A stretch of DNA of 42,138 nt, from the IMG/VR virus record IMGVR_UViG_3300013193_000001; one strand, 5' to 3'. How positions within the stretch are numbered: the first letter of the stretch is position 1; the number at the start of each line of letters is the position of its first letter. Below, piece after piece: positions 1-42,138 of the stretch. The notes under the pieces were generated by a model that had not been told where the DNA came from, searched no databases, and saw nothing but the letters and a program-made list of their open reading frames with translations. The translations under genes were made by a program, and so were the position numbers. Source of the stretch: a virus.

Positions 1-99
1 CTCGCCGCCGAAAATAGCGACGATGTAGTAGTCCAAAAGCGAGTAGCCGATGCCATAAAAACCACCGTCGCAAAAATCCAAGGAGACCACGATGAGTAA
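1..99 (+). CDS. C-terminal fragment of the GPWEY-motif paralog gene (duplicate of 42032..42130 through circular permutation)
   Basis: Bases 1-107 are identical to 42032-42138. The frame ends with TAA at 97-99, overlapping the ATG at 92. Confidence 0.5.
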   Translation, partial: LAAENSDDVVVQKRVADAIKTTVAKIQGDHDE

Positions 100-397
100 G
101 CAAGACCAGGCGGCAAAAGCAATCAAATTTGCGGCCGCACGCGGCTACACCCCAGAACAGATCGCCACACTGCTAAACGAACTTAACCTACTCGCACCAG
201 ACGCACCCCAGCCTTACTTTGAGTACGCAGGCGGCCCCGTCTGGGAAGTCAATAACGGGTACAGCATCGAGAAAGAAAGACCGGGCGAAATCACCGTTTC
301 CTACCACGGAGAACCAGCAGAACCAATCACCCCGAAAGAAGCACGCCAACTCGCAGCCGCCCTACTCGCAGCAGCCGATTACTCGGAGGAAGCATGA
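92..397 (+). CDS. hypothetical early protein (contains a GGPVWEV motif resembling the GPWEY paralogs)
   Basis: ATG follows an AAGGAGA RBS. ATGA overlap with the upstream gene stop. C-rich codon third positions like the neighbouring genes. Confidence 0.6.
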   Translation: MSKQDQAAKAIKFAAARGYTPEQIATLLNELNLLAPDAPQPYFEYAGGPVWEVNNGYSIEKERPGEITVSYHGEPAEPITPKEARQLAAALLAAADYSEEA

Positions 398-609
398 GAC
401 CGCACAAAATCAACATCTCACCGCGCAGCATCACCCTCGACGGCATCCCACTCCTACACAGTGACGAAGCCCCAACCGTAGAAACACTCGCGCCCGACCT
501 CCACCTCGTCCACCTCACCGTCTACGCCAGCCACATCCAACTAGACGGCGACACCCACCACACACCGGAGGCCACACCCATCTACAACCAACTCAAGGAA
601 CAAGCATGA
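394..609 (+). CDS. hypothetical protein
   Basis: ATGA start/stop overlap with the upstream gene; same codon bias as its neighbours. Confidence 0.5.
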   Translation: MRPHKINISPRSITLDGIPLLHSDEAPTVETLAPDLHLVHLTVYASHIQLDGDTHHTPEATPIYNQLKEQA

Positions 610-956
610 CCACCCTCGCAGACCTTACGCCCCTAGAACTCGCCAATCACGTGGGCACATGGGTAAACGTGCCGCACAAACCGCACCCCGTAATCTACAT
701 GGGCGAGTTCGAAAGCACCGGAGAAATCAAGCACGGCGCTCGTATCTTCGACCCACGCTACGGCGACAACTACTGCCGCCTAGACGACTGCACCCCACGC
801 CCCGACCTGCCCAGAGCCTGGCAGGCAGACGGTCAACCTCCAGCAGGGAAATGGGAGGAAGCCGAACATCTAAGCAAGGGAGTAACAACCGTCTACCTCT
901 GCGGCAAGGAGAATCCCACGCGCCGCCGGTGGATAGGGGAATGGGAGGAAGCATGA
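606..956 (+). CDS. hypothetical protein
   Basis: ATGA overlap with neighbours; 116-aa ORF. Confidence 0.55.
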   Translation: MTTLADLTPLELANHVGTWVNVPHKPHPVIYMGEFESTGEIKHGARIFDPRYGDNYCRLDDCTPRPDLPRAWQADGQPPAGKWEEAEHLSKGVTTVYLCGKENPTRRRWIGEWEEA

Positions 957-1213
957 GACGATGGCGGGTCTACAAAGACCATGAGGATAGGTGGCTGCGG
1001 TGGATAGCCGTACCCGCCCACGAAAACTGGTGGGAAAGGCCCCAAGGCCGCCGCTTCCCCGAATGGGGCATGGCCCTGCGCTACGCCAACCGAATGGCAC
1101 ACACAGAACGGCCCGAGGACTACAGGCGCACCAGCGACCCTGACGCACTCGCAAAAGCACTAAGCGAACTCGGATACAAGATAAAGACGGCCATCCACCC
1201 CTACGCCCACTAG
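953..1213 (+). CDS. hypothetical protein (Trp/Arg-rich)
   Basis: ATGA overlap at 953. In frame with the tail of the 659..1213 ORF. Followed by an intrinsic terminator. Confidence 0.5.
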   Translation: MRRWRVYKDHEDRWLRWIAVPAHENWWERPQGRRFPEWGMALRYANRMAHTERPEDYRRTSDPDALAKALSELGYKIKTAIHPYAH

Positions 1214-1227
1214 CCCACACACCACCA

Positions 1228-1258
1228 GGCCCCGCACACACAGCGGGGCCATTTTTAA
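1228..1258 (+). terminator. rho-independent terminator
   Basis: Stem GGCCCCGC (1228-1235) pairs with GCGGGGCC (1243-1250) around the loop ACACACA, followed by ATTTTTAAT. Confidence 0.7.
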
Positions 1259-1295
1259 TACCCAAAACCACCCAACCACGGAGGAGAAACCACTA

Positions 1296-3830
1296 ATGAA
1301 AAACCGCGAGCTCAAAATCGCCACCGCAACCACCCGCACCTCCTCCCACTGGACCAACGAACTCGCCACCCTCCAAGACCTCACCGCACGCGCGTATGAG
1401 CCCATCATCGTCAACTGCACCAAAGACGAATACAAGAAGATGACCAAGGCCGAGCGCGACAAGCACAAAGACGTAGGAGGCTTCGTCGGCGGACACCTCA
1501 AACACGGACGCCGCCGCAAAGGTCACATCCTCACCCGCAGCCTCATCACCCTCGACCTCGACAACATCCCAGCAGGCGTAGACCTTCCCGCCGCCCTGGC
1601 CAACACCGTCCCCTACGCCTGGCTCGCCCACACCACACTCAGCCACCTCACCACCGAACAACGCTGGCGCATCTGGGTATGGCTCCACCGCGACGTCACC
1701 GCCGACGAATACGGCGCCGTCGCCCGCAGAGTCGCCCAAGACATCAACCCCGGACTCGCATGGTTCGACCCCACCACCTTCGAACCAGAACGATTCTTCT
1801 ACTGGCCCGCCACCCTCACCGACGGCGACTACCACGTCCACGTCAGCACCCAAAAAGACATCCTCAACCCCGACGACTACCTCGACCGCTACGACACCTG
1901 GCAAGACGTCACCACCTGGCCCGGCATCACACCCGAACAAGCCAAAGCATTCCAAGCCACCGGCAAGCTCGACGACCCGCGCGACAAACCCGGCATGCTC
2001 GGCGCCTTCAACCGCGCCTACCCAATCCCGCGCGCCATCAAAACTTTCCTCCCGGACGTCTACAAGCCTGGCACCACCAACAACCGCTACACCTACACCG
2101 GCGGTTCTTCCAGCAACGGCCTCATCGTCTACAACCAAGGCCACTACGCCTACAGCCAGCACGCCACCGACCCCGCCGCCGACGGACACTCCCACGCAGC
2201 CTTCGACCTCGTCCGCATCCACAAATACGGCGACCTAGACACAGACACCGCGGCCGGCACACCAGCCAACAAGAAACCCAGCTACCTCGCCATGATGGAC
2301 TTCATCAACGAGGATTCCGCTACGCGCGCAGAAAACGCTAAAGCCACCGCGGCAAAGATTAACGACGTCTTCCAACCCATCACCGAGGACCAGGACGCGC
2401 GCGGCGAAGAGGACGACGCAACAACATCCGAGGCAGGGGAGGGAACCACCACAGCAGGGGAGACGGACACCCATGACCCCACCGCCTGGCTCACCCAACT
2501 CGAAACCAAAAAAGACGGAACCTTCAAAGACACCATCGGAAACTTCGAACTCATCCTCACCCACGACCCACACATCAACCACATCGCCTGGAACGCCCAC
2601 GCCAACCACCTCGAAGTCCAAGACCCCCAAGCCCTCCCATGGGAACAAATCAACCCCGGCTGGACCGACAACGACGAAGCCCAACTCAAAGCCCACATCG
2701 CCCGCACCTACGGCGGACTCTACGCACCCACCAAAATGAACGACGCACTACTCGCAACCGCATCCGCACGCGCCTTCCACCCCGTCCGCGACTACTTCAA
2801 CCACCTCCCACCATGGGACGGAATCGAACGACTCGACACACTCCTCATCGACACCCTCGGCGCCGACAACACCGACTACGTACGTGCCGTCACCCGCAAA
2901 ACCTTCGTCGCAGCACACCGCCGCACCTTCAACCCCGGCTGCAAATTCGACCAAGTCCTCACCCTCGTAGGCCCCCAAGGCGCCGGCAAATCCACAATCT
3001 TCAACCGCATGGCCGACCCCTGGTTCTCCGACTCGCTGACCATCACCGACATGAAAGACAAAACAGCCGCCGAAAAACTCGCCGGCAACCTCATCGTCGA
3101 ACTCTCCGAACTCGCCGGCATGCGCAAAGCAGAAGCCGAACCAGTCAAAGGCTTCATCTCAAGGACGGAGGACAAGTACCGGCCGGCTTATGGCCGCAAC
3201 GTACAAAGCTTCCCACGCCAAGGAATCATCGTCGGCTCCACCAACGCCGACGAAGGCTTCCTACGCGACACCACAGGCAACCGCCGCTGGTGGCCCGTCC
3301 ACGTCACCGGCCAAGGCTGGCTCGGAAAACCACACACGCTTACCCAACAAACCATCGACCAACTCTGGGCAGAAGCACGCGCGCGCGACCACCAAGGAGA
3401 AAAGCTCTACCTCACCGGCGACCTACTCCAGGCCGCCGAACACATCCAAGCCGAAAGTGTAGAAGCCGACGACCGCGTCGGAATCGTCGCCGAATACCTC
3501 GACAAAGCCTTGCCCGGAAACTGGGACGCCCTCCCACTCGGCATGCGCCGCATCTGGCTCGACGGCGAAACACTCCCAGACCAATACCGCGAGGCAGGCA
3601 TGTGGGACCGCACCATCCAGCGCAACACCGTCTCGAAAATCGAAATCTGGTCCGAGTGCTTCGGGCGTAATCCAGAGGACATGCGCAAGATTGACTCCCA
3701 CGAGATCACTGCAATCATGCGGCAGATTGACGGGTGGGAAGACAGCGGAGAGCGGAAGCAGCTACCCATCTATGGCCGTCAAAGGGTGTTCCGCAAAATC
3801 CAATTCCGGTCAGATGTTCTAGCAATGTAG
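1296..3830 (+). CDS. DNA primase-polymerase / helicase (N-terminal PrimPol-like, C-terminal VirE/D5-type P-loop NTPase)
   Basis: 844 aa with a GGAGGAG RBS. Motifs: DLD in ITLDLDNIP, GDYHVHV, Walker A GPQGAGKST at 2971-2997, Walker B LIVELSEL, VGSTN, RRWWPVHV. Confidence 0.75.
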   Translation: MKNRELKIATATTRTSSHWTNELATLQDLTARAYEPIIVNCTKDEYKKMTKAERDKHKDVGGFVGGHLKHGRRRKGHILTRSLITLDLDNIPAGVDLPAALANTVPYAWLAHTTLSHLTTEQRWRIWVWLHRDVTADEYGAVARRVAQDINPGLAWFDPTTFEPERFFYWPATLTDGDYHVHVSTQKDILNPDDYLDRYDTWQDVTTWPGITPEQAKAFQATGKLDDPRDKPGMLGAFNRAYPIPRAIKTFLPDVYKPGTTNNRYTYTGGSSSNGLIVYNQGHYAYSQHATDPAADGHSHAAFDLVRIHKYGDLDTDTAAGTPANKKPSYLAMMDFINEDSATRAENAKATAAKINDVFQPITEDQDARGEEDDATTSEAGEGTTTAGETDTHDPTAWLTQLETKKDGTFKDTIGNFELILTHDPHINHIAWNAHANHLEVQDPQALPWEQINPGWTDNDEAQLKAHIARTYGGLYAPTKMNDALLATASARAFHPVRDYFNHLPPWDGIERLDTLLIDTLGADNTDYVRAVTRKTFVAAHRRTFNPGCKFDQVLTLVGPQGAGKSTIFNRMADPWFSDSLTITDMKDKTAAEKLAGNLIVELSELAGMRKAEAEPVKGFISRTEDKYRPAYGRNVQSFPRQGIIVGSTNADEGFLRDTTGNRRWWPVHVTGQGWLGKPHTLTQQTIDQLWAEARARDHQGEKLYLTGDLLQAAEHIQAESVEADDRVGIVAEYLDKALPGNWDALPLGMRRIWLDGETLPDQYREAGMWDRTIQRNTVSKIEIWSECFGRNPEDMRKIDSHEITAIMRQIDGWEDSGERKQLPIYGRQRVFRKIQFRSDVLAM

Positions 3831-3980
3831 GTCGGGACAATGCCCCGGGACAACATAACCCCAGGCTTTGTCCCGATGGGGACAAAGGACAAATCCTAAA
3901 GGCATTGTCCCGTACATTGTCCCGACCGAAAACCATGTACTAGCGGCTCAAACATCACCATAAGGACAAACGGGACAAAG
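3831..3980. repeat. iteron-like cluster of GGGACAA/TTGTCCC repeats (putative replication origin)
   Basis: At least 8 copies of the 7-mer in both orientations: 3834, 3847, 3868, 3879, 3905, 3917 and 3972, plus GGACAAA at 3887 and 3964. Perfect 12-bp inverted repeat GTCGGGACAATG (3831-3842) / CATTGTCCCGAC (3915-3926). An AT-rich stretch follows (3985-4090). Confidence 0.6.
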
Positions 3981-4097
3981 TTTCTTATTAAAGAGTCTGT
4001 AGGAAATTAGAGGGGTGTTATGTACAAAACTACGGACACACTGCCTAAATCAGACACCTAAATAGGAAAACCCCCGACTTTGTTCCACCCACCATGA

Positions 4098-4394
4098 TTG
4101 GACAGAAACCCAATGCTCGAACGCGAAGTCGAAAAAGCCCTCGTCCACCAGGTCCGCAAGGCCGGCGGAATCGCACCAAAACTCACCAGCCCCGCAAACG
4201 CCGGCATGCCCGACCGACTCGTAATCCTCCCCCAAGGCAAGGTCTGCTTCATCGAAGTCAAAGCCCCCGGCAAGAAACCCCGCCCACTCCAAATCCGCCA
4301 AATGGAACGACTCACCCAGCTTGGCTGCACGGTCCGTGTCATCGACCACCCCAACCAAATCCAGGAACTCATCCATGAAATTCAAGCCGCATGA
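4098..4394 (+). CDS. VRR-NUC domain nuclease (PD-(D/E)xK)
   Basis: Motifs GMPDRLVIL and FIEVK. About 90 aa, lying immediately upstream of the SNF2 helicase. Start is TTG 4098 or ATG 4113. Confidence 0.7.
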   Translation: MDRNPMLEREVEKALVHQVRKAGGIAPKLTSPANAGMPDRLVILPQGKVCFIEVKAPGKKPRPLQIRQMERLTQLGCTVRVIDHPNQIQELIHEIQAA

Positions 4395-5733
4395 CTACCA
4401 AGCCCACACCACCCAATTCATCATCGACCACCCAGAGTCAGCAATATTTCTGGGCATGGGTATGGGCAAGACAATCTCCACCCTCACCGCCATCAACGAC
4501 CTCATCCGCAACCGCTTCGAAACCCAAAAGGTTCTCGTCATCGCACCCATCCGCGTCGCCCGCGACACCTGGCCCGCAGAAATCCACAAATGGGACCACC
4601 TAGCCGGCCTCACCGTCAGCCCCATCACCGGAACCGCACAGCAACGCGAAGCTGCCGCCAACCGCCGAGCGGACATCTACACCATCGGACGCGAGAACAT
4701 CCCCTGGCTGGTGAAGCACCACGGCAACCACTGGCCCTACGACATGGTCATCATCGACGAACTCTCATCCTTCAAGAACCCGCAAGCCAAACGCTTCAAA
4801 GAACTCAAGAAAGTCCGACCGAAAATTAACCGCATCGTCGGCCTCACCGGCACACCCGCCCCCAACTCCCTGCTGGATATCTGGGCGCCGTTCCGCCTCA
4901 TCGACAACGGCCAACGACTCGGCAAGTACATCACCCACTACCGAGACCAGTACTTCACACCCGGCCGGCGCAACGGCACCGTCGTTTACAACTGGAACCT
5001 CCGGCCCGGCGCAGACCAAGCCATCTACGACAACATCGCCGACATCACCGTCAGTATGCGCACCACCGACTACCTCCAACTCCCAGAGGCCACCCACCAG
5101 CACATCACCGTCCAACTCCCGCCCAAGGCGCGCAAGCACATCGACACCCTTAAGCGTGACCTCGTCCTGGACCTCGACGATGACACCATCGACGCCGCCA
5201 ACGCCGCCACCCTGTCACTGAAGCTGCAGCAGCTCGCCGGCGGCGCCATCTACAACGAAACCGGCGACAAATACATCACCATCCACAACGAGAAAATCCA
5301 GGCGCTTGCCGAACTTGTTGACCAAGCCGCCGGCAACACCGTGCTGGTCTGCTACTGGTTCAAGCACGAACGCTACCGAATCCTTGACGCTATCCCCGGC
5401 GCGCGCGTACTCGACACCCAGCAGGACTTCCACGACTGGAACAACGGCGACATTCCAGTCGCACTCATCCACCCCGCCAGCGCGGGCCACGGACTCAACC
5501 TCCAAGCCGGCGGGCACATCATGGTGTGGTTCACCACGCCTTGGAGCTTGGAGCTCTACGAGCAAGCCAACGCCCGACTACACCGGCAAGGCCAAACCGA
5601 ACCCGTCAGCATCATCCACATCGACACCGCCGACTCCATCGACCAAACAGTCCACCAGGCGCTTACCCGCAAAGACACCACACAGCAAGCACTCATCACA
5701 GCAGTCAAAGCCCAACTCGAGGAGGCAGCATGA
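4375..5733 (+). CDS. SNF2-family DNA helicase
   Basis: Start MKFKPHDYQ...GMGMGKT (Q-motif/Walker A), then DELSSFKN (DExx) and LTGTPAPNSLLDIW, with C-terminal helicase motifs (QGQTEPVSIIHI). Overlaps the VRR-NUC gene by 20 nt. Confidence 0.8.
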   Translation: MKFKPHDYQAHTTQFIIDHPESAIFLGMGMGKTISTLTAINDLIRNRFETQKVLVIAPIRVARDTWPAEIHKWDHLAGLTVSPITGTAQQREAAANRRADIYTIGRENIPWLVKHHGNHWPYDMVIIDELSSFKNPQAKRFKELKKVRPKINRIVGLTGTPAPNSLLDIWAPFRLIDNGQRLGKYITHYRDQYFTPGRRNGTVVYNWNLRPGADQAIYDNIADITVSMRTTDYLQLPEATHQHITVQLPPKARKHIDTLKRDLVLDLDDDTIDAANAATLSLKLQQLAGGAIYNETGDKYITIHNEKIQALAELVDQAAGNTVLVCYWFKHERYRILDAIPGARVLDTQQDFHDWNNGDIPVALIHPASAGHGLNLQAGGHIMVWFTTPWSLELYEQANARLHRQGQTEPVSIIHIDTADSIDQTVHQALTRKDTTQQALITAVKAQLEEAA

Positions 5734-6203
5734 AACAAGTAGACGAGTTCCAACTGAGAGACCTAGCCCGCGAACTCGCCGGTCACTACACCGAGCTACA
5801 CGCGCTCAAAGACACAACCCCCAACCCGCCCGAGGTCAAGACCAGGAACTCAGTCAAGGGTCTTGGCCCCAAGTCGCCCGGCAACTGGCTATGGCTCAAC
5901 CGATACGTCACCATGGAGCAGAACCTGCGAGAGCTGGCACTCAATGCGTTCGGCACCGACGGCATCGGAATCCGCATCAACGAGGCAGACTTCACCGCAC
6001 CACGACTATGCCGACTCATCGCCTGGCACGCCCAGCCACTATCAGAGCTGGACTGGTCAGCAGACCTAGCGCAGGAACTCGAGGACCAAGCCCGAACCAT
6101 CAACCGATGGACACACCCACCGGAACACGGCCAAGCACTGCTGAAGTCAGCGCGAGTGAAACGTCACCTCCTTGGTAAGTATTTGCCACCACTTGACAAG
6201 TAG
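5730..6203 (+). CDS. hypothetical protein
   Basis: ATGA overlap with the SNF2 gene stop; 157 aa; followed by a terminator. Confidence 0.55.
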   Translation: MKQVDEFQLRDLARELAGHYTELHALKDTTPNPPEVKTRNSVKGLGPKSPGNWLWLNRYVTMEQNLRELALNAFGTDGIGIRINEADFTAPRLCRLIAWHAQPLSELDWSADLAQELEDQARTINRWTHPPEHGQALLKSARVKRHLLGKYLPPLDK

Positions 6204-6237
6204 TCTAAATAAAATGATATGATTGCGCTGTAGTAAG

Positions 6238-6268
6238 AGCCCGCCTGAGAGCGGGCTTTTGTCGTTTT
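6238..6268 (+). terminator. rho-independent terminator
   Basis: GCCCGC, loop CTGAGA, GCGGGC, then TTTTGTCGTTTT. Confidence 0.75.
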
Positions 6269-6495
6269 AACCAAGTCTTGTCGCCTGACTCACTAACCCA
6301 CTAATGCGGACACTTTTTGCAGAACTGACCACCTGAGATGCAGGCCACCGGTTCGCGACCGGGGCAAGACACCAAGCCTTGTAGCCACCTCACCCCTGAA
6401 GCCATCAATCAAGCATTGAGAACTCTGAGCAACAACCTGAGGCGCAGGCCGCTGGCTCACGACCAGAACAAGGCACAAAGAAACCGGAGGTGAAC

Positions 6496-6858
6496 GTGAG
6501 TATCACCAAAACCACCACACAACGCGGATACGGATACAAACAACACCAAAAAACCCGCAAAACCCTACTATTCAACCTCGTCGACGGCACCGAATGCGAA
6601 TACTGCGGCAAACCAATGTTCCGCGACCCGGCCAAAAACTTCGACGGAGCTGCACTCGAAGCGGACCACGTAGACAGGGACAAAACCCAGCCACCCAAAC
6701 GCCTCATACACCGCAAATGCAACCGCACGCTAAACGGTAAAGGCAAAGGCACATGGGTCAAACACGGGCCAGAGTGGTACGCCAAGCACGGCCAAACCAC
6801 TGACACCGAAAAAGGGGTGGGGCTCGACTGGCCCGGAGGAAAAATAATCAACTGGTGA
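6496..6858 (+). CDS. HNH endonuclease (likely cos-cleavage partner of terminase)
   Basis: Motifs CEYCGKP...EADHVDRDK...HRKCN (C-x2-C / H-N-H). GTG 6496 with a GGAGG RBS 5 nt upstream (GTG 6490 also possible). Immediately upstream of the terminase genes. Confidence 0.75.
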   Translation: MSITKTTTQRGYGYKQHQKTRKTLLFNLVDGTECEYCGKPMFRDPAKNFDGAALEADHVDRDKTQPPKRLIHRKCNRTLNGKGKGTWVKHGPEWYAKHGQTTDTEKGVGLDWPGGKIINW

Positions 6859-6973
6859 CCCAGGGGGTGACCAAAAAATCTGACACGCCCTCTCCCTGAC
6901 ACCGCCCCGTCCGCATGCAGTCAGGGATTCTCTCTCGGGTGAAAAATGGGGGGTCGTGCGCGTATAGGGAGGC

Positions 6974-7267
6974 ATGTTGATGGATTTTGAGAATGATGGG
7001 CTGCGCTCGATGGTTGATTCGGTCGTTGAGGCGGTTGAGTCTGCGGATCATTTGGTGGAGTCTGACCAGGCTTCGGTTGATTTGGCGTTGCATTTGGCGA
7101 CGATTATTGATGAGGCGCGTGAATCGGGTGACCCGGACGCTATTTCTAAGACTTCTTTCGGGCCAATGCCTACTTTGAATAAGGTTTTGACTGGTTTGGG
7201 GCTTAATCCGGAGGGGAAGCAGAAGCTGGGCTTGAATGATGATGTCCAGGAGGATGACGAGTTTTAG
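6974..7267 (+). CDS. hypothetical acidic protein, possible terminase small subunit
   Basis: 97-aa ORF directly upstream of TerL. First gene of the G/T-third-position codon block. The assignment is positional only. Confidence 0.4.
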   Translation: MLMDFENDGLRSMVDSVVEAVESADHLVESDQASVDLALHLATIIDEARESGDPDAISKTSFGPMPTLNKVLTGLGLNPEGKQKLGLNDDVQEDDEF

Positions 7268-7280
7268 TAGGTAGGGGTGA

Positions 7281-8918
7281 GTGGTCGTGGCTTTGACTTT
7301 GCCGCGGGTGTTTACCCCGCCACTGCGTGACCTTGATGAGCCGGGGGCGTCGTGGGGCCACGATATGGCGTGGTTTTGCGATGAGATTTTGGACGAGCCG
7401 CTTTCTGACTATCAGGAGTGGTTGTCTATGCATGCGCTTGAGGTGTTGACGAAAGAGAAGGCTCTCGAGTTCGCCATGTTGGAGGATGATCCGGCAGCGG
7501 AGATTGTGAAGGTGGAGCGTTTGTACGCTTCGCCGGAGGTTCGTGGTGGTCGTCCGATTCCGAATGGGCGTTTGCGGTTTACCAAGACTTTGATTTTGAT
7601 TTCGCGTCAGAATGGTAAGACGGATTGGGTAAAGAAGCTCATTAAGTGGGCTATTTTCCGCAAGCGTATGCCGGAAGTTATGGCTGCGGCGCAGACGCTG
7701 AATAAGTCGATTGATTTGTGGAATGAGATTCTGCTTGAGATTGAGCGTCACCCGAAGCTGCGTAGGATTCTAGGCCGCGTTGACCATTCTAAGGGTGCGC
7801 AGGCTATGTGGACTAAGGGTAAGCGGCAGCGGTATCGCCCGGTGGGGATTGATGAGAATGCTGGCCGTGGTGACACGGTGGATTTGCTCTACATTGATGA
7901 GCTGCGTACTCAAAAAGACTTCACGGGTGTGAACTCGTTGGAAGCTACCACTGCGGTGCCGGACAATGGGTTGATTGTTATTACGTCGAATGCTGGCGTA
8001 GGCCATTCGGTCGTGTTGCGTGATTATCGCAATATGGCGAAGCGTCCGCTTGATGAGGGCGCGTGGCGTGATACTCGTATGGGGTTGTTTGAGTGGTCTG
8101 CTGACCCGTCGGCGGATATTGATGATGTTGAGGGGTGGAAGCAGGCGAATCCGGACCTTGGCAATGGGCGTATCACGATGGCGACGTTGGCGGGTTTCCG
8201 TGAGTCGAAGTCGGAGGCGGCGTTTCGTACTGAGCACCTGTGTCAGTGGGTCGATGAGCTTGGTGATGATTTCGAGCCGATTGTTCCGTTTGAGCGTTGG
8301 GGGTCGTTGGCAGTGGAACGCCGTGTTGCCGTTGGTGAGTGTGTGCTTGCGGTAGAGGTGTCGCCGGATTCGGAGTCGGTGACCTTTGTGTCTGCTGGGC
8401 AGACTTCGCGGGGCGTACACCTCGAGCAGAGGAATGGTGATAAGGCGTTCGAAGTCGAGTCCACCGTTGAGACCATCCGTCGTTTTGTGGTGGAGAATGA
8501 TGACCCTGCGGCGGTTGTTCTGGATAAGGATTCGCCGGCTGGTGTTCTTGTGCCGCATTTGCAGGCGGCAGGAATTGAGCCTGTGTTGTTGAACGGTGGA
8601 ATGGTCGCGGGTGCTTTGCGTGAGTTGAAGCAAGCCGTCGCTGATGGGCGTCTCACGCATGATGGTGCGCAGGAATGGGTAGGCGCGTTGCGCGTTGCAA
8701 CAGTGCGTGATGGTGGCGGTCGCTATCCGTCGATCGAGCGTTTTTCCGGTGATGTATCGGTGCTTGTTGCTGGCACGTTCGCGTTGTGGGCTCTGAACAA
8801 GTTCATCGCGGAGTTCCAGGTGCCGTACAAGCAAGTCGAGGTTGAGAAGAAGAACCCCGTGGGTACATTCCCGGTGTTTTCGAGAAAGAAGTTGATGGGA
8901 GGTGCGCTCGTTGGCTGA
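7281..8918 (+). CDS. terminase large subunit
   Basis: 545 aa. ATPase Walker A-like ISRQNGKTDW. Position before the portal gene. GTG start with a GGGGTGA RBS. Confidence 0.8.
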   Translation: MVVALTLPRVFTPPLRDLDEPGASWGHDMAWFCDEILDEPLSDYQEWLSMHALEVLTKEKALEFAMLEDDPAAEIVKVERLYASPEVRGGRPIPNGRLRFTKTLILISRQNGKTDWVKKLIKWAIFRKRMPEVMAAAQTLNKSIDLWNEILLEIERHPKLRRILGRVDHSKGAQAMWTKGKRQRYRPVGIDENAGRGDTVDLLYIDELRTQKDFTGVNSLEATTAVPDNGLIVITSNAGVGHSVVLRDYRNMAKRPLDEGAWRDTRMGLFEWSADPSADIDDVEGWKQANPDLGNGRITMATLAGFRESKSEAAFRTEHLCQWVDELGDDFEPIVPFERWGSLAVERRVAVGECVLAVEVSPDSESVTFVSAGQTSRGVHLEQRNGDKAFEVESTVETIRRFVVENDDPAAVVLDKDSPAGVLVPHLQAAGIEPVLLNGGMVAGALRELKQAVADGRLTHDGAQEWVGALRVATVRDGGGRYPSIERFSGDVSVLVAGTFALWALNKFIAEFQVPYKQVEVEKKNPVGTFPVFSRKKLMGGALVG

Positions 8919-10239
8919 CAATATGATGGTTCGCGAGATTGGGCATGCGTCGTCGCCGGCGTGGTCTCCGCGTGTTGGCCGGCCGGATGCGGTGTCGTGG
9001 GCGACACAGCAGGCGGAGTTTATGGAGATGCGTTCTACGGCGAAGGTTGCGCAGGTTGAGAACGCTATTCGTAAGCCGATTGAGCAGGCTGCTTGGTCTG
9101 TTGAGCCTAATGGTGCGCCTGCAGAGGTAGTCGAGCTGGTGTCGACTGACTTGCGTTTGCCGGTTAAAGGCGAAGATGGACAGGTGGCTCGCCGTACTGG
9201 TCGTGTCTCCTGGGATGAGCATTTGAAGATGGCCCTGGAAGCCGTGTTCACGGGTGTCGCTTTCTTCGAGCAGGTCTACGAACTAGGCGATGATGGGCGT
9301 CACCATTTGCGGAAACTGGCACCGCGCCCGAATATATCCATCCGTAAAATCCACGTCGCTTCTGATGGTGGTCTGGTGGGTATCACACAGCGTGGGGTGA
9401 AGGGTAGCAAAGATGTCTTCATCCCTGTGGAGCGCCTGGTGGCGTACCGGCATGGGCGGCGTGATGATACGTGGCAGGGCTCGAGTGTGTTTGCCCCGGC
9501 GCGGGATAATTGGCTTGAGCTGATGAAGATGGAGAAGCTTAATTCTCTGGTGATGCAGCGCAATGGCATGGGCATACCGAAGTATCAGGCATCTGAGCTT
9601 ACGGACCGGTCGCAGGTTCAAGAGGAGTTAAATCGTGGCCAGGAGCTAGCGGAGTCTTACGCTGCAGGTGAGGTTACTGCGTATTCTCTGCCGCCTGGGG
9701 CGAAGATGCCTGTAGAGGGTGTTTCTGGCACGTTGCCGGATATTGAAAAAGCGATGCAGTATCACGCTTCGCAGATTGCGATTGCATGCAACGCGACTCA
9801 CCTTAACTTGACGGGAGCGGGCGGTTCTTACGCATTGGCAAACGTTCAGTTGGGTGAGTTTATCCAGGGCTTGCAGTCCATTTCAGAATGGGTTTCTGAT
9901 ATAGCGTCGCAGCATATTGTCGAGGACTTGGTTCGGGTCGCATTCCCTTACTATGACGGGCCGGTGCCGCTGATTACCTCAACGCGCATTCAGGTCCAGA
10001 AGGACCTCACACCGGGCGATGTGTCACAGCTTGCGGCTCAGGGTGTGTTGACGAAGGAGCCGAACCTTGAGCAGTGGGTGCGGTCGACGTTCCGTATCCC
10101 TGCGGCCCGGTCGTTGTTTGAGGCGTTGAAAGCAAAGAAGTCACTGAGTGACGCGGAAGAAGAGCTGGGCGTCACCCTAACCCCGGAGGGTGAGAAACCT
10201 GCGGGGGAGAATAACAGCGGGGAGGTAGTAGATGAATGA
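8902..10239 (+). CDS. portal protein
   Basis: 445 aa between TerL and the prohead protease. Overlaps TerL by 17 nt. An alternative ATG lies at about 8923. Confidence 0.7.
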   Translation: MRSLADNMMVREIGHASSPAWSPRVGRPDAVSWATQQAEFMEMRSTAKVAQVENAIRKPIEQAAWSVEPNGAPAEVVELVSTDLRLPVKGEDGQVARRTGRVSWDEHLKMALEAVFTGVAFFEQVYELGDDGRHHLRKLAPRPNISIRKIHVASDGGLVGITQRGVKGSKDVFIPVERLVAYRHGRRDDTWQGSSVFAPARDNWLELMKMEKLNSLVMQRNGMGIPKYQASELTDRSQVQEELNRGQELAESYAAGEVTAYSLPPGAKMPVEGVSGTLPDIEKAMQYHASQIAIACNATHLNLTGAGGSYALANVQLGEFIQGLQSISEWVSDIASQHIVEDLVRVAFPYYDGPVPLITSTRIQVQKDLTPGDVSQLAAQGVLTKEPNLEQWVRSTFRIPAARSLFEALKAKKSLSDAEEELGVTLTPEGEKPAGENNSGEVVDE

Positions 10240-11716
10240 CCTGTTGATTTACGGCGATATTGGTTGGGAGAACACGGCCAAGCAAGTCCAGGAAAAGCTC
10301 AACGAGTTTGATGGCGCCCCTGTGCGAGTTCGCATTAATTCTGGCGGTGGTGATGTCTATGAGGGCATCGCCATCTTGAATACCCTGCGTGCTTATGCCG
10401 GTGACATCACTGTGGTGATTGAGTCGTTGGCGGCTTCTGCCGCGTCATTCATCGCGGTTGGTGCTGGCGGCCGAGTGGTGATTCGACCGAACGCGGAAGT
10501 GATGGTGCACAAAGCGTGGGCGATGCTTTCCGGTAATGCCGACGATATTGACAAGATGCGCGCCGACCTGGCCCGCCAAGACGTGAAGCTGGCGAAGATT
10601 TACGCCGACCGGGCCGGTGGTGCTCCCGACGATTGGTTGTCGGTTATGGCCGCGGAGACGTGGTACACCGCCGAGGAAGCGTTGGCTGCTGGGCTGGTGG
10701 ATGAGATTGAGGACGCTAAGCAGCCTGCGATGGCGTCGCTGGGGGCGATGCGTGCTCAATTTAAGTTCGCTAACCGGGCTGCGGCTCCGCCGCCGCCTGT
10801 CACCCGGTCGGAATCGGGGGACACAACTACGACGCCCAGTGATGGGCAGAAAGGGGATACAGTGAGTATTCTTAATCAGCTTGCCCAGGAGTTGGGTAAG
10901 AAGCCGGAGGACGTGCAGAACGCACTCTCCGGCTTTTTTAATGAGACCGTCAAGATTTCCGGTGACGTTGATGTGACCTACCCGGATGACGTGAAGATTG
11001 TTCCAACGGAGCGCATCACCGTTGACGCGAAGATTGGTGATACTACCGCCGATGATGAGCAGGTTGAGGTAATCCCGGAGGGGACTGAACCGCAGCCGAC
11101 CCCTGGCGCGGTGGAGTTGGCGAAGTCCGCAGGGCTCACGTTCACCATGGGCGATGTGGCGGATGGTTTCGAGGCCACCGTGGATGAGGGTGGCACGGTA
11201 ACGGTCACTGCACCTTCCGGAGCTGAGGTTGGCTCGACCGCTGAGTTCACTGTGATGGTGAATGATACAGCGGTGCCACTATCTGTGACGGTGCGTGCAC
11301 TGTCGGAGGATACTAACGACGGTGAAAGCGCTGAGGGAGATGCCCCCGCTGCCCCGGTTAGTGGAGAAGCTGCGGCGGACGTGGTCACCGTTCCGCGTGC
11401 TGTGTGGGACGAGTATATGGCTGACCGGGCGAAGTACTCCGCAAAGCTCGCAGAGGACAAGCGCCGAGCGCTCGAAGCCAAAGTTGATGGTCATATTCGT
11501 GAAGGCCGATACTCTGCAGGCCACCGTGCGGCAGCTATCGCCGCTTACCAGACTGACCCGGTCGCTGCGGAAAAGATTTGGGGCAACCTCCCAAAGAACG
11601 TGGCTGTGCCCGTACAGGAACTTGGCCATTCCGGTGATGTTGCCGGCATGACCAAGGCTGAGAAGCTACGTGCCAAGGCCGCGGCTAACCGTCAGAATAA
11701 GAAGGAGAATAAGTAA
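10232..11716 (+). CDS. ClpP-like (S14) prohead protease fused to a scaffold-like C-terminal region
   Basis: N-terminus RINSGGGDVYEGIAILNTL...ESLAASAASFIAVGAG matches the ClpP fold signature. The C-terminal 300 aa is acidic and Ala-rich, ending in a K/R-rich tail. Confidence 0.75.
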   Translation: MNDLLIYGDIGWENTAKQVQEKLNEFDGAPVRVRINSGGGDVYEGIAILNTLRAYAGDITVVIESLAASAASFIAVGAGGRVVIRPNAEVMVHKAWAMLSGNADDIDKMRADLARQDVKLAKIYADRAGGAPDDWLSVMAAETWYTAEEALAAGLVDEIEDAKQPAMASLGAMRAQFKFANRAAAPPPPVTRSESGDTTTTPSDGQKGDTVSILNQLAQELGKKPEDVQNALSGFFNETVKISGDVDVTYPDDVKIVPTERITVDAKIGDTTADDEQVEVIPEGTEPQPTPGAVELAKSAGLTFTMGDVADGFEATVDEGGTVTVTAPSGAEVGSTAEFTVMVNDTAVPLSVTVRALSEDTNDGESAEGDAPAAPVSGEAAADVVTVPRAVWDEYMADRAKYSAKLAEDKRRALEAKVDGHIREGRYSAGHRAAAIAAYQTDPVAAEKIWGNLPKNVAVPVQELGHSGDVAGMTKAEKLRAKAAANRQNKKENK

Positions 11717-12106
11717 ATGTCGAACCCAACTTTCCGTTCCGGCCCTATCTCGTTTGAGGTTGCGGCCGACACTGAAAAGTTCCGTCTCGTCACTGTTGAT
11801 GAGAACGGCAAGATTAAGCATGCTGATGCGTCCGGCGCTGTCTTTGGTGCAGTAACCGAGGCGGGTCGAGTAGAGCCGAAGGAGCCTGGTGCCGCAACCA
11901 TCGCAGTTCACTATGGCCCTGCTGCGGTGAAGCTCGAGACCGACGGTGCTATTAAGGCTGGCGCTGCGGTATTCGCCGCGGCTGACGGCAAGGCTTCCGC
12001 ATCTGGTTCCGTACAGGTGGGCGTGGCTGTCCGCGACACTGAGAACGGTAAGACCCTGACCATCCTCAACCAGCTGCCTGCCGTGGCAGCTGCTGCTGAA
12101 TCCTAG
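11717..12106 (+). CDS. head decoration protein (DUF2190-like)
   Basis: 129 aa, Gly/Ala-rich, between the protease/scaffold and the major capsid gene, as in the lambda D position. Confidence 0.5.
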   Translation: MSNPTFRSGPISFEVAADTEKFRLVTVDENGKIKHADASGAVFGAVTEAGRVEPKEPGAATIAVHYGPAAVKLETDGAIKAGAAVFAAADGKASASGSVQVGVAVRDTENGKTLTILNQLPAVAAAAES

Positions 12107-12119
12107 GAGGAACACCCTA

Positions 12120-13061
12120 ATGAGCACTAACAACTCGTATTTCGATGACCTGAAGTACCTGTCCGTCGAGGACATCCTGACCTCCTCGGAACTCATCGAG
12201 GGCGCTGTCAACGAGCTGCTGGAAGGCGAACAGGCCTATGAGCTGATTTTCGACCCGTTTAGCACGGGTGGCAAGCTGACCGTTGGCTACAACCTGGATT
12301 CCGCGCCTGGCCTGGATGAGGAAGCCCAGACTATTGCGGAGTTTGGGGAAATTCCGGTGGGAGACCCGTCCCGTGGTGAGCGCCGCCATACTGACTTGCT
12401 GCCTGCTGGTATTGGTGTCCGCGTGTCCTATTCGCAGCGCAACTTCACTTCCGGCGCTGCGGTGCAGCGTGAGCTGCTTGGTCGTGCAGCAGAAATTCGC
12501 CGCAAGAATGGCCGTGACGCGCTCGCTGCTTTCGCTGCAGTTGACGACCAGGTGGAGGAGTTGCCGGTCGCGGCGAAGTGGAACACTGCGGACGCGAAGG
12601 CTATGGATGACCTCTATGCTGCTGATGACTTGCTTGCGGGAGCGGTCGACCATGAGGGGCGACGCTTTGGTTACGCCGGTCGCTATATCTGGGCGAACCG
12701 CCGCACCATTAATGCCCTGAAGCGTAACAAGCAGGTCACTGAACTGTACGTGGGGGATATGGCGCACGCTGACCCGCGCTTTACCCCGATTGGCCGCCAG
12801 CCGGTCATCGGTGAACAGTTCGAGCTCGTCGTAGACGACGGCATGGAAGATGGCGTTGCCTACGTGATGTCTGAGACCCTCACCGGTGGTCTTGGTACCC
12901 GCTTTGAAGCTGAGGAACCGCGATTCTCTGATTGGTATGAGGAGGGCGGTCAGTCCGGTATGGGTGGCCCTCGTCTGACCTGGCGCTCGGATTATGTGCA
13001 CTTCCGTTCCTTGGTTGTGCGCGCTCCGAAGGCGCTTGTGAAGATCACTGGCGCTATTTAG
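12120..13061 (+). CDS. major capsid protein
   Basis: 313 aa following decoration/scaffold genes. High-expression context: strong RBS GGAGGAACAC. Confidence 0.7.
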   Translation: MSTNNSYFDDLKYLSVEDILTSSELIEGAVNELLEGEQAYELIFDPFSTGGKLTVGYNLDSAPGLDEEAQTIAEFGEIPVGDPSRGERRHTDLLPAGIGVRVSYSQRNFTSGAAVQRELLGRAAEIRRKNGRDALAAFAAVDDQVEELPVAAKWNTADAKAMDDLYAADDLLAGAVDHEGRRFGYAGRYIWANRRTINALKRNKQVTELYVGDMAHADPRFTPIGRQPVIGEQFELVVDDGMEDGVAYVMSETLTGGLGTRFEAEEPRFSDWYEEGGQSGMGGPRLTWRSDYVHFRSLVVRAPKALVKITGAI

Positions 13062-13076
13062 GGAAGGGGGTAAGGC

Positions 13077-13439
13077 ATGAAGCAAGTTCGTCTTGCCAAG
13101 GCTGCCCGCTACCCTCTGGGGTCTACGGTGGTGCATCGTTCTGGTGAAGTCATCGAGGTTGAAGACAAAGACTTCGATGCCCTCGTTGAACTGGGGGTGG
13201 TAGCTGTCGAGCCGGCGGAGTCGCCCGCCCCAGAGCCTGCCGAAGAATCGGAGGCCCCGCCGGCACCTGAAACAGCTTTGACTGTTTCGGAGTCTGGCTA
13301 TCCGGCGTTGCCGAAGAAGACCGCTCCTGTTGCGGAGTGGAAAGAGTATGCCCGCCGGAATGGGATTAAGCTCACCGGATTAACCAAGCGCAACGAGATT
13401 ATGGGCTTTGTTACTAAGACTGTTAATCAGTCGCGCTAG
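13077..13439 (+). CDS. hypothetical protein with acidic Pro-rich linker and Rho_N/HeH-like C-terminal motif
   Basis: The C-terminal EWKEYARRNGIKLTGLTKRNEIMGFV resembles Rho N-terminal/HeH DNA-binding motifs. Confidence 0.45.
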   Translation: MKQVRLAKAARYPLGSTVVHRSGEVIEVEDKDFDALVELGVVAVEPAESPAPEPAEESEAPPAPETALTVSESGYPALPKKTAPVAEWKEYARRNGIKLTGLTKRNEIMGFVTKTVNQSR

Positions 13440-13460
13440 ACCTTAAGGAGGGGAGGGCAG

Positions 13461-13919
13461 ATGAATATCTCCGTTGATGATGTTGCTGACGTTTTCCCGC
13501 GACCCTTGCTGGATGAAGAACGCTCGCGTGTAGAGGCGCTGATTGAGCAGTCTTATGAGCTTATCGAGTTGGAGTTTGCTCGGCGTGGGCGTGATTTCCA
13601 GAGTGAGGTTGCTGGTTCTCGGTGGCTGCAGCTTGCAACAAAGCAGGCTGTACGTGCGATGGTGTTTCAGGCTGTCCTCATTGGCGACAATGTGGGTGTT
13701 GCCTCGGCGTCGTCGACTACGGGCCAGGAGTCCGATTCGGTGACGTACTCGCAGGGGCTTCGGTTTCACTGGGGCGGTGTGGGAATTGACGATGCGATTC
13801 TAGACCTGTTGGGTCTTGGCGTTGGTGGGTTCCCACGCGGTCGTGGTGGCCGTGTCATTCCGTATGGGCGGCGCACTGCGTTTCGTGGTGCAGAGTTCAG
13901 TGAGCGGGGTGCATGTTGA
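13461..13919 (+). CDS. head-tail connector (gp6-like adaptor)
   Basis: Position after the capsid gene; 152 aa; GGAGGGGAGGG RBS. Confidence 0.5.
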   Translation: MNISVDDVADVFPRPLLDEERSRVEALIEQSYELIELEFARRGRDFQSEVAGSRWLQLATKQAVRAMVFQAVLIGDNVGVASASSTTGQESDSVTYSQGLRFHWGGVGIDDAILDLLGLGVGGFPRGRGGRVIPYGRRTAFRGAEFSERGAC

Positions 13920-14248
13920 GCGAAGCAGTCATTATTCATGGTGCTGCCGGTGGTGTGGATGATGATGGTTATCCGGTGCCGGGGTTGCCTGACCGTGAGG
14001 TGTGGGTGAAGTCGGTTCAGCCGTTGTCGTTGTCTGAGATGTCGGATGAAGACAAGCAGGGGACGAAGGACATTCTGCGCGTGTGGGCGCCGGCCGGGAC
14101 TGAGGTTGCCGATGGTGACGAGGTCACGGTTCGCGGTAAGCGGTATCAGGTGCGTATTACTGCGTGGGACTGGTCTAAACACCGTCGTCCTGTGTACAGG
14201 CGGCATTTTCCGTCTGTGGTTTTTGATTGCGTGAGGGGTGAGGGCTAG
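13913..14248 (+). CDS. head-tail joining / head closure protein
   Basis: 111 aa; synteny; overlaps its neighbours. Confidence 0.5.
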   Translation: MLSEAVIIHGAAGGVDDDGYPVPGLPDREVWVKSVQPLSLSEMSDEDKQGTKDILRVWAPAGTEVADGDEVTVRGKRYQVRITAWDWSKHRRPVYRRHFPSVVFDCVRGEG

Positions 14249-14532
14249 TGGCTAAGGTTGGTAAACCTCGGCTGAATATTCCGGATTCTTGGTACAAGAA
14301 GAATCTTTCCTCGTTGGCCCCGCAGTTGGAGTCGAAGGTACAGGCGGTCGCTGGTTCCGTTGAGGGTGATGTTCCGGTGACGGTGACGATGAAGACCGAT
14401 AGTCATGGTCGCCCCGTCGCGCTCGTAACGTTGGCTCATGCGAAAGGTCTGGCTATGCAGGCAAAGCACGGCACATTGACGCGTGCCGCTGCGTCGCAGG
14501 GGCTGGATGTGCACCGCTATAGTCCGAGGTGA
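14248..14532 (+). CDS. hypothetical tail component (neck protein)
   Basis: 94 aa; synteny. Confidence 0.45.
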   Translation: MAKVGKPRLNIPDSWYKKNLSSLAPQLESKVQAVAGSVEGDVPVTVTMKTDSHGRPVALVTLAHAKGLAMQAKHGTLTRAAASQGLDVHRYSPR

Positions 14533-14924
14533 CGCAGTTGGATTACTTCATTCAGCGTAATGCCCCGGAGGTCATTCGCCGCGCTTTGCGTGGCGTGATG
14601 GCGAAGCCGATTAGGGTTGCGGCGGCTATCCCGCAGGGCTGGTCGGTTGATGATGGCCCGGTAGTCACGGTGTCGAGTGATGGTTTTCCACGCTCGGGCC
14701 GTGCTACGTCGACTGAGAATGTGCGTGTGAACGTGTACGGCAAGTTTGAGCCGGAAGTTCGACGTGTAGCTAGTGAGATTAACGCTTGGCTTTTAAACCC
14801 CCACTCTGTTGGGGGTTTTCGTATTTCCCCCGGCCCGGTCCTCATTGTGAAAGATGAGGACGTTAAGGGTTGGGTCGCTGCGGTCACGGTCGTGGCTGCT
14901 TCAACTAAGAAAGGACTTTCCTAA
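14529..14924 (+). CDS. tail terminator / completion protein
   Basis: 131 aa immediately upstream of the major tail protein; GTG start overlapping the previous stop. Confidence 0.5.
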   Translation: MTQLDYFIQRNAPEVIRRALRGVMAKPIRVAAAIPQGWSVDDGPVVTVSSDGFPRSGRATSTENVRVNVYGKFEPEVRRVASEINAWLLNPHSVGGFRISPGPVLIVKDEDVKGWVAAVTVVAASTKKGLS

Positions 14925-15623
14925 ATGACTACCCCTAACACTGACCAGGGCACCCAGACTCTGGAAACTGACCGCGCCCGGATGATTGACGTCTGGAAGG
15001 ACGCGGAGGTCTACACCTCTACCGAATCTGACCCGAAGATTGGCCTTGATGGTTCGTTTGACCCGAAGGTCTGGAAGTTCGTAGGCCTTCTCAACGATGG
15101 TTCCGCCATCACCCAGGAGCCGGAGGTTGACCGTACCGAAATCAACTCGTTTGGTGGCGTGCTGCAGCTGCTTAACAACAAGTTCAAGAAGGACGTTCGT
15201 GGTTTCGATGCGCTCGAAATGAACGACGTGACTTTCCCGCTGCTGTGGCCGGGCTCTGACTTCAAGGAGGGCGAACCGGGTGTTCTGATGGCGCCGGAGA
15301 ATCCTGCCGAGGTTTTCATTGCGTTCAAGACCACCAACAGCTTCGGCGATATTTACATTGATGTGTCTCGTCGCCGTGCTCTGGTGTACGCGGATTCCGG
15401 TAATGAGCGTAACGATGATGGCGCTTCCGTAACTCAGTTTAAGGCGGAGATTCGTAAGGACCAGTTCGGCGCACTGTATGACTACCTGCGTCTGCGTGGT
15501 GACGATACGCCGGATGAGCTGCCGGAGGTTATTCGTTTCTCTGAGGATAAGAACGACACTGGCGACGCTGCGGAGGAAGCTCCGTCTCGCGGCGCTGACA
15601 CCGAGGCTGGCGCTTCGGCGTAG
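14925..15623 (+). CDS. major tail protein
   Basis: 232 aa; AGGA RBS; lies before the chaperone G/GT pair; a strong hairpin follows. Confidence 0.7.
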   Translation: MTTPNTDQGTQTLETDRARMIDVWKDAEVYTSTESDPKIGLDGSFDPKVWKFVGLLNDGSAITQEPEVDRTEINSFGGVLQLLNNKFKKDVRGFDALEMNDVTFPLLWPGSDFKEGEPGVLMAPENPAEVFIAFKTTNSFGDIYIDVSRRRALVYADSGNERNDDGASVTQFKAEIRKDQFGALYDYLRLRGDDTPDELPEVIRFSEDKNDTGDAAEEAPSRGADTEAGASA

Positions 15624-15629
15624 GTCGAT

Positions 15630-15665
15630 GGGGTAGGGGAGATTTTGGCAGACCGCCCCTACCCC
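15630..15665 (+). terminator. strong hairpin (terminator/attenuator) after major tail gene
   Basis: Perfect 10-bp inverted repeat GGGGTAGGGG (15630-15639) / CCCCTACCCC (15656-15665). No classic U-tract, which is common in actinobacteria. Confidence 0.5.
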
Positions 15666-15728
15666 TACCCCTAACCCCAAGGTCTGCCCAAGTTTCTTAC
15701 TAAACAACTCAATGTGAAAGGGTCTGCC

Positions 15729-16085
15729 ATGACTACTCGCAAGAAAAAGAACGACAACATCGACCCCAAGGACGCCACCGGCGCCCAGGCCGAAGCCATC
15801 GAAGAAACCACCACCGACACCCCAGACGAGAACATCGAATACCCCACCTTCACCATCGATGTGGATGGCGAAGAAATTGAGATTGAAGATCGCTGGACTC
15901 GTGAAGCAGCTCCTGCCGGCATGATGTTCGTGTTCCACGAGCGTTACGCACAGAAGTACATTCCGAGTGTGCTTGAAGCCATTATTGGTGAAGACCAGGT
16001 CTTTAAGCTCATTGACCTTGGCCTGTCTGTTGAGGAATTTCGTCAGGTGTTTGAGGCGTGGGGTGAGCGCCGCCAGGGAAAATAA
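15729..16085 (+). CDS. tail assembly chaperone (gpG-like)
   Basis: Acidic 118-aa protein between the major tail and tape measure genes; ends with the slippery site GGGAAAA. Confidence 0.7.
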   Translation: MTTRKKKNDNIDPKDATGAQAEAIEETTTDTPDENIEYPTFTIDVDGEEIEIEDRWTREAAPAGMMFVFHERYAQKYIPSVLEAIIGEDQVFKLIDLGLSVEEFRQVFEAWGERRQGK

Positions 16086-16441
16086 GGCTGCTGTACTTCA
16101 TTGCTCAGCATGAGGATTTGGTGGAGGTTGATTTTCAGCGTTTCTACCACCTGGATTACCGCGACTTCTACCGCCCTAGTGGGGGCGCGTCGCGCATGAC
16201 TCTGCGACGCATGCTGTTGCTTGCGGAGCATTTGCCGCCGGAGTCCCTGTTTCACTCCGTGGTGCAAGACCGTCCACCTGTCAGTGAGATTTCTTCGGTC
16301 CTGATGGATATTTGGTCAAGTCTGACTGAGCAAAAGCATCCACGCTGGGAGCAGCTTAAGCGTGAGCGTCGCGCCAAAGAGCGCGAAATTGCAATGCAAC
16401 GGGCTCGTGAGCGAGCCAGGGAGTTTAACGCCGCAGGATAA
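15729..16441 (+). CDS. tail assembly chaperone G-T fusion produced by -1 programmed ribosomal frameshift at 16076-16082
   Basis: Heptamer G GGA AAA sits at the last two codons before the TAA. The -1 frame (positions congruent to 2 mod 3) is open from 16076 to 16441 and encodes ...GKIRLLYFIAQHEDLVEVDFQRFYH... Confidence 0.7.
16076..16082 (+). promoter_or_regulatory. -1 programmed frameshift slippery heptamer GGGAAAA
   Basis: X XXY YYZ pattern, in frame with the G gene, 1 codon before its stop. Confidence 0.7.
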
Positions 16442-16473
16442 CCCCTGCGGCTCTTTTTGATGGAGGTTTCCTA

Positions 16474-19400
16474 ATGAGCGCAGCAGGCTATGCAGTTTTG
16501 CCAACAACGGTGTCGTTGTCTGGAATTAACAAAGAGCTGCAGTCGCAGCTTTTGGCACCTGCATCGAAGGCGGCGAAGAAGGCCGGCGACTCCATCGAGA
16601 AGGGCATCTCCAAGGGCACCGACAATGCAGCGGCGAAGGTCGAGAAGGCGAATTACCGCGTTAAGAAATCCTCGGAAGAGTTGGCTGATGCTGAGGCGAA
16701 GCGTAACTCTGAGGTGTTGAAGTCTCAGGCTGCGGCGAAGCAGCTGGAAGCTGCGGAGTCGAAGCTGGCGGACATGAAGAAGTCTGGCAAGGCCAGCTCG
16801 GAGCAGTTGGCTAAGGCTGAAGGTGACGTGTTCACCAAGCGCGCCAAGGTTGAGACTGCTGCGCAGAATGTTGAGAAGGCTGAGCGTGGCGTCGAAAAGG
16901 CCATGGCGGAATCGAAGCGTGCCTCCGATTCTCTCGCCACGGCGCAGAAAGACCTCGAGAATGCCACGGACGAAGCCACCGGTGCAACCCGGGAGTTTGG
17001 CGACGCCGCGGCTGACGCCGACGGCAAGGGCCAGGGGTTTGAGGTCTCTCTGGGCAAGATTGCCGCCGCCGGTGCCGTGGTAGTTGGTGCTGTCGGCGCG
17101 GCTGGTAAAGCTGCGTATGACATTGGTGCCCAGTTTGATGATGCGTATGACACGATCCGTGCGGGCACTGGTGCTAGTGGTGCTGCGTTTGAGGAGCTGC
17201 AGGATTCGATGCGCAAGGTCGCTGGCGAGTCCATTGGTGTTGGCTCCGATATGGGGGCTATTGGCTCGACGCTGGCGGATCTGAATACACGTCTTGGTTT
17301 GACTGGTGAGCCGCTTGAGAAGATGACGGCTCAGTTCATGCAGCTGCAGAACCTCGGCGTGGATGCCGACATCAACGAGGTATCGAAGGCCATGTCTGGC
17401 TTTGGTATCGAGGCGAAGGACATGCCGGCCGCGCTGGATGAGTTGTTCCAAGTGTCGCAGGCGACTGGGTTGACGATTACTGAGTTGTCGCAGTCGGCGG
17501 TTAAGGCTGGCCCCGTTTTGCGCGGGTTCGGGTTCTCGATGGCTGATTCTGCTGCGCTTGTGGGCCAGATGGATAAGGCCGGTCTGGATGCGGATAAGAC
17601 GCTGCAGTCGATGCAGCGTGCGCTGGCGGAGTTTGCGTCTGAGGGGCGCGATGCGCCGGAGGCGTTGAAAGAAACGATCGGCAGTATCGAGGAGCTTATC
17701 AATGCGGGTGATGATGCTGCAGCGATTGATATGGCGTCCAATATTTTCGGCACTCGTGGTGCCGCCCAGTTTGTGGATGCGGTGAAGACCGGCACTCTGT
17801 CTGTGGATGATTTCATGGATGCGACTGGTGCCACCTCGGACACGATTGGGGGACTGGCAGAGGAGACCGCTGATTTCTCCGAGCGGTGGGACCAGTTTAA
17901 GAACCAGGCGGTCCTGGCGTTGGAGCCTATCGCGACGAAGATTTTTGATTCTTTAGTCCCGGCTCTGGATAGAGCTCAGGGTGCTTTTGAGTTCACTTTG
18001 GGCGCGGTGAAAGGGTTTGCCGAGTGGGTGCAGAAGAGTAAGGATTGGCTGCTGCCGTTGGGGACTGGTCTGACGGTTGTTGCTGGTGGGCTGGCTGCGG
18101 TTGCTTTCCAGCAGAAGATTATTGCCGCCGGCGGTTTGATTAAGTGGTTCAAGAGCCTGTCTAGTGTCACGAAGTTGATGACCGGCGTGCAGGCGGCGTT
18201 CAACATGGTGATGGCTGCGAACCCGATTGCGCTTATCACCATTGCGATTGCCGGCCTGGTGGCTGGTCTAGTGGTGTTCTTCACCAAGACCGAGACGGGC
18301 CGCAAGATGTGGGAATCCTTCACGGAGGCTCTCGGCGCCGGCTGGGATTGGGTAGTCGAGAAGTTTCAGGCTGGCCTGGATTGGGTGCAGTCTACTTTCG
18401 GCCCGGTGTTCTCTCAGATTGGTGACATGATTTCTGGCGCGTGGGATGCGACGGTGGAAAAGGTCACTGGCGCTGTCGATAGGGTGAAGGAGATTTTTTC
18501 CGGAGCCCTTGATTTCTTGAAGACTGGTGACACGACTGACTATGCCGCTGCTCTGGGTATTAGTGAGGATTCCCCAATCTTCACGGCTCTGACGTTCTTC
18601 CGCGACCGCGTTGTGGACCTGAAGAACATCGCCGTGGCTTCTTGGGATTTCATGAAGGCCAAGTGGTCCGAGTTCACCACTGGATTCGGCCAGTTCTATC
18701 AGACGTGGATTTCTCCGGTTGTCGGCTTTATCGGTACTGCGTTCGGTGTACTGAAAGACATTGCAGTTGGCGCCTGGCAGGCCATGCAAGATAAGTGGTC
18801 GGAGTTCACCCAGGGCTTTGGTGAGTTCTACCAAGCCTGGATTGCGCCGATTGTTGACGTGATGATGACGGGCTTCCAAGTTTTGGGCTCTGTTGTGTCT
18901 GCGGCGTTTAACGGTATTTGGACGGCTATCCAGTTCGTTGGCAGCGTCATTTCTGCTGTGTGGTCTGGGGCGATTCAACCCGTCCTGTCGCTGTTCATGT
19001 CGGTGGTTCAGTCGGTGGCGTCGTTTGTCGTGCCGATTTTCACCGCTGTGATTGGCGGCGCTTTCCGCACGATGGGTTCGCTTATTTCCAACGTGTGGAA
19101 CGGTGTTATTAAGCCCGCGTGGGATTTCTTCCGTAACGCTGCCGGCCTGCTGGCAGACGTTCTCACGGGCAACTTCTCGAATATCCGTAATCGGTTCAGC
19201 TCGATGGGCCAGGCGATTTCCAACATCGTGCATGGCGTTATCAACTCGGCGATGAACTTTTTCAAGTCCATCTTCGAGAATGCGAAGCAGGTTGCCGCGT
19301 CGTTCGGTCAAGCGATTGGCCGGATGGTAGGTACGGTTCGCAACAAGATTGGCGAGATGATGGGCGTGCTCGGCCAGATTCCGGGCAAGGTCCAAGGCGT

Positions 19401-21477
19401 CTTCTCCTCGGCTGGTACGTGGCTGGTCAACGCCGGTAAGAACATCATCAGTGGCTTGATTAACGGTATTAAGTCGATGTTTGGCCAGGTTGAGAATGCT
19501 ATTGGCTCGGTCATGCCGGACAAGATTCGCGGCATGATTGGCTTCTCGGACGGCGGTGTCTATATGGTGCAGGGTGGTATTACCCGCGCCTACATTGACG
19601 GCGGTATCGACAAGCTAGAGCGCTACGCTAACGGCGGCTCGAAAGAGAAGCATACGGCGCAGATTGCTAAGGGCGGCGAGTGGCGTATCTGGGCGGAGCC
19701 GGAAACCGGCGGCGAGTCCTACATCCCACTGGCAAAGTCGAAGCGCAAACGCTCAACCCAGATTCTCGCCAAGACGGCCGACATTTTCGGACTGTCGGTT
19801 GTGGACAAGAAGGGCGAGCCGGTCAAACCAGGCCCGTCTTCCCAAGTAGCGCCGGCCAAGCCCCAGTACTTCGCCAACGGCGGTATTACGTCTAAGGACT
19901 TGCGCAGGTTTGCAGAAGGAGCCCGCGTCAAGGGCTACCAGGCGGCGCGCTCCCTAGAGGGCGCGCCATATGTGTTTGGTGGCTCGAACTGGGGTGACTG
20001 TTCCGGCACCGCGTCGGCGTTCGCCGCGCTTGCCAGCGGCATGAATCCGTTCCCTCGTAAGTTCGCCACGATGGACGAGGCCGCATGGTTGTCCTCGCAT
20101 GGTTTCCATCGCGGTCGCGGTAAGAAGGGCGACCTGCGAATCGGCTTCAAGAACGGCGGGCCAGGCGGCGGACATACCGCTTCGACACTTCCAGACGGCA
20201 CGAACGTGGAGATGGGCGGCGGTCGTGGTAATGGCCAGATTGGTGGCCGTGCCGCCGGCGCGTGGGACTCGTATTTCAACGAGTTCTTCTACAAGACCAT
20301 TAAGCCGCCGAAGCCGCCGAAGATGAACAAAATTCTCGACCAGAATGCCATCCCAGACGGCAGCACCATGACCATTGACGGCGTACCCGTCACTGTGAGT
20401 GCCGATGACACCACCACTGGTGCCACTGGCGAGAATACGGTCACGGTTGCGTTGTCCCCGGAGGACGCGGCTAAGGCCACCGCAGCGAAGGGGCTGGGCG
20501 ACCAGTCGATTCTCGACTTCGCAGTGGACGGCATCTTCGACATGCTCGGCCTGAAAGATTCCACCATCAAGAAATTGCTGACCACTAAGGGCAAAGACCT
20601 CCTACCAAACGGTGACAGCATTGTCACCACCAAGGAGGTTAAGGAGCAGCCGCGCACCAATGTGGCTGCGAAGAATGCCGAAGCGATTGAGTCCGATGCG
20701 GCAACGTCGTTGTCTCCGGCGAAGATAGCTAAGGACCCGCAGCTTGCAGCGCCCAAACCGGAGAAGAAAAAAGGCCCGACGTGGGGCCCTGATTTCTTTG
20801 CTGGTGAGATTGCTCGCAAGGCCAAGGATATGAGGTTGGATAAGCTGGCCGCGAGGATTGGTATTGCGACGGCTTTGGTGGAGTCGGGTAACCCGTTGAA
20901 GATGTGGGCGAACCGTGCTGTTCCGGAGTCGTTGAAGTACCGTCATGATGCTGTTGGTTCGGATTACGATTCCGTTGGTCTTTTCCAGCAGCGTGATAAC
21001 GGCGCGTGGGGCACGGTGAAGCAGCGCATGACCCCATACGACTCGGCGGGCATGTTCTTCGACAAGCTGAAATCCTTTGATTACAAGTCGATGGACCCGG
21101 GAGCTGCTGCGCAGAAGGTTCAGGTTTCTGCCTTTCCTGACCGCTATGGGCAGCAGATGGGTAATGCCGAGAAGCTGCTGAACAAGGTTGGTGTATTTGA
21201 CCAAGGCGGCTGGCTTAAGCCTGGTGGCATTGCCGTGAATCTGTCGAACGAGCCGGAGCCGGTGTTCAACGGCGACCAGTGGCGTGACATTAAGCGCGGC
21301 GGACTCAAGTCTGATGATGGTATGACCTTGGTGGTCAACCTTGAGGGCCAGGAGGTGCTGCGTAAGCGCGTGGACAAGGTCGAAGACGAAGTCACGATTA
21401 ATACCGAGGAGATTGGCAAGCTGCGGCGCCGTACGAGCGTGGCTGTGGCTGGCACGACTAGGGGAGGTGCGATGTAA
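16474..21477 (+). CDS. tape measure protein with embedded NlpC/P60 peptidase and SLT-like lytic transglycosylase motifs
   Basis: 1667 aa with a coiled-coil N-terminus and TM-like segments. YVFGGSNWGDCSG (NlpC/P60) at about 19945-20015. VESGNP...VGLFQQRDNGAWG (lysozyme-like ES...GLFQ) at about 20860-21010. Confidence 0.85.
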   Translation: MSAAGYAVLPTTVSLSGINKELQSQLLAPASKAAKKAGDSIEKGISKGTDNAAAKVEKANYRVKKSSEELADAEAKRNSEVLKSQAAAKQLEAAESKLADMKKSGKASSEQLAKAEGDVFTKRAKVETAAQNVEKAERGVEKAMAESKRASDSLATAQKDLENATDEATGATREFGDAAADADGKGQGFEVSLGKIAAAGAVVVGAVGAAGKAAYDIGAQFDDAYDTIRAGTGASGAAFEELQDSMRKVAGESIGVGSDMGAIGSTLADLNTRLGLTGEPLEKMTAQFMQLQNLGVDADINEVSKAMSGFGIEAKDMPAALDELFQVSQATGLTITELSQSAVKAGPVLRGFGFSMADSAALVGQMDKAGLDADKTLQSMQRALAEFASEGRDAPEALKETIGSIEELINAGDDAAAIDMASNIFGTRGAAQFVDAVKTGTLSVDDFMDATGATSDTIGGLAEETADFSERWDQFKNQAVLALEPIATKIFDSLVPALDRAQGAFEFTLGAVKGFAEWVQKSKDWLLPLGTGLTVVAGGLAAVAFQQKIIAAGGLIKWFKSLSSVTKLMTGVQAAFNMVMAANPIALITIAIAGLVAGLVVFFTKTETGRKMWESFTEALGAGWDWVVEKFQAGLDWVQSTFGPVFSQIGDMISGAWDATVEKVTGAVDRVKEIFSGALDFLKTGDTTDYAAALGISEDSPIFTALTFFRDRVVDLKNIAVASWDFMKAKWSEFTTGFGQFYQTWISPVVGFIGTAFGVLKDIAVGAWQAMQDKWSEFTQGFGEFYQAWIAPIVDVMMTGFQVLGSVVSAAFNGIWTAIQFVGSVISAVWSGAIQPVLSLFMSVVQSVASFVVPIFTAVIGGAFRTMGSLISNVWNGVIKPAWDFFRNAAGLLADVLTGNFSNIRNRFSSMGQAISNIVHGVINSAMNFFKSIFENAKQVAASFGQAIGRMVGTVRNKIGEMMGVLGQIPGKVQGVFSSAGTWLVNAGKNIISGLINGIKSMFGQVENAIGSVMPDKIRGMIGFSDGGVYMVQGGITRAYIDGGIDKLERYANGGSKEKHTAQIAKGGEWRIWAEPETGGESYIPLAKSKRKRSTQILAKTADIFGLSVVDKKGEPVKPGPSSQVAPAKPQYFANGGITSKDLRRFAEGARVKGYQAARSLEGAPYVFGGSNWGDCSGTASAFAALASGMNPFPRKFATMDEAAWLSSHGFHRGRGKKGDLRIGFKNGGPGGGHTASTLPDGTNVEMGGGRGNGQIGGRAAGAWDSYFNEFFYKTIKPPKPPKMNKILDQNAIPDGSTMTIDGVPVTVSADDTTTGATGENTVTVALSPEDAAKATAAKGLGDQSILDFAVDGIFDMLGLKDSTIKKLLTTKGKDLLPNGDSIVTTKEVKEQPRTNVAAKNAEAIESDAATSLSPAKIAKDPQLAAPKPEKKKGPTWGPDFFAGEIARKAKDMRLDKLAARIGIATALVESGNPLKMWANRAVPESLKYRHDAVGSDYDSVGLFQQRDNGAWGTVKQRMTPYDSAGMFFDKLKSFDYKSMDPGAAAQKVQVSAFPDRYGQQMGNAEKLLNKVGVFDQGGWLKPGGIAVNLSNEPEPVFNGDQWRDIKRGGLKSDDGMTLVVNLEGQEVLRKRVDKVEDEVTINTEEIGKLRRRTSVAVAGTTRGGAM

Positions 21478-22326
21478 ATGGTGAATCCTGTGCGGTTTGG
21501 GTCTGGATACTCTGGTTTCACTATGCCGGAGGAGCCTGGCTACAAAATCACCTATACTGCGCCGCATCGCCCTGGCGAGACGTTCATCTTGCACTCGATG
21601 CTTGACGCGGAAGCTGATGAGCAGCGCGTCGTGCTTAAAGAGAGCGGTTTTGGTGGCGGCTTCGGTGAGGTGGATTTTTCCTCGGCGGAGTCGGTCACTC
21701 GTTACGGTTCTCGTGTTGTTGGGTCGAAGGTTCCGGCGTTTGATGGCGAGTTGGATGTTGTCGTGCGTCCGGGGCCTGATGATTCGGTGATGGAGACATT
21801 ACGGGATTGGCGTAATGCGTGGTCCTATTTTGAGGACGGCAAGCTGAAGGTCGTGGCGCGTGATGGTGGTAACCGTGAGGCGCGTGTGCGGCTGGTGAGT
21901 TTCGCGGAGGTTGAGCTAGATCCGTCAGGGGCACGTCTTATTGAAGATAGTGTTCGGTATAGGTGCCTTGATGGGTACTGGTCTGGGGGTGTTAGGACAT
22001 ACACGGGTAACGTCACTGTGACGACTCCCGGCGACCTACCACCGAAACTTCGCCTGAAATGGGACGGCCGCTCAACCAGTTTCACCTTACCGAGTGGTCT
22101 GCGCGTCAGCTTGGCGCAAGGCCCGGGCACGAGGTGGATTGATTTGGAGCGCGGCATGCAAGGCCAAGTCACCGATGAGGGCGGCAACGTTGATACCGGA
22201 ACGTGGTCGTCGCTGCGCGGCGTGCTCGTGGGGGAGACGCTACAGCCTCACACAAAGAATGATTTTCAGTTGGGCGCGGGGCTCACCCTAGAAGTCACCC
22301 CGCGCTTTCTTAGCCCGTGGAGGTGA
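21478..22326 (+). CDS. distal tail protein (Dit-like)
   Basis: 282 aa immediately after the tape measure gene (TAAATG junction). Confidence 0.6.
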   Translation: MVNPVRFGSGYSGFTMPEEPGYKITYTAPHRPGETFILHSMLDAEADEQRVVLKESGFGGGFGEVDFSSAESVTRYGSRVVGSKVPAFDGELDVVVRPGPDDSVMETLRDWRNAWSYFEDGKLKVVARDGGNREARVRLVSFAEVELDPSGARLIEDSVRYRCLDGYWSGGVRTYTGNVTVTTPGDLPPKLRLKWDGRSTSFTLPSGLRVSLAQGPGTRWIDLERGMQGQVTDEGGNVDTGTWSSLRGVLVGETLQPHTKNDFQLGAGLTLEVTPRFLSPWR

Positions 22327-22329
22327 CAC

Positions 22330-23964
22330 ATGGTCAATTGGTCGCAGCATAAGGCTCACCGTGAAGCGGTCATGCAAGCCCACGGGCAGTACGTCGGCCT
22401 GTACGACAAGAACTGGGAGCCGGTGCTCGATATTGAGGACTGGCTAGAAGCCGAGTGGGGTGGCATTTTCGCGGACGTGGGCAACATGTCCATGACCTTG
22501 CCGGGTGAGATTTCGCCGGGCGTGGTCAACCCCGTGGTCGACTACCTTTTGCGTGACGATTTGCGCAACCTCGATAAGGGCGGCAGTCTAGACGCCCTTA
22601 TTCACGGGGCGGTGCATGTTGTCGTGGAGCGCCCTGGTCTTAAACGCCGCTGCTACCGCATTCTGGAAATCAACCCGCGTGGTGGCGACCCACAGGGCAA
22701 TCCCGCCGAGGTGGAATTGTCCGGTGTGGACTCGATGGAGCATTTGAAGCACTTGCCACTGTGGGCGGACCCCTCCAACAGGTCTAAGGTTGTGCAGTTG
22801 CAGTGGGAAGACCGCCAAGACGGCAGCGCCGAAAAAGTCTCCCGTAAACTCATCGGCCGAAACCTTATTGGGTATCAGCAGCCGAGTCTTCTAGACAGCA
22901 TGTTCTCGTGGACGGCGGGCTACACGAGCCCTCGCCAGTGGCGCGGGTTTAATCCGTCTATGCACCCGGTGATTTGCTCGCCGGTCATGTCGGGTAACCG
23001 CTCCGAGTGGTGCGTGGTGTCCGCACGCTGGGATAACGCCTGGGACTTGCTTAAAGCGACGTGGGCGGCGGCAGGCGTGCAGCCTTTCGCGTGGCTGTGG
23101 CTTCCCGGCGACCCGCAACCTTTCCCGTCTTATACGACGCTCTCGTTGCCTACGACGATTATTGATTTCGCCCCGAGGGCTACGGTGACTGGCGCGGCTG
23201 GCATCGTGGGGCAGGCTTTCCGCCAGTTGAAACGCACGATTAGCAGTGACGATTTCATTACGTCCACGACGGAGTTTGCGGACGTGGATATTAGGAATAG
23301 TGATGGGCGGCGCCCGTGGGTGGTTTACACCCTCATGGACGCCCCGGACGTAACACTGCGTAAGTCCACGGATCACCGTTGGCTGGTGGGTGGTAAGTCG
23401 CCGGACATAGTGAATAAGGCTGCGAACATTGGTATTAAGACGGCGTTTGCCGCGGCAGTGGCCGCAATCCCGTGGGTTGGTGCTCCTATTGCCGAGGTGA
23501 TTAAGGGCGGCGGTGAGCTGCTGGCGGAGTTGTCCGCTGACCGCCTGTTTGTCCTCAACGAGTACGTGGACCGAAATAGGCAGTTCCATTATGGCCGCTC
23601 GCGTTTCACGGCTATCTCCAAGACAGGTGAAGCGAACACTGTTGAGTCTTTGCAGAAGGCCTGGCAGGCGAAGCAGGAGACGGAGGGCGGCATTTCCGCC
23701 GAGTTCTCCATCGATTCGCCCGACCCGTATTTACCGGGGCGTGATTTCGACCTGGGCGACACCATCGGTATTACCGCGTGGGGTGTGGTGTGGGCAGCGT
23801 ACGTCAGTGGGTTGACGTGGACCTCGAAACCGGGGCAGGAAGTTGGCTGGCAGCTGCGTATTGGTGATTACTCCTCGCTGGCGTCGCCGGGTGAGCTCTA
23901 CCAGGCCAATAAAGAGAATGTTCGTGCTGTGATTGGCCGGCTGGCCGTGACAAAGGGAGGATAA
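22330..23964 (+). CDS. tail-associated (Tal-like) minor tail protein
   Basis: 544 aa following Dit; synteny. Confidence 0.55.
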   Translation: MVNWSQHKAHREAVMQAHGQYVGLYDKNWEPVLDIEDWLEAEWGGIFADVGNMSMTLPGEISPGVVNPVVDYLLRDDLRNLDKGGSLDALIHGAVHVVVERPGLKRRCYRILEINPRGGDPQGNPAEVELSGVDSMEHLKHLPLWADPSNRSKVVQLQWEDRQDGSAEKVSRKLIGRNLIGYQQPSLLDSMFSWTAGYTSPRQWRGFNPSMHPVICSPVMSGNRSEWCVVSARWDNAWDLLKATWAAAGVQPFAWLWLPGDPQPFPSYTTLSLPTTIIDFAPRATVTGAAGIVGQAFRQLKRTISSDDFITSTTEFADVDIRNSDGRRPWVVYTLMDAPDVTLRKSTDHRWLVGGKSPDIVNKAANIGIKTAFAAAVAAIPWVGAPIAEVIKGGGELLAELSADRLFVLNEYVDRNRQFHYGRSRFTAISKTGEANTVESLQKAWQAKQETEGGISAEFSIDSPDPYLPGRDFDLGDTIGITAWGVVWAAYVSGLTWTSKPGQEVGWQLRIGDYSSLASPGELYQANKENVRAVIGRLAVTKGG

Positions 23965-23966
23965 AC

Positions 23967-24560
23967 GTGGATTACCGCTATATTGTGCCCACGCAGGTGC
24001 CGGAGTCGGAGCACCCGTATGCGGGCCTGTTTTTGGGTGTTGTGCCGGAGGGGCGTGAGTCTGCCGTAGCACGGCATGTCTTTGATGAGTTGGGCGCTCG
24101 CTTCCAGGTGGGGGAGCCGGAGACCATCACGCTTGGGTGGGCGGTGGATTTCGAGACGAATAGTGACCGTGAGCGCGCCACGGTGGGGGAGTCGTTGGAC
24201 TTCCAGATACCAGGCGGCGATAGGCGCGGTGTGCGCATTGTTGAGGGGCATCTGCCGCCCGGTATTGAGCTACACCGCCACAACGGCACGCTGACTGGGG
24301 TGTTCGCTAAGCCGGGCCTGTACGACGTGACCCTAGCGCTTGGCCCCGCTGTGAAGCTCGACCCACTAGGCGGCACGGGCACACCGGGGGAGCAGGTCGC
24401 GTGGATACCCATTAACCAGAAACGCGCCCGCGCTGAATCCACAACACCAGCACCTAAAACCCTCGATGGTCTCACCGCCCTAGAACTATCCCAGCTTGCT
24501 GCCGAAGCGATGCGCTTGGAGCGTCTGAAAGCGATGGAGGAGCTAGACGATGGGCATTAA
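23967..24560 (+). CDS. minor tail protein
   Basis: 197 aa; synteny. Confidence 0.45.
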   Translation: MDYRYIVPTQVPESEHPYAGLFLGVVPEGRESAVARHVFDELGARFQVGEPETITLGWAVDFETNSDRERATVGESLDFQIPGGDRRGVRIVEGHLPPGIELHRHNGTLTGVFAKPGLYDVTLALGPAVKLDPLGGTGTPGEQVAWIPINQKRARAESTTPAPKTLDGLTALELSQLAAEAMRLERLKAMEELDDGH

Positions 24561-24903
24561 CCCCAACAGTGGCGATGGTGTCGAAAAGAACTACACCGTC
24601 GATGGCCGCACAGACGCAACAGACATCGTCTCCGACGCCGAGCACACCGGCCAGGAAGCGGGTAAAGCATTCGCCCATATTGCCGCGCAAGCTGATTCTG
24701 CAAACACCGGAATGGGAGAACTCTCTAAGCGGGTGGCCACTTTGGAGGGGAAGAAACCACCGGACTTGTCCAAATACGTAACCGCCGCAGCATTGAATGA
24801 CCTCCCTCTAGTTCTTTACTGGGACGGTAAATCCACCAAGCCCAAATTGCAGCCTAAGTGGCGGCTTTTCAACGGGGCGACCGGACAGATTGAGAAAGGA
24901 TAA
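24550..24903 (+). CDS. hypothetical tail protein
   Basis: 117-aa ORF overlapping the upstream stop. Confidence 0.45.
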   Translation: MGINPNSGDGVEKNYTVDGRTDATDIVSDAEHTGQEAGKAFAHIAAQADSANTGMGELSKRVATLEGKKPPDLSKYVTAAALNDLPLVLYWDGKSTKPKLQPKWRLFNGATGQIEKG

Positions 24904-24908
24904 TCATT

Positions 24909-27524
24909 ATGGCCGTTAAGCTTTCCGGCACTATTTCCGATATTACTTCCCGCCCTTTGGAGGACGTGTCCGAGGTGACGGTGAAGTCCGCGTATGCGCA
25001 GCCGTCTGCCGCTGGTATTACCGTCACCCAGCCCCAACGTGTGAATATTGACCAGTCCGGTAGTTTCACCGTGACCGCCACCGAGGGGGTGAAGGGTTGG
25101 CTTTATGTGGACGGGCCGGGTTGGTCTGACAGTATCCCATTCATCGCCGCCGCCGGAATGAGCATGATTTGGGAAGCTATCGCAAACGCCCTTGGCTTCA
25201 GTTCCAACATGCAGGACTACCTTGATGTTAAGGGTGGTATGCGTGAGATTTTGCAGGAAGCCGCCGACAAGATCGATTCGGTCATTAAGTGGCCTAAAGG
25301 CGGGCTAGAAAAGGGCACTGACCTTAATGAGGTCACGGATTCTGGTTTCTACCAAATTAATTCGTATAGTGTGGCCGCGTCGGCCCAGAATCTTCCAGAC
25401 GTTTCGGACGCTATCAACTCCGGCACCCTAGAAGTGTTTAACCTACGTGGTAAGGCCTGTGTGCAGCGTTGGACCGTGGACGGTCCCGCCACCGGCCCGA
25501 ACCTTATTTACATTCGCCACAGTGACACCGCTGGTGAGTGGTCACCGTGGGAGGAAATTGGCGCGAAATACGCATGGGTGCAGGGTGGCTTTGAAAAGGG
25601 CGCAGACCTCAACGAGGTCACCACGTCTGGATTCCATAAGGTCAACACGTACGCTATGGCCGCGTCGCTGAAGAACCTGCCTAATGAGTCGACCGCGATT
25701 AATTCCGGCGTGCTGGAAGTCTTTAACCTAAGCGGCAAAGCATGTGTTCAACGCTGGACGGTCAACGGACCAGCAACCGGCCCGAACCTGACTTACATTC
25801 GCCATAGTGACACCGCGGGCGAGTGGTCGCCGTGGGAAAAGCCTTGGGAGAGTGCAACGTGGGAGAAAACCGCCATCCCGAAAATGTCCAATATGGACGA
25901 TTACCTCACCTCCGGCATGTACCAGGTGGTCAACTACTCCACAGCATCGTCACTGGTAAATAAGCCCACGTTGCCCACAGCGATTAACCCTGCTGTCGTG
26001 GAAGTCCTAGCACTTGATACCGGCCAGGTCGTGCAACGCTGGACCACCGTAGGCGCAGTTGACCGTGATAATCCGGTCATGCAGCGCACCAGGGACAATG
26101 GCAGGAATTGGTCGGAGTGGGCACGTATCGGCAGCGGAGCGCTCGACGCTGGCGGTGGCTCCCCACTCGCGCAGGTCAACGCCGCCCGCTCCCACCAAAT
26201 GGCAGACCGTGGACTCCTGCGACTCCTGCTGCGCGGCGAAGAAGGAACCCCAGTGTGGGGCTGGACGGCACCACCCGGTGAGAAACTGGAAATCCCCACC
26301 CATGAGGACTCCGGCCAGGCGGTACACCCCTCCGTCCTGTATTTTGAGGACGGTTGGAACGGGTGGCGCTACTGGATGGTGATGACCCCGTACCCGAACT
26401 TTAATGAGGCCCACGAGGACCCCAACATCGTCGTATCCAACGATGGTGTGAAATGGCAAGTGCCAGACGGGCTTACTAACCCGATTGACGACGCTAAGGG
26501 ACGCCCCGACCCGTACAACTCGGACGCGCATTTGACTATGCGCGATAACGAAATGGTGCTCACCTGGCGCATGGTGGACCGCCCGAACAAGGGTCGTGAG
26601 TCCTTTTGGATGACGATGAGCCGCGACGGTGTGCACTGGTCGCCGAAGACAAAGATTTGGTGGCCGGAGCTTTCCGACCGGCATTCCTCCACCGTCGCAC
26701 AATCCTTACTCTGGTTGGGGGACCGGTGGCGACTGTATTTCATTTCCACGACCGTCTCGCCAAATCAGATCGTCTGGGTGGAGTCCACTAAGGCGGTTCC
26801 CACCCCGTCTGATTGGAGTAAGCCGCAAGAATGCTCGATGGACTTCACACTGCCATCTGACAGGGATTTCTGGCACTCTGAAATCCAATACCATGATGGT
26901 GAATACTGGGGCATCGTCTCTGACGCGAACCGGCGTACCACGGGTGTTAATGGCGTGATTTACCTCCTGCACTCTGCGGACGGCACTAAGTGGGAATTGT
27001 CCCCCGTACCTTTGGTTCCGCAGGCAGGCGACGGCCACGACTCCCTATACAAGACCGGATTCATCCTCTCCGGTAAAGGCGAGTCCATGACCATTGATGT
27101 GTACTACTCGGCTTATGACCGCCAGACACGCGAGTGGGGAACCTGGCGCACCACAGCAAGGTATGCGGGGCCGTTGGGTGAGAATCGCATTCGCAGCAAT
27201 GTGGATGTGGAGTGGCGTGGTGACCGGTTGGTGATTAATGGGGAGGTGGGGCCGTCACTGGCTGGCCCCAAGGGCAAGGACGGCACGAACGGTAAAGACG
27301 GTGCCATCAAATTCGAGTCCCTCACCCAAGCCCAAAAAGACGAGCTTAAAGGCGACGTATCCAAAAACCAACTGGACGCAGCCATCGCTGCGGAGAAAGC
27401 CCGAACCGTCGGCATGGTCTGGATGGTCGAGACCGAAGACCAAGCCAAGACCAAGGAATCCAGCTGTCAAAAGGGTGACTTTATTCAAGTCGCCGCTACA
27501 GGAAACATTTACAAGGTGGTGTAA
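24909..27524 (+). CDS. tail fibre / receptor-binding protein with triplicated about 85-aa domain, BNR/Asp-box (sialidase-like) beta-propeller region and collagen-like stretch
   Basis: 871 aa. Three tandem homologous segments (about 25285-26130) share GxxKGxDLNEVTxSGFxxxNxYxxAxSxxNLPxxSxAINSGxLEVFNLxGKACVQRWTVxGPATGPNLxYIRHSDTAGEWSPWE. BNR motifs SNDGVKWQ, SRDGVHWS and SADGTKWE (S-x-D-G-x-x-W). G-X-Y repeats GPSLAGPKGKDGTNGKDGA at 27241-27305. Confidence 0.8.
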   Translation: MAVKLSGTISDITSRPLEDVSEVTVKSAYAQPSAAGITVTQPQRVNIDQSGSFTVTATEGVKGWLYVDGPGWSDSIPFIAAAGMSMIWEAIANALGFSSNMQDYLDVKGGMREILQEAADKIDSVIKWPKGGLEKGTDLNEVTDSGFYQINSYSVAASAQNLPDVSDAINSGTLEVFNLRGKACVQRWTVDGPATGPNLIYIRHSDTAGEWSPWEEIGAKYAWVQGGFEKGADLNEVTTSGFHKVNTYAMAASLKNLPNESTAINSGVLEVFNLSGKACVQRWTVNGPATGPNLTYIRHSDTAGEWSPWEKPWESATWEKTAIPKMSNMDDYLTSGMYQVVNYSTASSLVNKPTLPTAINPAVVEVLALDTGQVVQRWTTVGAVDRDNPVMQRTRDNGRNWSEWARIGSGALDAGGGSPLAQVNAARSHQMADRGLLRLLLRGEEGTPVWGWTAPPGEKLEIPTHEDSGQAVHPSVLYFEDGWNGWRYWMVMTPYPNFNEAHEDPNIVVSNDGVKWQVPDGLTNPIDDAKGRPDPYNSDAHLTMRDNEMVLTWRMVDRPNKGRESFWMTMSRDGVHWSPKTKIWWPELSDRHSSTVAQSLLWLGDRWRLYFISTTVSPNQIVWVESTKAVPTPSDWSKPQECSMDFTLPSDRDFWHSEIQYHDGEYWGIVSDANRRTTGVNGVIYLLHSADGTKWELSPVPLVPQAGDGHDSLYKTGFILSGKGESMTIDVYYSAYDRQTREWGTWRTTARYAGPLGENRIRSNVDVEWRGDRLVINGEVGPSLAGPKGKDGTNGKDGAIKFESLTQAQKDELKGDVSKNQLDAAIAAEKARTVGMVWMVETEDQAKTKESSCQKGDFIQVAATGNIYKVV

Positions 27525-27526
27525 AG

Positions 27527-27922
27527 ATGTTGAAACGATTATTCACGCCGGGAAACACCCAAGTGTTTGATAAAGAAATCCCGGCAGGGGCAACAAATGA
27601 CTGGGTGCCATTCGAGGGGTCGAACTACGGCCTACAGATGGAGCAAGGCACCTACGCAGTGACTATCGTGACTGATGGAAACGTGCAACTCCAAGCGAAT
27701 CTAGCTGTGCACCAATTTAAGGGCAATTCCTACAATTGGGTGAGTTTCACCGAGGGTGTGACACTCCGCCTGCGCTGGGAGTCTAAAGGCGAGCTGCGAT
27801 TCCGCGTTAGCTCTGAAAAGGGTGGTTACGTAACTGTGCTAGTCACACCAGTAACAAACTCTCTCTCTCTCTCTCGTAAATGCGCTGACCAGCTGCGTAA
27901 GGCGGTGGCGGCATGGCGCTAA
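27527..27922 (+). CDS. hypothetical protein (paralog family member 1, contains (CT)8 tract)
   Basis: 131 aa; lower GC than the flanking genes; contains CTCTCTCTCTCTCTCTC at 27859-27875, encoding SLSLS. Confidence 0.55.
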   Translation: MLKRLFTPGNTQVFDKEIPAGATNDWVPFEGSNYGLQMEQGTYAVTIVTDGNVQLQANLAVHQFKGNSYNWVSFTEGVTLRLRWESKGELRFRVSSEKGGYVTVLVTPVTNSLSLSRKCADQLRKAVAAWR

Positions 27923-28206
27923 GACTCGTTGGTTCCCGCGACCAGGCGGCGTTCACACTCACCACGAACGAGGGCAATGCATGGGCATCGTGGGAGGGCC
28001 AAAGTCTCCCTTGGTGCGAAAATTTGGGGTACAGGCTTGCTCTCCTCCCAGGTCGGTATCGTGTCGAATCTCCCGCCGGGTTCGAACTCCTCACCAGCGG
28101 GTGGGCATCGCAGGGGACGGATGTGCTCGTGGAGGCCACGGACGGGGCCAAGATTTACGGCGACAACTCAAAAACAGGAGTTTTCTACATCACACGCCTC
28201 GCCTAG
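27913..28206 (+). CDS. hypothetical protein (paralog family member 2)
   Basis: 97 aa starting MALRLVGSRDQAAFTLTTNEGNAWASWEG. Similar N- and C-termini to 28229..28555. Confidence 0.5.
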   Translation: MALRLVGSRDQAAFTLTTNEGNAWASWEGQSLPWCENLGYRLALLPGRYRVESPAGFELLTSGWASQGTDVLVEATDGAKIYGDNSKTGVFYITRLA

Positions 28207-28228
28207 CCACCGTAGGCGGTGGTCACTA

Positions 28229-28555
28229 ATGGCCTTACAGCTAGTGAGCCGCCGCTCCTACACAATTACCGCCAATGCAGGAAAATCGGGCCAGTGGCTA
28301 GAAAACCATGTATATGGAACCCACTATCTTGAGGGGCTATATCTCATGGTGCTAGAGGGCATGGGGACTAACCCGCCCAAACTGAACATTCGCGGTGGTG
28401 AATACGGCCAATACGGCGAACAAATCCCCGCCCCAGCAACCCCCTATATCCGCCACGTCAACATCACCCCAGACTCCCAAATCATCCTCGTAGGCTCCGG
28501 CGAGGGCGACGGGAAAACCAGAGTCACATTCATCAAACTAGGAGAAGTCAAATGA
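28229..28555 (+). CDS. hypothetical protein (paralog family member 3)
   Basis: Starts MALQLVSRRSYTITANAGKSGQWLENHVYG. The protein-like part of the 27929..28555 ORF begins at this ATG; its upstream portion is R/P/G-rich out-of-frame overlap. Confidence 0.5.
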   Translation: MALQLVSRRSYTITANAGKSGQWLENHVYGTHYLEGLYLMVLEGMGTNPPKLNIRGGEYGQYGEQIPAPATPYIRHVNITPDSQIILVGSGEGDGKTRVTFIKLGEVK

Positions 28556-29190
28556 CCGTAGCTGAGCTACAAGACCAGATTAAGAAACTAGACGACACAG
28601 AATTTCAGCAGCTACTCGCGTGGGTAGTCACCCCAGAACGCGAACGCCGCCAAGCCGAGGAGGCGGTAGAGACGGCCCGTGCTGAGGATGCCCAGGAACT
28701 CTGGGAAACCCACCCCGAGCTGAAACCTGAGTTCGCTACTGAGGTAGAACCGGAGACCAGCATCGACCAGCTTGTTGCGAAGGTGGCCGCGTGGTCTAAG
28801 CCCACCAGTAGGGCCACCGCCTACCCGCCAGCAGCGCTCGTCTCTCACGAGGGGAAGCTGTGGAGAAACCGCCGTTTGGGTCAGAATGCGAAAACCCCAG
28901 GCGAGATCTTCTCCGTCTGGGAGGATGTGACGCGTGACTTCCTTCGTGATGAGCCGATTAATACGGAGGGTGAGGATGCCCCCGGGCTGATTACCGAGCC
29001 AGCTGAGCCGGACACCCCAGACGAGCCGGTGGAGCCAGCCCCCACAGTCCCGGAATGGAGGGAAGGCGAACGCATCACCAAAGGCACCACACGCCTCTAC
29101 AACGGCGACCTCTACGTCTCCCAGCGGCTTCACACCACACGCGATGACCGGAGGCCGGACACCGCGACCGACTACTGGACAAAGCTCTAA
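28552..29190 (+). CDS. hypothetical protein with two CBM5/12-like carbohydrate-binding repeats
   Basis: Two roughly 45-aa repeats, AAWSKPTSRATAYPPAALVSHEGKLWRNRR...TPGE and PEWREGERITKGTTRLYNGDLYVSQRLHTT...DYW, match the W...Y..G..V...G..Y...W chitin-binding-type pattern. Pro/Glu-rich linkers. Confidence 0.45.
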   Translation: MTVAELQDQIKKLDDTEFQQLLAWVVTPERERRQAEEAVETARAEDAQELWETHPELKPEFATEVEPETSIDQLVAKVAAWSKPTSRATAYPPAALVSHEGKLWRNRRLGQNAKTPGEIFSVWEDVTRDFLRDEPINTEGEDAPGLITEPAEPDTPDEPVEPAPTVPEWREGERITKGTTRLYNGDLYVSQRLHTTRDDRRPDTATDYWTKL

Positions 29191-29326
29191 CCACACGCCC
29201 CCCGCTGACCGCCAAGGCCACGGGGGTTAAACCGCAGGTCATATGGTAAAATGAACCCATAAGAACGGCCCCTGAAAGTGCGCCAACACTCACAAGGGCC
29301 TAACCACACACCTAGACGAGTAGGAG

Positions 29327-29974
29327 GTGGCTAGGGTGAAGTCTACCCAAGCCGAACAATGGCGACCAATCCCGGGATACGAGGGACACTACGAGGTATC
29401 AGACCACGGGCGCGTACGGAGCGTTGACCGAAAGGTTCCTCACGCCGCAAGTGGGCATTTGACCCTAAAGGGAAGAATGCTTAAACCAGCGAAAGGGAAG
29501 CGTGGGTACTTTCACGTTAACCTCACAAAAGGGCGACGAGGAAAAACTTTTACCGTTCACCGTTTAGTGGCTTTAGCTTTTATTGGCGAACCTCCATTTG
29601 CGGGCGCTGATTGCTGTCATTGGGACGATGATAAGGAAAACAATCACGTCTCAAATCTTCGGTGGGGAACTAGAAGCGACAATGTTCAGGACTCTATCCG
29701 AAACGGAACCAATGAACGCTTAAATCGAACTCACTGCGTGAATGGGCATGAGTTCAATGAGGAAAACACTCGTTACACCAAACAAGGGCGAGTATGTATC
29801 CCTTGTAGCCGAAAGCGGGGGCGTGAGTACGCGGCCAAAAATCGTAAACGAGGAAAAGGCTCCCGACTCCGTGATACATGCATCCACGGGCACAAGATGG
29901 AAGGCGACAACGTGAGCTACACAAAAACAGGACGCAGGCGCTGCAATATCTGCGCCACTAATAAGAAGAAATAG
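29327..29974 (+). CDS. free-standing NUMOD4/HNH_3 homing endonuclease
   Basis: WRPIPGYEGHYEVSDHGRVRS (NUMOD4), HRLVALAF...HWDDDKENNHVSNLRWGTRSDN (HNH_3), and C-terminal Cys/His zinc-finger pairs. AT-richer codons than the neighbours. GTG start at 29327 or 29336. Confidence 0.75.
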   Translation: MARVKSTQAEQWRPIPGYEGHYEVSDHGRVRSVDRKVPHAASGHLTLKGRMLKPAKGKRGYFHVNLTKGRRGKTFTVHRLVALAFIGEPPFAGADCCHWDDDKENNHVSNLRWGTRSDNVQDSIRNGTNERLNRTHCVNGHEFNEENTRYTKQGRVCIPCSRKRGREYAAKNRKRGKGSRLRDTCIHGHKMEGDNVSYTKTGRRRCNICATNKKK

Positions 29975-29983
29975 ATTAACTGA

Positions 29984-30008
29984 CCGCCGCCTTCGGGCGG
30001 CTTTTCTT
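29984..30008 (+). terminator. rho-independent terminator
   Basis: GCCGCC, TTCG loop, GGCGGC, then TTTTCTT. Confidence 0.7.
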
Positions 30009-30028
30009 ATATCTACAGGAGGGCAAAA

Positions 30029-30850
30029 ATGGATTGGATGAACGTAGAGCCGGACGTGTACCGGCTCATCAATAAGCATTACACACCGGGCCGTGGTGGG
30101 CAGCGGATTAAGTACATTGTGCGCCACCACAACGCCGGTATTTTGACTATTGACGGGTGCTGGCAGGTATGGCAGACACGGGAAGCTAGTGCCCACTATC
30201 AGGTGGAAAATTCAGGGCGCATCGGCCAGCTCGTCAACGACTCCGATACCGCGTGGCACGCCGCGAACCAGCTCCGCAACCAGCAGTCAATCGGCATTGA
30301 GCACGCCAACAGCGGCGGAGCCGACCAAGACTGGCCCATCTCGGACACCGTCATTAAACAGGGCGCACGCCTCGCAGCATCCCTGTGCCGCTACTACAAC
30401 CTAGGCCGTCCCGAATACGGAAAGAACATCCGCGACCACAAAGAAACCGGCCAAACTGGCTGCCCCTACCACCTCGCCTACGGCGGCAAATACCACCAAG
30501 CATGGATGAATGAAGCGCAGCGATTCTACGACGAGCTCACCCACGGCGGAGGGCAAAAGACCTCCACGGCTAAGCCGGTGAAGAAAGAAAGCAAGGGGAT
30601 AACAATGAATGCGGTTGACCAGGTTAACGCCCACACCAGGGCATTCATCACGGGGTATCTGTCTCCCCAGATTGATGCCTTGCAGGACGTATGGACGCAG
30701 CTACGAGGCCCTGGCGGTAAGGGATGGCCCCAGCTAGGTGTTAATGACAAGGGGCAGAATTTAACCCCCGTTGATGCACTTGCCGCAATCCGCCAGCAGC
30801 TCGCGCAGATTCAAGCAGACCTAGACGAATTGAAGCGGAGGAAGAAATAA
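30029..30850 (+). CDS. endolysin, N-acetylmuramoyl-L-alanine amidase (Amidase_2/PGRP) with C-terminal non-catalytic domain
   Basis: IKYIVRHHNAG...SAHYQVENSGRIGQLVNDSDTAWHAANQ...SIGIEHANSG matches the Amidase_2 signature. AGGAGGG RBS. Confidence 0.8.
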   Translation: MDWMNVEPDVYRLINKHYTPGRGGQRIKYIVRHHNAGILTIDGCWQVWQTREASAHYQVENSGRIGQLVNDSDTAWHAANQLRNQQSIGIEHANSGGADQDWPISDTVIKQGARLAASLCRYYNLGRPEYGKNIRDHKETGQTGCPYHLAYGGKYHQAWMNEAQRFYDELTHGGGQKTSTAKPVKKESKGITMNAVDQVNAHTRAFITGYLSPQIDALQDVWTQLRGPGGKGWPQLGVNDKGQNLTPVDALAAIRQQLAQIQADLDELKRRKK

Positions 30851-31215
30851 TGGCAAAGCACTACAATCAAGCGGTTCTTAACTCCGTGTCTGAACACGTG
30901 GCCGAAGCCGTCGCGGTTGAGCTACAGGAGCAGCCGTGGTGGCTGCGGTACAAGGGAACTATCATGCTGGTGTTGCAGGCCGTGGCGTGGGTTGCTGGCG
31001 TGCTGCCGGTCTACCTTGCCGACGCGCCAGAATGGACGGCACTTCTCGTTGGCGGTATCGGTTTCTTCGTCACCACCCTCACCAACCGCCTCACCGTCGA
31101 TGGTGTCACCCCAAGCATGGCACCACGCCTAGCAGACCAGGCGGAGCGCCGCGAAGCAGCAGAAACCCCCAACGCCCTGCCGGTCTACACCGGCCCCACC
31201 ACAGCAGGGGAGTAG
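30850..31215 (+). CDS. holin
   Basis: 121 aa with two predicted TM helices (IMLVLQAVAWVAGVLPVYL, ALLVGGIGFFVTTL) and a charged C-terminus. TAATG coupling to the endolysin gene. Confidence 0.65.
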   Translation: MAKHYNQAVLNSVSEHVAEAVAVELQEQPWWLRYKGTIMLVLQAVAWVAGVLPVYLADAPEWTALLVGGIGFFVTTLTNRLTVDGVTPSMAPRLADQAERREAAETPNALPVYTGPTTAGE

Positions 31216-31217
31216 TC

Positions 31218-31646
31218 GTGAGATGGGAAGATTTTAAACTACGCGCCGCCAGGTGGCTCGTATCCGACGCAGCAGGACTGTTGATTCTGGGCAGTATCTC
31301 CATCGCTCGCGGACTGTCCTACACGCCGCTGCTGGTGAACCCGGAGCGGAAGCCGACGCACTTTATGGAGAGCGTGCTTAACCCGCCGTCGTGGGCTGTG
31401 GTGTGGCTTCTCATGGGTGCGCTGTGCCTGTGCGCGGTTAAGTGGCCGAGGTTGGTGCCCGCCGCCGTGGGGGCGGTTGTGGGTCTGCATTCCATGTGGG
31501 CGTTGAGTTTCATTTTCGCCACCATCTTTGGTGACCTCCCCCGCGCTTGGGTGTCCTCCCTCGGCTATATCGGCATCGCCGCCATGACCCTCTACGCGTA
31601 TGGGCGCGGCCAAAGCAATGAGATGAAGCTGGTCGATGGGAGGTGA
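31218..31646 (+). CDS. 4-TM membrane protein (lysis-associated or second holin-like)
   Basis: GTG start with an AGGGGAG RBS; four hydrophobic segments. Confidence 0.55.
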   Translation: MRWEDFKLRAARWLVSDAAGLLILGSISIARGLSYTPLLVNPERKPTHFMESVLNPPSWAVVWLLMGALCLCAVKWPRLVPAAVGAVVGLHSMWALSFIFATIFGDLPRAWVSSLGYIGIAAMTLYAYGRGQSNEMKLVDGR

Positions 31647-32008
31647 CGGGCATGCCCGTAGACGGGCCGCTGGCAACCATCATCGTCGGTGTGATTGGCG
31701 TGCTCGGCACCCTCATAGGTACTCACCTGACGGAGAAAAGCCAGAAGAGAAAGACGGAAATCGAGGCCCGAGGGCCCGAGTGGGAATCGTTTACTAAAAG
31801 CATTCGTGAGTGGACGAATGAGCAGCTGGAAGCCCGCGACAAATCGATTGCGGAGATGCGGGGCGAAATTGCGGAGCTACGCGACAAGCTGGAGGTCTGG
31901 AAAAGCCGGTATTTTATAGCGGTGAATCATATTAGGCAGTGGCGACTGAAGCACCCGGAGAGCGTGGCTGATATGCCTATTCCTGACGAGCTGGAAAACG
32001 ACTTTTGA
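31643..32008 (+). CDS. N-terminally membrane-anchored coiled-coil protein (lysis accessory/spanin-like)
   Basis: TM IIVGVIGVLGTLIG followed by a coiled coil; GTGA overlap with the upstream gene. Confidence 0.45.
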   Translation: MTGMPVDGPLATIIVGVIGVLGTLIGTHLTEKSQKRKTEIEARGPEWESFTKSIREWTNEQLEARDKSIAEMRGEIAELRDKLEVWKSRYFIAVNHIRQWRLKHPESVADMPIPDELENDF

Positions 32009-32034
32009 AAGTCTTTGAAGTTTAGGAAGTTTGA

Positions 32035-32074
32035 CCCTCACCCCTCGTGGGTGGGGGTCTTTTTCTGCGTTTTA
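32035..32074. terminator. bidirectional intrinsic terminator between convergent lysis genes and - strand moron
   Basis: CCCTCACCC (32035-32043) pairs with GGGTGGGGG (32049-32057) with one G-U wobble, followed by TCTTTTTCTGCGTTTT. Confidence 0.6.
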
Positions 32075-32079
32075 GGGGT

Positions 32080-32706
<627 letters not shown>

Positions 32707-32734
32707 TGTTGGGGAAATCCCTAAAACGGCCATG

Positions 32735-32940
32735 CAATTCCACGACATCCACGACAGGAAACAGCCTTAAACCACCGGAAACCACCGGATAAGCTGAAAA
32801 GCAGAAACCCCCTCCCACCAGCAAAAACACCGGTAAAAGGGGGTAAGCTAGAAGTGCCCCCAGCAGGATTCGAACCCGCGACACAAACCCCATTTAACCA
32901 GCATAAACACCATACTCAAGCCCCCTTCCACGACAATTCC
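32735..32940. other. attP: tRNA 3'-end-like core flanked by integrase arm-type repeats
   Basis: The - strand reads GCGGGTTCGAATCCTGCTGGGGGCAC (T-stem/loop plus 3' acceptor of a tRNA) at 32855-32882. TCCACGACA occurs at 32739, 32748 (tandem) and 32927. Tandem AACCACCGGA lies at about 32770-32789. Inverted repeat ACCCCCT/AGGGGGT. Adjacent to the 3' end of int. Confidence 0.65.
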
Positions 32941-34016
32941 ACTGCTTTCGAAAAACTTTCATCCATCCGGCCAGCCACCACATCCAAATCCTCCTCCCAT
33001 AAATCTGCATACGTATCTAACGTCATCGCCGCCGAAGCATGGCCGAGCTGCCGTTGCACGATTTTTGGATGCGCACCCGACGAAATCATCAACCCCGCCG
33101 CCACGTGCCTTAATCCGTGCGGGGTGACACGCGGAAATTCCGGGTCCTTCTCCATGCACCGCTTCAGCGCACCATAGAACCACGTATGGTTCGACGGCAC
33201 CCGCAACGGGGACCCATCCGCCCTGCACCACACCCAAGCATCCTGAGCTTTGCCATCCATTAGCGGTACCAGCATGTCCATCACGAACCGAGGGACAGCT
33301 ACCACCCGAGTCTCATGTGTCTTCGGAGTGCCTATCTTCACCTCGTACCCCACGGTTACAGCATTCCTACGCACAGCAATCCGCCGCCGTAAAACATCCA
33401 CATCCTGAACCTTCAGGCCGGCTAACTCACCCCACCTAAGACCCACGGTGCCTAGCAGCCACACGATAGGCGCATTATCCCCACACTCGTCGGCAAATGC
33501 GGAAAGCTGCTCCCAACTGAGATACACCTTCCTGGCCTTCGCCTTCCTCGGGAGGGTTGCTCCCTTCGCTACGTTGGTTTTAACAAGCCCGTCACGTACT
33601 GCCATGTCTAGGATTTGGGATAGCATCGCGTGATTCTTTCTCACGATGGATGCGGACCGGTTTGTGTTTGATAGCCAGTGCTGTACCTCGGAGGCCCGCA
33701 CTGCCTTGATAGGCGTGTTCCCCCAGCGTGGTTTTACGTGGATTCGCCAGGTCTGCTCTGTGGTCCGCAGGGTGGATGGTTTCAAATGGGTTTGCATTTC
33801 TAGCCACCGTGCCCCTAATTCCCCGACGGTTATTTTGCCGGCGTTGGGGTCTATCCAGTCTCCGGTGCGGATGGTGGTGGCGTTTTTGTCCGCCCATGCT
33901 TGTGCTTCGTTTTTGGTGCGGAATCCTTGTTTTGTGCGGTTTTTACCGTCGGGGCTGCGGTACTGCACGCGCCACGCCCGCCCTTTTGCTGTCTTGTACG
34001 GCTTGATGGATGCCAT
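32916..34016 (-). CDS. int: tyrosine integrase
   Basis: C-terminal HGLRHVAAGLMISSGAHPKIVQRQLGHASAAMTLDTYADLW (R..H..R...Y catalytic box). N-terminal arm-binding MASIKPYKTAKGRAWRVQY. The ATG at 34016 has a GGAAGGA RBS (the ORF extends to 34229 without an RBS). Confidence 0.85.
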   Translation of the reverse strand: MASIKPYKTAKGRAWRVQYRSPDGKNRTKQGFRTKNEAQAWADKNATTIRTGDWIDPNAGKITVGELGARWLEMQTHLKPSTLRTTEQTWRIHVKPRWGNTPIKAVRASEVQHWLSNTNRSASIVRKNHAMLSQILDMAVRDGLVKTNVAKGATLPRKAKARKVYLSWEQLSAFADECGDNAPIVWLLGTVGLRWGELAGLKVQDVDVLRRRIAVRRNAVTVGYEVKIGTPKTHETRVVAVPRFVMDMLVPLMDGKAQDAWVWCRADGSPLRVPSNHTWFYGALKRCMEKDPEFPRVTPHGLRHVAAGLMISSGAHPKIVQRQLGHASAAMTLDTYADLWEEDLDVVAGRMDESFSKAVELSWKGA

Positions 34017-34148
34017 AAGATATACGTGTCCTTCCCAATTGGTGGTTGGATAATCCCCGCCCTTGGTGCTGTACTTCCACATGACAAGCGCCAAGGGCGG
34101 TCTTGTTTTATACTGCTGGTGGCCCACATCCCCCCCGTGGGCCCATAG

Positions 34149-34197
34149 GGTGGCCCCGTGTCCGAGCACAGCTCCACGGGGCCACCCCCAGTTTTTA
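34149..34197. terminator. GC-rich hairpin downstream of immunity operon
   Basis: Perfect 12-bp inverted repeat GGTGGCCCCGTG (34149-34160) / CACGGGGCCACC (34175-34186). TTTTT follows on the + strand. On the - strand it follows the stop of the SHOCT gene. Confidence 0.5.
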
Positions 34198-34965
34198 CAG
34201 TCCGAGCGCTTTGGCTTTAGCCGCTGCAAATTCTTCGTCAGTCAGCACACCGGCAGCGTGCAAGTCGGCGAGCTTCTGCAAATCGTCTAAACTACCGCTG
34301 GACTCAGGTGCAGAGGACGGCGCAGAAACCTGCTCGAGTGCACGACGCGCTGCGGACACAACTGCCTTCGCCTCATCGGTCGCCACTTTCTCCACCTCAA
34401 TCTCATCATTCGAGGTAGAGATGCGGATAGACCCCAACGCCCACCCAGTTTTCTCCGAGATAGAGGAAACTTTATCCAGCGCAATAGTCTTCGATGCCCC
34501 TTGAAAACCGATCACATCGTTAGAGACGACCAAAATGCGCTTTTCGGTAACAGTAAGGACTGTGATCTTCCCATCGTAATGCCCTTGGGCAGCAACCACG
34601 ATTCGTTCAGTGGGTTCTAACGCATCCAGCACCTGGTCCTTTAGCAGGTGGCCTTTTGCTACCGACTTTATTCCGTGGGTACGCGCTGCCTCTGCCCATC
34701 CGCGGTCATCAATCATTTCGTCTATAGCCTTCAAAGTCTTATAGACAACTTTGTCGGCCTCTTGGCAGTTGCCAGTTACGGTTAGTTGTCCCCCAGTTAC
34801 CTGAAATGTGGCTTCCTGCTTTTGCCATAAAACTTTCCGACGGGCAGAGACGCTATCTGCTTGTGTATCGAGTTCGTACTTCGGGAACTTGGTTTGCACG
34901 AATTGTGCGATTGCCGAAAGTACATCCTGGTCTGGCGCGATGAGGCGACGGGATATCTGGGTCAT
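34195..34965 (-). CDS. bacterial PH (bPH_2-like) + C-terminal SHOCT domain protein, lysogeny-operon cargo
   Basis: Central ITVLTVTEKRILVVSNDVIGFQ...KTGWALGSIRISTSNDEIEV resembles a bPH fold. C-terminal DDLQKLADLHAAGVLTDEEFAAAKAKALGL matches the SHOCT signature. Its ATG overlaps the ImmA gene stop (TAATG). Confidence 0.6.
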   Translation of the reverse strand: MTQISRRLIAPDQDVLSAIAQFVQTKFPKYELDTQADSVSARRKVLWQKQEATFQVTGGQLTVTGNCQEADKVVYKTLKAIDEMIDDRGWAEAARTHGIKSVAKGHLLKDQVLDALEPTERIVVAAQGHYDGKITVLTVTEKRILVVSNDVIGFQGASKTIALDKVSSISEKTGWALGSIRISTSNDEIEVEKVATDEAKAVVSAARRALEQVSAPSSAPESSGSLDDLQKLADLHAAGVLTDEEFAAAKAKALGL

Positions 34966-35342
34966 TAGGCTGCTGTCCTTTCGTGTAGGGATTGCCAGGT
35001 TTTGAGGACTTTGACCGTGACACCTAGCTCGTGGGCCAGGGTGGCCGGGTGTGGTCCATAGATTGCTTCAGTAGCGGCGTAGTCGTGGAGGTTTATGAGC
35101 AGGCGGGCGGCGAACCGGTCGGCGCGTAGCTCATGGGCGCCGTGGTGGCCGGGCGGGTCACCATAATGCGCGTGACCCAACTCGTGAGCCAGTGAGCACA
35201 AGGTGGTGACATCATCCATGCCTACGCGCAGGCTGATGGTGTTCCGGTGGGGGAGCCATGCTGCTTTCGGCCCGCCACGATGCCACCTCACTCGATACCC
35301 GCGGCGCTGCGCCACATCAATGAGGGCATCAGTGTTAATCAA
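34965..35342 (-). CDS. ImmA/IrrE-family HEXXH metallopeptidase
   Basis: LAHELGHAH (HEXXH) and typical COG2856 context downstream of an HTH regulator. Confidence 0.75.
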   Translation of the reverse strand: MINTDALIDVAQRRGYRVRWHRGGPKAAWLPHRNTISLRVGMDDVTTLCSLAHELGHAHYGDPPGHHGAHELRADRFAARLLINLHDYAATEAIYGPHPATLAHELGVTVKVLKTWQSLHERTAA

Positions 35343-35904
35343 TCAAATCCTCACCTCGCTTTTCACGTTCGGCCTGCTCGTCGGGGCTACTATCCGCCGC
35401 GTGCGGTACGGAATCGTCCCATTCTTGGACCAGGCCATCATCGTCATCATGCAGTGAAGCAGACGGCTCGGACACGGGGGCACCCGCACGACGAGCGGCA
35501 AGGTCATCGCGCTCGAGCAGGGAACGGGCAGCGCCACCGAGCTCTATCTTCTCGACGTTGCTTAAAGTGTCCTCGGCTAGGCGGTAGACCAGTTCTTCGA
35601 TGCTGGCGGTAGCCAGTAACTTCGCATCACCGTCTAGGTAGTTAAAGACTTCATCGCGGGTTAGCTTCTCAAGTTCTACTAGTGCGTCAACTGGGTTGAT
35701 GCTTAGCCCACGAGAGATGGCGATTACGTCTTCCGCTGCCAGGCCGTTCTTTAAGCGGAGGTTCACGGTATTGCGTGACGTTTCGAGGATGTCTGCCATG
35801 TCTTGGGCGGTGACGCGGCGTCCGGCGAGGCTGGCGAAGATATCTTTTACGTCTGCTGGGGTTGTCATAAAAGTGAGCATAGTGCACAAAAAAGTTGTCA
35901 GCAA
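35335..35904 (-). CDS. HTH-domain regulator (putative prophage repressor, ImmR-like partner of ImmA)
   Basis: VTAQDMADILETSRNTVNLRLKNGL is an HTH-like segment with an acidic C-terminal tail. The start is uncertain (TTG 35904, ATG 35880 or ATG 35868); none has a clear RBS, so the transcript may be leaderless. Divergent from the cro-like gene. Confidence 0.55.
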   Translation of the reverse strand: MLTTFLCTMLTFMTTPADVKDIFASLAGRRVTAQDMADILETSRNTVNLRLKNGLAAEDVIAISRGLSINPVDALVELEKLTRDEVFNYLDGDAKLLATASIEELVYRLAEDTLSNVEKIELGGAARSLLERDDLAARRAGAPVSEPSASLHDDDDGLVQEWDDSVPHAADSSPDEQAEREKRGEDLID

Positions 35905-36023
35905 GTGGGGGTAGACCTGCCAAAAGACAAAATGGGTGCACCTTTTTGAATTACAAGCTTGTCAAACGGTTAGCGGGTGACATATTATTTTGTCATACCC
36001 GCTACAAAACAAGGAAAAAGACA
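35905..36023. promoter_or_regulatory. divergent promoter/operator region of the genetic switch
   Basis: AT-rich. Repeated TTGTCA half-sites (about 35895, 35958, 35988). Imperfect palindrome GCGGGTGACAtattattttGTCAtaCCCGC. GTGCAC repeats. Confidence 0.5.
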
Positions 36024-36245
36024 ATGTTTCTTATCAGTTTGGACGAGCTGGACCGGGTTAAGCGTATCAACCGCCTCTACACCGCAGTAGACCTCGCAAA
36101 CCGCACAGGACTATCGCGAAATACCTGGAACGCAGCAATCAAAAACCGCCGACCCACCCCACAAGTATTAAACGCCCTCGCCGAACTGGGAGCCGCACCC
36201 GAACGCGTCCTAGTTAAGCAAGAGCCCGCACAGTTAGCCGCATAA
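36024..36245 (+). CDS. Cro-like HTH regulator
   Basis: 74 aa with LYTAVDLANRTGLSRNTWNAAIKNRR (HTH) and an AAGGAAAAAG RBS. Divergent from the repressor operon. Confidence 0.65.
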   Translation: MFLISLDELDRVKRINRLYTAVDLANRTGLSRNTWNAAIKNRRPTPQVLNALAELGAAPERVLVKQEPAQLAA

Positions 36246-36790
36246 ACACAGCCCGACCAGCAGGCAGGGGAGTGCAAGCCTCCCCACGGGCACCAGGCCG
36301 CCAGCCCCTCCCTAGGGGATAGACGAGGGACTGGACGGCCACGCAGTACAGAGAACTCAATAGTGAAGAGCGCCGGAAGATACCGGCCGGACGAGCGTGG
36401 TTCATAGATCAGGCCCCATTGGGCCGCCCGACAGGGTGCCAGGACTCCGGCAAGTACATAAGTACAGGAACCCTCACCCTGGAGTGGTGAGGAGGGAGCG
36501 AACGGCGCGGACAGAAATACCAGGCCTGACAGGACAAAACACATTTTCTTACACCTACAACCGAGGCAAAGGAATGTGCTTGCAAAAGACTCCGGGGTTC
36601 GATTCCCCGGCAGGCCACTGGGGTGGGTGCGACGTGTTACTGGCGTCGTAAGTGAAGGAGCGGGCGGCCCCGCCACTGACCCGCACCTGCACCCACCCCT
36701 TTATTTAGACATAAGTGCGGCCCCCTACGAATTGGGAGTGTGGGGGCCGATCGTTAAGGCCCAATGAGGTGGGCCTTTTTTAGTACGACA
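36246..36790 (+). ncRNA. ORF-free, highly structured region (candidate ncRNA / antitermination or regulatory leader) ending in an intrinsic terminator
   Basis: At least 8 GC-rich hairpins: GGGGAG/CTCCCC; GGCCC/GGGCC; CCTCAC/GTGAGG; CGGGGTTCGATTCCCCG (tRNA T-arm-like); 9-bp long-range pair GGGTGGGTG (36624-36632)/CACCCACCC (36693-36701); GCGGCCCCC/GGGGGCCG (36717-36749). Terminator GGCCCA...TGGGCC plus T6 at 36757-36783. Confidence 0.4.
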
Positions 36791-36810
36791 CTCAAAAAGG
36801 GAGGTCTGTA

Positions 36811-36984
36811 ATGGACACTACCACATGGCTGCTGGCCGATGAGGCAGCCGAGTACATGAGGATGGACCGTGACACTGTGTACACGCTTTTGCAGCGCAGC
36901 GAGTTGCGCGGCGTGAAAGTTGGCCGCAGGTGGCGTGTGCGCCGCGAATGGTGCGACGCCTTTTTGATGGGGGAGTCAGTATGA
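36811..36984 (+). CDS. excisionase-family / HTH_17 DNA-binding protein
   Basis: 57 aa: WLLADEAAEYMRMDRDTVYTLLQRSELRGVKVGRRWRVRREWCDAFL. GGGAGG RBS. Confidence 0.65.
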   Translation: MDTTTWLLADEAAEYMRMDRDTVYTLLQRSELRGVKVGRRWRVRREWCDAFLMGESV

Positions 36985-37065
36985 GCTGGCTAAAAAGATT
37001 GTTCCGCCGCGGCCGTCATCGTAAGCCCCGCACCCTGAAATTCACCATGCAATGGAGGTAACAAA

Positions 37066-37266
37066 TTGCGTCAGATTACGCACGCCGAGGCGAAAGCCCA
37101 CATGACTGATATTGAAACCCGCCTGAAAACCATCTACCAACTGGCGCACCTACCTGAGAAGACGCGCCGCCAGATTCTCAACCTCGCCGGCGGGGCAAAC
37201 AACATCGCCGGCCAAATCGCAGCCCATGAAAGGAAAACCCGCCATGCCAACCACCAATCCAAATAA
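37066..37266 (+). CDS. hypothetical protein
   Basis: 66 aa; TTG start after a GGAGGTAACAAA RBS. Confidence 0.4.
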   Translation: MRQITHAEAKAHMTDIETRLKTIYQLAHLPEKTRRQILNLAGGANNIAGQIAAHERKTRHANHQSK

Positions 37267-37423
37267 CCGCCCAGAACGCAAAGCCCCCACCTACAAAGAA
37301 CTCGCCTACTGGCAAGACACCGCCGCAAAACGAGTTCGCCTGTGCTGGGCTACCGGAATCTTCGGCGGCATGCTCGGATTCCTCCTTCACGCGATCATTT
37401 CCATGCCACCCGTCTGGTTATAG
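37244..37423 (+). CDS. small membrane protein
   Basis: C-terminal TM GIFGGMLGFLLHAIISM. The ATG at 37244 lies within the 37226..37423 ORF. Confidence 0.4.
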   Translation: MPTTNPNNRPERKAPTYKELAYWQDTAAKRVRLCWATGIFGGMLGFLLHAIISMPPVWL

Positions 37424-37448
37424 CCAACACCACACTAGGAGAACCCCA

Positions 37449-37628
37449 ATGCCACTCTTCGCTCCAGAGTCCACCTATCCCAGCCGGGAAGCTAAGAAAG
37501 TCGCACTGTCGCGTCTCGAAGGTGAAGTCCTCGACTGGATGCGCGACCACGGAGAAGTATTCCCAACGCTGCGGGACCTCTGCCATGAAATCAGCACCCG
37601 CATTGATAAGGAACGAGAAAACCTATGA
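37449..37628 (+). CDS. hypothetical protein (59 aa)
   Basis: ATG with a TAGGAGAACCCCA RBS; ATGA-coupled to the next gene. Below the 60-aa cutoff of the ORF track. Confidence 0.5.
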   Translation: MPLFAPESTYPSREAKKVALSRLEGEVLDWMRDHGEVFPTLRDLCHEISTRIDKERENL

Positions 37629-37807
37629 CACCACCCAAGCCAAGCGACCTCAAACCCACTGAGCTTGACCGCCGTATCCAAGAAGCCCATCACACCATGA
37701 TGGTTTTCCTTGACCGCGGCTACAGCGAAGACACCGCCGTCGAGCTCACCGACATCACGCTTACCCGCCATGACCGACGTACGCTCCTGGACTCCGTAGA
37801 CCTATGA
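37625..37807 (+). CDS. hypothetical protein
   Basis: 60 aa; ATGA couplings on both sides. Confidence 0.5.
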   Translation: MTPPKPSDLKPTELDRRIQEAHHTMMVFLDRGYSEDTAVELTDITLTRHDRRTLLDSVDL

Positions 37808-37977
37808 ACTATCAAACCACACGCGCCACCCTGCGCCGTTGGGCCGCAGGAAAACACATCACCAAAGCCCAACTCCAAGACCTCAAAGACAACGGCTACA
37901 TCACCACCCTCGACGACGGGCAAAACCGCCTCACCGTCCACGGCACCCGACTCATCACCGGAAAGGACCCCAAATAA
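37804..37977 (+). CDS. hypothetical protein (57 aa)
   Basis: ATGA coupling upstream and TAATG coupling downstream. Confidence 0.45.
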   Translation: MNYQTTRATLRRWAAGKHITKAQLQDLKDNGYITTLDDGQNRLTVHGTRLITGKDPK

Positions 37978-38384
37978 TGACCTGGATTAGCAAAAACCTC
38001 ACCCTCGACCTCCTCGCCATCGGCATCCACGCCATGCAAAAAACCTTCGACCGCATCAAAGAAGAACCTGACACGCAGTCCCCATGGCCGCACCAGGAGG
38101 CACCAGCCGCGGAACCGCACCCAGTAGAGGAAGCACCCGCGCCGAAGGAAGAACCGGCCGCCGCGCCCGCCCCGGAGCCAAAGCCTGAGCCACAGGAAGA
38201 GGACACCCCCGACCTCCTGCCCGAAGCACAAAACACCCTCCGCGCCATCAGCATGGACGAAGGCCCGGGCTGGATTACCGGAACCCTATTCCCACATTTC
38301 AACGTCCAATCACTTACCGACGTACCAGTCGACAAACTCCCGGAGCTCATCACCATGGCCCAAAAACACCGCAAGGGAGACTAA
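37977..38384 (+). CDS. hypothetical protein with Pro/Glu-rich linker
   Basis: The ATG at 37977 lies within the 37839..38384 ORF (whose upstream part is R/H/P-rich junk). 135 aa. Confidence 0.5.
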   Translation: MTWISKNLTLDLLAIGIHAMQKTFDRIKEEPDTQSPWPHQEAPAAEPHPVEEAPAPKEEPAAAPAPEPKPEPQEEDTPDLLPEAQNTLRAISMDEGPGWITGTLFPHFNVQSLTDVPVDKLPELITMAQKHRKGD

Positions 38385-38387
38385 ACA

Positions 38388-39821
38388 ATGGCAGAAGTCT
38401 ACGTCCCCCTACTTGATGCCACCAGCATCGACTTCACTAATGACGATGAGCGCGCCGGGGTAGAAAAGACCATCACCCAAGCTGGGATTACTCACATCGA
38501 AGATGACCGCGGCGACATCAGGAAAATCTTCGGCCGGCTCAACAAGAAAACCGTCCCCCTTAATAACGGTGGTGATGGTCCGCAGCGTCTTACTTTCGAC
38601 AAGGTAAAGACGTTCGGCACGATGGAGGAGAAGAAAGCCGCCCCGTCGGCCGAAGTGCAGCACACTGGCCGCGCACACGCCGTGCTGTCTGCTTCCAGTT
38701 CTCACAGGTGGCTTAACTGCACGCCGGCGCCGCAGCTTGAAGCCCAATACCCGGACAGTGAGTCTGACGCCGCGGCGGAAGGTACTGCAGCCCATGAGCT
38801 CGCGGAGCACAAGCTACGCCTCCTCAACGGTGACGAGTCCACCCTCGTTGGCGACTCCGACTGGATTAACGAGGAGATGGATTCCTACACCGACGACTAT
38901 GTCGATAACGTGATGGCGGAGCTCGCGCGCGCCCAGGAAACCAGCCCGGCCGCGTTCCTCGCGATTGAACAGCGCCTCGACTTCTCCCACATCGTGCCGG
39001 ACGGTTTCGGCACCGGTGACGCTCTCATCGTCGGAGATGGCACCATGACCGTCATCGACCTGAAATACGGCAAAGGCGTAGAGGTTAGCGCGGTGGGTAA
39101 TCCGCAGATGCGCTTGTATGCGCTCGGCGCCCTTGCCCAGTTCGGCATGATTTACAACGTCGACCGGGTGCGCATGGTGATTTTCCAGCCACGCCTAAAC
39201 AACGTGAGCGTCGATGAGGTAAGCGTCGAAGAACTCACCACGTGGGCTAAGGAAGTGGTTGCCCCGCGCGCGCAACTCGCCATCAACGGTGAGGGAGAAC
39301 TTAACGCGGGGGAGTGGTGCCGATTCTGCCGGCACGCGCCACAATGCCCAGCACTCGCCGCCCAATACCTCGAGCCGCTGCCGAAGGAACCGGATGATGT
39401 GACGCCGGCGGCCCCCGCCCCAGACACACTCACCGATGACCAGGTAGCCAACATTGTCGCCTGGTCCGGGGAGATTAAAAAGTGGCTATCGAAGGTGGAG
39501 AAATTCGCCCTAGATGAAGCCAACAACGGGCATTACTACCCCGGGTTGAAGCTCGTGGAAGGCCGTAGCGTGCGCCGCTACACCGACGAGGACGCGGTTG
39601 CCGCCGCGGTCGAAAAGACCGGCCACGACCCGTACGAGAAGAAGCTCCTCGGCATTACTGCGATGACGAAAATGCTCGGCAAAAAGCAATTCCAGGACAC
39701 GCTCGGCGGCCTCGTACATAAACCGGCGGGCAAGCCCACGCTAGTGCCCGAGTCGGATAAGCGGCCGGCATTATCAGTTCCCACTGCAGACACAGTGTTC
39801 AAGAAACTGGAGGAAAGCTAA
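38388..39821 (+). CDS. DUF2800-type PD-(D/E)xK (Cas4/RecB-like) nuclease with N-terminal extension
   Basis: HAVLSASSSHRWLNC; GDALIVGDGTMTVIDLKYGKG; QMRLYALGA; C-terminal Cys cluster CRFCRHAPQC. The first 95 aa may be a fused or separate small domain. Confidence 0.65.
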   Translation: MAEVYVPLLDATSIDFTNDDERAGVEKTITQAGITHIEDDRGDIRKIFGRLNKKTVPLNNGGDGPQRLTFDKVKTFGTMEEKKAAPSAEVQHTGRAHAVLSASSSHRWLNCTPAPQLEAQYPDSESDAAAEGTAAHELAEHKLRLLNGDESTLVGDSDWINEEMDSYTDDYVDNVMAELARAQETSPAAFLAIEQRLDFSHIVPDGFGTGDALIVGDGTMTVIDLKYGKGVEVSAVGNPQMRLYALGALAQFGMIYNVDRVRMVIFQPRLNNVSVDEVSVEELTTWAKEVVAPRAQLAINGEGELNAGEWCRFCRHAPQCPALAAQYLEPLPKEPDDVTPAAPAPDTLTDDQVANIVAWSGEIKKWLSKVEKFALDEANNGHYYPGLKLVEGRSVRRYTDEDAVAAAVEKTGHDPYEKKLLGITAMTKMLGKKQFQDTLGGLVHKPAGKPTLVPESDKRPALSVPTADTVFKKLEES

Positions 39822-40030
39822 TGCATCTAGTAAACCGTCTGTATCAATCTCGACGCGACTTCCAAGGCACGTTCGCATGTTCCCACTGTGGAAAAGAGAG
39901 CGTGCAATGGGGATACGACGACGCAAATTTTCATCACAACGTCATTCCCAAGATGGAATGCCCCCACTGCGGCCTCACCGGTGGCGGGACAACGTCATCC
40001 CCGATTATCCCGGCAGGACTAAACATTTAG
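39821..40030 (+). CDS. small zinc-ribbon protein
   Basis: CSHCGK...CPHCGL (two CxxC pairs); ATGA coupling. Confidence 0.5.
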   Translation: MHLVNRLYQSRRDFQGTFACSHCGKESVQWGYDDANFHHNVIPKMECPHCGLTGGGTTSSPIIPAGLNI

Positions 40031-40122
40031 TCCTTTTCTTTTTGCCGCTGGTCGACGAGATTAACCGGCACCCATGAACCAACAACAATCCACCAACCAA
40101 TGTTCCAAGGAGGAACCACACC

Positions 40123-40719
40123 ATGGCTAAGACCAACCGCGACGTCACCGTATATGGCCGACTATCATTCGAGCACCTATTCACACCACACGCCGTCAAC
40201 GAAAACGCAGACCCCAAGTACTCCATGACCCTGCTCATTCCCAAGACGGACACCAAGACCGTTGAAGCACTCAACACGGCAATCAATAACGCAGTTCAGG
40301 ACGGCGTCGAACGCCACGTATTCAAGCAGGCCATCGACCCCGCACAGACCAAGTACCCGCCACTGCGCGACGGCGACAAGCCCAATGACAGCGGCGAGCC
40401 CCGCGGCCCGGAGTTCGCCGGCCACTGGTTCATCGCAGCCAAAGCCAGCACCAAGCGCAAGCCATTCGTCGTAGACGGGAACCTGCAGCCAATTATTGAC
40501 GAGTCGGAAATCTACTCCGGCTGCTACATCAACGCCGCAGTCCAGTTCTTCGCCTACGAGAACTCCGGCAACAAGGGCATTAGCGCTTCCTTGGTTGGCG
40601 TTCAGAAGGTCAAGGACGGCGAGCGCCTAGGCGGCCAGCCGCTGGAGGCCGAGGACGTGTTCTCCACTCTCGGCGGCGGTGCAAGGGCCCAGGCCGCTGA
40701 GCCGAACCTCGGCTTCTAA
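40123..40719 (+). CDS. DUF2815-family ssDNA-binding (SSB-like) protein
   Basis: 198 aa following DUF2800; GGAGGAACCACACC RBS; the DUF2800/DUF2815 pairing is common in phages. Confidence 0.6.
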   Translation: MAKTNRDVTVYGRLSFEHLFTPHAVNENADPKYSMTLLIPKTDTKTVEALNTAINNAVQDGVERHVFKQAIDPAQTKYPPLRDGDKPNDSGEPRGPEFAGHWFIAAKASTKRKPFVVDGNLQPIIDESEIYSGCYINAAVQFFAYENSGNKGISASLVGVQKVKDGERLGGQPLEAEDVFSTLGGGARAQAAEPNLGF

Positions 40720-40806
40720 ACGACACGCAACCATTAGTCCCTGGCCCGCGCGGCCGGGGACCTTTCCAATTACCTCACAAAACTTTACTGATTAAGGACA
40801 CCATCC

Positions 40807-41172
40807 ATGACCAACCCAACCCGTGACCAAATCCTCGCTGCGCACAGAGCACTCGCCCACCTATGTAACGCTGCAAGTGACGGACTGTTCATCAGTGAAC
40901 AGGCGGCTCACTCGATAAAAGACCAGGTACTCGACGCTCTCCCGCCGGTCCCATGCCCCACCATGGCCGATGTCGAATGGAACGATGAGCTGCACTACCT
41001 CGCAGAAGCGGAACAGAACATACACGGCCAGGTCATCATGCTGGGCTTAGACGAAAGCGGAATGATTGAATATTTCGTCCCCCGTCTTCGCGAATGTAGA
41101 TACGACGCGGCATACCGAGAAACCCTCACCCCAACCGGTCGCCGCTGCATACTCACGGAGGTGCAGGAATGA
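40807..41172 (+). CDS. hypothetical protein
   Basis: 121-aa ORF; C-rich codon bias like the rest of the early module. Confidence 0.5.
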   Translation: MTNPTRDQILAAHRALAHLCNAASDGLFISEQAAHSIKDQVLDALPPVPCPTMADVEWNDELHYLAEAEQNIHGQVIMLGLDESGMIEYFVPRLRECRYDAAYRETLTPTGRRCILTEVQE

Positions 41173-41414
41173 GAATTGATTATGGCCACCTGCGCCGCGT
41201 AGTAGCTGAGATGAAGCAGGGCGTATCCGCCACCACCAGGTACAGCTGGTTAGACCTCGCACAAGAAGTTCTACGTATGCGGAAAGAGCTAACAGACCTC
41301 CAAGAAGAAGCGCGATACGCCGCAAAAATCCACGCAACCGGGCCAGCTGCACAGCGGGTATTTGATGCCCTAGACACCACCATCAACCAAATCCTAGGAG
41401 AACACGATGCCTGA
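41169..41414 (+). CDS. hypothetical coiled-coil protein
   Basis: 81 aa; ATGA coupling. Confidence 0.45.
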   Translation: MRIDYGHLRRVVAEMKQGVSATTRYSWLDLAQEVLRMRKELTDLQEEARYAAKIHATGPAAQRVFDALDTTINQILGEHDA

Positions 41415-41775
41415 CCTCACCACCATGCACCTGAAATGCCTACTCGAGCAGGCCACACCCGGGCCGTGGGAGTACAAGCTGGAGGACGGATACATCATGG
41501 GCGATCTGGTCGAAATGCTCAACGGGTGGATACAAACCGCCGACGGGAAAACAGTGCTGGGCACCGGATTGGAGATCAACGACGAGCAGGAACTTCGGAA
41601 CCTCGCGCTCGCAGCCACCGCCCCAGAACTCGCACAGGAACTAATCCGCCTACGCGGCGAGATTAAGGGACTAATCACCGCAATGGAGGTCAAAGCAGCC
41701 ACCGGCGAATCCCAGTCACCCGCAATCATCGCAGGCTACCTAAAAGAAATCGTCCTAGGAGAAGCCAATGAATAA
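41407..41775 (+). CDS. GPWEY-motif protein (paralog A)
   Basis: LLEQATPGPWEYKLEDGY...AATAPELAQELIRLRGE, homologous to the next gene. Confidence 0.55.
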   Translation: MPDLTTMHLKCLLEQATPGPWEYKLEDGYIMGDLVEMLNGWIQTADGKTVLGTGLEINDEQELRNLALAATAPELAQELIRLRGEIKGLITAMEVKAATGESQSPAIIAGYLKEIVLGEANE

Positions 41776-42130
41776 CCTCCTCACCGACCACCTCAAGCAC
41801 CTACTCAGCCAAGCCACATTAGGCCCGTGGGAATACGACCCCGGACAGCAAGAGGACGAGCGGTGCATAGTCGACGCTGAAACTTGGAATATGTGCATTA
41901 ACCCGACGCCTAACGGAGAAGGTTCTTCATGCTCAGACGCTGAGCTCTACCTCGCCGCTTTGGCACCGGAGCTCGCACAGGAAGTAATCAAACTTCGCGA
42001 CGCGCTCGTATACCTCGTAGAAGAAGCACTACTCGCCGCCGAAAATAGCGACGATGTAGTAGTCCAAAAGCGAGTAGCCGATGCCATAAAAACCACCGTC
42101 GCAAAAATCCAAGGAGACCACGATGAGTAA
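41768..42130 (+). CDS. GPWEY-motif protein (paralog B)
   Basis: LLSQATLGPWEYDPGQ...AALAPELAQEVIKLRDA. Its 3' end is duplicated at window positions 1-99. Confidence 0.55.
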   Translation: MNNLLTDHLKHLLSQATLGPWEYDPGQQEDERCIVDAETWNMCINPTPNGEGSSCSDAELYLAALAPELAQEVIKLRDALVYLVEEALLAAENSDDVVVQKRVADAIKTTVAKIQGDHDE

Positions 42131-42138
42131 GCAAGACC
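42032..42138. repeat. 107-bp terminal duplication identical to 1..107 (circular permutation of assembly or direct terminal repeat)
   Basis: Exact identity read directly from both window ends. Confidence 0.9.

Follow-up and report, generated by a model that had tools for sequence, protein, structure and literature searches.

The gene at positions 24,909 to 27,524 of the window, the 42,138-nucleotide stretch of viral DNA that we analysed, belongs to a temperate Corynebacterium siphophage and specifies a modular tail fibre whose propeller domain is homologous to an N-acetylgalactosamine (GalNAc) deacetylase of Flavonifractor plautii. The 871-residue protein consists of an attachment domain (aa 1-125), three knob domains (aa 126-410), a five-bladed beta-propeller (aa 453-755) and a C-terminal tip (aa 763-871), and it is very probably a homotrimer. 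With the predicted enzyme activity, the fibre would be an enzyme-bearing receptor-binding protein, a kind that is already known. We judge the chances about even that the propeller of this modular, trimeric corynephage fibre is an active carbohydrate deacetylase that modifies an envelope-glycan receptor.

The fibre gene and its neighbourhood

The fibre gene (24909..27524, on the plus strand, as are all features described here) begins with ATG, about 9 nt downstream of a GAAAGG-type ribosome-binding site. It belongs to a syntenic tail module in which the tape measure gene is followed by Dit, Sipho_Gp37, two small genes, the fibre and then the lysis genes. The baseplate genes directly upstream (21478..24903) encode a Dit-like protein of 282 aa, a Sipho_Gp37-like protein of 544 aa and proteins of 197 and 117 aa, with matches to PHROG minor tail families, and their order is the same in relatives. 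The N-terminal attachment domain (24909..25283) matches phrog_18185, 'tail fiber protein', over aa 4-105 (E 8e-8), and aa 1-125 share 35-59% identity with relatives that bear other heads. The gene order and the N-terminal family match together bear out the initial annotation, made from the letters of the DNA, of this gene as a tail fibre.

Scans of the whole fibre protein against Pfam (E up to 1) and NCBIfam returned no families, and a megablast search with the gene found no match among 50,697 phage records. Over the first 25 kb of the window, just 4% of the length was matched, by the primase of Corynebacterium phage CL31. A protein 97% identical to the fibre (P0001) is found on several metagenome contigs. 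Downstream of the fibre gene, we considered whether a 233-aa open reading frame in locus L001 is a fusion of the 131-aa and 97-aa frames of the window, and rejected this: the homology covers only its first 116 aa, and the remainder is low-complexity.

Knob repeats and the C-terminal tip

The attachment domain is followed by three tandem repeats: A (aa 126-220; 25284..25568), B (aa 221-315; 25569..25853) and C (aa 316-410; 25854..26138). The initial annotation had placed a triplicated module of about 85 aa here; the three homologous copies are present, but their period is 95 aa (285 nt). Copies A and B are 72% identical as proteins (BLASTP E 3e-54), and C is 34-36% identical to each of them (E 1e-18 to 1e-19). 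At the DNA level, A and B share 69.5% identity in register and 75% over 245 nt by blastn, no alignment of C to either was obtained, and Tandem Repeats Finder reported no array in the knob region. Because the longest identical DNA stretch shared by the copies is 14 nt, the suggestion that the repeat is a recombination hotspot is weak as it was put; even so, a comparison across relatives, of the kind that had been proposed, found between one and five knobs, and homology to differently headed relatives stops at knob boundaries. These counts leave out spurious iterated-HMM matches inside the propeller of some relatives, which we ascribe to profile contamination because the S-D-x-x-G-x-W-S-x-W motif at the C-terminal end of the knob resembles an Asp-box.

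Each repeat is a knob domain like those of R-type pyocin fibres. The AF2 model of knob A (pLDDT 92.8) matches the knobs of R1 and R2 pyocin fibres in Foldseek with TM 0.68-0.74 (6CL5 at TM 0.74 and rmsd 2.3; 6CT8 at E 1.6e-4), and also matches baseplate proteins of phi812 and 80alpha. A knob profile run against the PDB found 6cl6 and 6ct8 at E 6e-4 over the full knob length; single-sequence PDB searches with the knob region and with the C-terminal 101 aa gave chance-level matches only, thyX and an outer surface protein among them. The fibre thus shares both the fold and the tandem layout of R-type pyocin and P2-like (gpH) fibre knobs (6CL5, 6CL6, 6CT8), the HMMER alignment with pyocin-type knobs shows a common sequence motif, and a P2-like gpH is 29% identical to the fibre over aa 171-407. 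Unlike in those fibres, the knobs here are three in number and stand mid-fibre, ahead of an enzyme-type domain, in a siphophage whose host is Gram-positive and contains mycolates.

At the other end of the protein, the tip module (aa 763-871, 109 aa; 27195..27521) is built, in this order, from a collagen-like run, a conserved segment of helical appearance, as judged by eye, and a small terminal domain. The collagen-like stretch that had been pointed out near the C terminus is indeed there, as a short and positionally conserved linker (aa 779-800; 27243..27308). Its main part, GPKGKDGTNGKDGAI (aa 786-800; nt 27264-27308), is five unbroken G-X-Y triplets, and two further triplets (GEVGPS) lie 5' of it, set apart by a two-residue break. 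When the protein was shuffled 20,000 times, 83 of the shuffled sequences had a run of at least five triplets. In a 71% identical relative (P0003), the same place is taken by GPRGEPGPKGDQGPKGFV, a longer and proline-rich run; the run is 2 to 6 triplets long in relatives and 2 to 5 in stand-alone homologues of the tip. The Pfam Collagen model, which spans 20 triplets, does not match this run of five (plus two). The tip is fused to the fibre in P0001, P0002 and P0003, and in relative L090 it is a separate 140-aa gene (57% identical) directly 3' of the fibre gene. The idea that the tip is a self-cleaving chaperone is unsupported, as there is no match to Peptidase_S74.

A five-bladed propeller homologous to a deacetylase

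The region between the knobs and the tip had been read from its Asp-boxes as a beta-propeller, with structure prediction proposed as a check. That reading of aa 453-755 (26265..27173) as a propeller of a carbohydrate-active superfamily is upheld by the AF2 model, Foldseek and profile searches. The model (pLDDT 92.5, pTM 0.90) is a propeller whose strands form five blades of four, and the domain also falls in phrog_37952. In Foldseek searches of the PDB, 6N1A and 6N1B, entitled 'N-acetylgalactosamine deacetylase from F. plautii', are matched at E 2e-19 to 4e-20 (TM 0.79, rmsd 3.1), far ahead of any other solved structure; the next matches, to GH43, GH117, GH130 and GH62, are at about 1e-8 with TM 0.52-0.63. 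The relationship is also visible by sequence, at 23% identity: phmmer finds 6N1A at E 4.4e-19, and hmmsearch with a profile of 37 sequences and 308 positions finds it at E 2.4e-52 over profile positions 23-295. PDB-profile matches to GH43/GH32-type glycosidases are at E 1e-6 or weaker. The fibre domain is therefore a five-bladed propeller homologous to the F. plautii deacetylase, with which it shares a His/Glu/Asp/His set of positions, three Asp-box positions and the motifs W-H-x-D-V-Q and Y-[KR]-S. The F. plautii enzyme, which we take to carry a CBM32 carbohydrate-binding module, is a secreted bacterial protein, whereas the fibre is a virion protein.

The family to which both belong is large, with about 2,800 clusters at 50% identity, has one characterised member and is matched by no Pfam model. 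Phages that infect Arthrobacter, Microbacterium, Terrisporobacter and Vibrio have homologous domains. The same propeller, at 33-38% identity (E 1e-39 to 2e-48), is present in the actinobacteriophage 'minor tail proteins' Ranunculus gp34, Ingrid and Loretta gp21, and Leaf and Dewdrop gp77, which differ in their flanking modules and hosts and carry only that generic annotation; in Ranunculus gp34 the propeller stands mid-protein, as it does in the fibre. A search of the literature found nothing that links phages with an F. plautii-type deacetylase. Among cellular members, the propeller of one is joined to three CWB2 cell-wall-binding domains and others adjoin genes for glycosyltransferase, acyltransferase and heparinase-like proteins, so that these look like glycan-acting surface proteins.

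Four polar residues are candidates for the active site: H473 (26325..26327), E503 in an E-[DN]-P motif (26415..26417), D539 in an N-S-D motif (26523..26525) and H656 in a W-H-x-[DE] motif (26874..26876). Each is invariant in all 37 relatives, identical in 6N1A and conserved at 90-99% in a wider, diverse family (181 of 185, 186 of 188, 191 of 198 and 188 of 209 aligned sequences, respectively). By the secondary-structure pattern of the AF2 model, blades 1, 2 and 4 each have one of these residues (H473, D539 and H656, respectively) close to where their first strand begins. The first strand of a propeller blade is the innermost and lines the central funnel, and the same secondary-structure pattern suggests that the four residues may cluster there. 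We take the catalytic and metal residues of the F. plautii enzyme to be E64, H97, D100 and H252; our literature search found no residue-level description of the 6N1A active site. On that assignment of roles, one of the four positions, that of His97, differs: it aligns with Tyr536 in the fibre, and in the family it holds Tyr in 117 sequences, His in 52 and Phe in 14.

The Asp-boxes had suggested a sialidase-like enzyme. All three S-x-D-G-x-x-W motifs are where they had been located, SNDGVKW (aa 510; 26436..26456) in blade 1, SRDGVHW (aa 571; 26619..26639) in blade 2 and SADGTKW (aa 689; 26973..26993) in blade 4, each in the turn between strands 3 and 4, and three strict matches never arose in 20,000 shuffled versions of the protein (shuffle mean 0.02). 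Asp-boxes occur in other propeller families too, however, and are not diagnostic of the six-bladed sialidases of families GH33, GH34, GH58 and GH83. A six-bladed sialidase-type (BNR/Asp-box) capsule depolymerase, like the endosialidases of K1 phages, would account for these boxes, for the name 'exo-alpha-sialidase' that NCBI gives to one homologue (P0054) and for marginal Pfam BNR_2 matches in distant family members (35.1 bits in P0062 and 32.6 bits in a protein of L028, against a cut-off of 31.4; P0026 falls below it). The K1E tailspike is also among the weak viral structure matches to the propeller (TM 0.55, E 6e-7), and K1 endosialidases likewise carry an Asp-box propeller within a trimeric phage receptor-binding protein. 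Those enzymes have six blades and sialidase catalytic residues, though, and the fold of the fibre contradicts this reading: the model has five blades, and sialidases reach TM values of only 0.46 (Neu2) and 0.48 (NanA), within a range of 0.45-0.48, against 0.79 for the best match. The best sialidase sequence match has E 2e-3, compared with 2.4e-52 for the deacetylase; there is no FRIP-type motif, as neither [FYW]R[IVL]P nor R[IVL]P occurs anywhere in the fibre protein, and Pfam BNR, BNR_2 and sialidase models find nothing in it at E up to 1. We therefore regard a sialidase as highly improbable, and that part of the initial annotation does not hold.

Proposed function of the propeller

Its homology and conserved residues lead us to infer that the propeller works as an active carbohydrate deacetylase and probably needs a metal. 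On the virion, it would attach to an acetylated glycan in the corynebacterial envelope and take off acetyl groups, and this deacetylation would let the phage pass through, or commit to, the surface layer. In this role the propeller would act as a receptor-modifying enzyme and not as a chain-cutting depolymerase; the phage probably deacetylates a sugar on the host surface rather than cutting the chain. The substrate must differ from that of the F. plautii enzyme, because a blood group antigen is unexpected on Corynebacterium. From the secondary-structure pattern, the polypeptide appears to enter and leave the propeller through its last blade. The three propellers could therefore project laterally from the fibre, whose axis would run on into the tip module.

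Related Corynebacterium (pro)phages have, in the corresponding gene position, fibres whose N-terminus and knobs are shared with this one but whose heads differ. A CE4 Polysacc_deac_1 head is found above the Pfam cut-off in P0017, P0022, P0032, P0036 and P0040, and also in P0037 (locus L086); P0024 (locus L088) has an SGNH Lipase_GDSL head, P0010 combines the propeller with an SGNH domain, and several relatives have heads of no recognisable family. Such head swapping is an analogy of position, not an identity of function; the CE4 and SGNH heads point to envelope glycan deacetylation over depolymerisation. The earlier label of 'depolymerase' is disfavoured by these syntenic deacetylase and esterase heads and by the sole close characterised relative, which is a deacetylase and not a glycosidase. 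Tailspikes that deacetylate their receptor have precedents, in the SGNH esterase gp63.1 of coliphage G7C and the acetyl esterase spikes of Vi phages. The logic proposed here is the same, that of a virion enzyme which deacetylates rather than cuts a surface glycan, while the fibre differs in its propeller fold, its probable amide rather than ester chemistry and in that its activity is predicted.

Two other readings are each, in our view, unlikely. The propeller might be a glycoside hydrolase of GH43, GH32, GH130 or GH183 type that depolymerises an envelope polysaccharide, for example the D-arabinan of arabinogalactan and lipoarabinomannan, or an outer glucan or mannan. Glycoside hydrolases and phosphorylases dominate this fold superfamily, and an Asp/Glu pair is conserved in the propeller too, which keeps glycosidase chemistry in play. 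However, Foldseek matches to such enzymes are some eleven orders of magnitude weaker than that to 6N1A (TM 0.52-0.63 versus 0.79), Pfam gave no match at E up to 1 with DUF4185/GH183 and GH43 included, distant relatives fall below the GH43/GH32 cut-off, the fibre and the deacetylase have two invariant histidines in common, and the heads of syntenic relatives are esterases or deacetylases rather than glycosidases. A D-arabinanase is further disfavoured by the occurrence of the domain in phages of the four host genera named above, which are not known to have D-arabinan. For this reason, and with no DUF4185 match and no GH183 enzyme among the top 50 Foldseek PDB matches, we rank low the GH183 (DUF4185) endo-D-arabinanase idea, which was prompted by published work (PMC10509167).

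Equally doubtful is a non-catalytic, lectin-like receptor-binding head derived from an enzyme fold. The depositors of 6N1A named it a 'carbohydrate-binding protein', and the position of the presumed catalytic His97 is a Tyr in the fibre. Many phage receptor-binding proteins reuse enzyme folds for binding alone, and such degenerate domains usually lose catalytic-type residues. Against this, the fibre keeps the four polar residues that it has in common with the enzyme, as do 90-99% of the aligned family, a pattern expected if catalysis is under selection. If the domain were inactive or purely binding, the fibre would be an ordinary mosaic actinophage tail fibre.

The fibre also places in a biological setting a very large family of propellers whose single characterised member is of biotechnological interest for blood-group conversion, and whose members are publicly annotated as 'minor tail protein' or, misleadingly, 'exo-alpha-sialidase'. 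We put forward, as a tentative proposal, that this corynephage lineage needs envelope-glycan deacetylation to infect and that any of three unrelated folds (CE4, SGNH or propeller), swapped into one fibre scaffold, may meet that need; the propeller would then be the first phage receptor-modifying enzyme of its large and nearly uncharacterised family. The receptors and entry mechanisms of Corynebacteriales phages are poorly known, and corynephage Cog depends on arabinogalactan modification genes (PMC9671496). If the proposal is true, identifying the substrate would bring to light an acetylated glycan on the surface of skin corynebacteria that has so far gone unrecognised. A candidate is a GalNAc/GalN-type modification of arabinogalactan, such as has been implicated in Cog infection (PMC9671496). 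A head interchangeable among three deacetylase or esterase folds offers a testable lead, that envelope-glycan acetyl groups may gate the infection of skin-associated corynebacteria.

Genomic setting of the fibre gene

The window is the genome of a temperate siphophage or a prophage. It contains primase/helicase, portal and protease genes together with a large terminase (7281-8918), a major head protein (12120-13061), a tape measure of 1,667 aa (16474-21477), an endolysin of 273 aa (30029-30850) and, on the minus strand, an integrase (32916-34229); no tRNA genes were found in the window. Sequence matches indicate that the host is very probably a Corynebacterium, because the window's only match to a deposited phage is the primase gene of the Corynebacterium glutamicum phage CL31 (78% over one stretch), and because the nearest cellular homologues of the fibre gene are in Corynebacterium minutissimum, C. 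hiratae, C. aurimucosum and C. guaraldiae. Over positions 1-6000, GC skew is strongly negative (-0.25 to -0.28) and AT skew positive, opposite to the skew of the structural gene block (6-24 kb), even though the large ORFs there (primase/helicase) are on the plus strand.

The ORF at 24909-27524 (plus strand, 871 aa) had initially been annotated as a tail fibre, and its setting supports this: it follows the tape measure, a Dit-like gene (282 aa), a Sipho_Gp37-like gene (544 aa) and two small genes, an order found exactly in related metagenomic contigs. Because several independent contigs carry a protein 97% identical to the fibre, the ORF is not an assembly artefact.

Downstream, the 89%-identical relative L001 has no counterpart of positions 28553-30665, which take the place of part of its lysis region; its endolysin is a 455-aa M23 + GH25 enzyme, of a different type from that of the window. 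An HNH homing-type endonuclease gene (29327-29974; phrog_1492, E 9e-75) is located after the tail genes and before the endolysin. The 212-aa ORF at 28552-29190 (phrog_18593) has in its C-terminal half two similar aromatic-rich stretches, HEGKLWRNRRLG...SVWEDV and YNGDLYVSQRLH...DYWTKL; since these resemble the small carbohydrate-binding motifs that end actinophage minor tail proteins, the ORF may encode a second adhesin. Just past the endolysin, a 236-aa ORF (30936-31646) matches phrog_4026, 'minor tail protein', at E 2e-45, an odd position for a tail gene; the label may be wrong and the product a lysis or membrane protein.

Knob repeats and the fibre tip

The three tandem homologous domains first noticed in the fibre are real, but their period is 95 aa rather than about 85 aa: copy A spans 25284-25568, copy B 25569-25853 and copy C 25854-26138. 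At the protein level A and B are 72% identical (E 3e-54), and C is 34-36% identical to either (E about 1e-19). The DNA of A and B is 69.5% identical in register, copy C can no longer be aligned to the others as DNA, and Tandem Repeats Finder did not detect the repeats at the DNA level. Among A/B codons that keep the same amino acid, about half differ synonymously; thus the duplication is old and has been under purifying selection.

These repeats are pyocin-type knob domains. A profile built from 46 single repeats of the fibre and its relatives aligned along its whole length with the R2 pyocin fibre's knob region (6CL6, 6CT8; E 6e-4). The AlphaFold2 model of copy A (pLDDT 92.8) superimposes on R1/R2 pyocin fibre knobs with TM 0.68-0.74 and rmsd 2.3-3.0; further matches are to receptor-binding proteins of two staphylococcal phages, phi812 and 80alpha. 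The likeness to P2-like gpH fibres consists of a 29% alignment to fibre aa 171-407.

In most relatives the propeller described below is the C-terminal end of the protein. The fibre and three homologues (P0001-P0003) continue for about 109 residues (fibre aa 763-871, window 27195-27521), a tip module in which a G-X-Y run is followed by a conserved stretch of helical appearance (judged by eye) and a small terminal domain. The collagen-like segment was correctly recognized, with five uninterrupted triplets at aa 786-800 and two more upstream past a two-residue break; runs of at least five triplets occurred in 0.4% of shuffles. In a syntenic contig, a stand-alone 140-aa gene (L090, 7001-7423) that is 57% identical to the tip module lies directly 3' of a 668-aa fibre gene. 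The fibre tip has therefore undergone gene fusion or fission, and the tip module, with its collagen-like run, is a separable unit that may serve as an adhesin tip, an adaptor or an assembly factor. Other short homologues of the module, from small contigs, may be fragments. Homologues of the tip module have runs of 2 to 6 triplets, and further runs occur at other module junctions in P0003 and in the metagenomic fibre P0010, which has six triplets at aa 48. The run is best interpreted as a short linker, placed where two modules meet, that sets the register of the trimer, rather than as a substantial collagen stalk. Fibres with pyocin-type knobs and G-X-Y runs are trimeric, and the presence of both features argues for a homotrimer here.

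A five-bladed propeller related to a deacetylase

All three Asp-boxes are present as strict S.DG..W matches, at aa 510, 571 and 689; three such matches occurred 0 times in 20,000 shuffles of the fibre protein. Structure prediction of this region gives a confident propeller (AlphaFold2, pLDDT 92.5, pTM 0.90) with a strand pattern of five blades of four strands each; in the model the last blade seems to be closed by a short strand from the N-terminus. In blades 1, 2 and 4, the turn that joins strand 3 to strand 4 carries an Asp-box, the classical location for this motif. The Asp-boxes mark a propeller and do not identify a sialidase.

By far the best Foldseek match in the PDB is 6N1A/6N1B, titled 'N-acetylgalactosamine deacetylase from F. 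plautii' (Flavonifractor plautii), with E 2e-19 to 4e-20, TM 0.79 and rmsd 3.1. Next come five-bladed GH43, GH117, GH130, GH62 and GH32 enzymes (E about 1e-8, TM 0.52-0.63), while sialidases reach TM 0.45-0.48. Sequence scores agree with the structural ranking in placing 6N1A first: phmmer gave E 4e-19, and a profile search gave 2.4e-52 for 6N1A, about 1e-6 for GH43 and GH32, and 2e-3 for the best sialidase. The fibre protein has no FRIP-type motif and no Pfam match at all. The initial reading of a carbohydrate-active propeller therefore stands, but its likeness to sialidases does not. Given this fold and closest characterised relative, and since Asp-boxes mark only a propeller, the NCBI name 'exo-alpha-sialidase' on the homologue P0054 (C. 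aurimucosum, 458 aa) is probably a superfamily-level mislabel.

In an alignment of 37 trimmed homologues of fibre aa 440-770, H473, E503, D539 and H656 are invariant. They are also conserved in a broader family set, assembled by searching 1.84 billion representatives (181/185, 186/188, 191/198 and 188/209, respectively). Y714-[KR]715 is nearly invariant too, and the aligned 6N1A sequence has the same residue at each of these positions. In the model, H473, D539, H656 and Y714 sit close to where strand 1 begins in blades 1, 2, 4 and 5. Because strand 1 of a blade is the innermost, these candidate active-site residues should ring the central funnel, the site of catalysis in five-bladed propeller enzymes.

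Clustered at 50% identity, the family counts 2,809 representatives when E is limited to 1e-30 and 4,498 when the limit is relaxed to 1e-10; one member has been characterised, and no Pfam model matches the family. A peptide-pattern search of bacterial and archaeal species genomes returned 257 matches, 247 of them confirmed loci. Cellular members look like surface proteins acting on glycans, and those of C. minutissimum ATCC 23348 (L005, 7560-8930), Paenibacillus cymbidii (L031, 7893-8891) and Candidatus Clostridium radicumherbarum (L028, 7062-8939) lie outside phage tail modules. The first two have glycosyltransferase, acyltransferase, ATP-grasp and heparinase II/III-like neighbours; in the third the propeller is fused to three CWB2 cell-wall-binding domains. 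Deposited phages that encode the propeller include those of Arthrobacter and Microbacterium, where it is part of 'minor tail proteins', and one phage each of Terrisporobacter and Vibrio, where the proteins are hypothetical, so the propeller is not tied to mycolate-type cell walls.

Exchange of heads and a proposed role of the propeller

Relatives sharing the N-terminal domain and knobs of the fibre (35-59% identity) bear other heads. Six have a CE4 Polysacc_deac_1 domain: P0017, P0022, P0032, P0036 and P0040, all above the Pfam cut-off on rescan, and P0037, a weak precomputed match. The head of P0024 is an SGNH Lipase_GDSL domain, and several relatives have heads that match no recognisable family. 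P0010 (1142 aa) combines two putative enzyme heads in one fibre: a propeller at aa 303-624 and, C-terminal to it, an SGNH Lipase_GDSL domain at aa 952-1119. Within syntenic tail modules, fibres with CE4 and SGNH heads are encoded at precisely the same place; the contig with the SGNH version has an integrase gene as well.

The fibre lineage is evidently mosaic, to judge from its alignments: P0003 is 38% identical to the fibre over aa 3-309 and 71% over aa 223-802, and in several differently headed relatives homology stops where knob B ends (aa 311-322). Relatives have between 1 and 5 knobs before the head domain. Host range in the lineage appears to change through swaps of whole modules at the borders of knobs and through differences in how many knobs are present. 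The repeat had been proposed as a potential recombination hotspot; the longest identical DNA run between copies is 14 nt, which makes unequal homologous crossing-over between the present copies unlikely.

Three unrelated folds thus fill one fibre slot. Because the CE4 and SGNH families consist of carbohydrate esterases or deacetylases and the only characterised relative of the propeller is a deacetylase, the simplest reading, by analogy, is that the slot would hold a glycan-deacetylating, receptor-modifying head. In other words, the virion-borne propeller would deacetylate an acetylated envelope glycan. This is the best-supported mechanism, and we give it about an even chance of being right.

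Its main rivals are that the propeller is a glycosidase, as the second-ranked GH families might suggest, or a binding-only head. The residues shared with 6N1A and its first rank in the structure and profile searches favour deacetylation; the main caveat on the chemistry concerns one position. The F. plautii enzyme is reportedly metal-dependent, with key residues E64, H97, D100 and H252, which we take to correspond to E503, Y536, D539 and H656 once the numbering is corrected for the 20-residue tag on the PDB chain. At position 536, that of His97, the fibre has Tyr, and the family count there is 117 Tyr, 52 His and 14 Phe. We found nothing to indicate that the fibre depolymerises anything, as the initial annotation had suggested. 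With a deacetylase head, the fibre would be an enzyme-bearing receptor-binding protein, an already known kind.

Follow-up and report, generated by a model that had tools for sequence, protein, structure and literature searches.

A structured RNA cassette with tRNA-like flanks in the early operon of Corynebacterium phages

An RNA cassette occupies the gap that separates the early genes of a Corynebacterium prophage from its cro-like gene, at positions 36246–36790 of the 42,138-nucleotide stretch of viral DNA analysed here (the window). In it, a conserved core is bracketed by two tRNA-like elements, TLS-1 and TLS-2. At least 24 contigs of Corynebacterium phages or prophages have a cassette of the same fold, coding strand and modular layout at the equivalent place in the early operon. 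The Rfam 15 scan that the first-pass annotation had suggested returned no family for the cassette in either the window or the relatives, and no description matching this cassette was found in the literature searched; the best reading is that these elements form a new RNA family. With a probability of about one half, the cassette is a phage-encoded composite non-coding RNA whose core is released by tRNA-maturation enzymes as a discrete trans-acting RNA.

Setting and conservation of the cassette

The cassette begins 5 nt past the stop codon (36243–36245) of the cro-like gene (36024–36245, + strand), a Cro/C1-type helix-turn-helix gene with weak Pfam matches to HTH_26, HTH_31 and HTH_3. The first gene downstream (36811–36984, + strand; ribosome-binding site 36796–36804) belongs by Pfam to the excisionase-family HTH_17, so that the cro-like and Xis-like neighbours named at first pass are both borne out. 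The cro-like gene is preceded by a PR-like promoter of sigma-70 type (35959–35988, + strand; TTGTCA-18-TATTAT, 10/12 matches), which is the sole promoter-like site found that could drive the cassette, none being found within 36246–36810, and the cassette is probably co-transcribed with the cro-like gene. At its far end stands the intrinsic terminator that had already been noted (36756–36782, + strand), in which an 8-bp GC-rich stem at 36756–36777 (AAGGCCCA-AUGAGG-UGGGCCUU) is followed by U6; a GC-rich hairpin (GCGGCCCCC...GGGGGCCG; 36717–36749, + strand) lies immediately ahead of it, and the HTH_17 gene starts 29 nt beyond. A strong GC hairpin closes the cassette in most relatives too.

The earlier impression of a hairpin-dense segment with no protein-like reading frame holds on both counts. 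The minimum free energy of 36246–36790 is −231.4 kcal/mol against a mean of −202.2 (sd 7.1) for shuffled sequences (z = −4.1), with 0 of 100 shuffles folding as well, and the predicted fold contains more than 15 helices. None of the mechanical ORFs (+ strand, 84 and 63 aa; − strand, 199 and 69 aa) has a Pfam match, and even close relatives do not share the stop-free stretches (in one frame, 101 aa in the window versus 36 aa in L136); no ORF is conserved among the relatives.

ORF-free gaps of 450–600 nt occur at the matching position in the Corynebacterium phages IME1320_01, StAB and Stiles, and an equivalent gap is present in a C. hiratae prophage (L099) and in many viral and metagenome contigs. 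The covariance model R1 recovers 22 copies at E < 1e-5, to which two copies cut by contig ends can be added. Looser searches were far less specific: among the matches listed for a loose-pattern scan of genome contigs, about 119 were chance and one (L099) was real, and a metagenome pattern scan gave many false positives in a gene for a VOC/glyoxalase-type protein. In some relatives, an HNH/NUMOD4 gene is inserted within the cassette. In one metagenomic phage (L005), a core-like stretch of 85 nt lies between tRNA-Tyr and tRNA-Trp and has, by eye, a string in common with the core (GGCCGGC.GCGA...GAACUCAA...CCGG.AGA.ACCGG...CACAGAU); this stretch, scored by neither covariance model and with a fold z of 0.07, is an unconfirmed lead to a further relative.

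MAFFT with RNAalifold on the raw sequences did not recover the structure, and hand alignment followed by model-based alignments was therefore used. In the hand alignment of 12 cores, 27 pairs are 98.7% paired and 14 of them show changes on both sides, a score reached by 0 of 500 shuffles (slid controls, 31–45% paired), while the model alignment of all 22 copies is 96.7% paired, with double changes at 15 pairs. Both tRNA-like elements behave similarly, with 11 pairs in TLS-1 (98.7% paired, seven changed on both sides) and 12 in TLS-2 (100% paired, five changed on both sides), though all these counts come from hand-made or model-fitted alignments that are biased towards structure, and from copies of which most are closely related (effective sequence number about 2), so that they reflect fewer independent evolutionary events than the cell counts suggest. 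On the + strand, G-U cells outnumber A-C cells by 15 to 2, which points to a single transcribed strand. Thus, the proposal of a structured non-coding RNA, one of several roles first suggested for this segment along with a comparison of homologous regions in related phages, is strongly supported by the homologous ORF-free gaps, the abundant compensatory changes in the core and both TLS elements, the absence of a conserved ORF and the G-U bias.

Architecture of the core and its tRNA-like flanks

The most conserved part of the cassette is the non-tRNA core (36296–36522, + strand), which had been missed at first pass and which measures 227 nt in the window and about 150–230 nt across the family. 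It is built as a four-way junction of P2, P5/P6, P7 and P8 with near-invariant purine-rich joining strands. Ahead of the junction (36296–36340), the P1 stem (36296–36304 with 36331–36340) carries the hairpin P1a (36306–36329) with the conserved loop AGGGGAUA and with stem variants, read by eye and not tool-counted, of CCCUC/GAGGG, CCUGCCC/GGGCAGG and CCCAaCCC/GGGcUGGG. The single strand J1/2 (GAGAACUCAAUAGUGAAG; 36341–36368) has invariant columns and is present in all core subtypes. The 5′ strand of P2 (AGCGCCG; 36369–36375) pairs with 36503–36509 to close the junction, and the helix appears elsewhere as AGCGCUG/CAGCGCU, AGCCCCG/UGGGGCU or GUCCU/AGGAC. Beyond the conserved single strand J2/5 (GAAGAUACCG; 36376–36385) stands the P5–P6 arm (36386–36451), with P5 formed by 36386–36391 and 36446–36451 and P6 by 36395–36397 and 36437–36439; it also contains the conserved loop UGGUUCAUAGAU, two lineage-specific hairpins (36410–36436) and the joiner CAGGAC. 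P5 varies as GCCGGA/UCCGGC, GCCGGU/ACCGGC, GUCGGA/UCCGAC, GCCCCG/CGGGGC and GGCCAA/UUGGCC, and the P7 hairpin (GUAC-AUAA-GUAC; 36454–36465) as GCA/UGC, ACC/GGU, CCCC/GGGG and GCC/GGC. J7/8 (AGGAAC), the P8 hairpin (36472–36478 with 36486–36492) and J8/2 (AGGGAGCGAA) follow at 36466–36502, and the 3′ strand of P2 with the conserved tail GACAGAAAUACCA completes the core (36503–36522).

Upstream of the core lies TLS-1 (36251–36295, + strand), a 45-nt tRNA-like minihelix that had likewise escaped notice. Its acceptor stem has 5 bp (GCCCG/CGGGC) and its T stem, with the T-loop UGCAAGC, has 6 bp (GGGGAG/CUCCCC); it also has a D-loop-like linker of 11 nt (ACCAGCAGGCA), a discriminator A and an encoded CCA. 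The ACCA end is seen in 19 of 19 TLS-1 copies, all of them found with an ACCA-anchored pattern; in type-B relatives the element terminates in CUG, so the encoded CCA is not universal, and the true tRNAs in these cassettes have no encoded CCA. A purine in the linker covaries with the base that ends the T-loop, G going with C and, in L141 and L168, A with U. TLS-1 begins 1–6 nt past the stop codon of the upstream gene, whichever gene this is, and stands alone ahead of ORFs in other contigs (L168 and L170). Some members (Stiles, L134, L153 and L182) have no intact TLS-1, so an upstream tRNA-like signal is not strictly required.

Downstream of the core, TLS-2 (36523–36617, + strand) combines an acceptor stem of 6 bp (GGCCUG/CAGGCC) and the T arm CCGGGG-UUCGAUU-CCCCGG with a GG-containing D-loop-like linker and a discriminator A; a long arm (CACAUU/AAUGUG, with CCUACAAC in its loop) takes the place of the anticodon arm. 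Its linker has GG when the T-loop is UUCGA and not when it is UGCAA. The T-arm motif that had caught the eye earlier is the 3′ part of this element (CCGGGG-TTCGATT-CCCCGG-CAGGCC-A; 36592–36617). The accompanying statement that no complete tRNA could be folded upstream of it is right in that the window has no canonical cloverleaf (D arm, 5-bp anticodon stem and 7-nt loop), but a tRNA-like structure does fold, since the 5′ acceptor strand GGCCTG at 36523–36528 covaries with the 3′ strand in relatives. ARAGORN accordingly finds 0 tRNA genes in the window, and the Rfam tRNA model RF00005 has no match in 35800–37000 at E ≤ 10, while the same tools detect the true tRNAs of L005, L143, L173 and L176. 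What both elements do have of a tRNA is the acceptor stem stacked on a T arm, the T-loop and the discriminator, with the encoded CCA in TLS-1.

Across the family, the slot behind the core holds a true tRNA-Leu (L143, L173 and L176), a pseudo-tRNA (L189), the long-armed element of the window, or a bare acceptor/T minihelix (IME, L008, L177, L182 and L185), with the acceptor and T arm as the only constant features. This range of occupants suggests that the flanks have been kept as tRNA-type processing signals. Behind TLS-2 comes the 3′ domain (36618–36699, + strand), in which the 9-bp long-range pairing described at first pass is present as 10 bp (GGGGTGGGTG at 36620–36629 with CACCCACCCC at 36690–36699), encloses hairpins, and is kept in relatives as GGGGUUG/CAACCCC, as GGUGGGUG/CACCCACC or with U-G wobble; a conserved CCUGCA stands ahead of its 3′ strand.

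Relation to known RNAs

Several known identities were tried and rejected. For tmRNA, including the permuted two-piece form, ARAGORN was negative, there was no Rfam match, and neither a tag reading frame nor G3-U70 was found, acceptor pair 3 being C-G in both TLS-1 and TLS-2; moreover, each TLS acceptor stem closes locally, which means that the gene is not permuted. The strings CAGGGUGCCAGG and ACAGGAACCC recall E. coli M1 RNA, but the motif order differs and there is no Rfam RNase P match; the first string is formed where a lineage-specific hairpin meets a conserved joiner, and StAB-type copies do not have it. Strings resembling group I intron R/S (GUUCAUAGAUCA and AAGAUA) are in the wrong order and also have no Rfam match, and a hairpin ribozyme hit (E = 1.9; 17.6 bits versus a gathering score of 65) is at chance level. 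The GOLLD and ROOL models had no match in the window at the gathering score or E ≤ 10, nor in the loci of nine relatives at the relaxed thresholds E ≤ 5 and E ≤ 1.

A parallel may nevertheless be drawn with GOLLD and ROOL, which occur in phages and prophages, often beside tRNA islands, sometimes with embedded tRNAs or pseudo-tRNAs and with HNH genes nearby, and for which neither a protein partner nor a function is known (PMC12286853, PMC6582537). The cassette resembles them in its embedded true or pseudo-tRNAs, in the HNH/NUMOD4 insertions of relatives and in its phage and prophage setting. Its total length of about 0.5 kb also recalls ROOL, which is about 580 nt. It differs in having a much smaller conserved core of 150–230 nt, in matching neither model, and in lying in the immediate-early operon of temperate Corynebacterium phages. 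The phage T4 stable RNAs species 1 and 2 (rnaC and rnaD), which are small and structured, have no known function and are co-transcribed and co-processed with tRNAs, are similar as small structured phage RNAs tied to tRNAs, but there is no sequence relation and they belong to T-even lytic phages of Enterobacteria. The tRNA-like domain of tmRNA and the Y RNA YrlA likewise join an acceptor or T-arm mimic to a non-tRNA domain; in contrast, the acceptor stems of the cassette are local and not built from the ends of the whole RNA, and the window has no Rfam tmRNA or Y RNA match.

For the flanks, the closest counterparts are MALAT1/mascRNA, mitochondrial tRNA punctuation and the cleavage of operon mRNAs by RNase P, reported by Li and Altman (cited in PMC11143913). 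In these, a tRNA-shaped module within a longer transcript recruits RNase P or RNase Z, by which the ends of the RNA next to it are set (PMC8457004). The acceptor/T-arm helix, elbow and RCCA, features that those enzymes measure (PMC4919913), are retained in TLS-1 and TLS-2. The difference is that here a phage in bacteria has two predicted signals bracketing one structured RNA. Phages offer precedents of a kind: the C4 antisense RNA of P1/P7 (reportedly; Hartmann 1995, listed in PMC11143913) and the P4 CI RNA are small RNAs that RNase P, guided by tRNA-like features, excises from an early or immunity operon transcript. The likeness to C4 and CI lies in small phage RNAs, RNase P and tRNA-like features, with cleavage of the cassette being a prediction; those RNAs, however, are about 70–77 nt long and pair in antisense with targets close by, whereas the cassette shows no sequence similarity to them and no complementary target of at least 11 nt above chance in the window (matches of 11 nt or more, direct and complementary together, number just 17, which is about chance).

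Function and competing explanations

The cassette would be transcribed from the PR-like promoter along with the cro-like gene, and transcription would stop, at least partly, at the terminator. The TLS flanks seem to retain only what tRNA-maturation enzymes read, i.e., the stacked acceptor/T-arm helix, the elbow and the discriminator A, with the encoded CCA in TLS-1 as well, and most likely serve as tRNA punctuation: RNase P would cut on the 5′ side of each, and the 3′-end tRNA machinery would trim behind the CCA. Early in lytic growth, cleavage would set the core free and stabilize it as a separate RNA that acts in trans, while the terminator would limit transcription into the delayed-early genes. 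Bacterial RNase P uses an interaction of RCCA with RNase P RNA together with the tRNA elbow (PMC11143913, PMC4919913). Minihelix-type substrates of RNase P, as in the C4 and CI precursors, have a coaxial acceptor/T helix of about 11–12 bp with a 3′ RCCA; TLS-1 agrees with this in its 5 + 6 bp and ACCA, and TLS-2 in its 6 + 6 bp and discriminator A. The earlier suggestion of a processing or stability leader fits these flanks and survives as part of this explanation, with processing by RNase P or RNase Z predicted from shape alone. The CUG end of type-B TLS-1 copies and the members that have no intact TLS-1 count against it, as does the position of the cassette between cro and a terminator. The core would presumably act in trans, and as a guess its target might be a host factor connected with translation or tRNA, or it might enter an RNA-only assembly like those of ROOL and GOLLD.

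More tentatively, the core may represent a novel ornate RNA of phages that is active in its own right (as a ribozyme, as a ROOL/GOLLD-like RNA-only multimer or by binding the translation or tRNA machinery) and that has domesticated tRNA genes into minimal "cut-here" handles, in which case tRNA, pseudo-tRNA, long-armed mimic and minihelix would be stages of that domestication.

A less likely account makes the cassette a cis-acting antitermination or attenuation leader in the style of HK022 put or lambda nutR-tR1, whose nascent RNA would modify RNA polymerase to read through 36756–36782 and later terminators, and so time the Xis-like and replication genes. The order of PR-like promoter, cro-like gene, structured RNA, terminator and, 29 nt on, early genes, with no promoter-like site in between and a strong GC hairpin ending most relatives, agrees with this. 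Lambdoid phages have their sites of this kind, put and nutR-tR1 among them, in precisely this slot, past cro and ahead of the terminator that comes first in the rightward operon. However, in several relatives (L173, where the core is followed by tRNA-Leu and a ribosome-binding site, L177, L182 and L162) no terminator hairpin stands behind the core, which weakens this account, and the core is bracketed by elements resembling cleavage signals. Furthermore, put is a pair of short stem-loops, has nothing tRNA-like in it and is far smaller than the 150–230 nt of the core, to which the flanks must be added; HNH endonuclease genes are tolerated within the cassette; and no put family is among the Rfam results for the window.

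Slightly less probable still is that the tRNA look-alikes are themselves the functional part, as decoys or substrates that soak up host tRNA enzymes, are charged or modified by them, or divert tRNA-targeting defence nucleases, with the core as an accessory scaffold. The conserved elbow-like features (the linker/T-loop covariation in TLS-1 and the tracking of GG with T-loop type in TLS-2), the solitary TLS-1 of other phage contigs and the ACCA kept in the 19 ACCA-anchored copies would be expected of such molecules. Against this, the anticodon arms are missing or freely swapped, which argues against anticodon-nuclease decoys of one fixed tRNA; the acceptor sequences (GGCCUG, GCCCAG, GCGCAG, AGCAAU and GUUGCG) vary so widely that no single synthetase identity is retained; and conservation is greatest in the non-tRNA core.

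It is improbable that a former tRNA array of the phage has simply decayed here, leaving pseudo-tRNAs and spacers that lack a function in their own right. True tRNAs within the cassette (L143, L171, L173 and L176), the tRNA-Sec-like pseudo-tRNA of StAB and the ARAGORN calls of "tRNA-Cys" on one TLS-2 and "tRNA-???" on another do recall such a history, but the reading is largely refuted by covariation: the 14–15 compensatory pairs and near-invariant joiners of the core across subtypes speak of purifying selection on a non-tRNA fold, and the TLS stems change compensatorily, unlike pseudogenes. Equally improbable is a riboswitch-like sensor, in which binding of tRNA, a metabolite or a second messenger to the four-way junction would govern the terminator downstream. 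While conserved junction strands around a closed multi-helix junction, with a terminator downstream, have that appearance, about 230 nt, including an autonomous tRNA-like element and the variable 3′ domain, separate core and terminator; no alternative pairing between the two is seen in the fold of the segment, some members have no terminator, and no Rfam riboswitch matches the window. Finally, a DNA-level site (secondary att, origin or packaging) or small coding ORFs, to which the likeness of the T-arm/acceptor motif to attP cores and the mechanical ORFs of 63–199 aa might point, are effectively refuted, and with them the first-pass idea of a remnant att-like element, by the attP-type tRNA 3′ (T-arm/acceptor) fragment that instead adjoins the integrase (~32845–32880 and 32916–34229, respectively, both − strand), the RNA-type compensation in the TLS acceptor and T stems, the single transcribed strand marked by the G-U excess, and ORFs that are unconserved and unmatched in Pfam.

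The large structured RNAs that phages carry beside tRNAs, such as GOLLD and ROOL, remain puzzling for want of a known function; to these the cassette family adds a third case, independent and smaller but alike in genomic habits. Its presence in culturable Corynebacterium phages (StAB, Stiles and IME1320_01) makes it directly testable. For annotation, it accounts for a recurrent "empty" gap of 450–600 nt in these phage genomes. The family further shows, as a clean natural series, how tRNA genes shrink to acceptor/T-arm minihelices, and if the TLS elements are processing signals, they would represent a bacterial form of tRNA punctuation that releases a non-coding RNA.

Architecture and covariation of the cassette

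The cassette region (36246–36790) lies between a Cro/C1-type HTH gene (36024–36245), upstream of which is the only promoter-like site nearby (35959–35988), and an HTH_17 excisionase-family gene (36811–36984). Starting 5 nt past the cro stop codon, the tRNA-like element TLS-1 (36251–36295) comprises the acceptor GCCCG/CGGGC, the linker ACCAGCAGGCA, the T stem GGGGAG/CUCCCC, the T-loop UGCAAGC, an A and CCA. The core (36296–36522) follows with P1/P1a, the single strand GAGAACUCAAUAGUGAAG and a junction that is closed by helix P2 (36369–36375 with 36503–36509), bears the P5-P6 arm, P7 and P8, and is connected by the joiners GAAGAUACCG, AGGAAC and AGGGAGCGAA, before ending in the tail GACAGAAAUACCA. 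In the second tRNA-like element, TLS-2 (36523–36617), the acceptor GGCCUG/CAGGCC, a GG-containing linker, a T arm (the one noticed in the first-pass annotation) and a discriminator A are combined with a long arm that replaces the anticodon arm. The 3' domain is built on a 10-bp long-range stem (36620–36629 with 36690–36699) enclosing hairpins, and a GC-rich hairpin (36717–36749) stands ahead of the intrinsic terminator (36756–36782) at the 3' end of the cassette.

All elements listed in the first-pass annotation, including this terminator, were found at or near the positions it had assigned. Its description of the region as ORF-free and hairpin-dense also holds: the mechanical ORFs have no match in Pfam and vary in length even between close relatives, and the + strand folds at −231.4 kcal/mol versus −202.2 (sd 7.1) in dinucleotide shuffles (z = −4.1), with the reverse strand scoring about equally, as expected for stem-rich DNA.

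The covariance analysis that had been proposed yielded abundant compensatory pairs in the core and both flanks. Since MAFFT and RNAalifold did not recover the structure from raw sequences, 14 copies were segmented by hand, each being checked against its own locus. The pair counts come from alignments whose construction or fitting was guided by the structure, with an effective sequence number of about 2: a manual count on the 14 copies gave 28 core pairs, 98.9% canonical and 21 with double changes, pairing falling to 30–46% when the 3' partner was shifted, while a counting tool applied to 12 of them gave 27 pairs, 98.7% paired and 14 changed on both sides. In the latter set none of 500 shuffles was as good on any measure, and slid controls were 31–45% paired with 0–3 double-change pairs. 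Model-aligned sets of 18 and 22 sequences were 95.2% and 96.7% paired, with 14 and 15 double-change pairs, respectively. Examples of compensatory variants come from P2 (AGCGCCG/CGGCGCU, AGCGCUG/CAGCGCU, AGCCCCG/UGGGGCU, GUCCU/AGGAC) and P5 (GCCGGA/UCCGGC, GCCGGU/ACCGGC, GUCGGA/UCCGAC, GCCCCG/CGGGGC, GGUGCAG/CUGCACC, GGCCAA/UUGGCC). TLS-2 has 12 pairs (100% paired, double changes in 5) and TLS-1 has 11 (98.7%, 7), and the long-range 3' stem persists in relatives, either as GGGGUUG/CAACCCC or in a version containing a U-G wobble. On the + strand, G-U cells number 15 versus 2 A-C cells; therefore, the RNA can be assigned the direction of the flanking genes.

A family among Corynebacterium phages

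Distant blastn matches, in the form of short blocks, were found in the Corynebacterium phages IME1320_01, StAB and Stiles, in all three within an unannotated 455–590-nt gap at the equivalent position of the early rightward operon. Pattern scans added, among the matches listed, a copy in a C. hiratae prophage (L099), and further copies in IMG/VR (L006, L008, L132, L171–L173, L176, L177, L181, L182, L185, L188, L189, L191, L193) and in metagenomes (L134, L136, L141, L143, L148, L153, L155, L162, L164), where the scan also returned false positives. A covariance model trained on 12 copies found 22 (E 1e-60 to 1e-7), plus 2 truncated by contig ends, and a single copy in the window. IME1320_01 and L008 are more divergent, with the models scoring only the P5-P8 part (E = 7e-4, 6.5e-3); TLS-1 is identical in the two, and they also agree in the P1 stem and in position. 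The named hosts are Corynebacterium in every case. We put at about 0.9 the probability that this is a real, conserved, structured RNA family.

Two peripheral matches may be recorded. On the reverse strand of L177, the core model matched weakly a second time at 5117–5244 (17.1 bits, E = 8e-4), some 600 nt downstream of the main core copy, which may reflect either chance or partial duplication. A 150-nt tRNA-Tyr/tRNA-Trp spacer of an unrelated metagenomic phage (L005, IMGVR_UViG_3300037657_000271, 1031–1181) has an 85-nt string pattern in common with the 5' half of the core; it obtained no score from the covariance models and is at most a tentative candidate.

The Rfam scan that had been suggested (Rfam 15) gave no match to the cassette at gathering thresholds and only chance-level ones at E ≤ 10; ARAGORN found no tRNA or tmRNA in the window; and no description of the cassette was found in the literature, including a 50-genome survey. 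Resemblances to tmRNA, the hairpin ribozyme, RNase P RNA and group I introns were considered and rejected. The cassette is like GOLLD and ROOL in being phage-borne, in lying beside or embedding tRNAs or pseudo-tRNAs, in having HNH genes near and in its function not being known (PMC12286853, PMC6582537), with HNH endonuclease insertion reported near GOLLD as in the cassette relatives; the Rfam models of both do not match it. We regard the cassette as a new structured-RNA class within a known general kind, the tRNA-associated phage non-coding RNAs.

The tRNA-like flanks

The flanks mimic tRNAs, and it is their shape that is preserved. Immediately 3' of the core, L143, L173 and L176 carry a true tRNA-Leu; L189 has a pseudo-tRNA that forms a cloverleaf but whose anticodon loop is broken; StAB-type copies have a cloverleaf-like element with an ACCA end, as read by eye; copies of the window type have the long-armed mimic, which ARAGORN names 'tRNA-Cys' in one case; and IME1320_01, L008, L177, L182, L185 and L191 have nothing more than an acceptor/T-arm minihelix. 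Acceptor sequences vary freely (GGCCUG, GCCCAG, GCGCAG, GGCCAG, AGCAAU, GUUGCG, GCCGUG) with constant pairing.

TLS-1 starts no more than a few nt from the preceding gene's stop codon, whatever that gene is. ACCA is present in 19/19 TLS-1 copies, which came from an ACCA-anchored pattern; copies of the type-B subtype end in CUG, and the CCA is therefore common, not universal. The true tRNAs within cassettes do not encode CCA. Solitary TLS-1 minihelices lacking a core lie directly 5' of ORFs in L168 (182–218), where the T stem is swapped entirely (CCCUGG/CCAGGG), and L170 (6106–6142; = L175), one such contig being very GC-rich; TLS-1 thus looks like an independent, portable module. Its linker purine and last T-loop base are G/C in most copies, A/U in L141 and L168, and G/U in L185, and in TLS-2 a GG linker accompanies a UUCGA loop, a UGCAA loop occurring without GG; these sequence patterns suggest a D-loop/T-loop-like elbow.

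In StAB (L002, MK937613), the place of TLS-1 is occupied by an unannotated tRNA-Sec-like pseudo-tRNA (2859–2940; anticodon loop UUUCAAA, UCA) overlapping the antirepressor gene end, which is negative in ARAGORN and scores 35.9 bits with Rfam tRNA-Sec, where the gathering score is 47.

Locus, possible function and proposed processing of the core

Upstream of the cassette is a divergent immunity module: a repressor (weak HTH match) and an ImmA/IrrE M78 peptidase (34965–35904, − strand), which suggest a protease-triggered induction switch, and a tyrosine integrase (32916–34229, −). Just past the integrase stop, a T arm and acceptor 3' strand (about 32845–32880, −; GCGGG-TTCGAAT-CCTGC-TGGGGGCA) probably represents the attP core, with the 3' end of a tRNA gene from the host. 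A DUF2800/PD-(D/E)XK nuclease is encoded at 38388–39821. Many, not all, family members carry a conserved Arg-rich micro-ORF, MSWLKRLFRRGRHRKPRTLKFTMQWR*, 360–620 nt, sometimes 1.2–1.5 kb, 3' of the core (36980–37061, +, in the window; also L132, L136, L148, L099, L001, L162, L008), with no Pfam match and an arginine-rich stretch reminiscent of RNA-binding peptides.

The cassette is modular, its make-up differing among relatives: e.g., L173 has the order TLS-1, core, tRNA-Leu, ORF; L177, L182 and L185 have a NUMOD4/HNH_3 homing endonuclease gene immediately 3' of TLS-2; and in L188 an endonuclease gene remnant is fused to the 3'-domain sequence AAGUGAAGG...CCUGCACCC. Homing endonuclease genes therefore either target the cassette or are tolerated by it. 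A defined tertiary fold is suggested by the near-invariant joiners around the four-way junction, and the window contains no conspicuous antisense target. Together with this modularity and the absence of the terminator hairpin from several members, these features make a released RNA acting in trans more likely, in our view, than a dedicated cis antiterminator. The nutR/putR-like position of the cassette still lends the antiterminator some weight; for any specific function of the core our confidence is low.

The P4 CI RNA is a phage RNA matured by RNase P. Maturation of phage RNA C4 by the same enzyme (Hartmann 1995, as listed in PMC11143913) follows the principle proposed here for the flanks, which the mascRNA of MALAT1 also exemplifies (PMC8457004). 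An acceptor/T helix, an elbow and an RCCA end are the features by which RNase P and enzymes like it recognise their substrates (PMC11143913, PMC4919913). The simplest reading, towards which we lean slightly, has the flanks acting as tRNA-type processing signals, which would release and cap the core.
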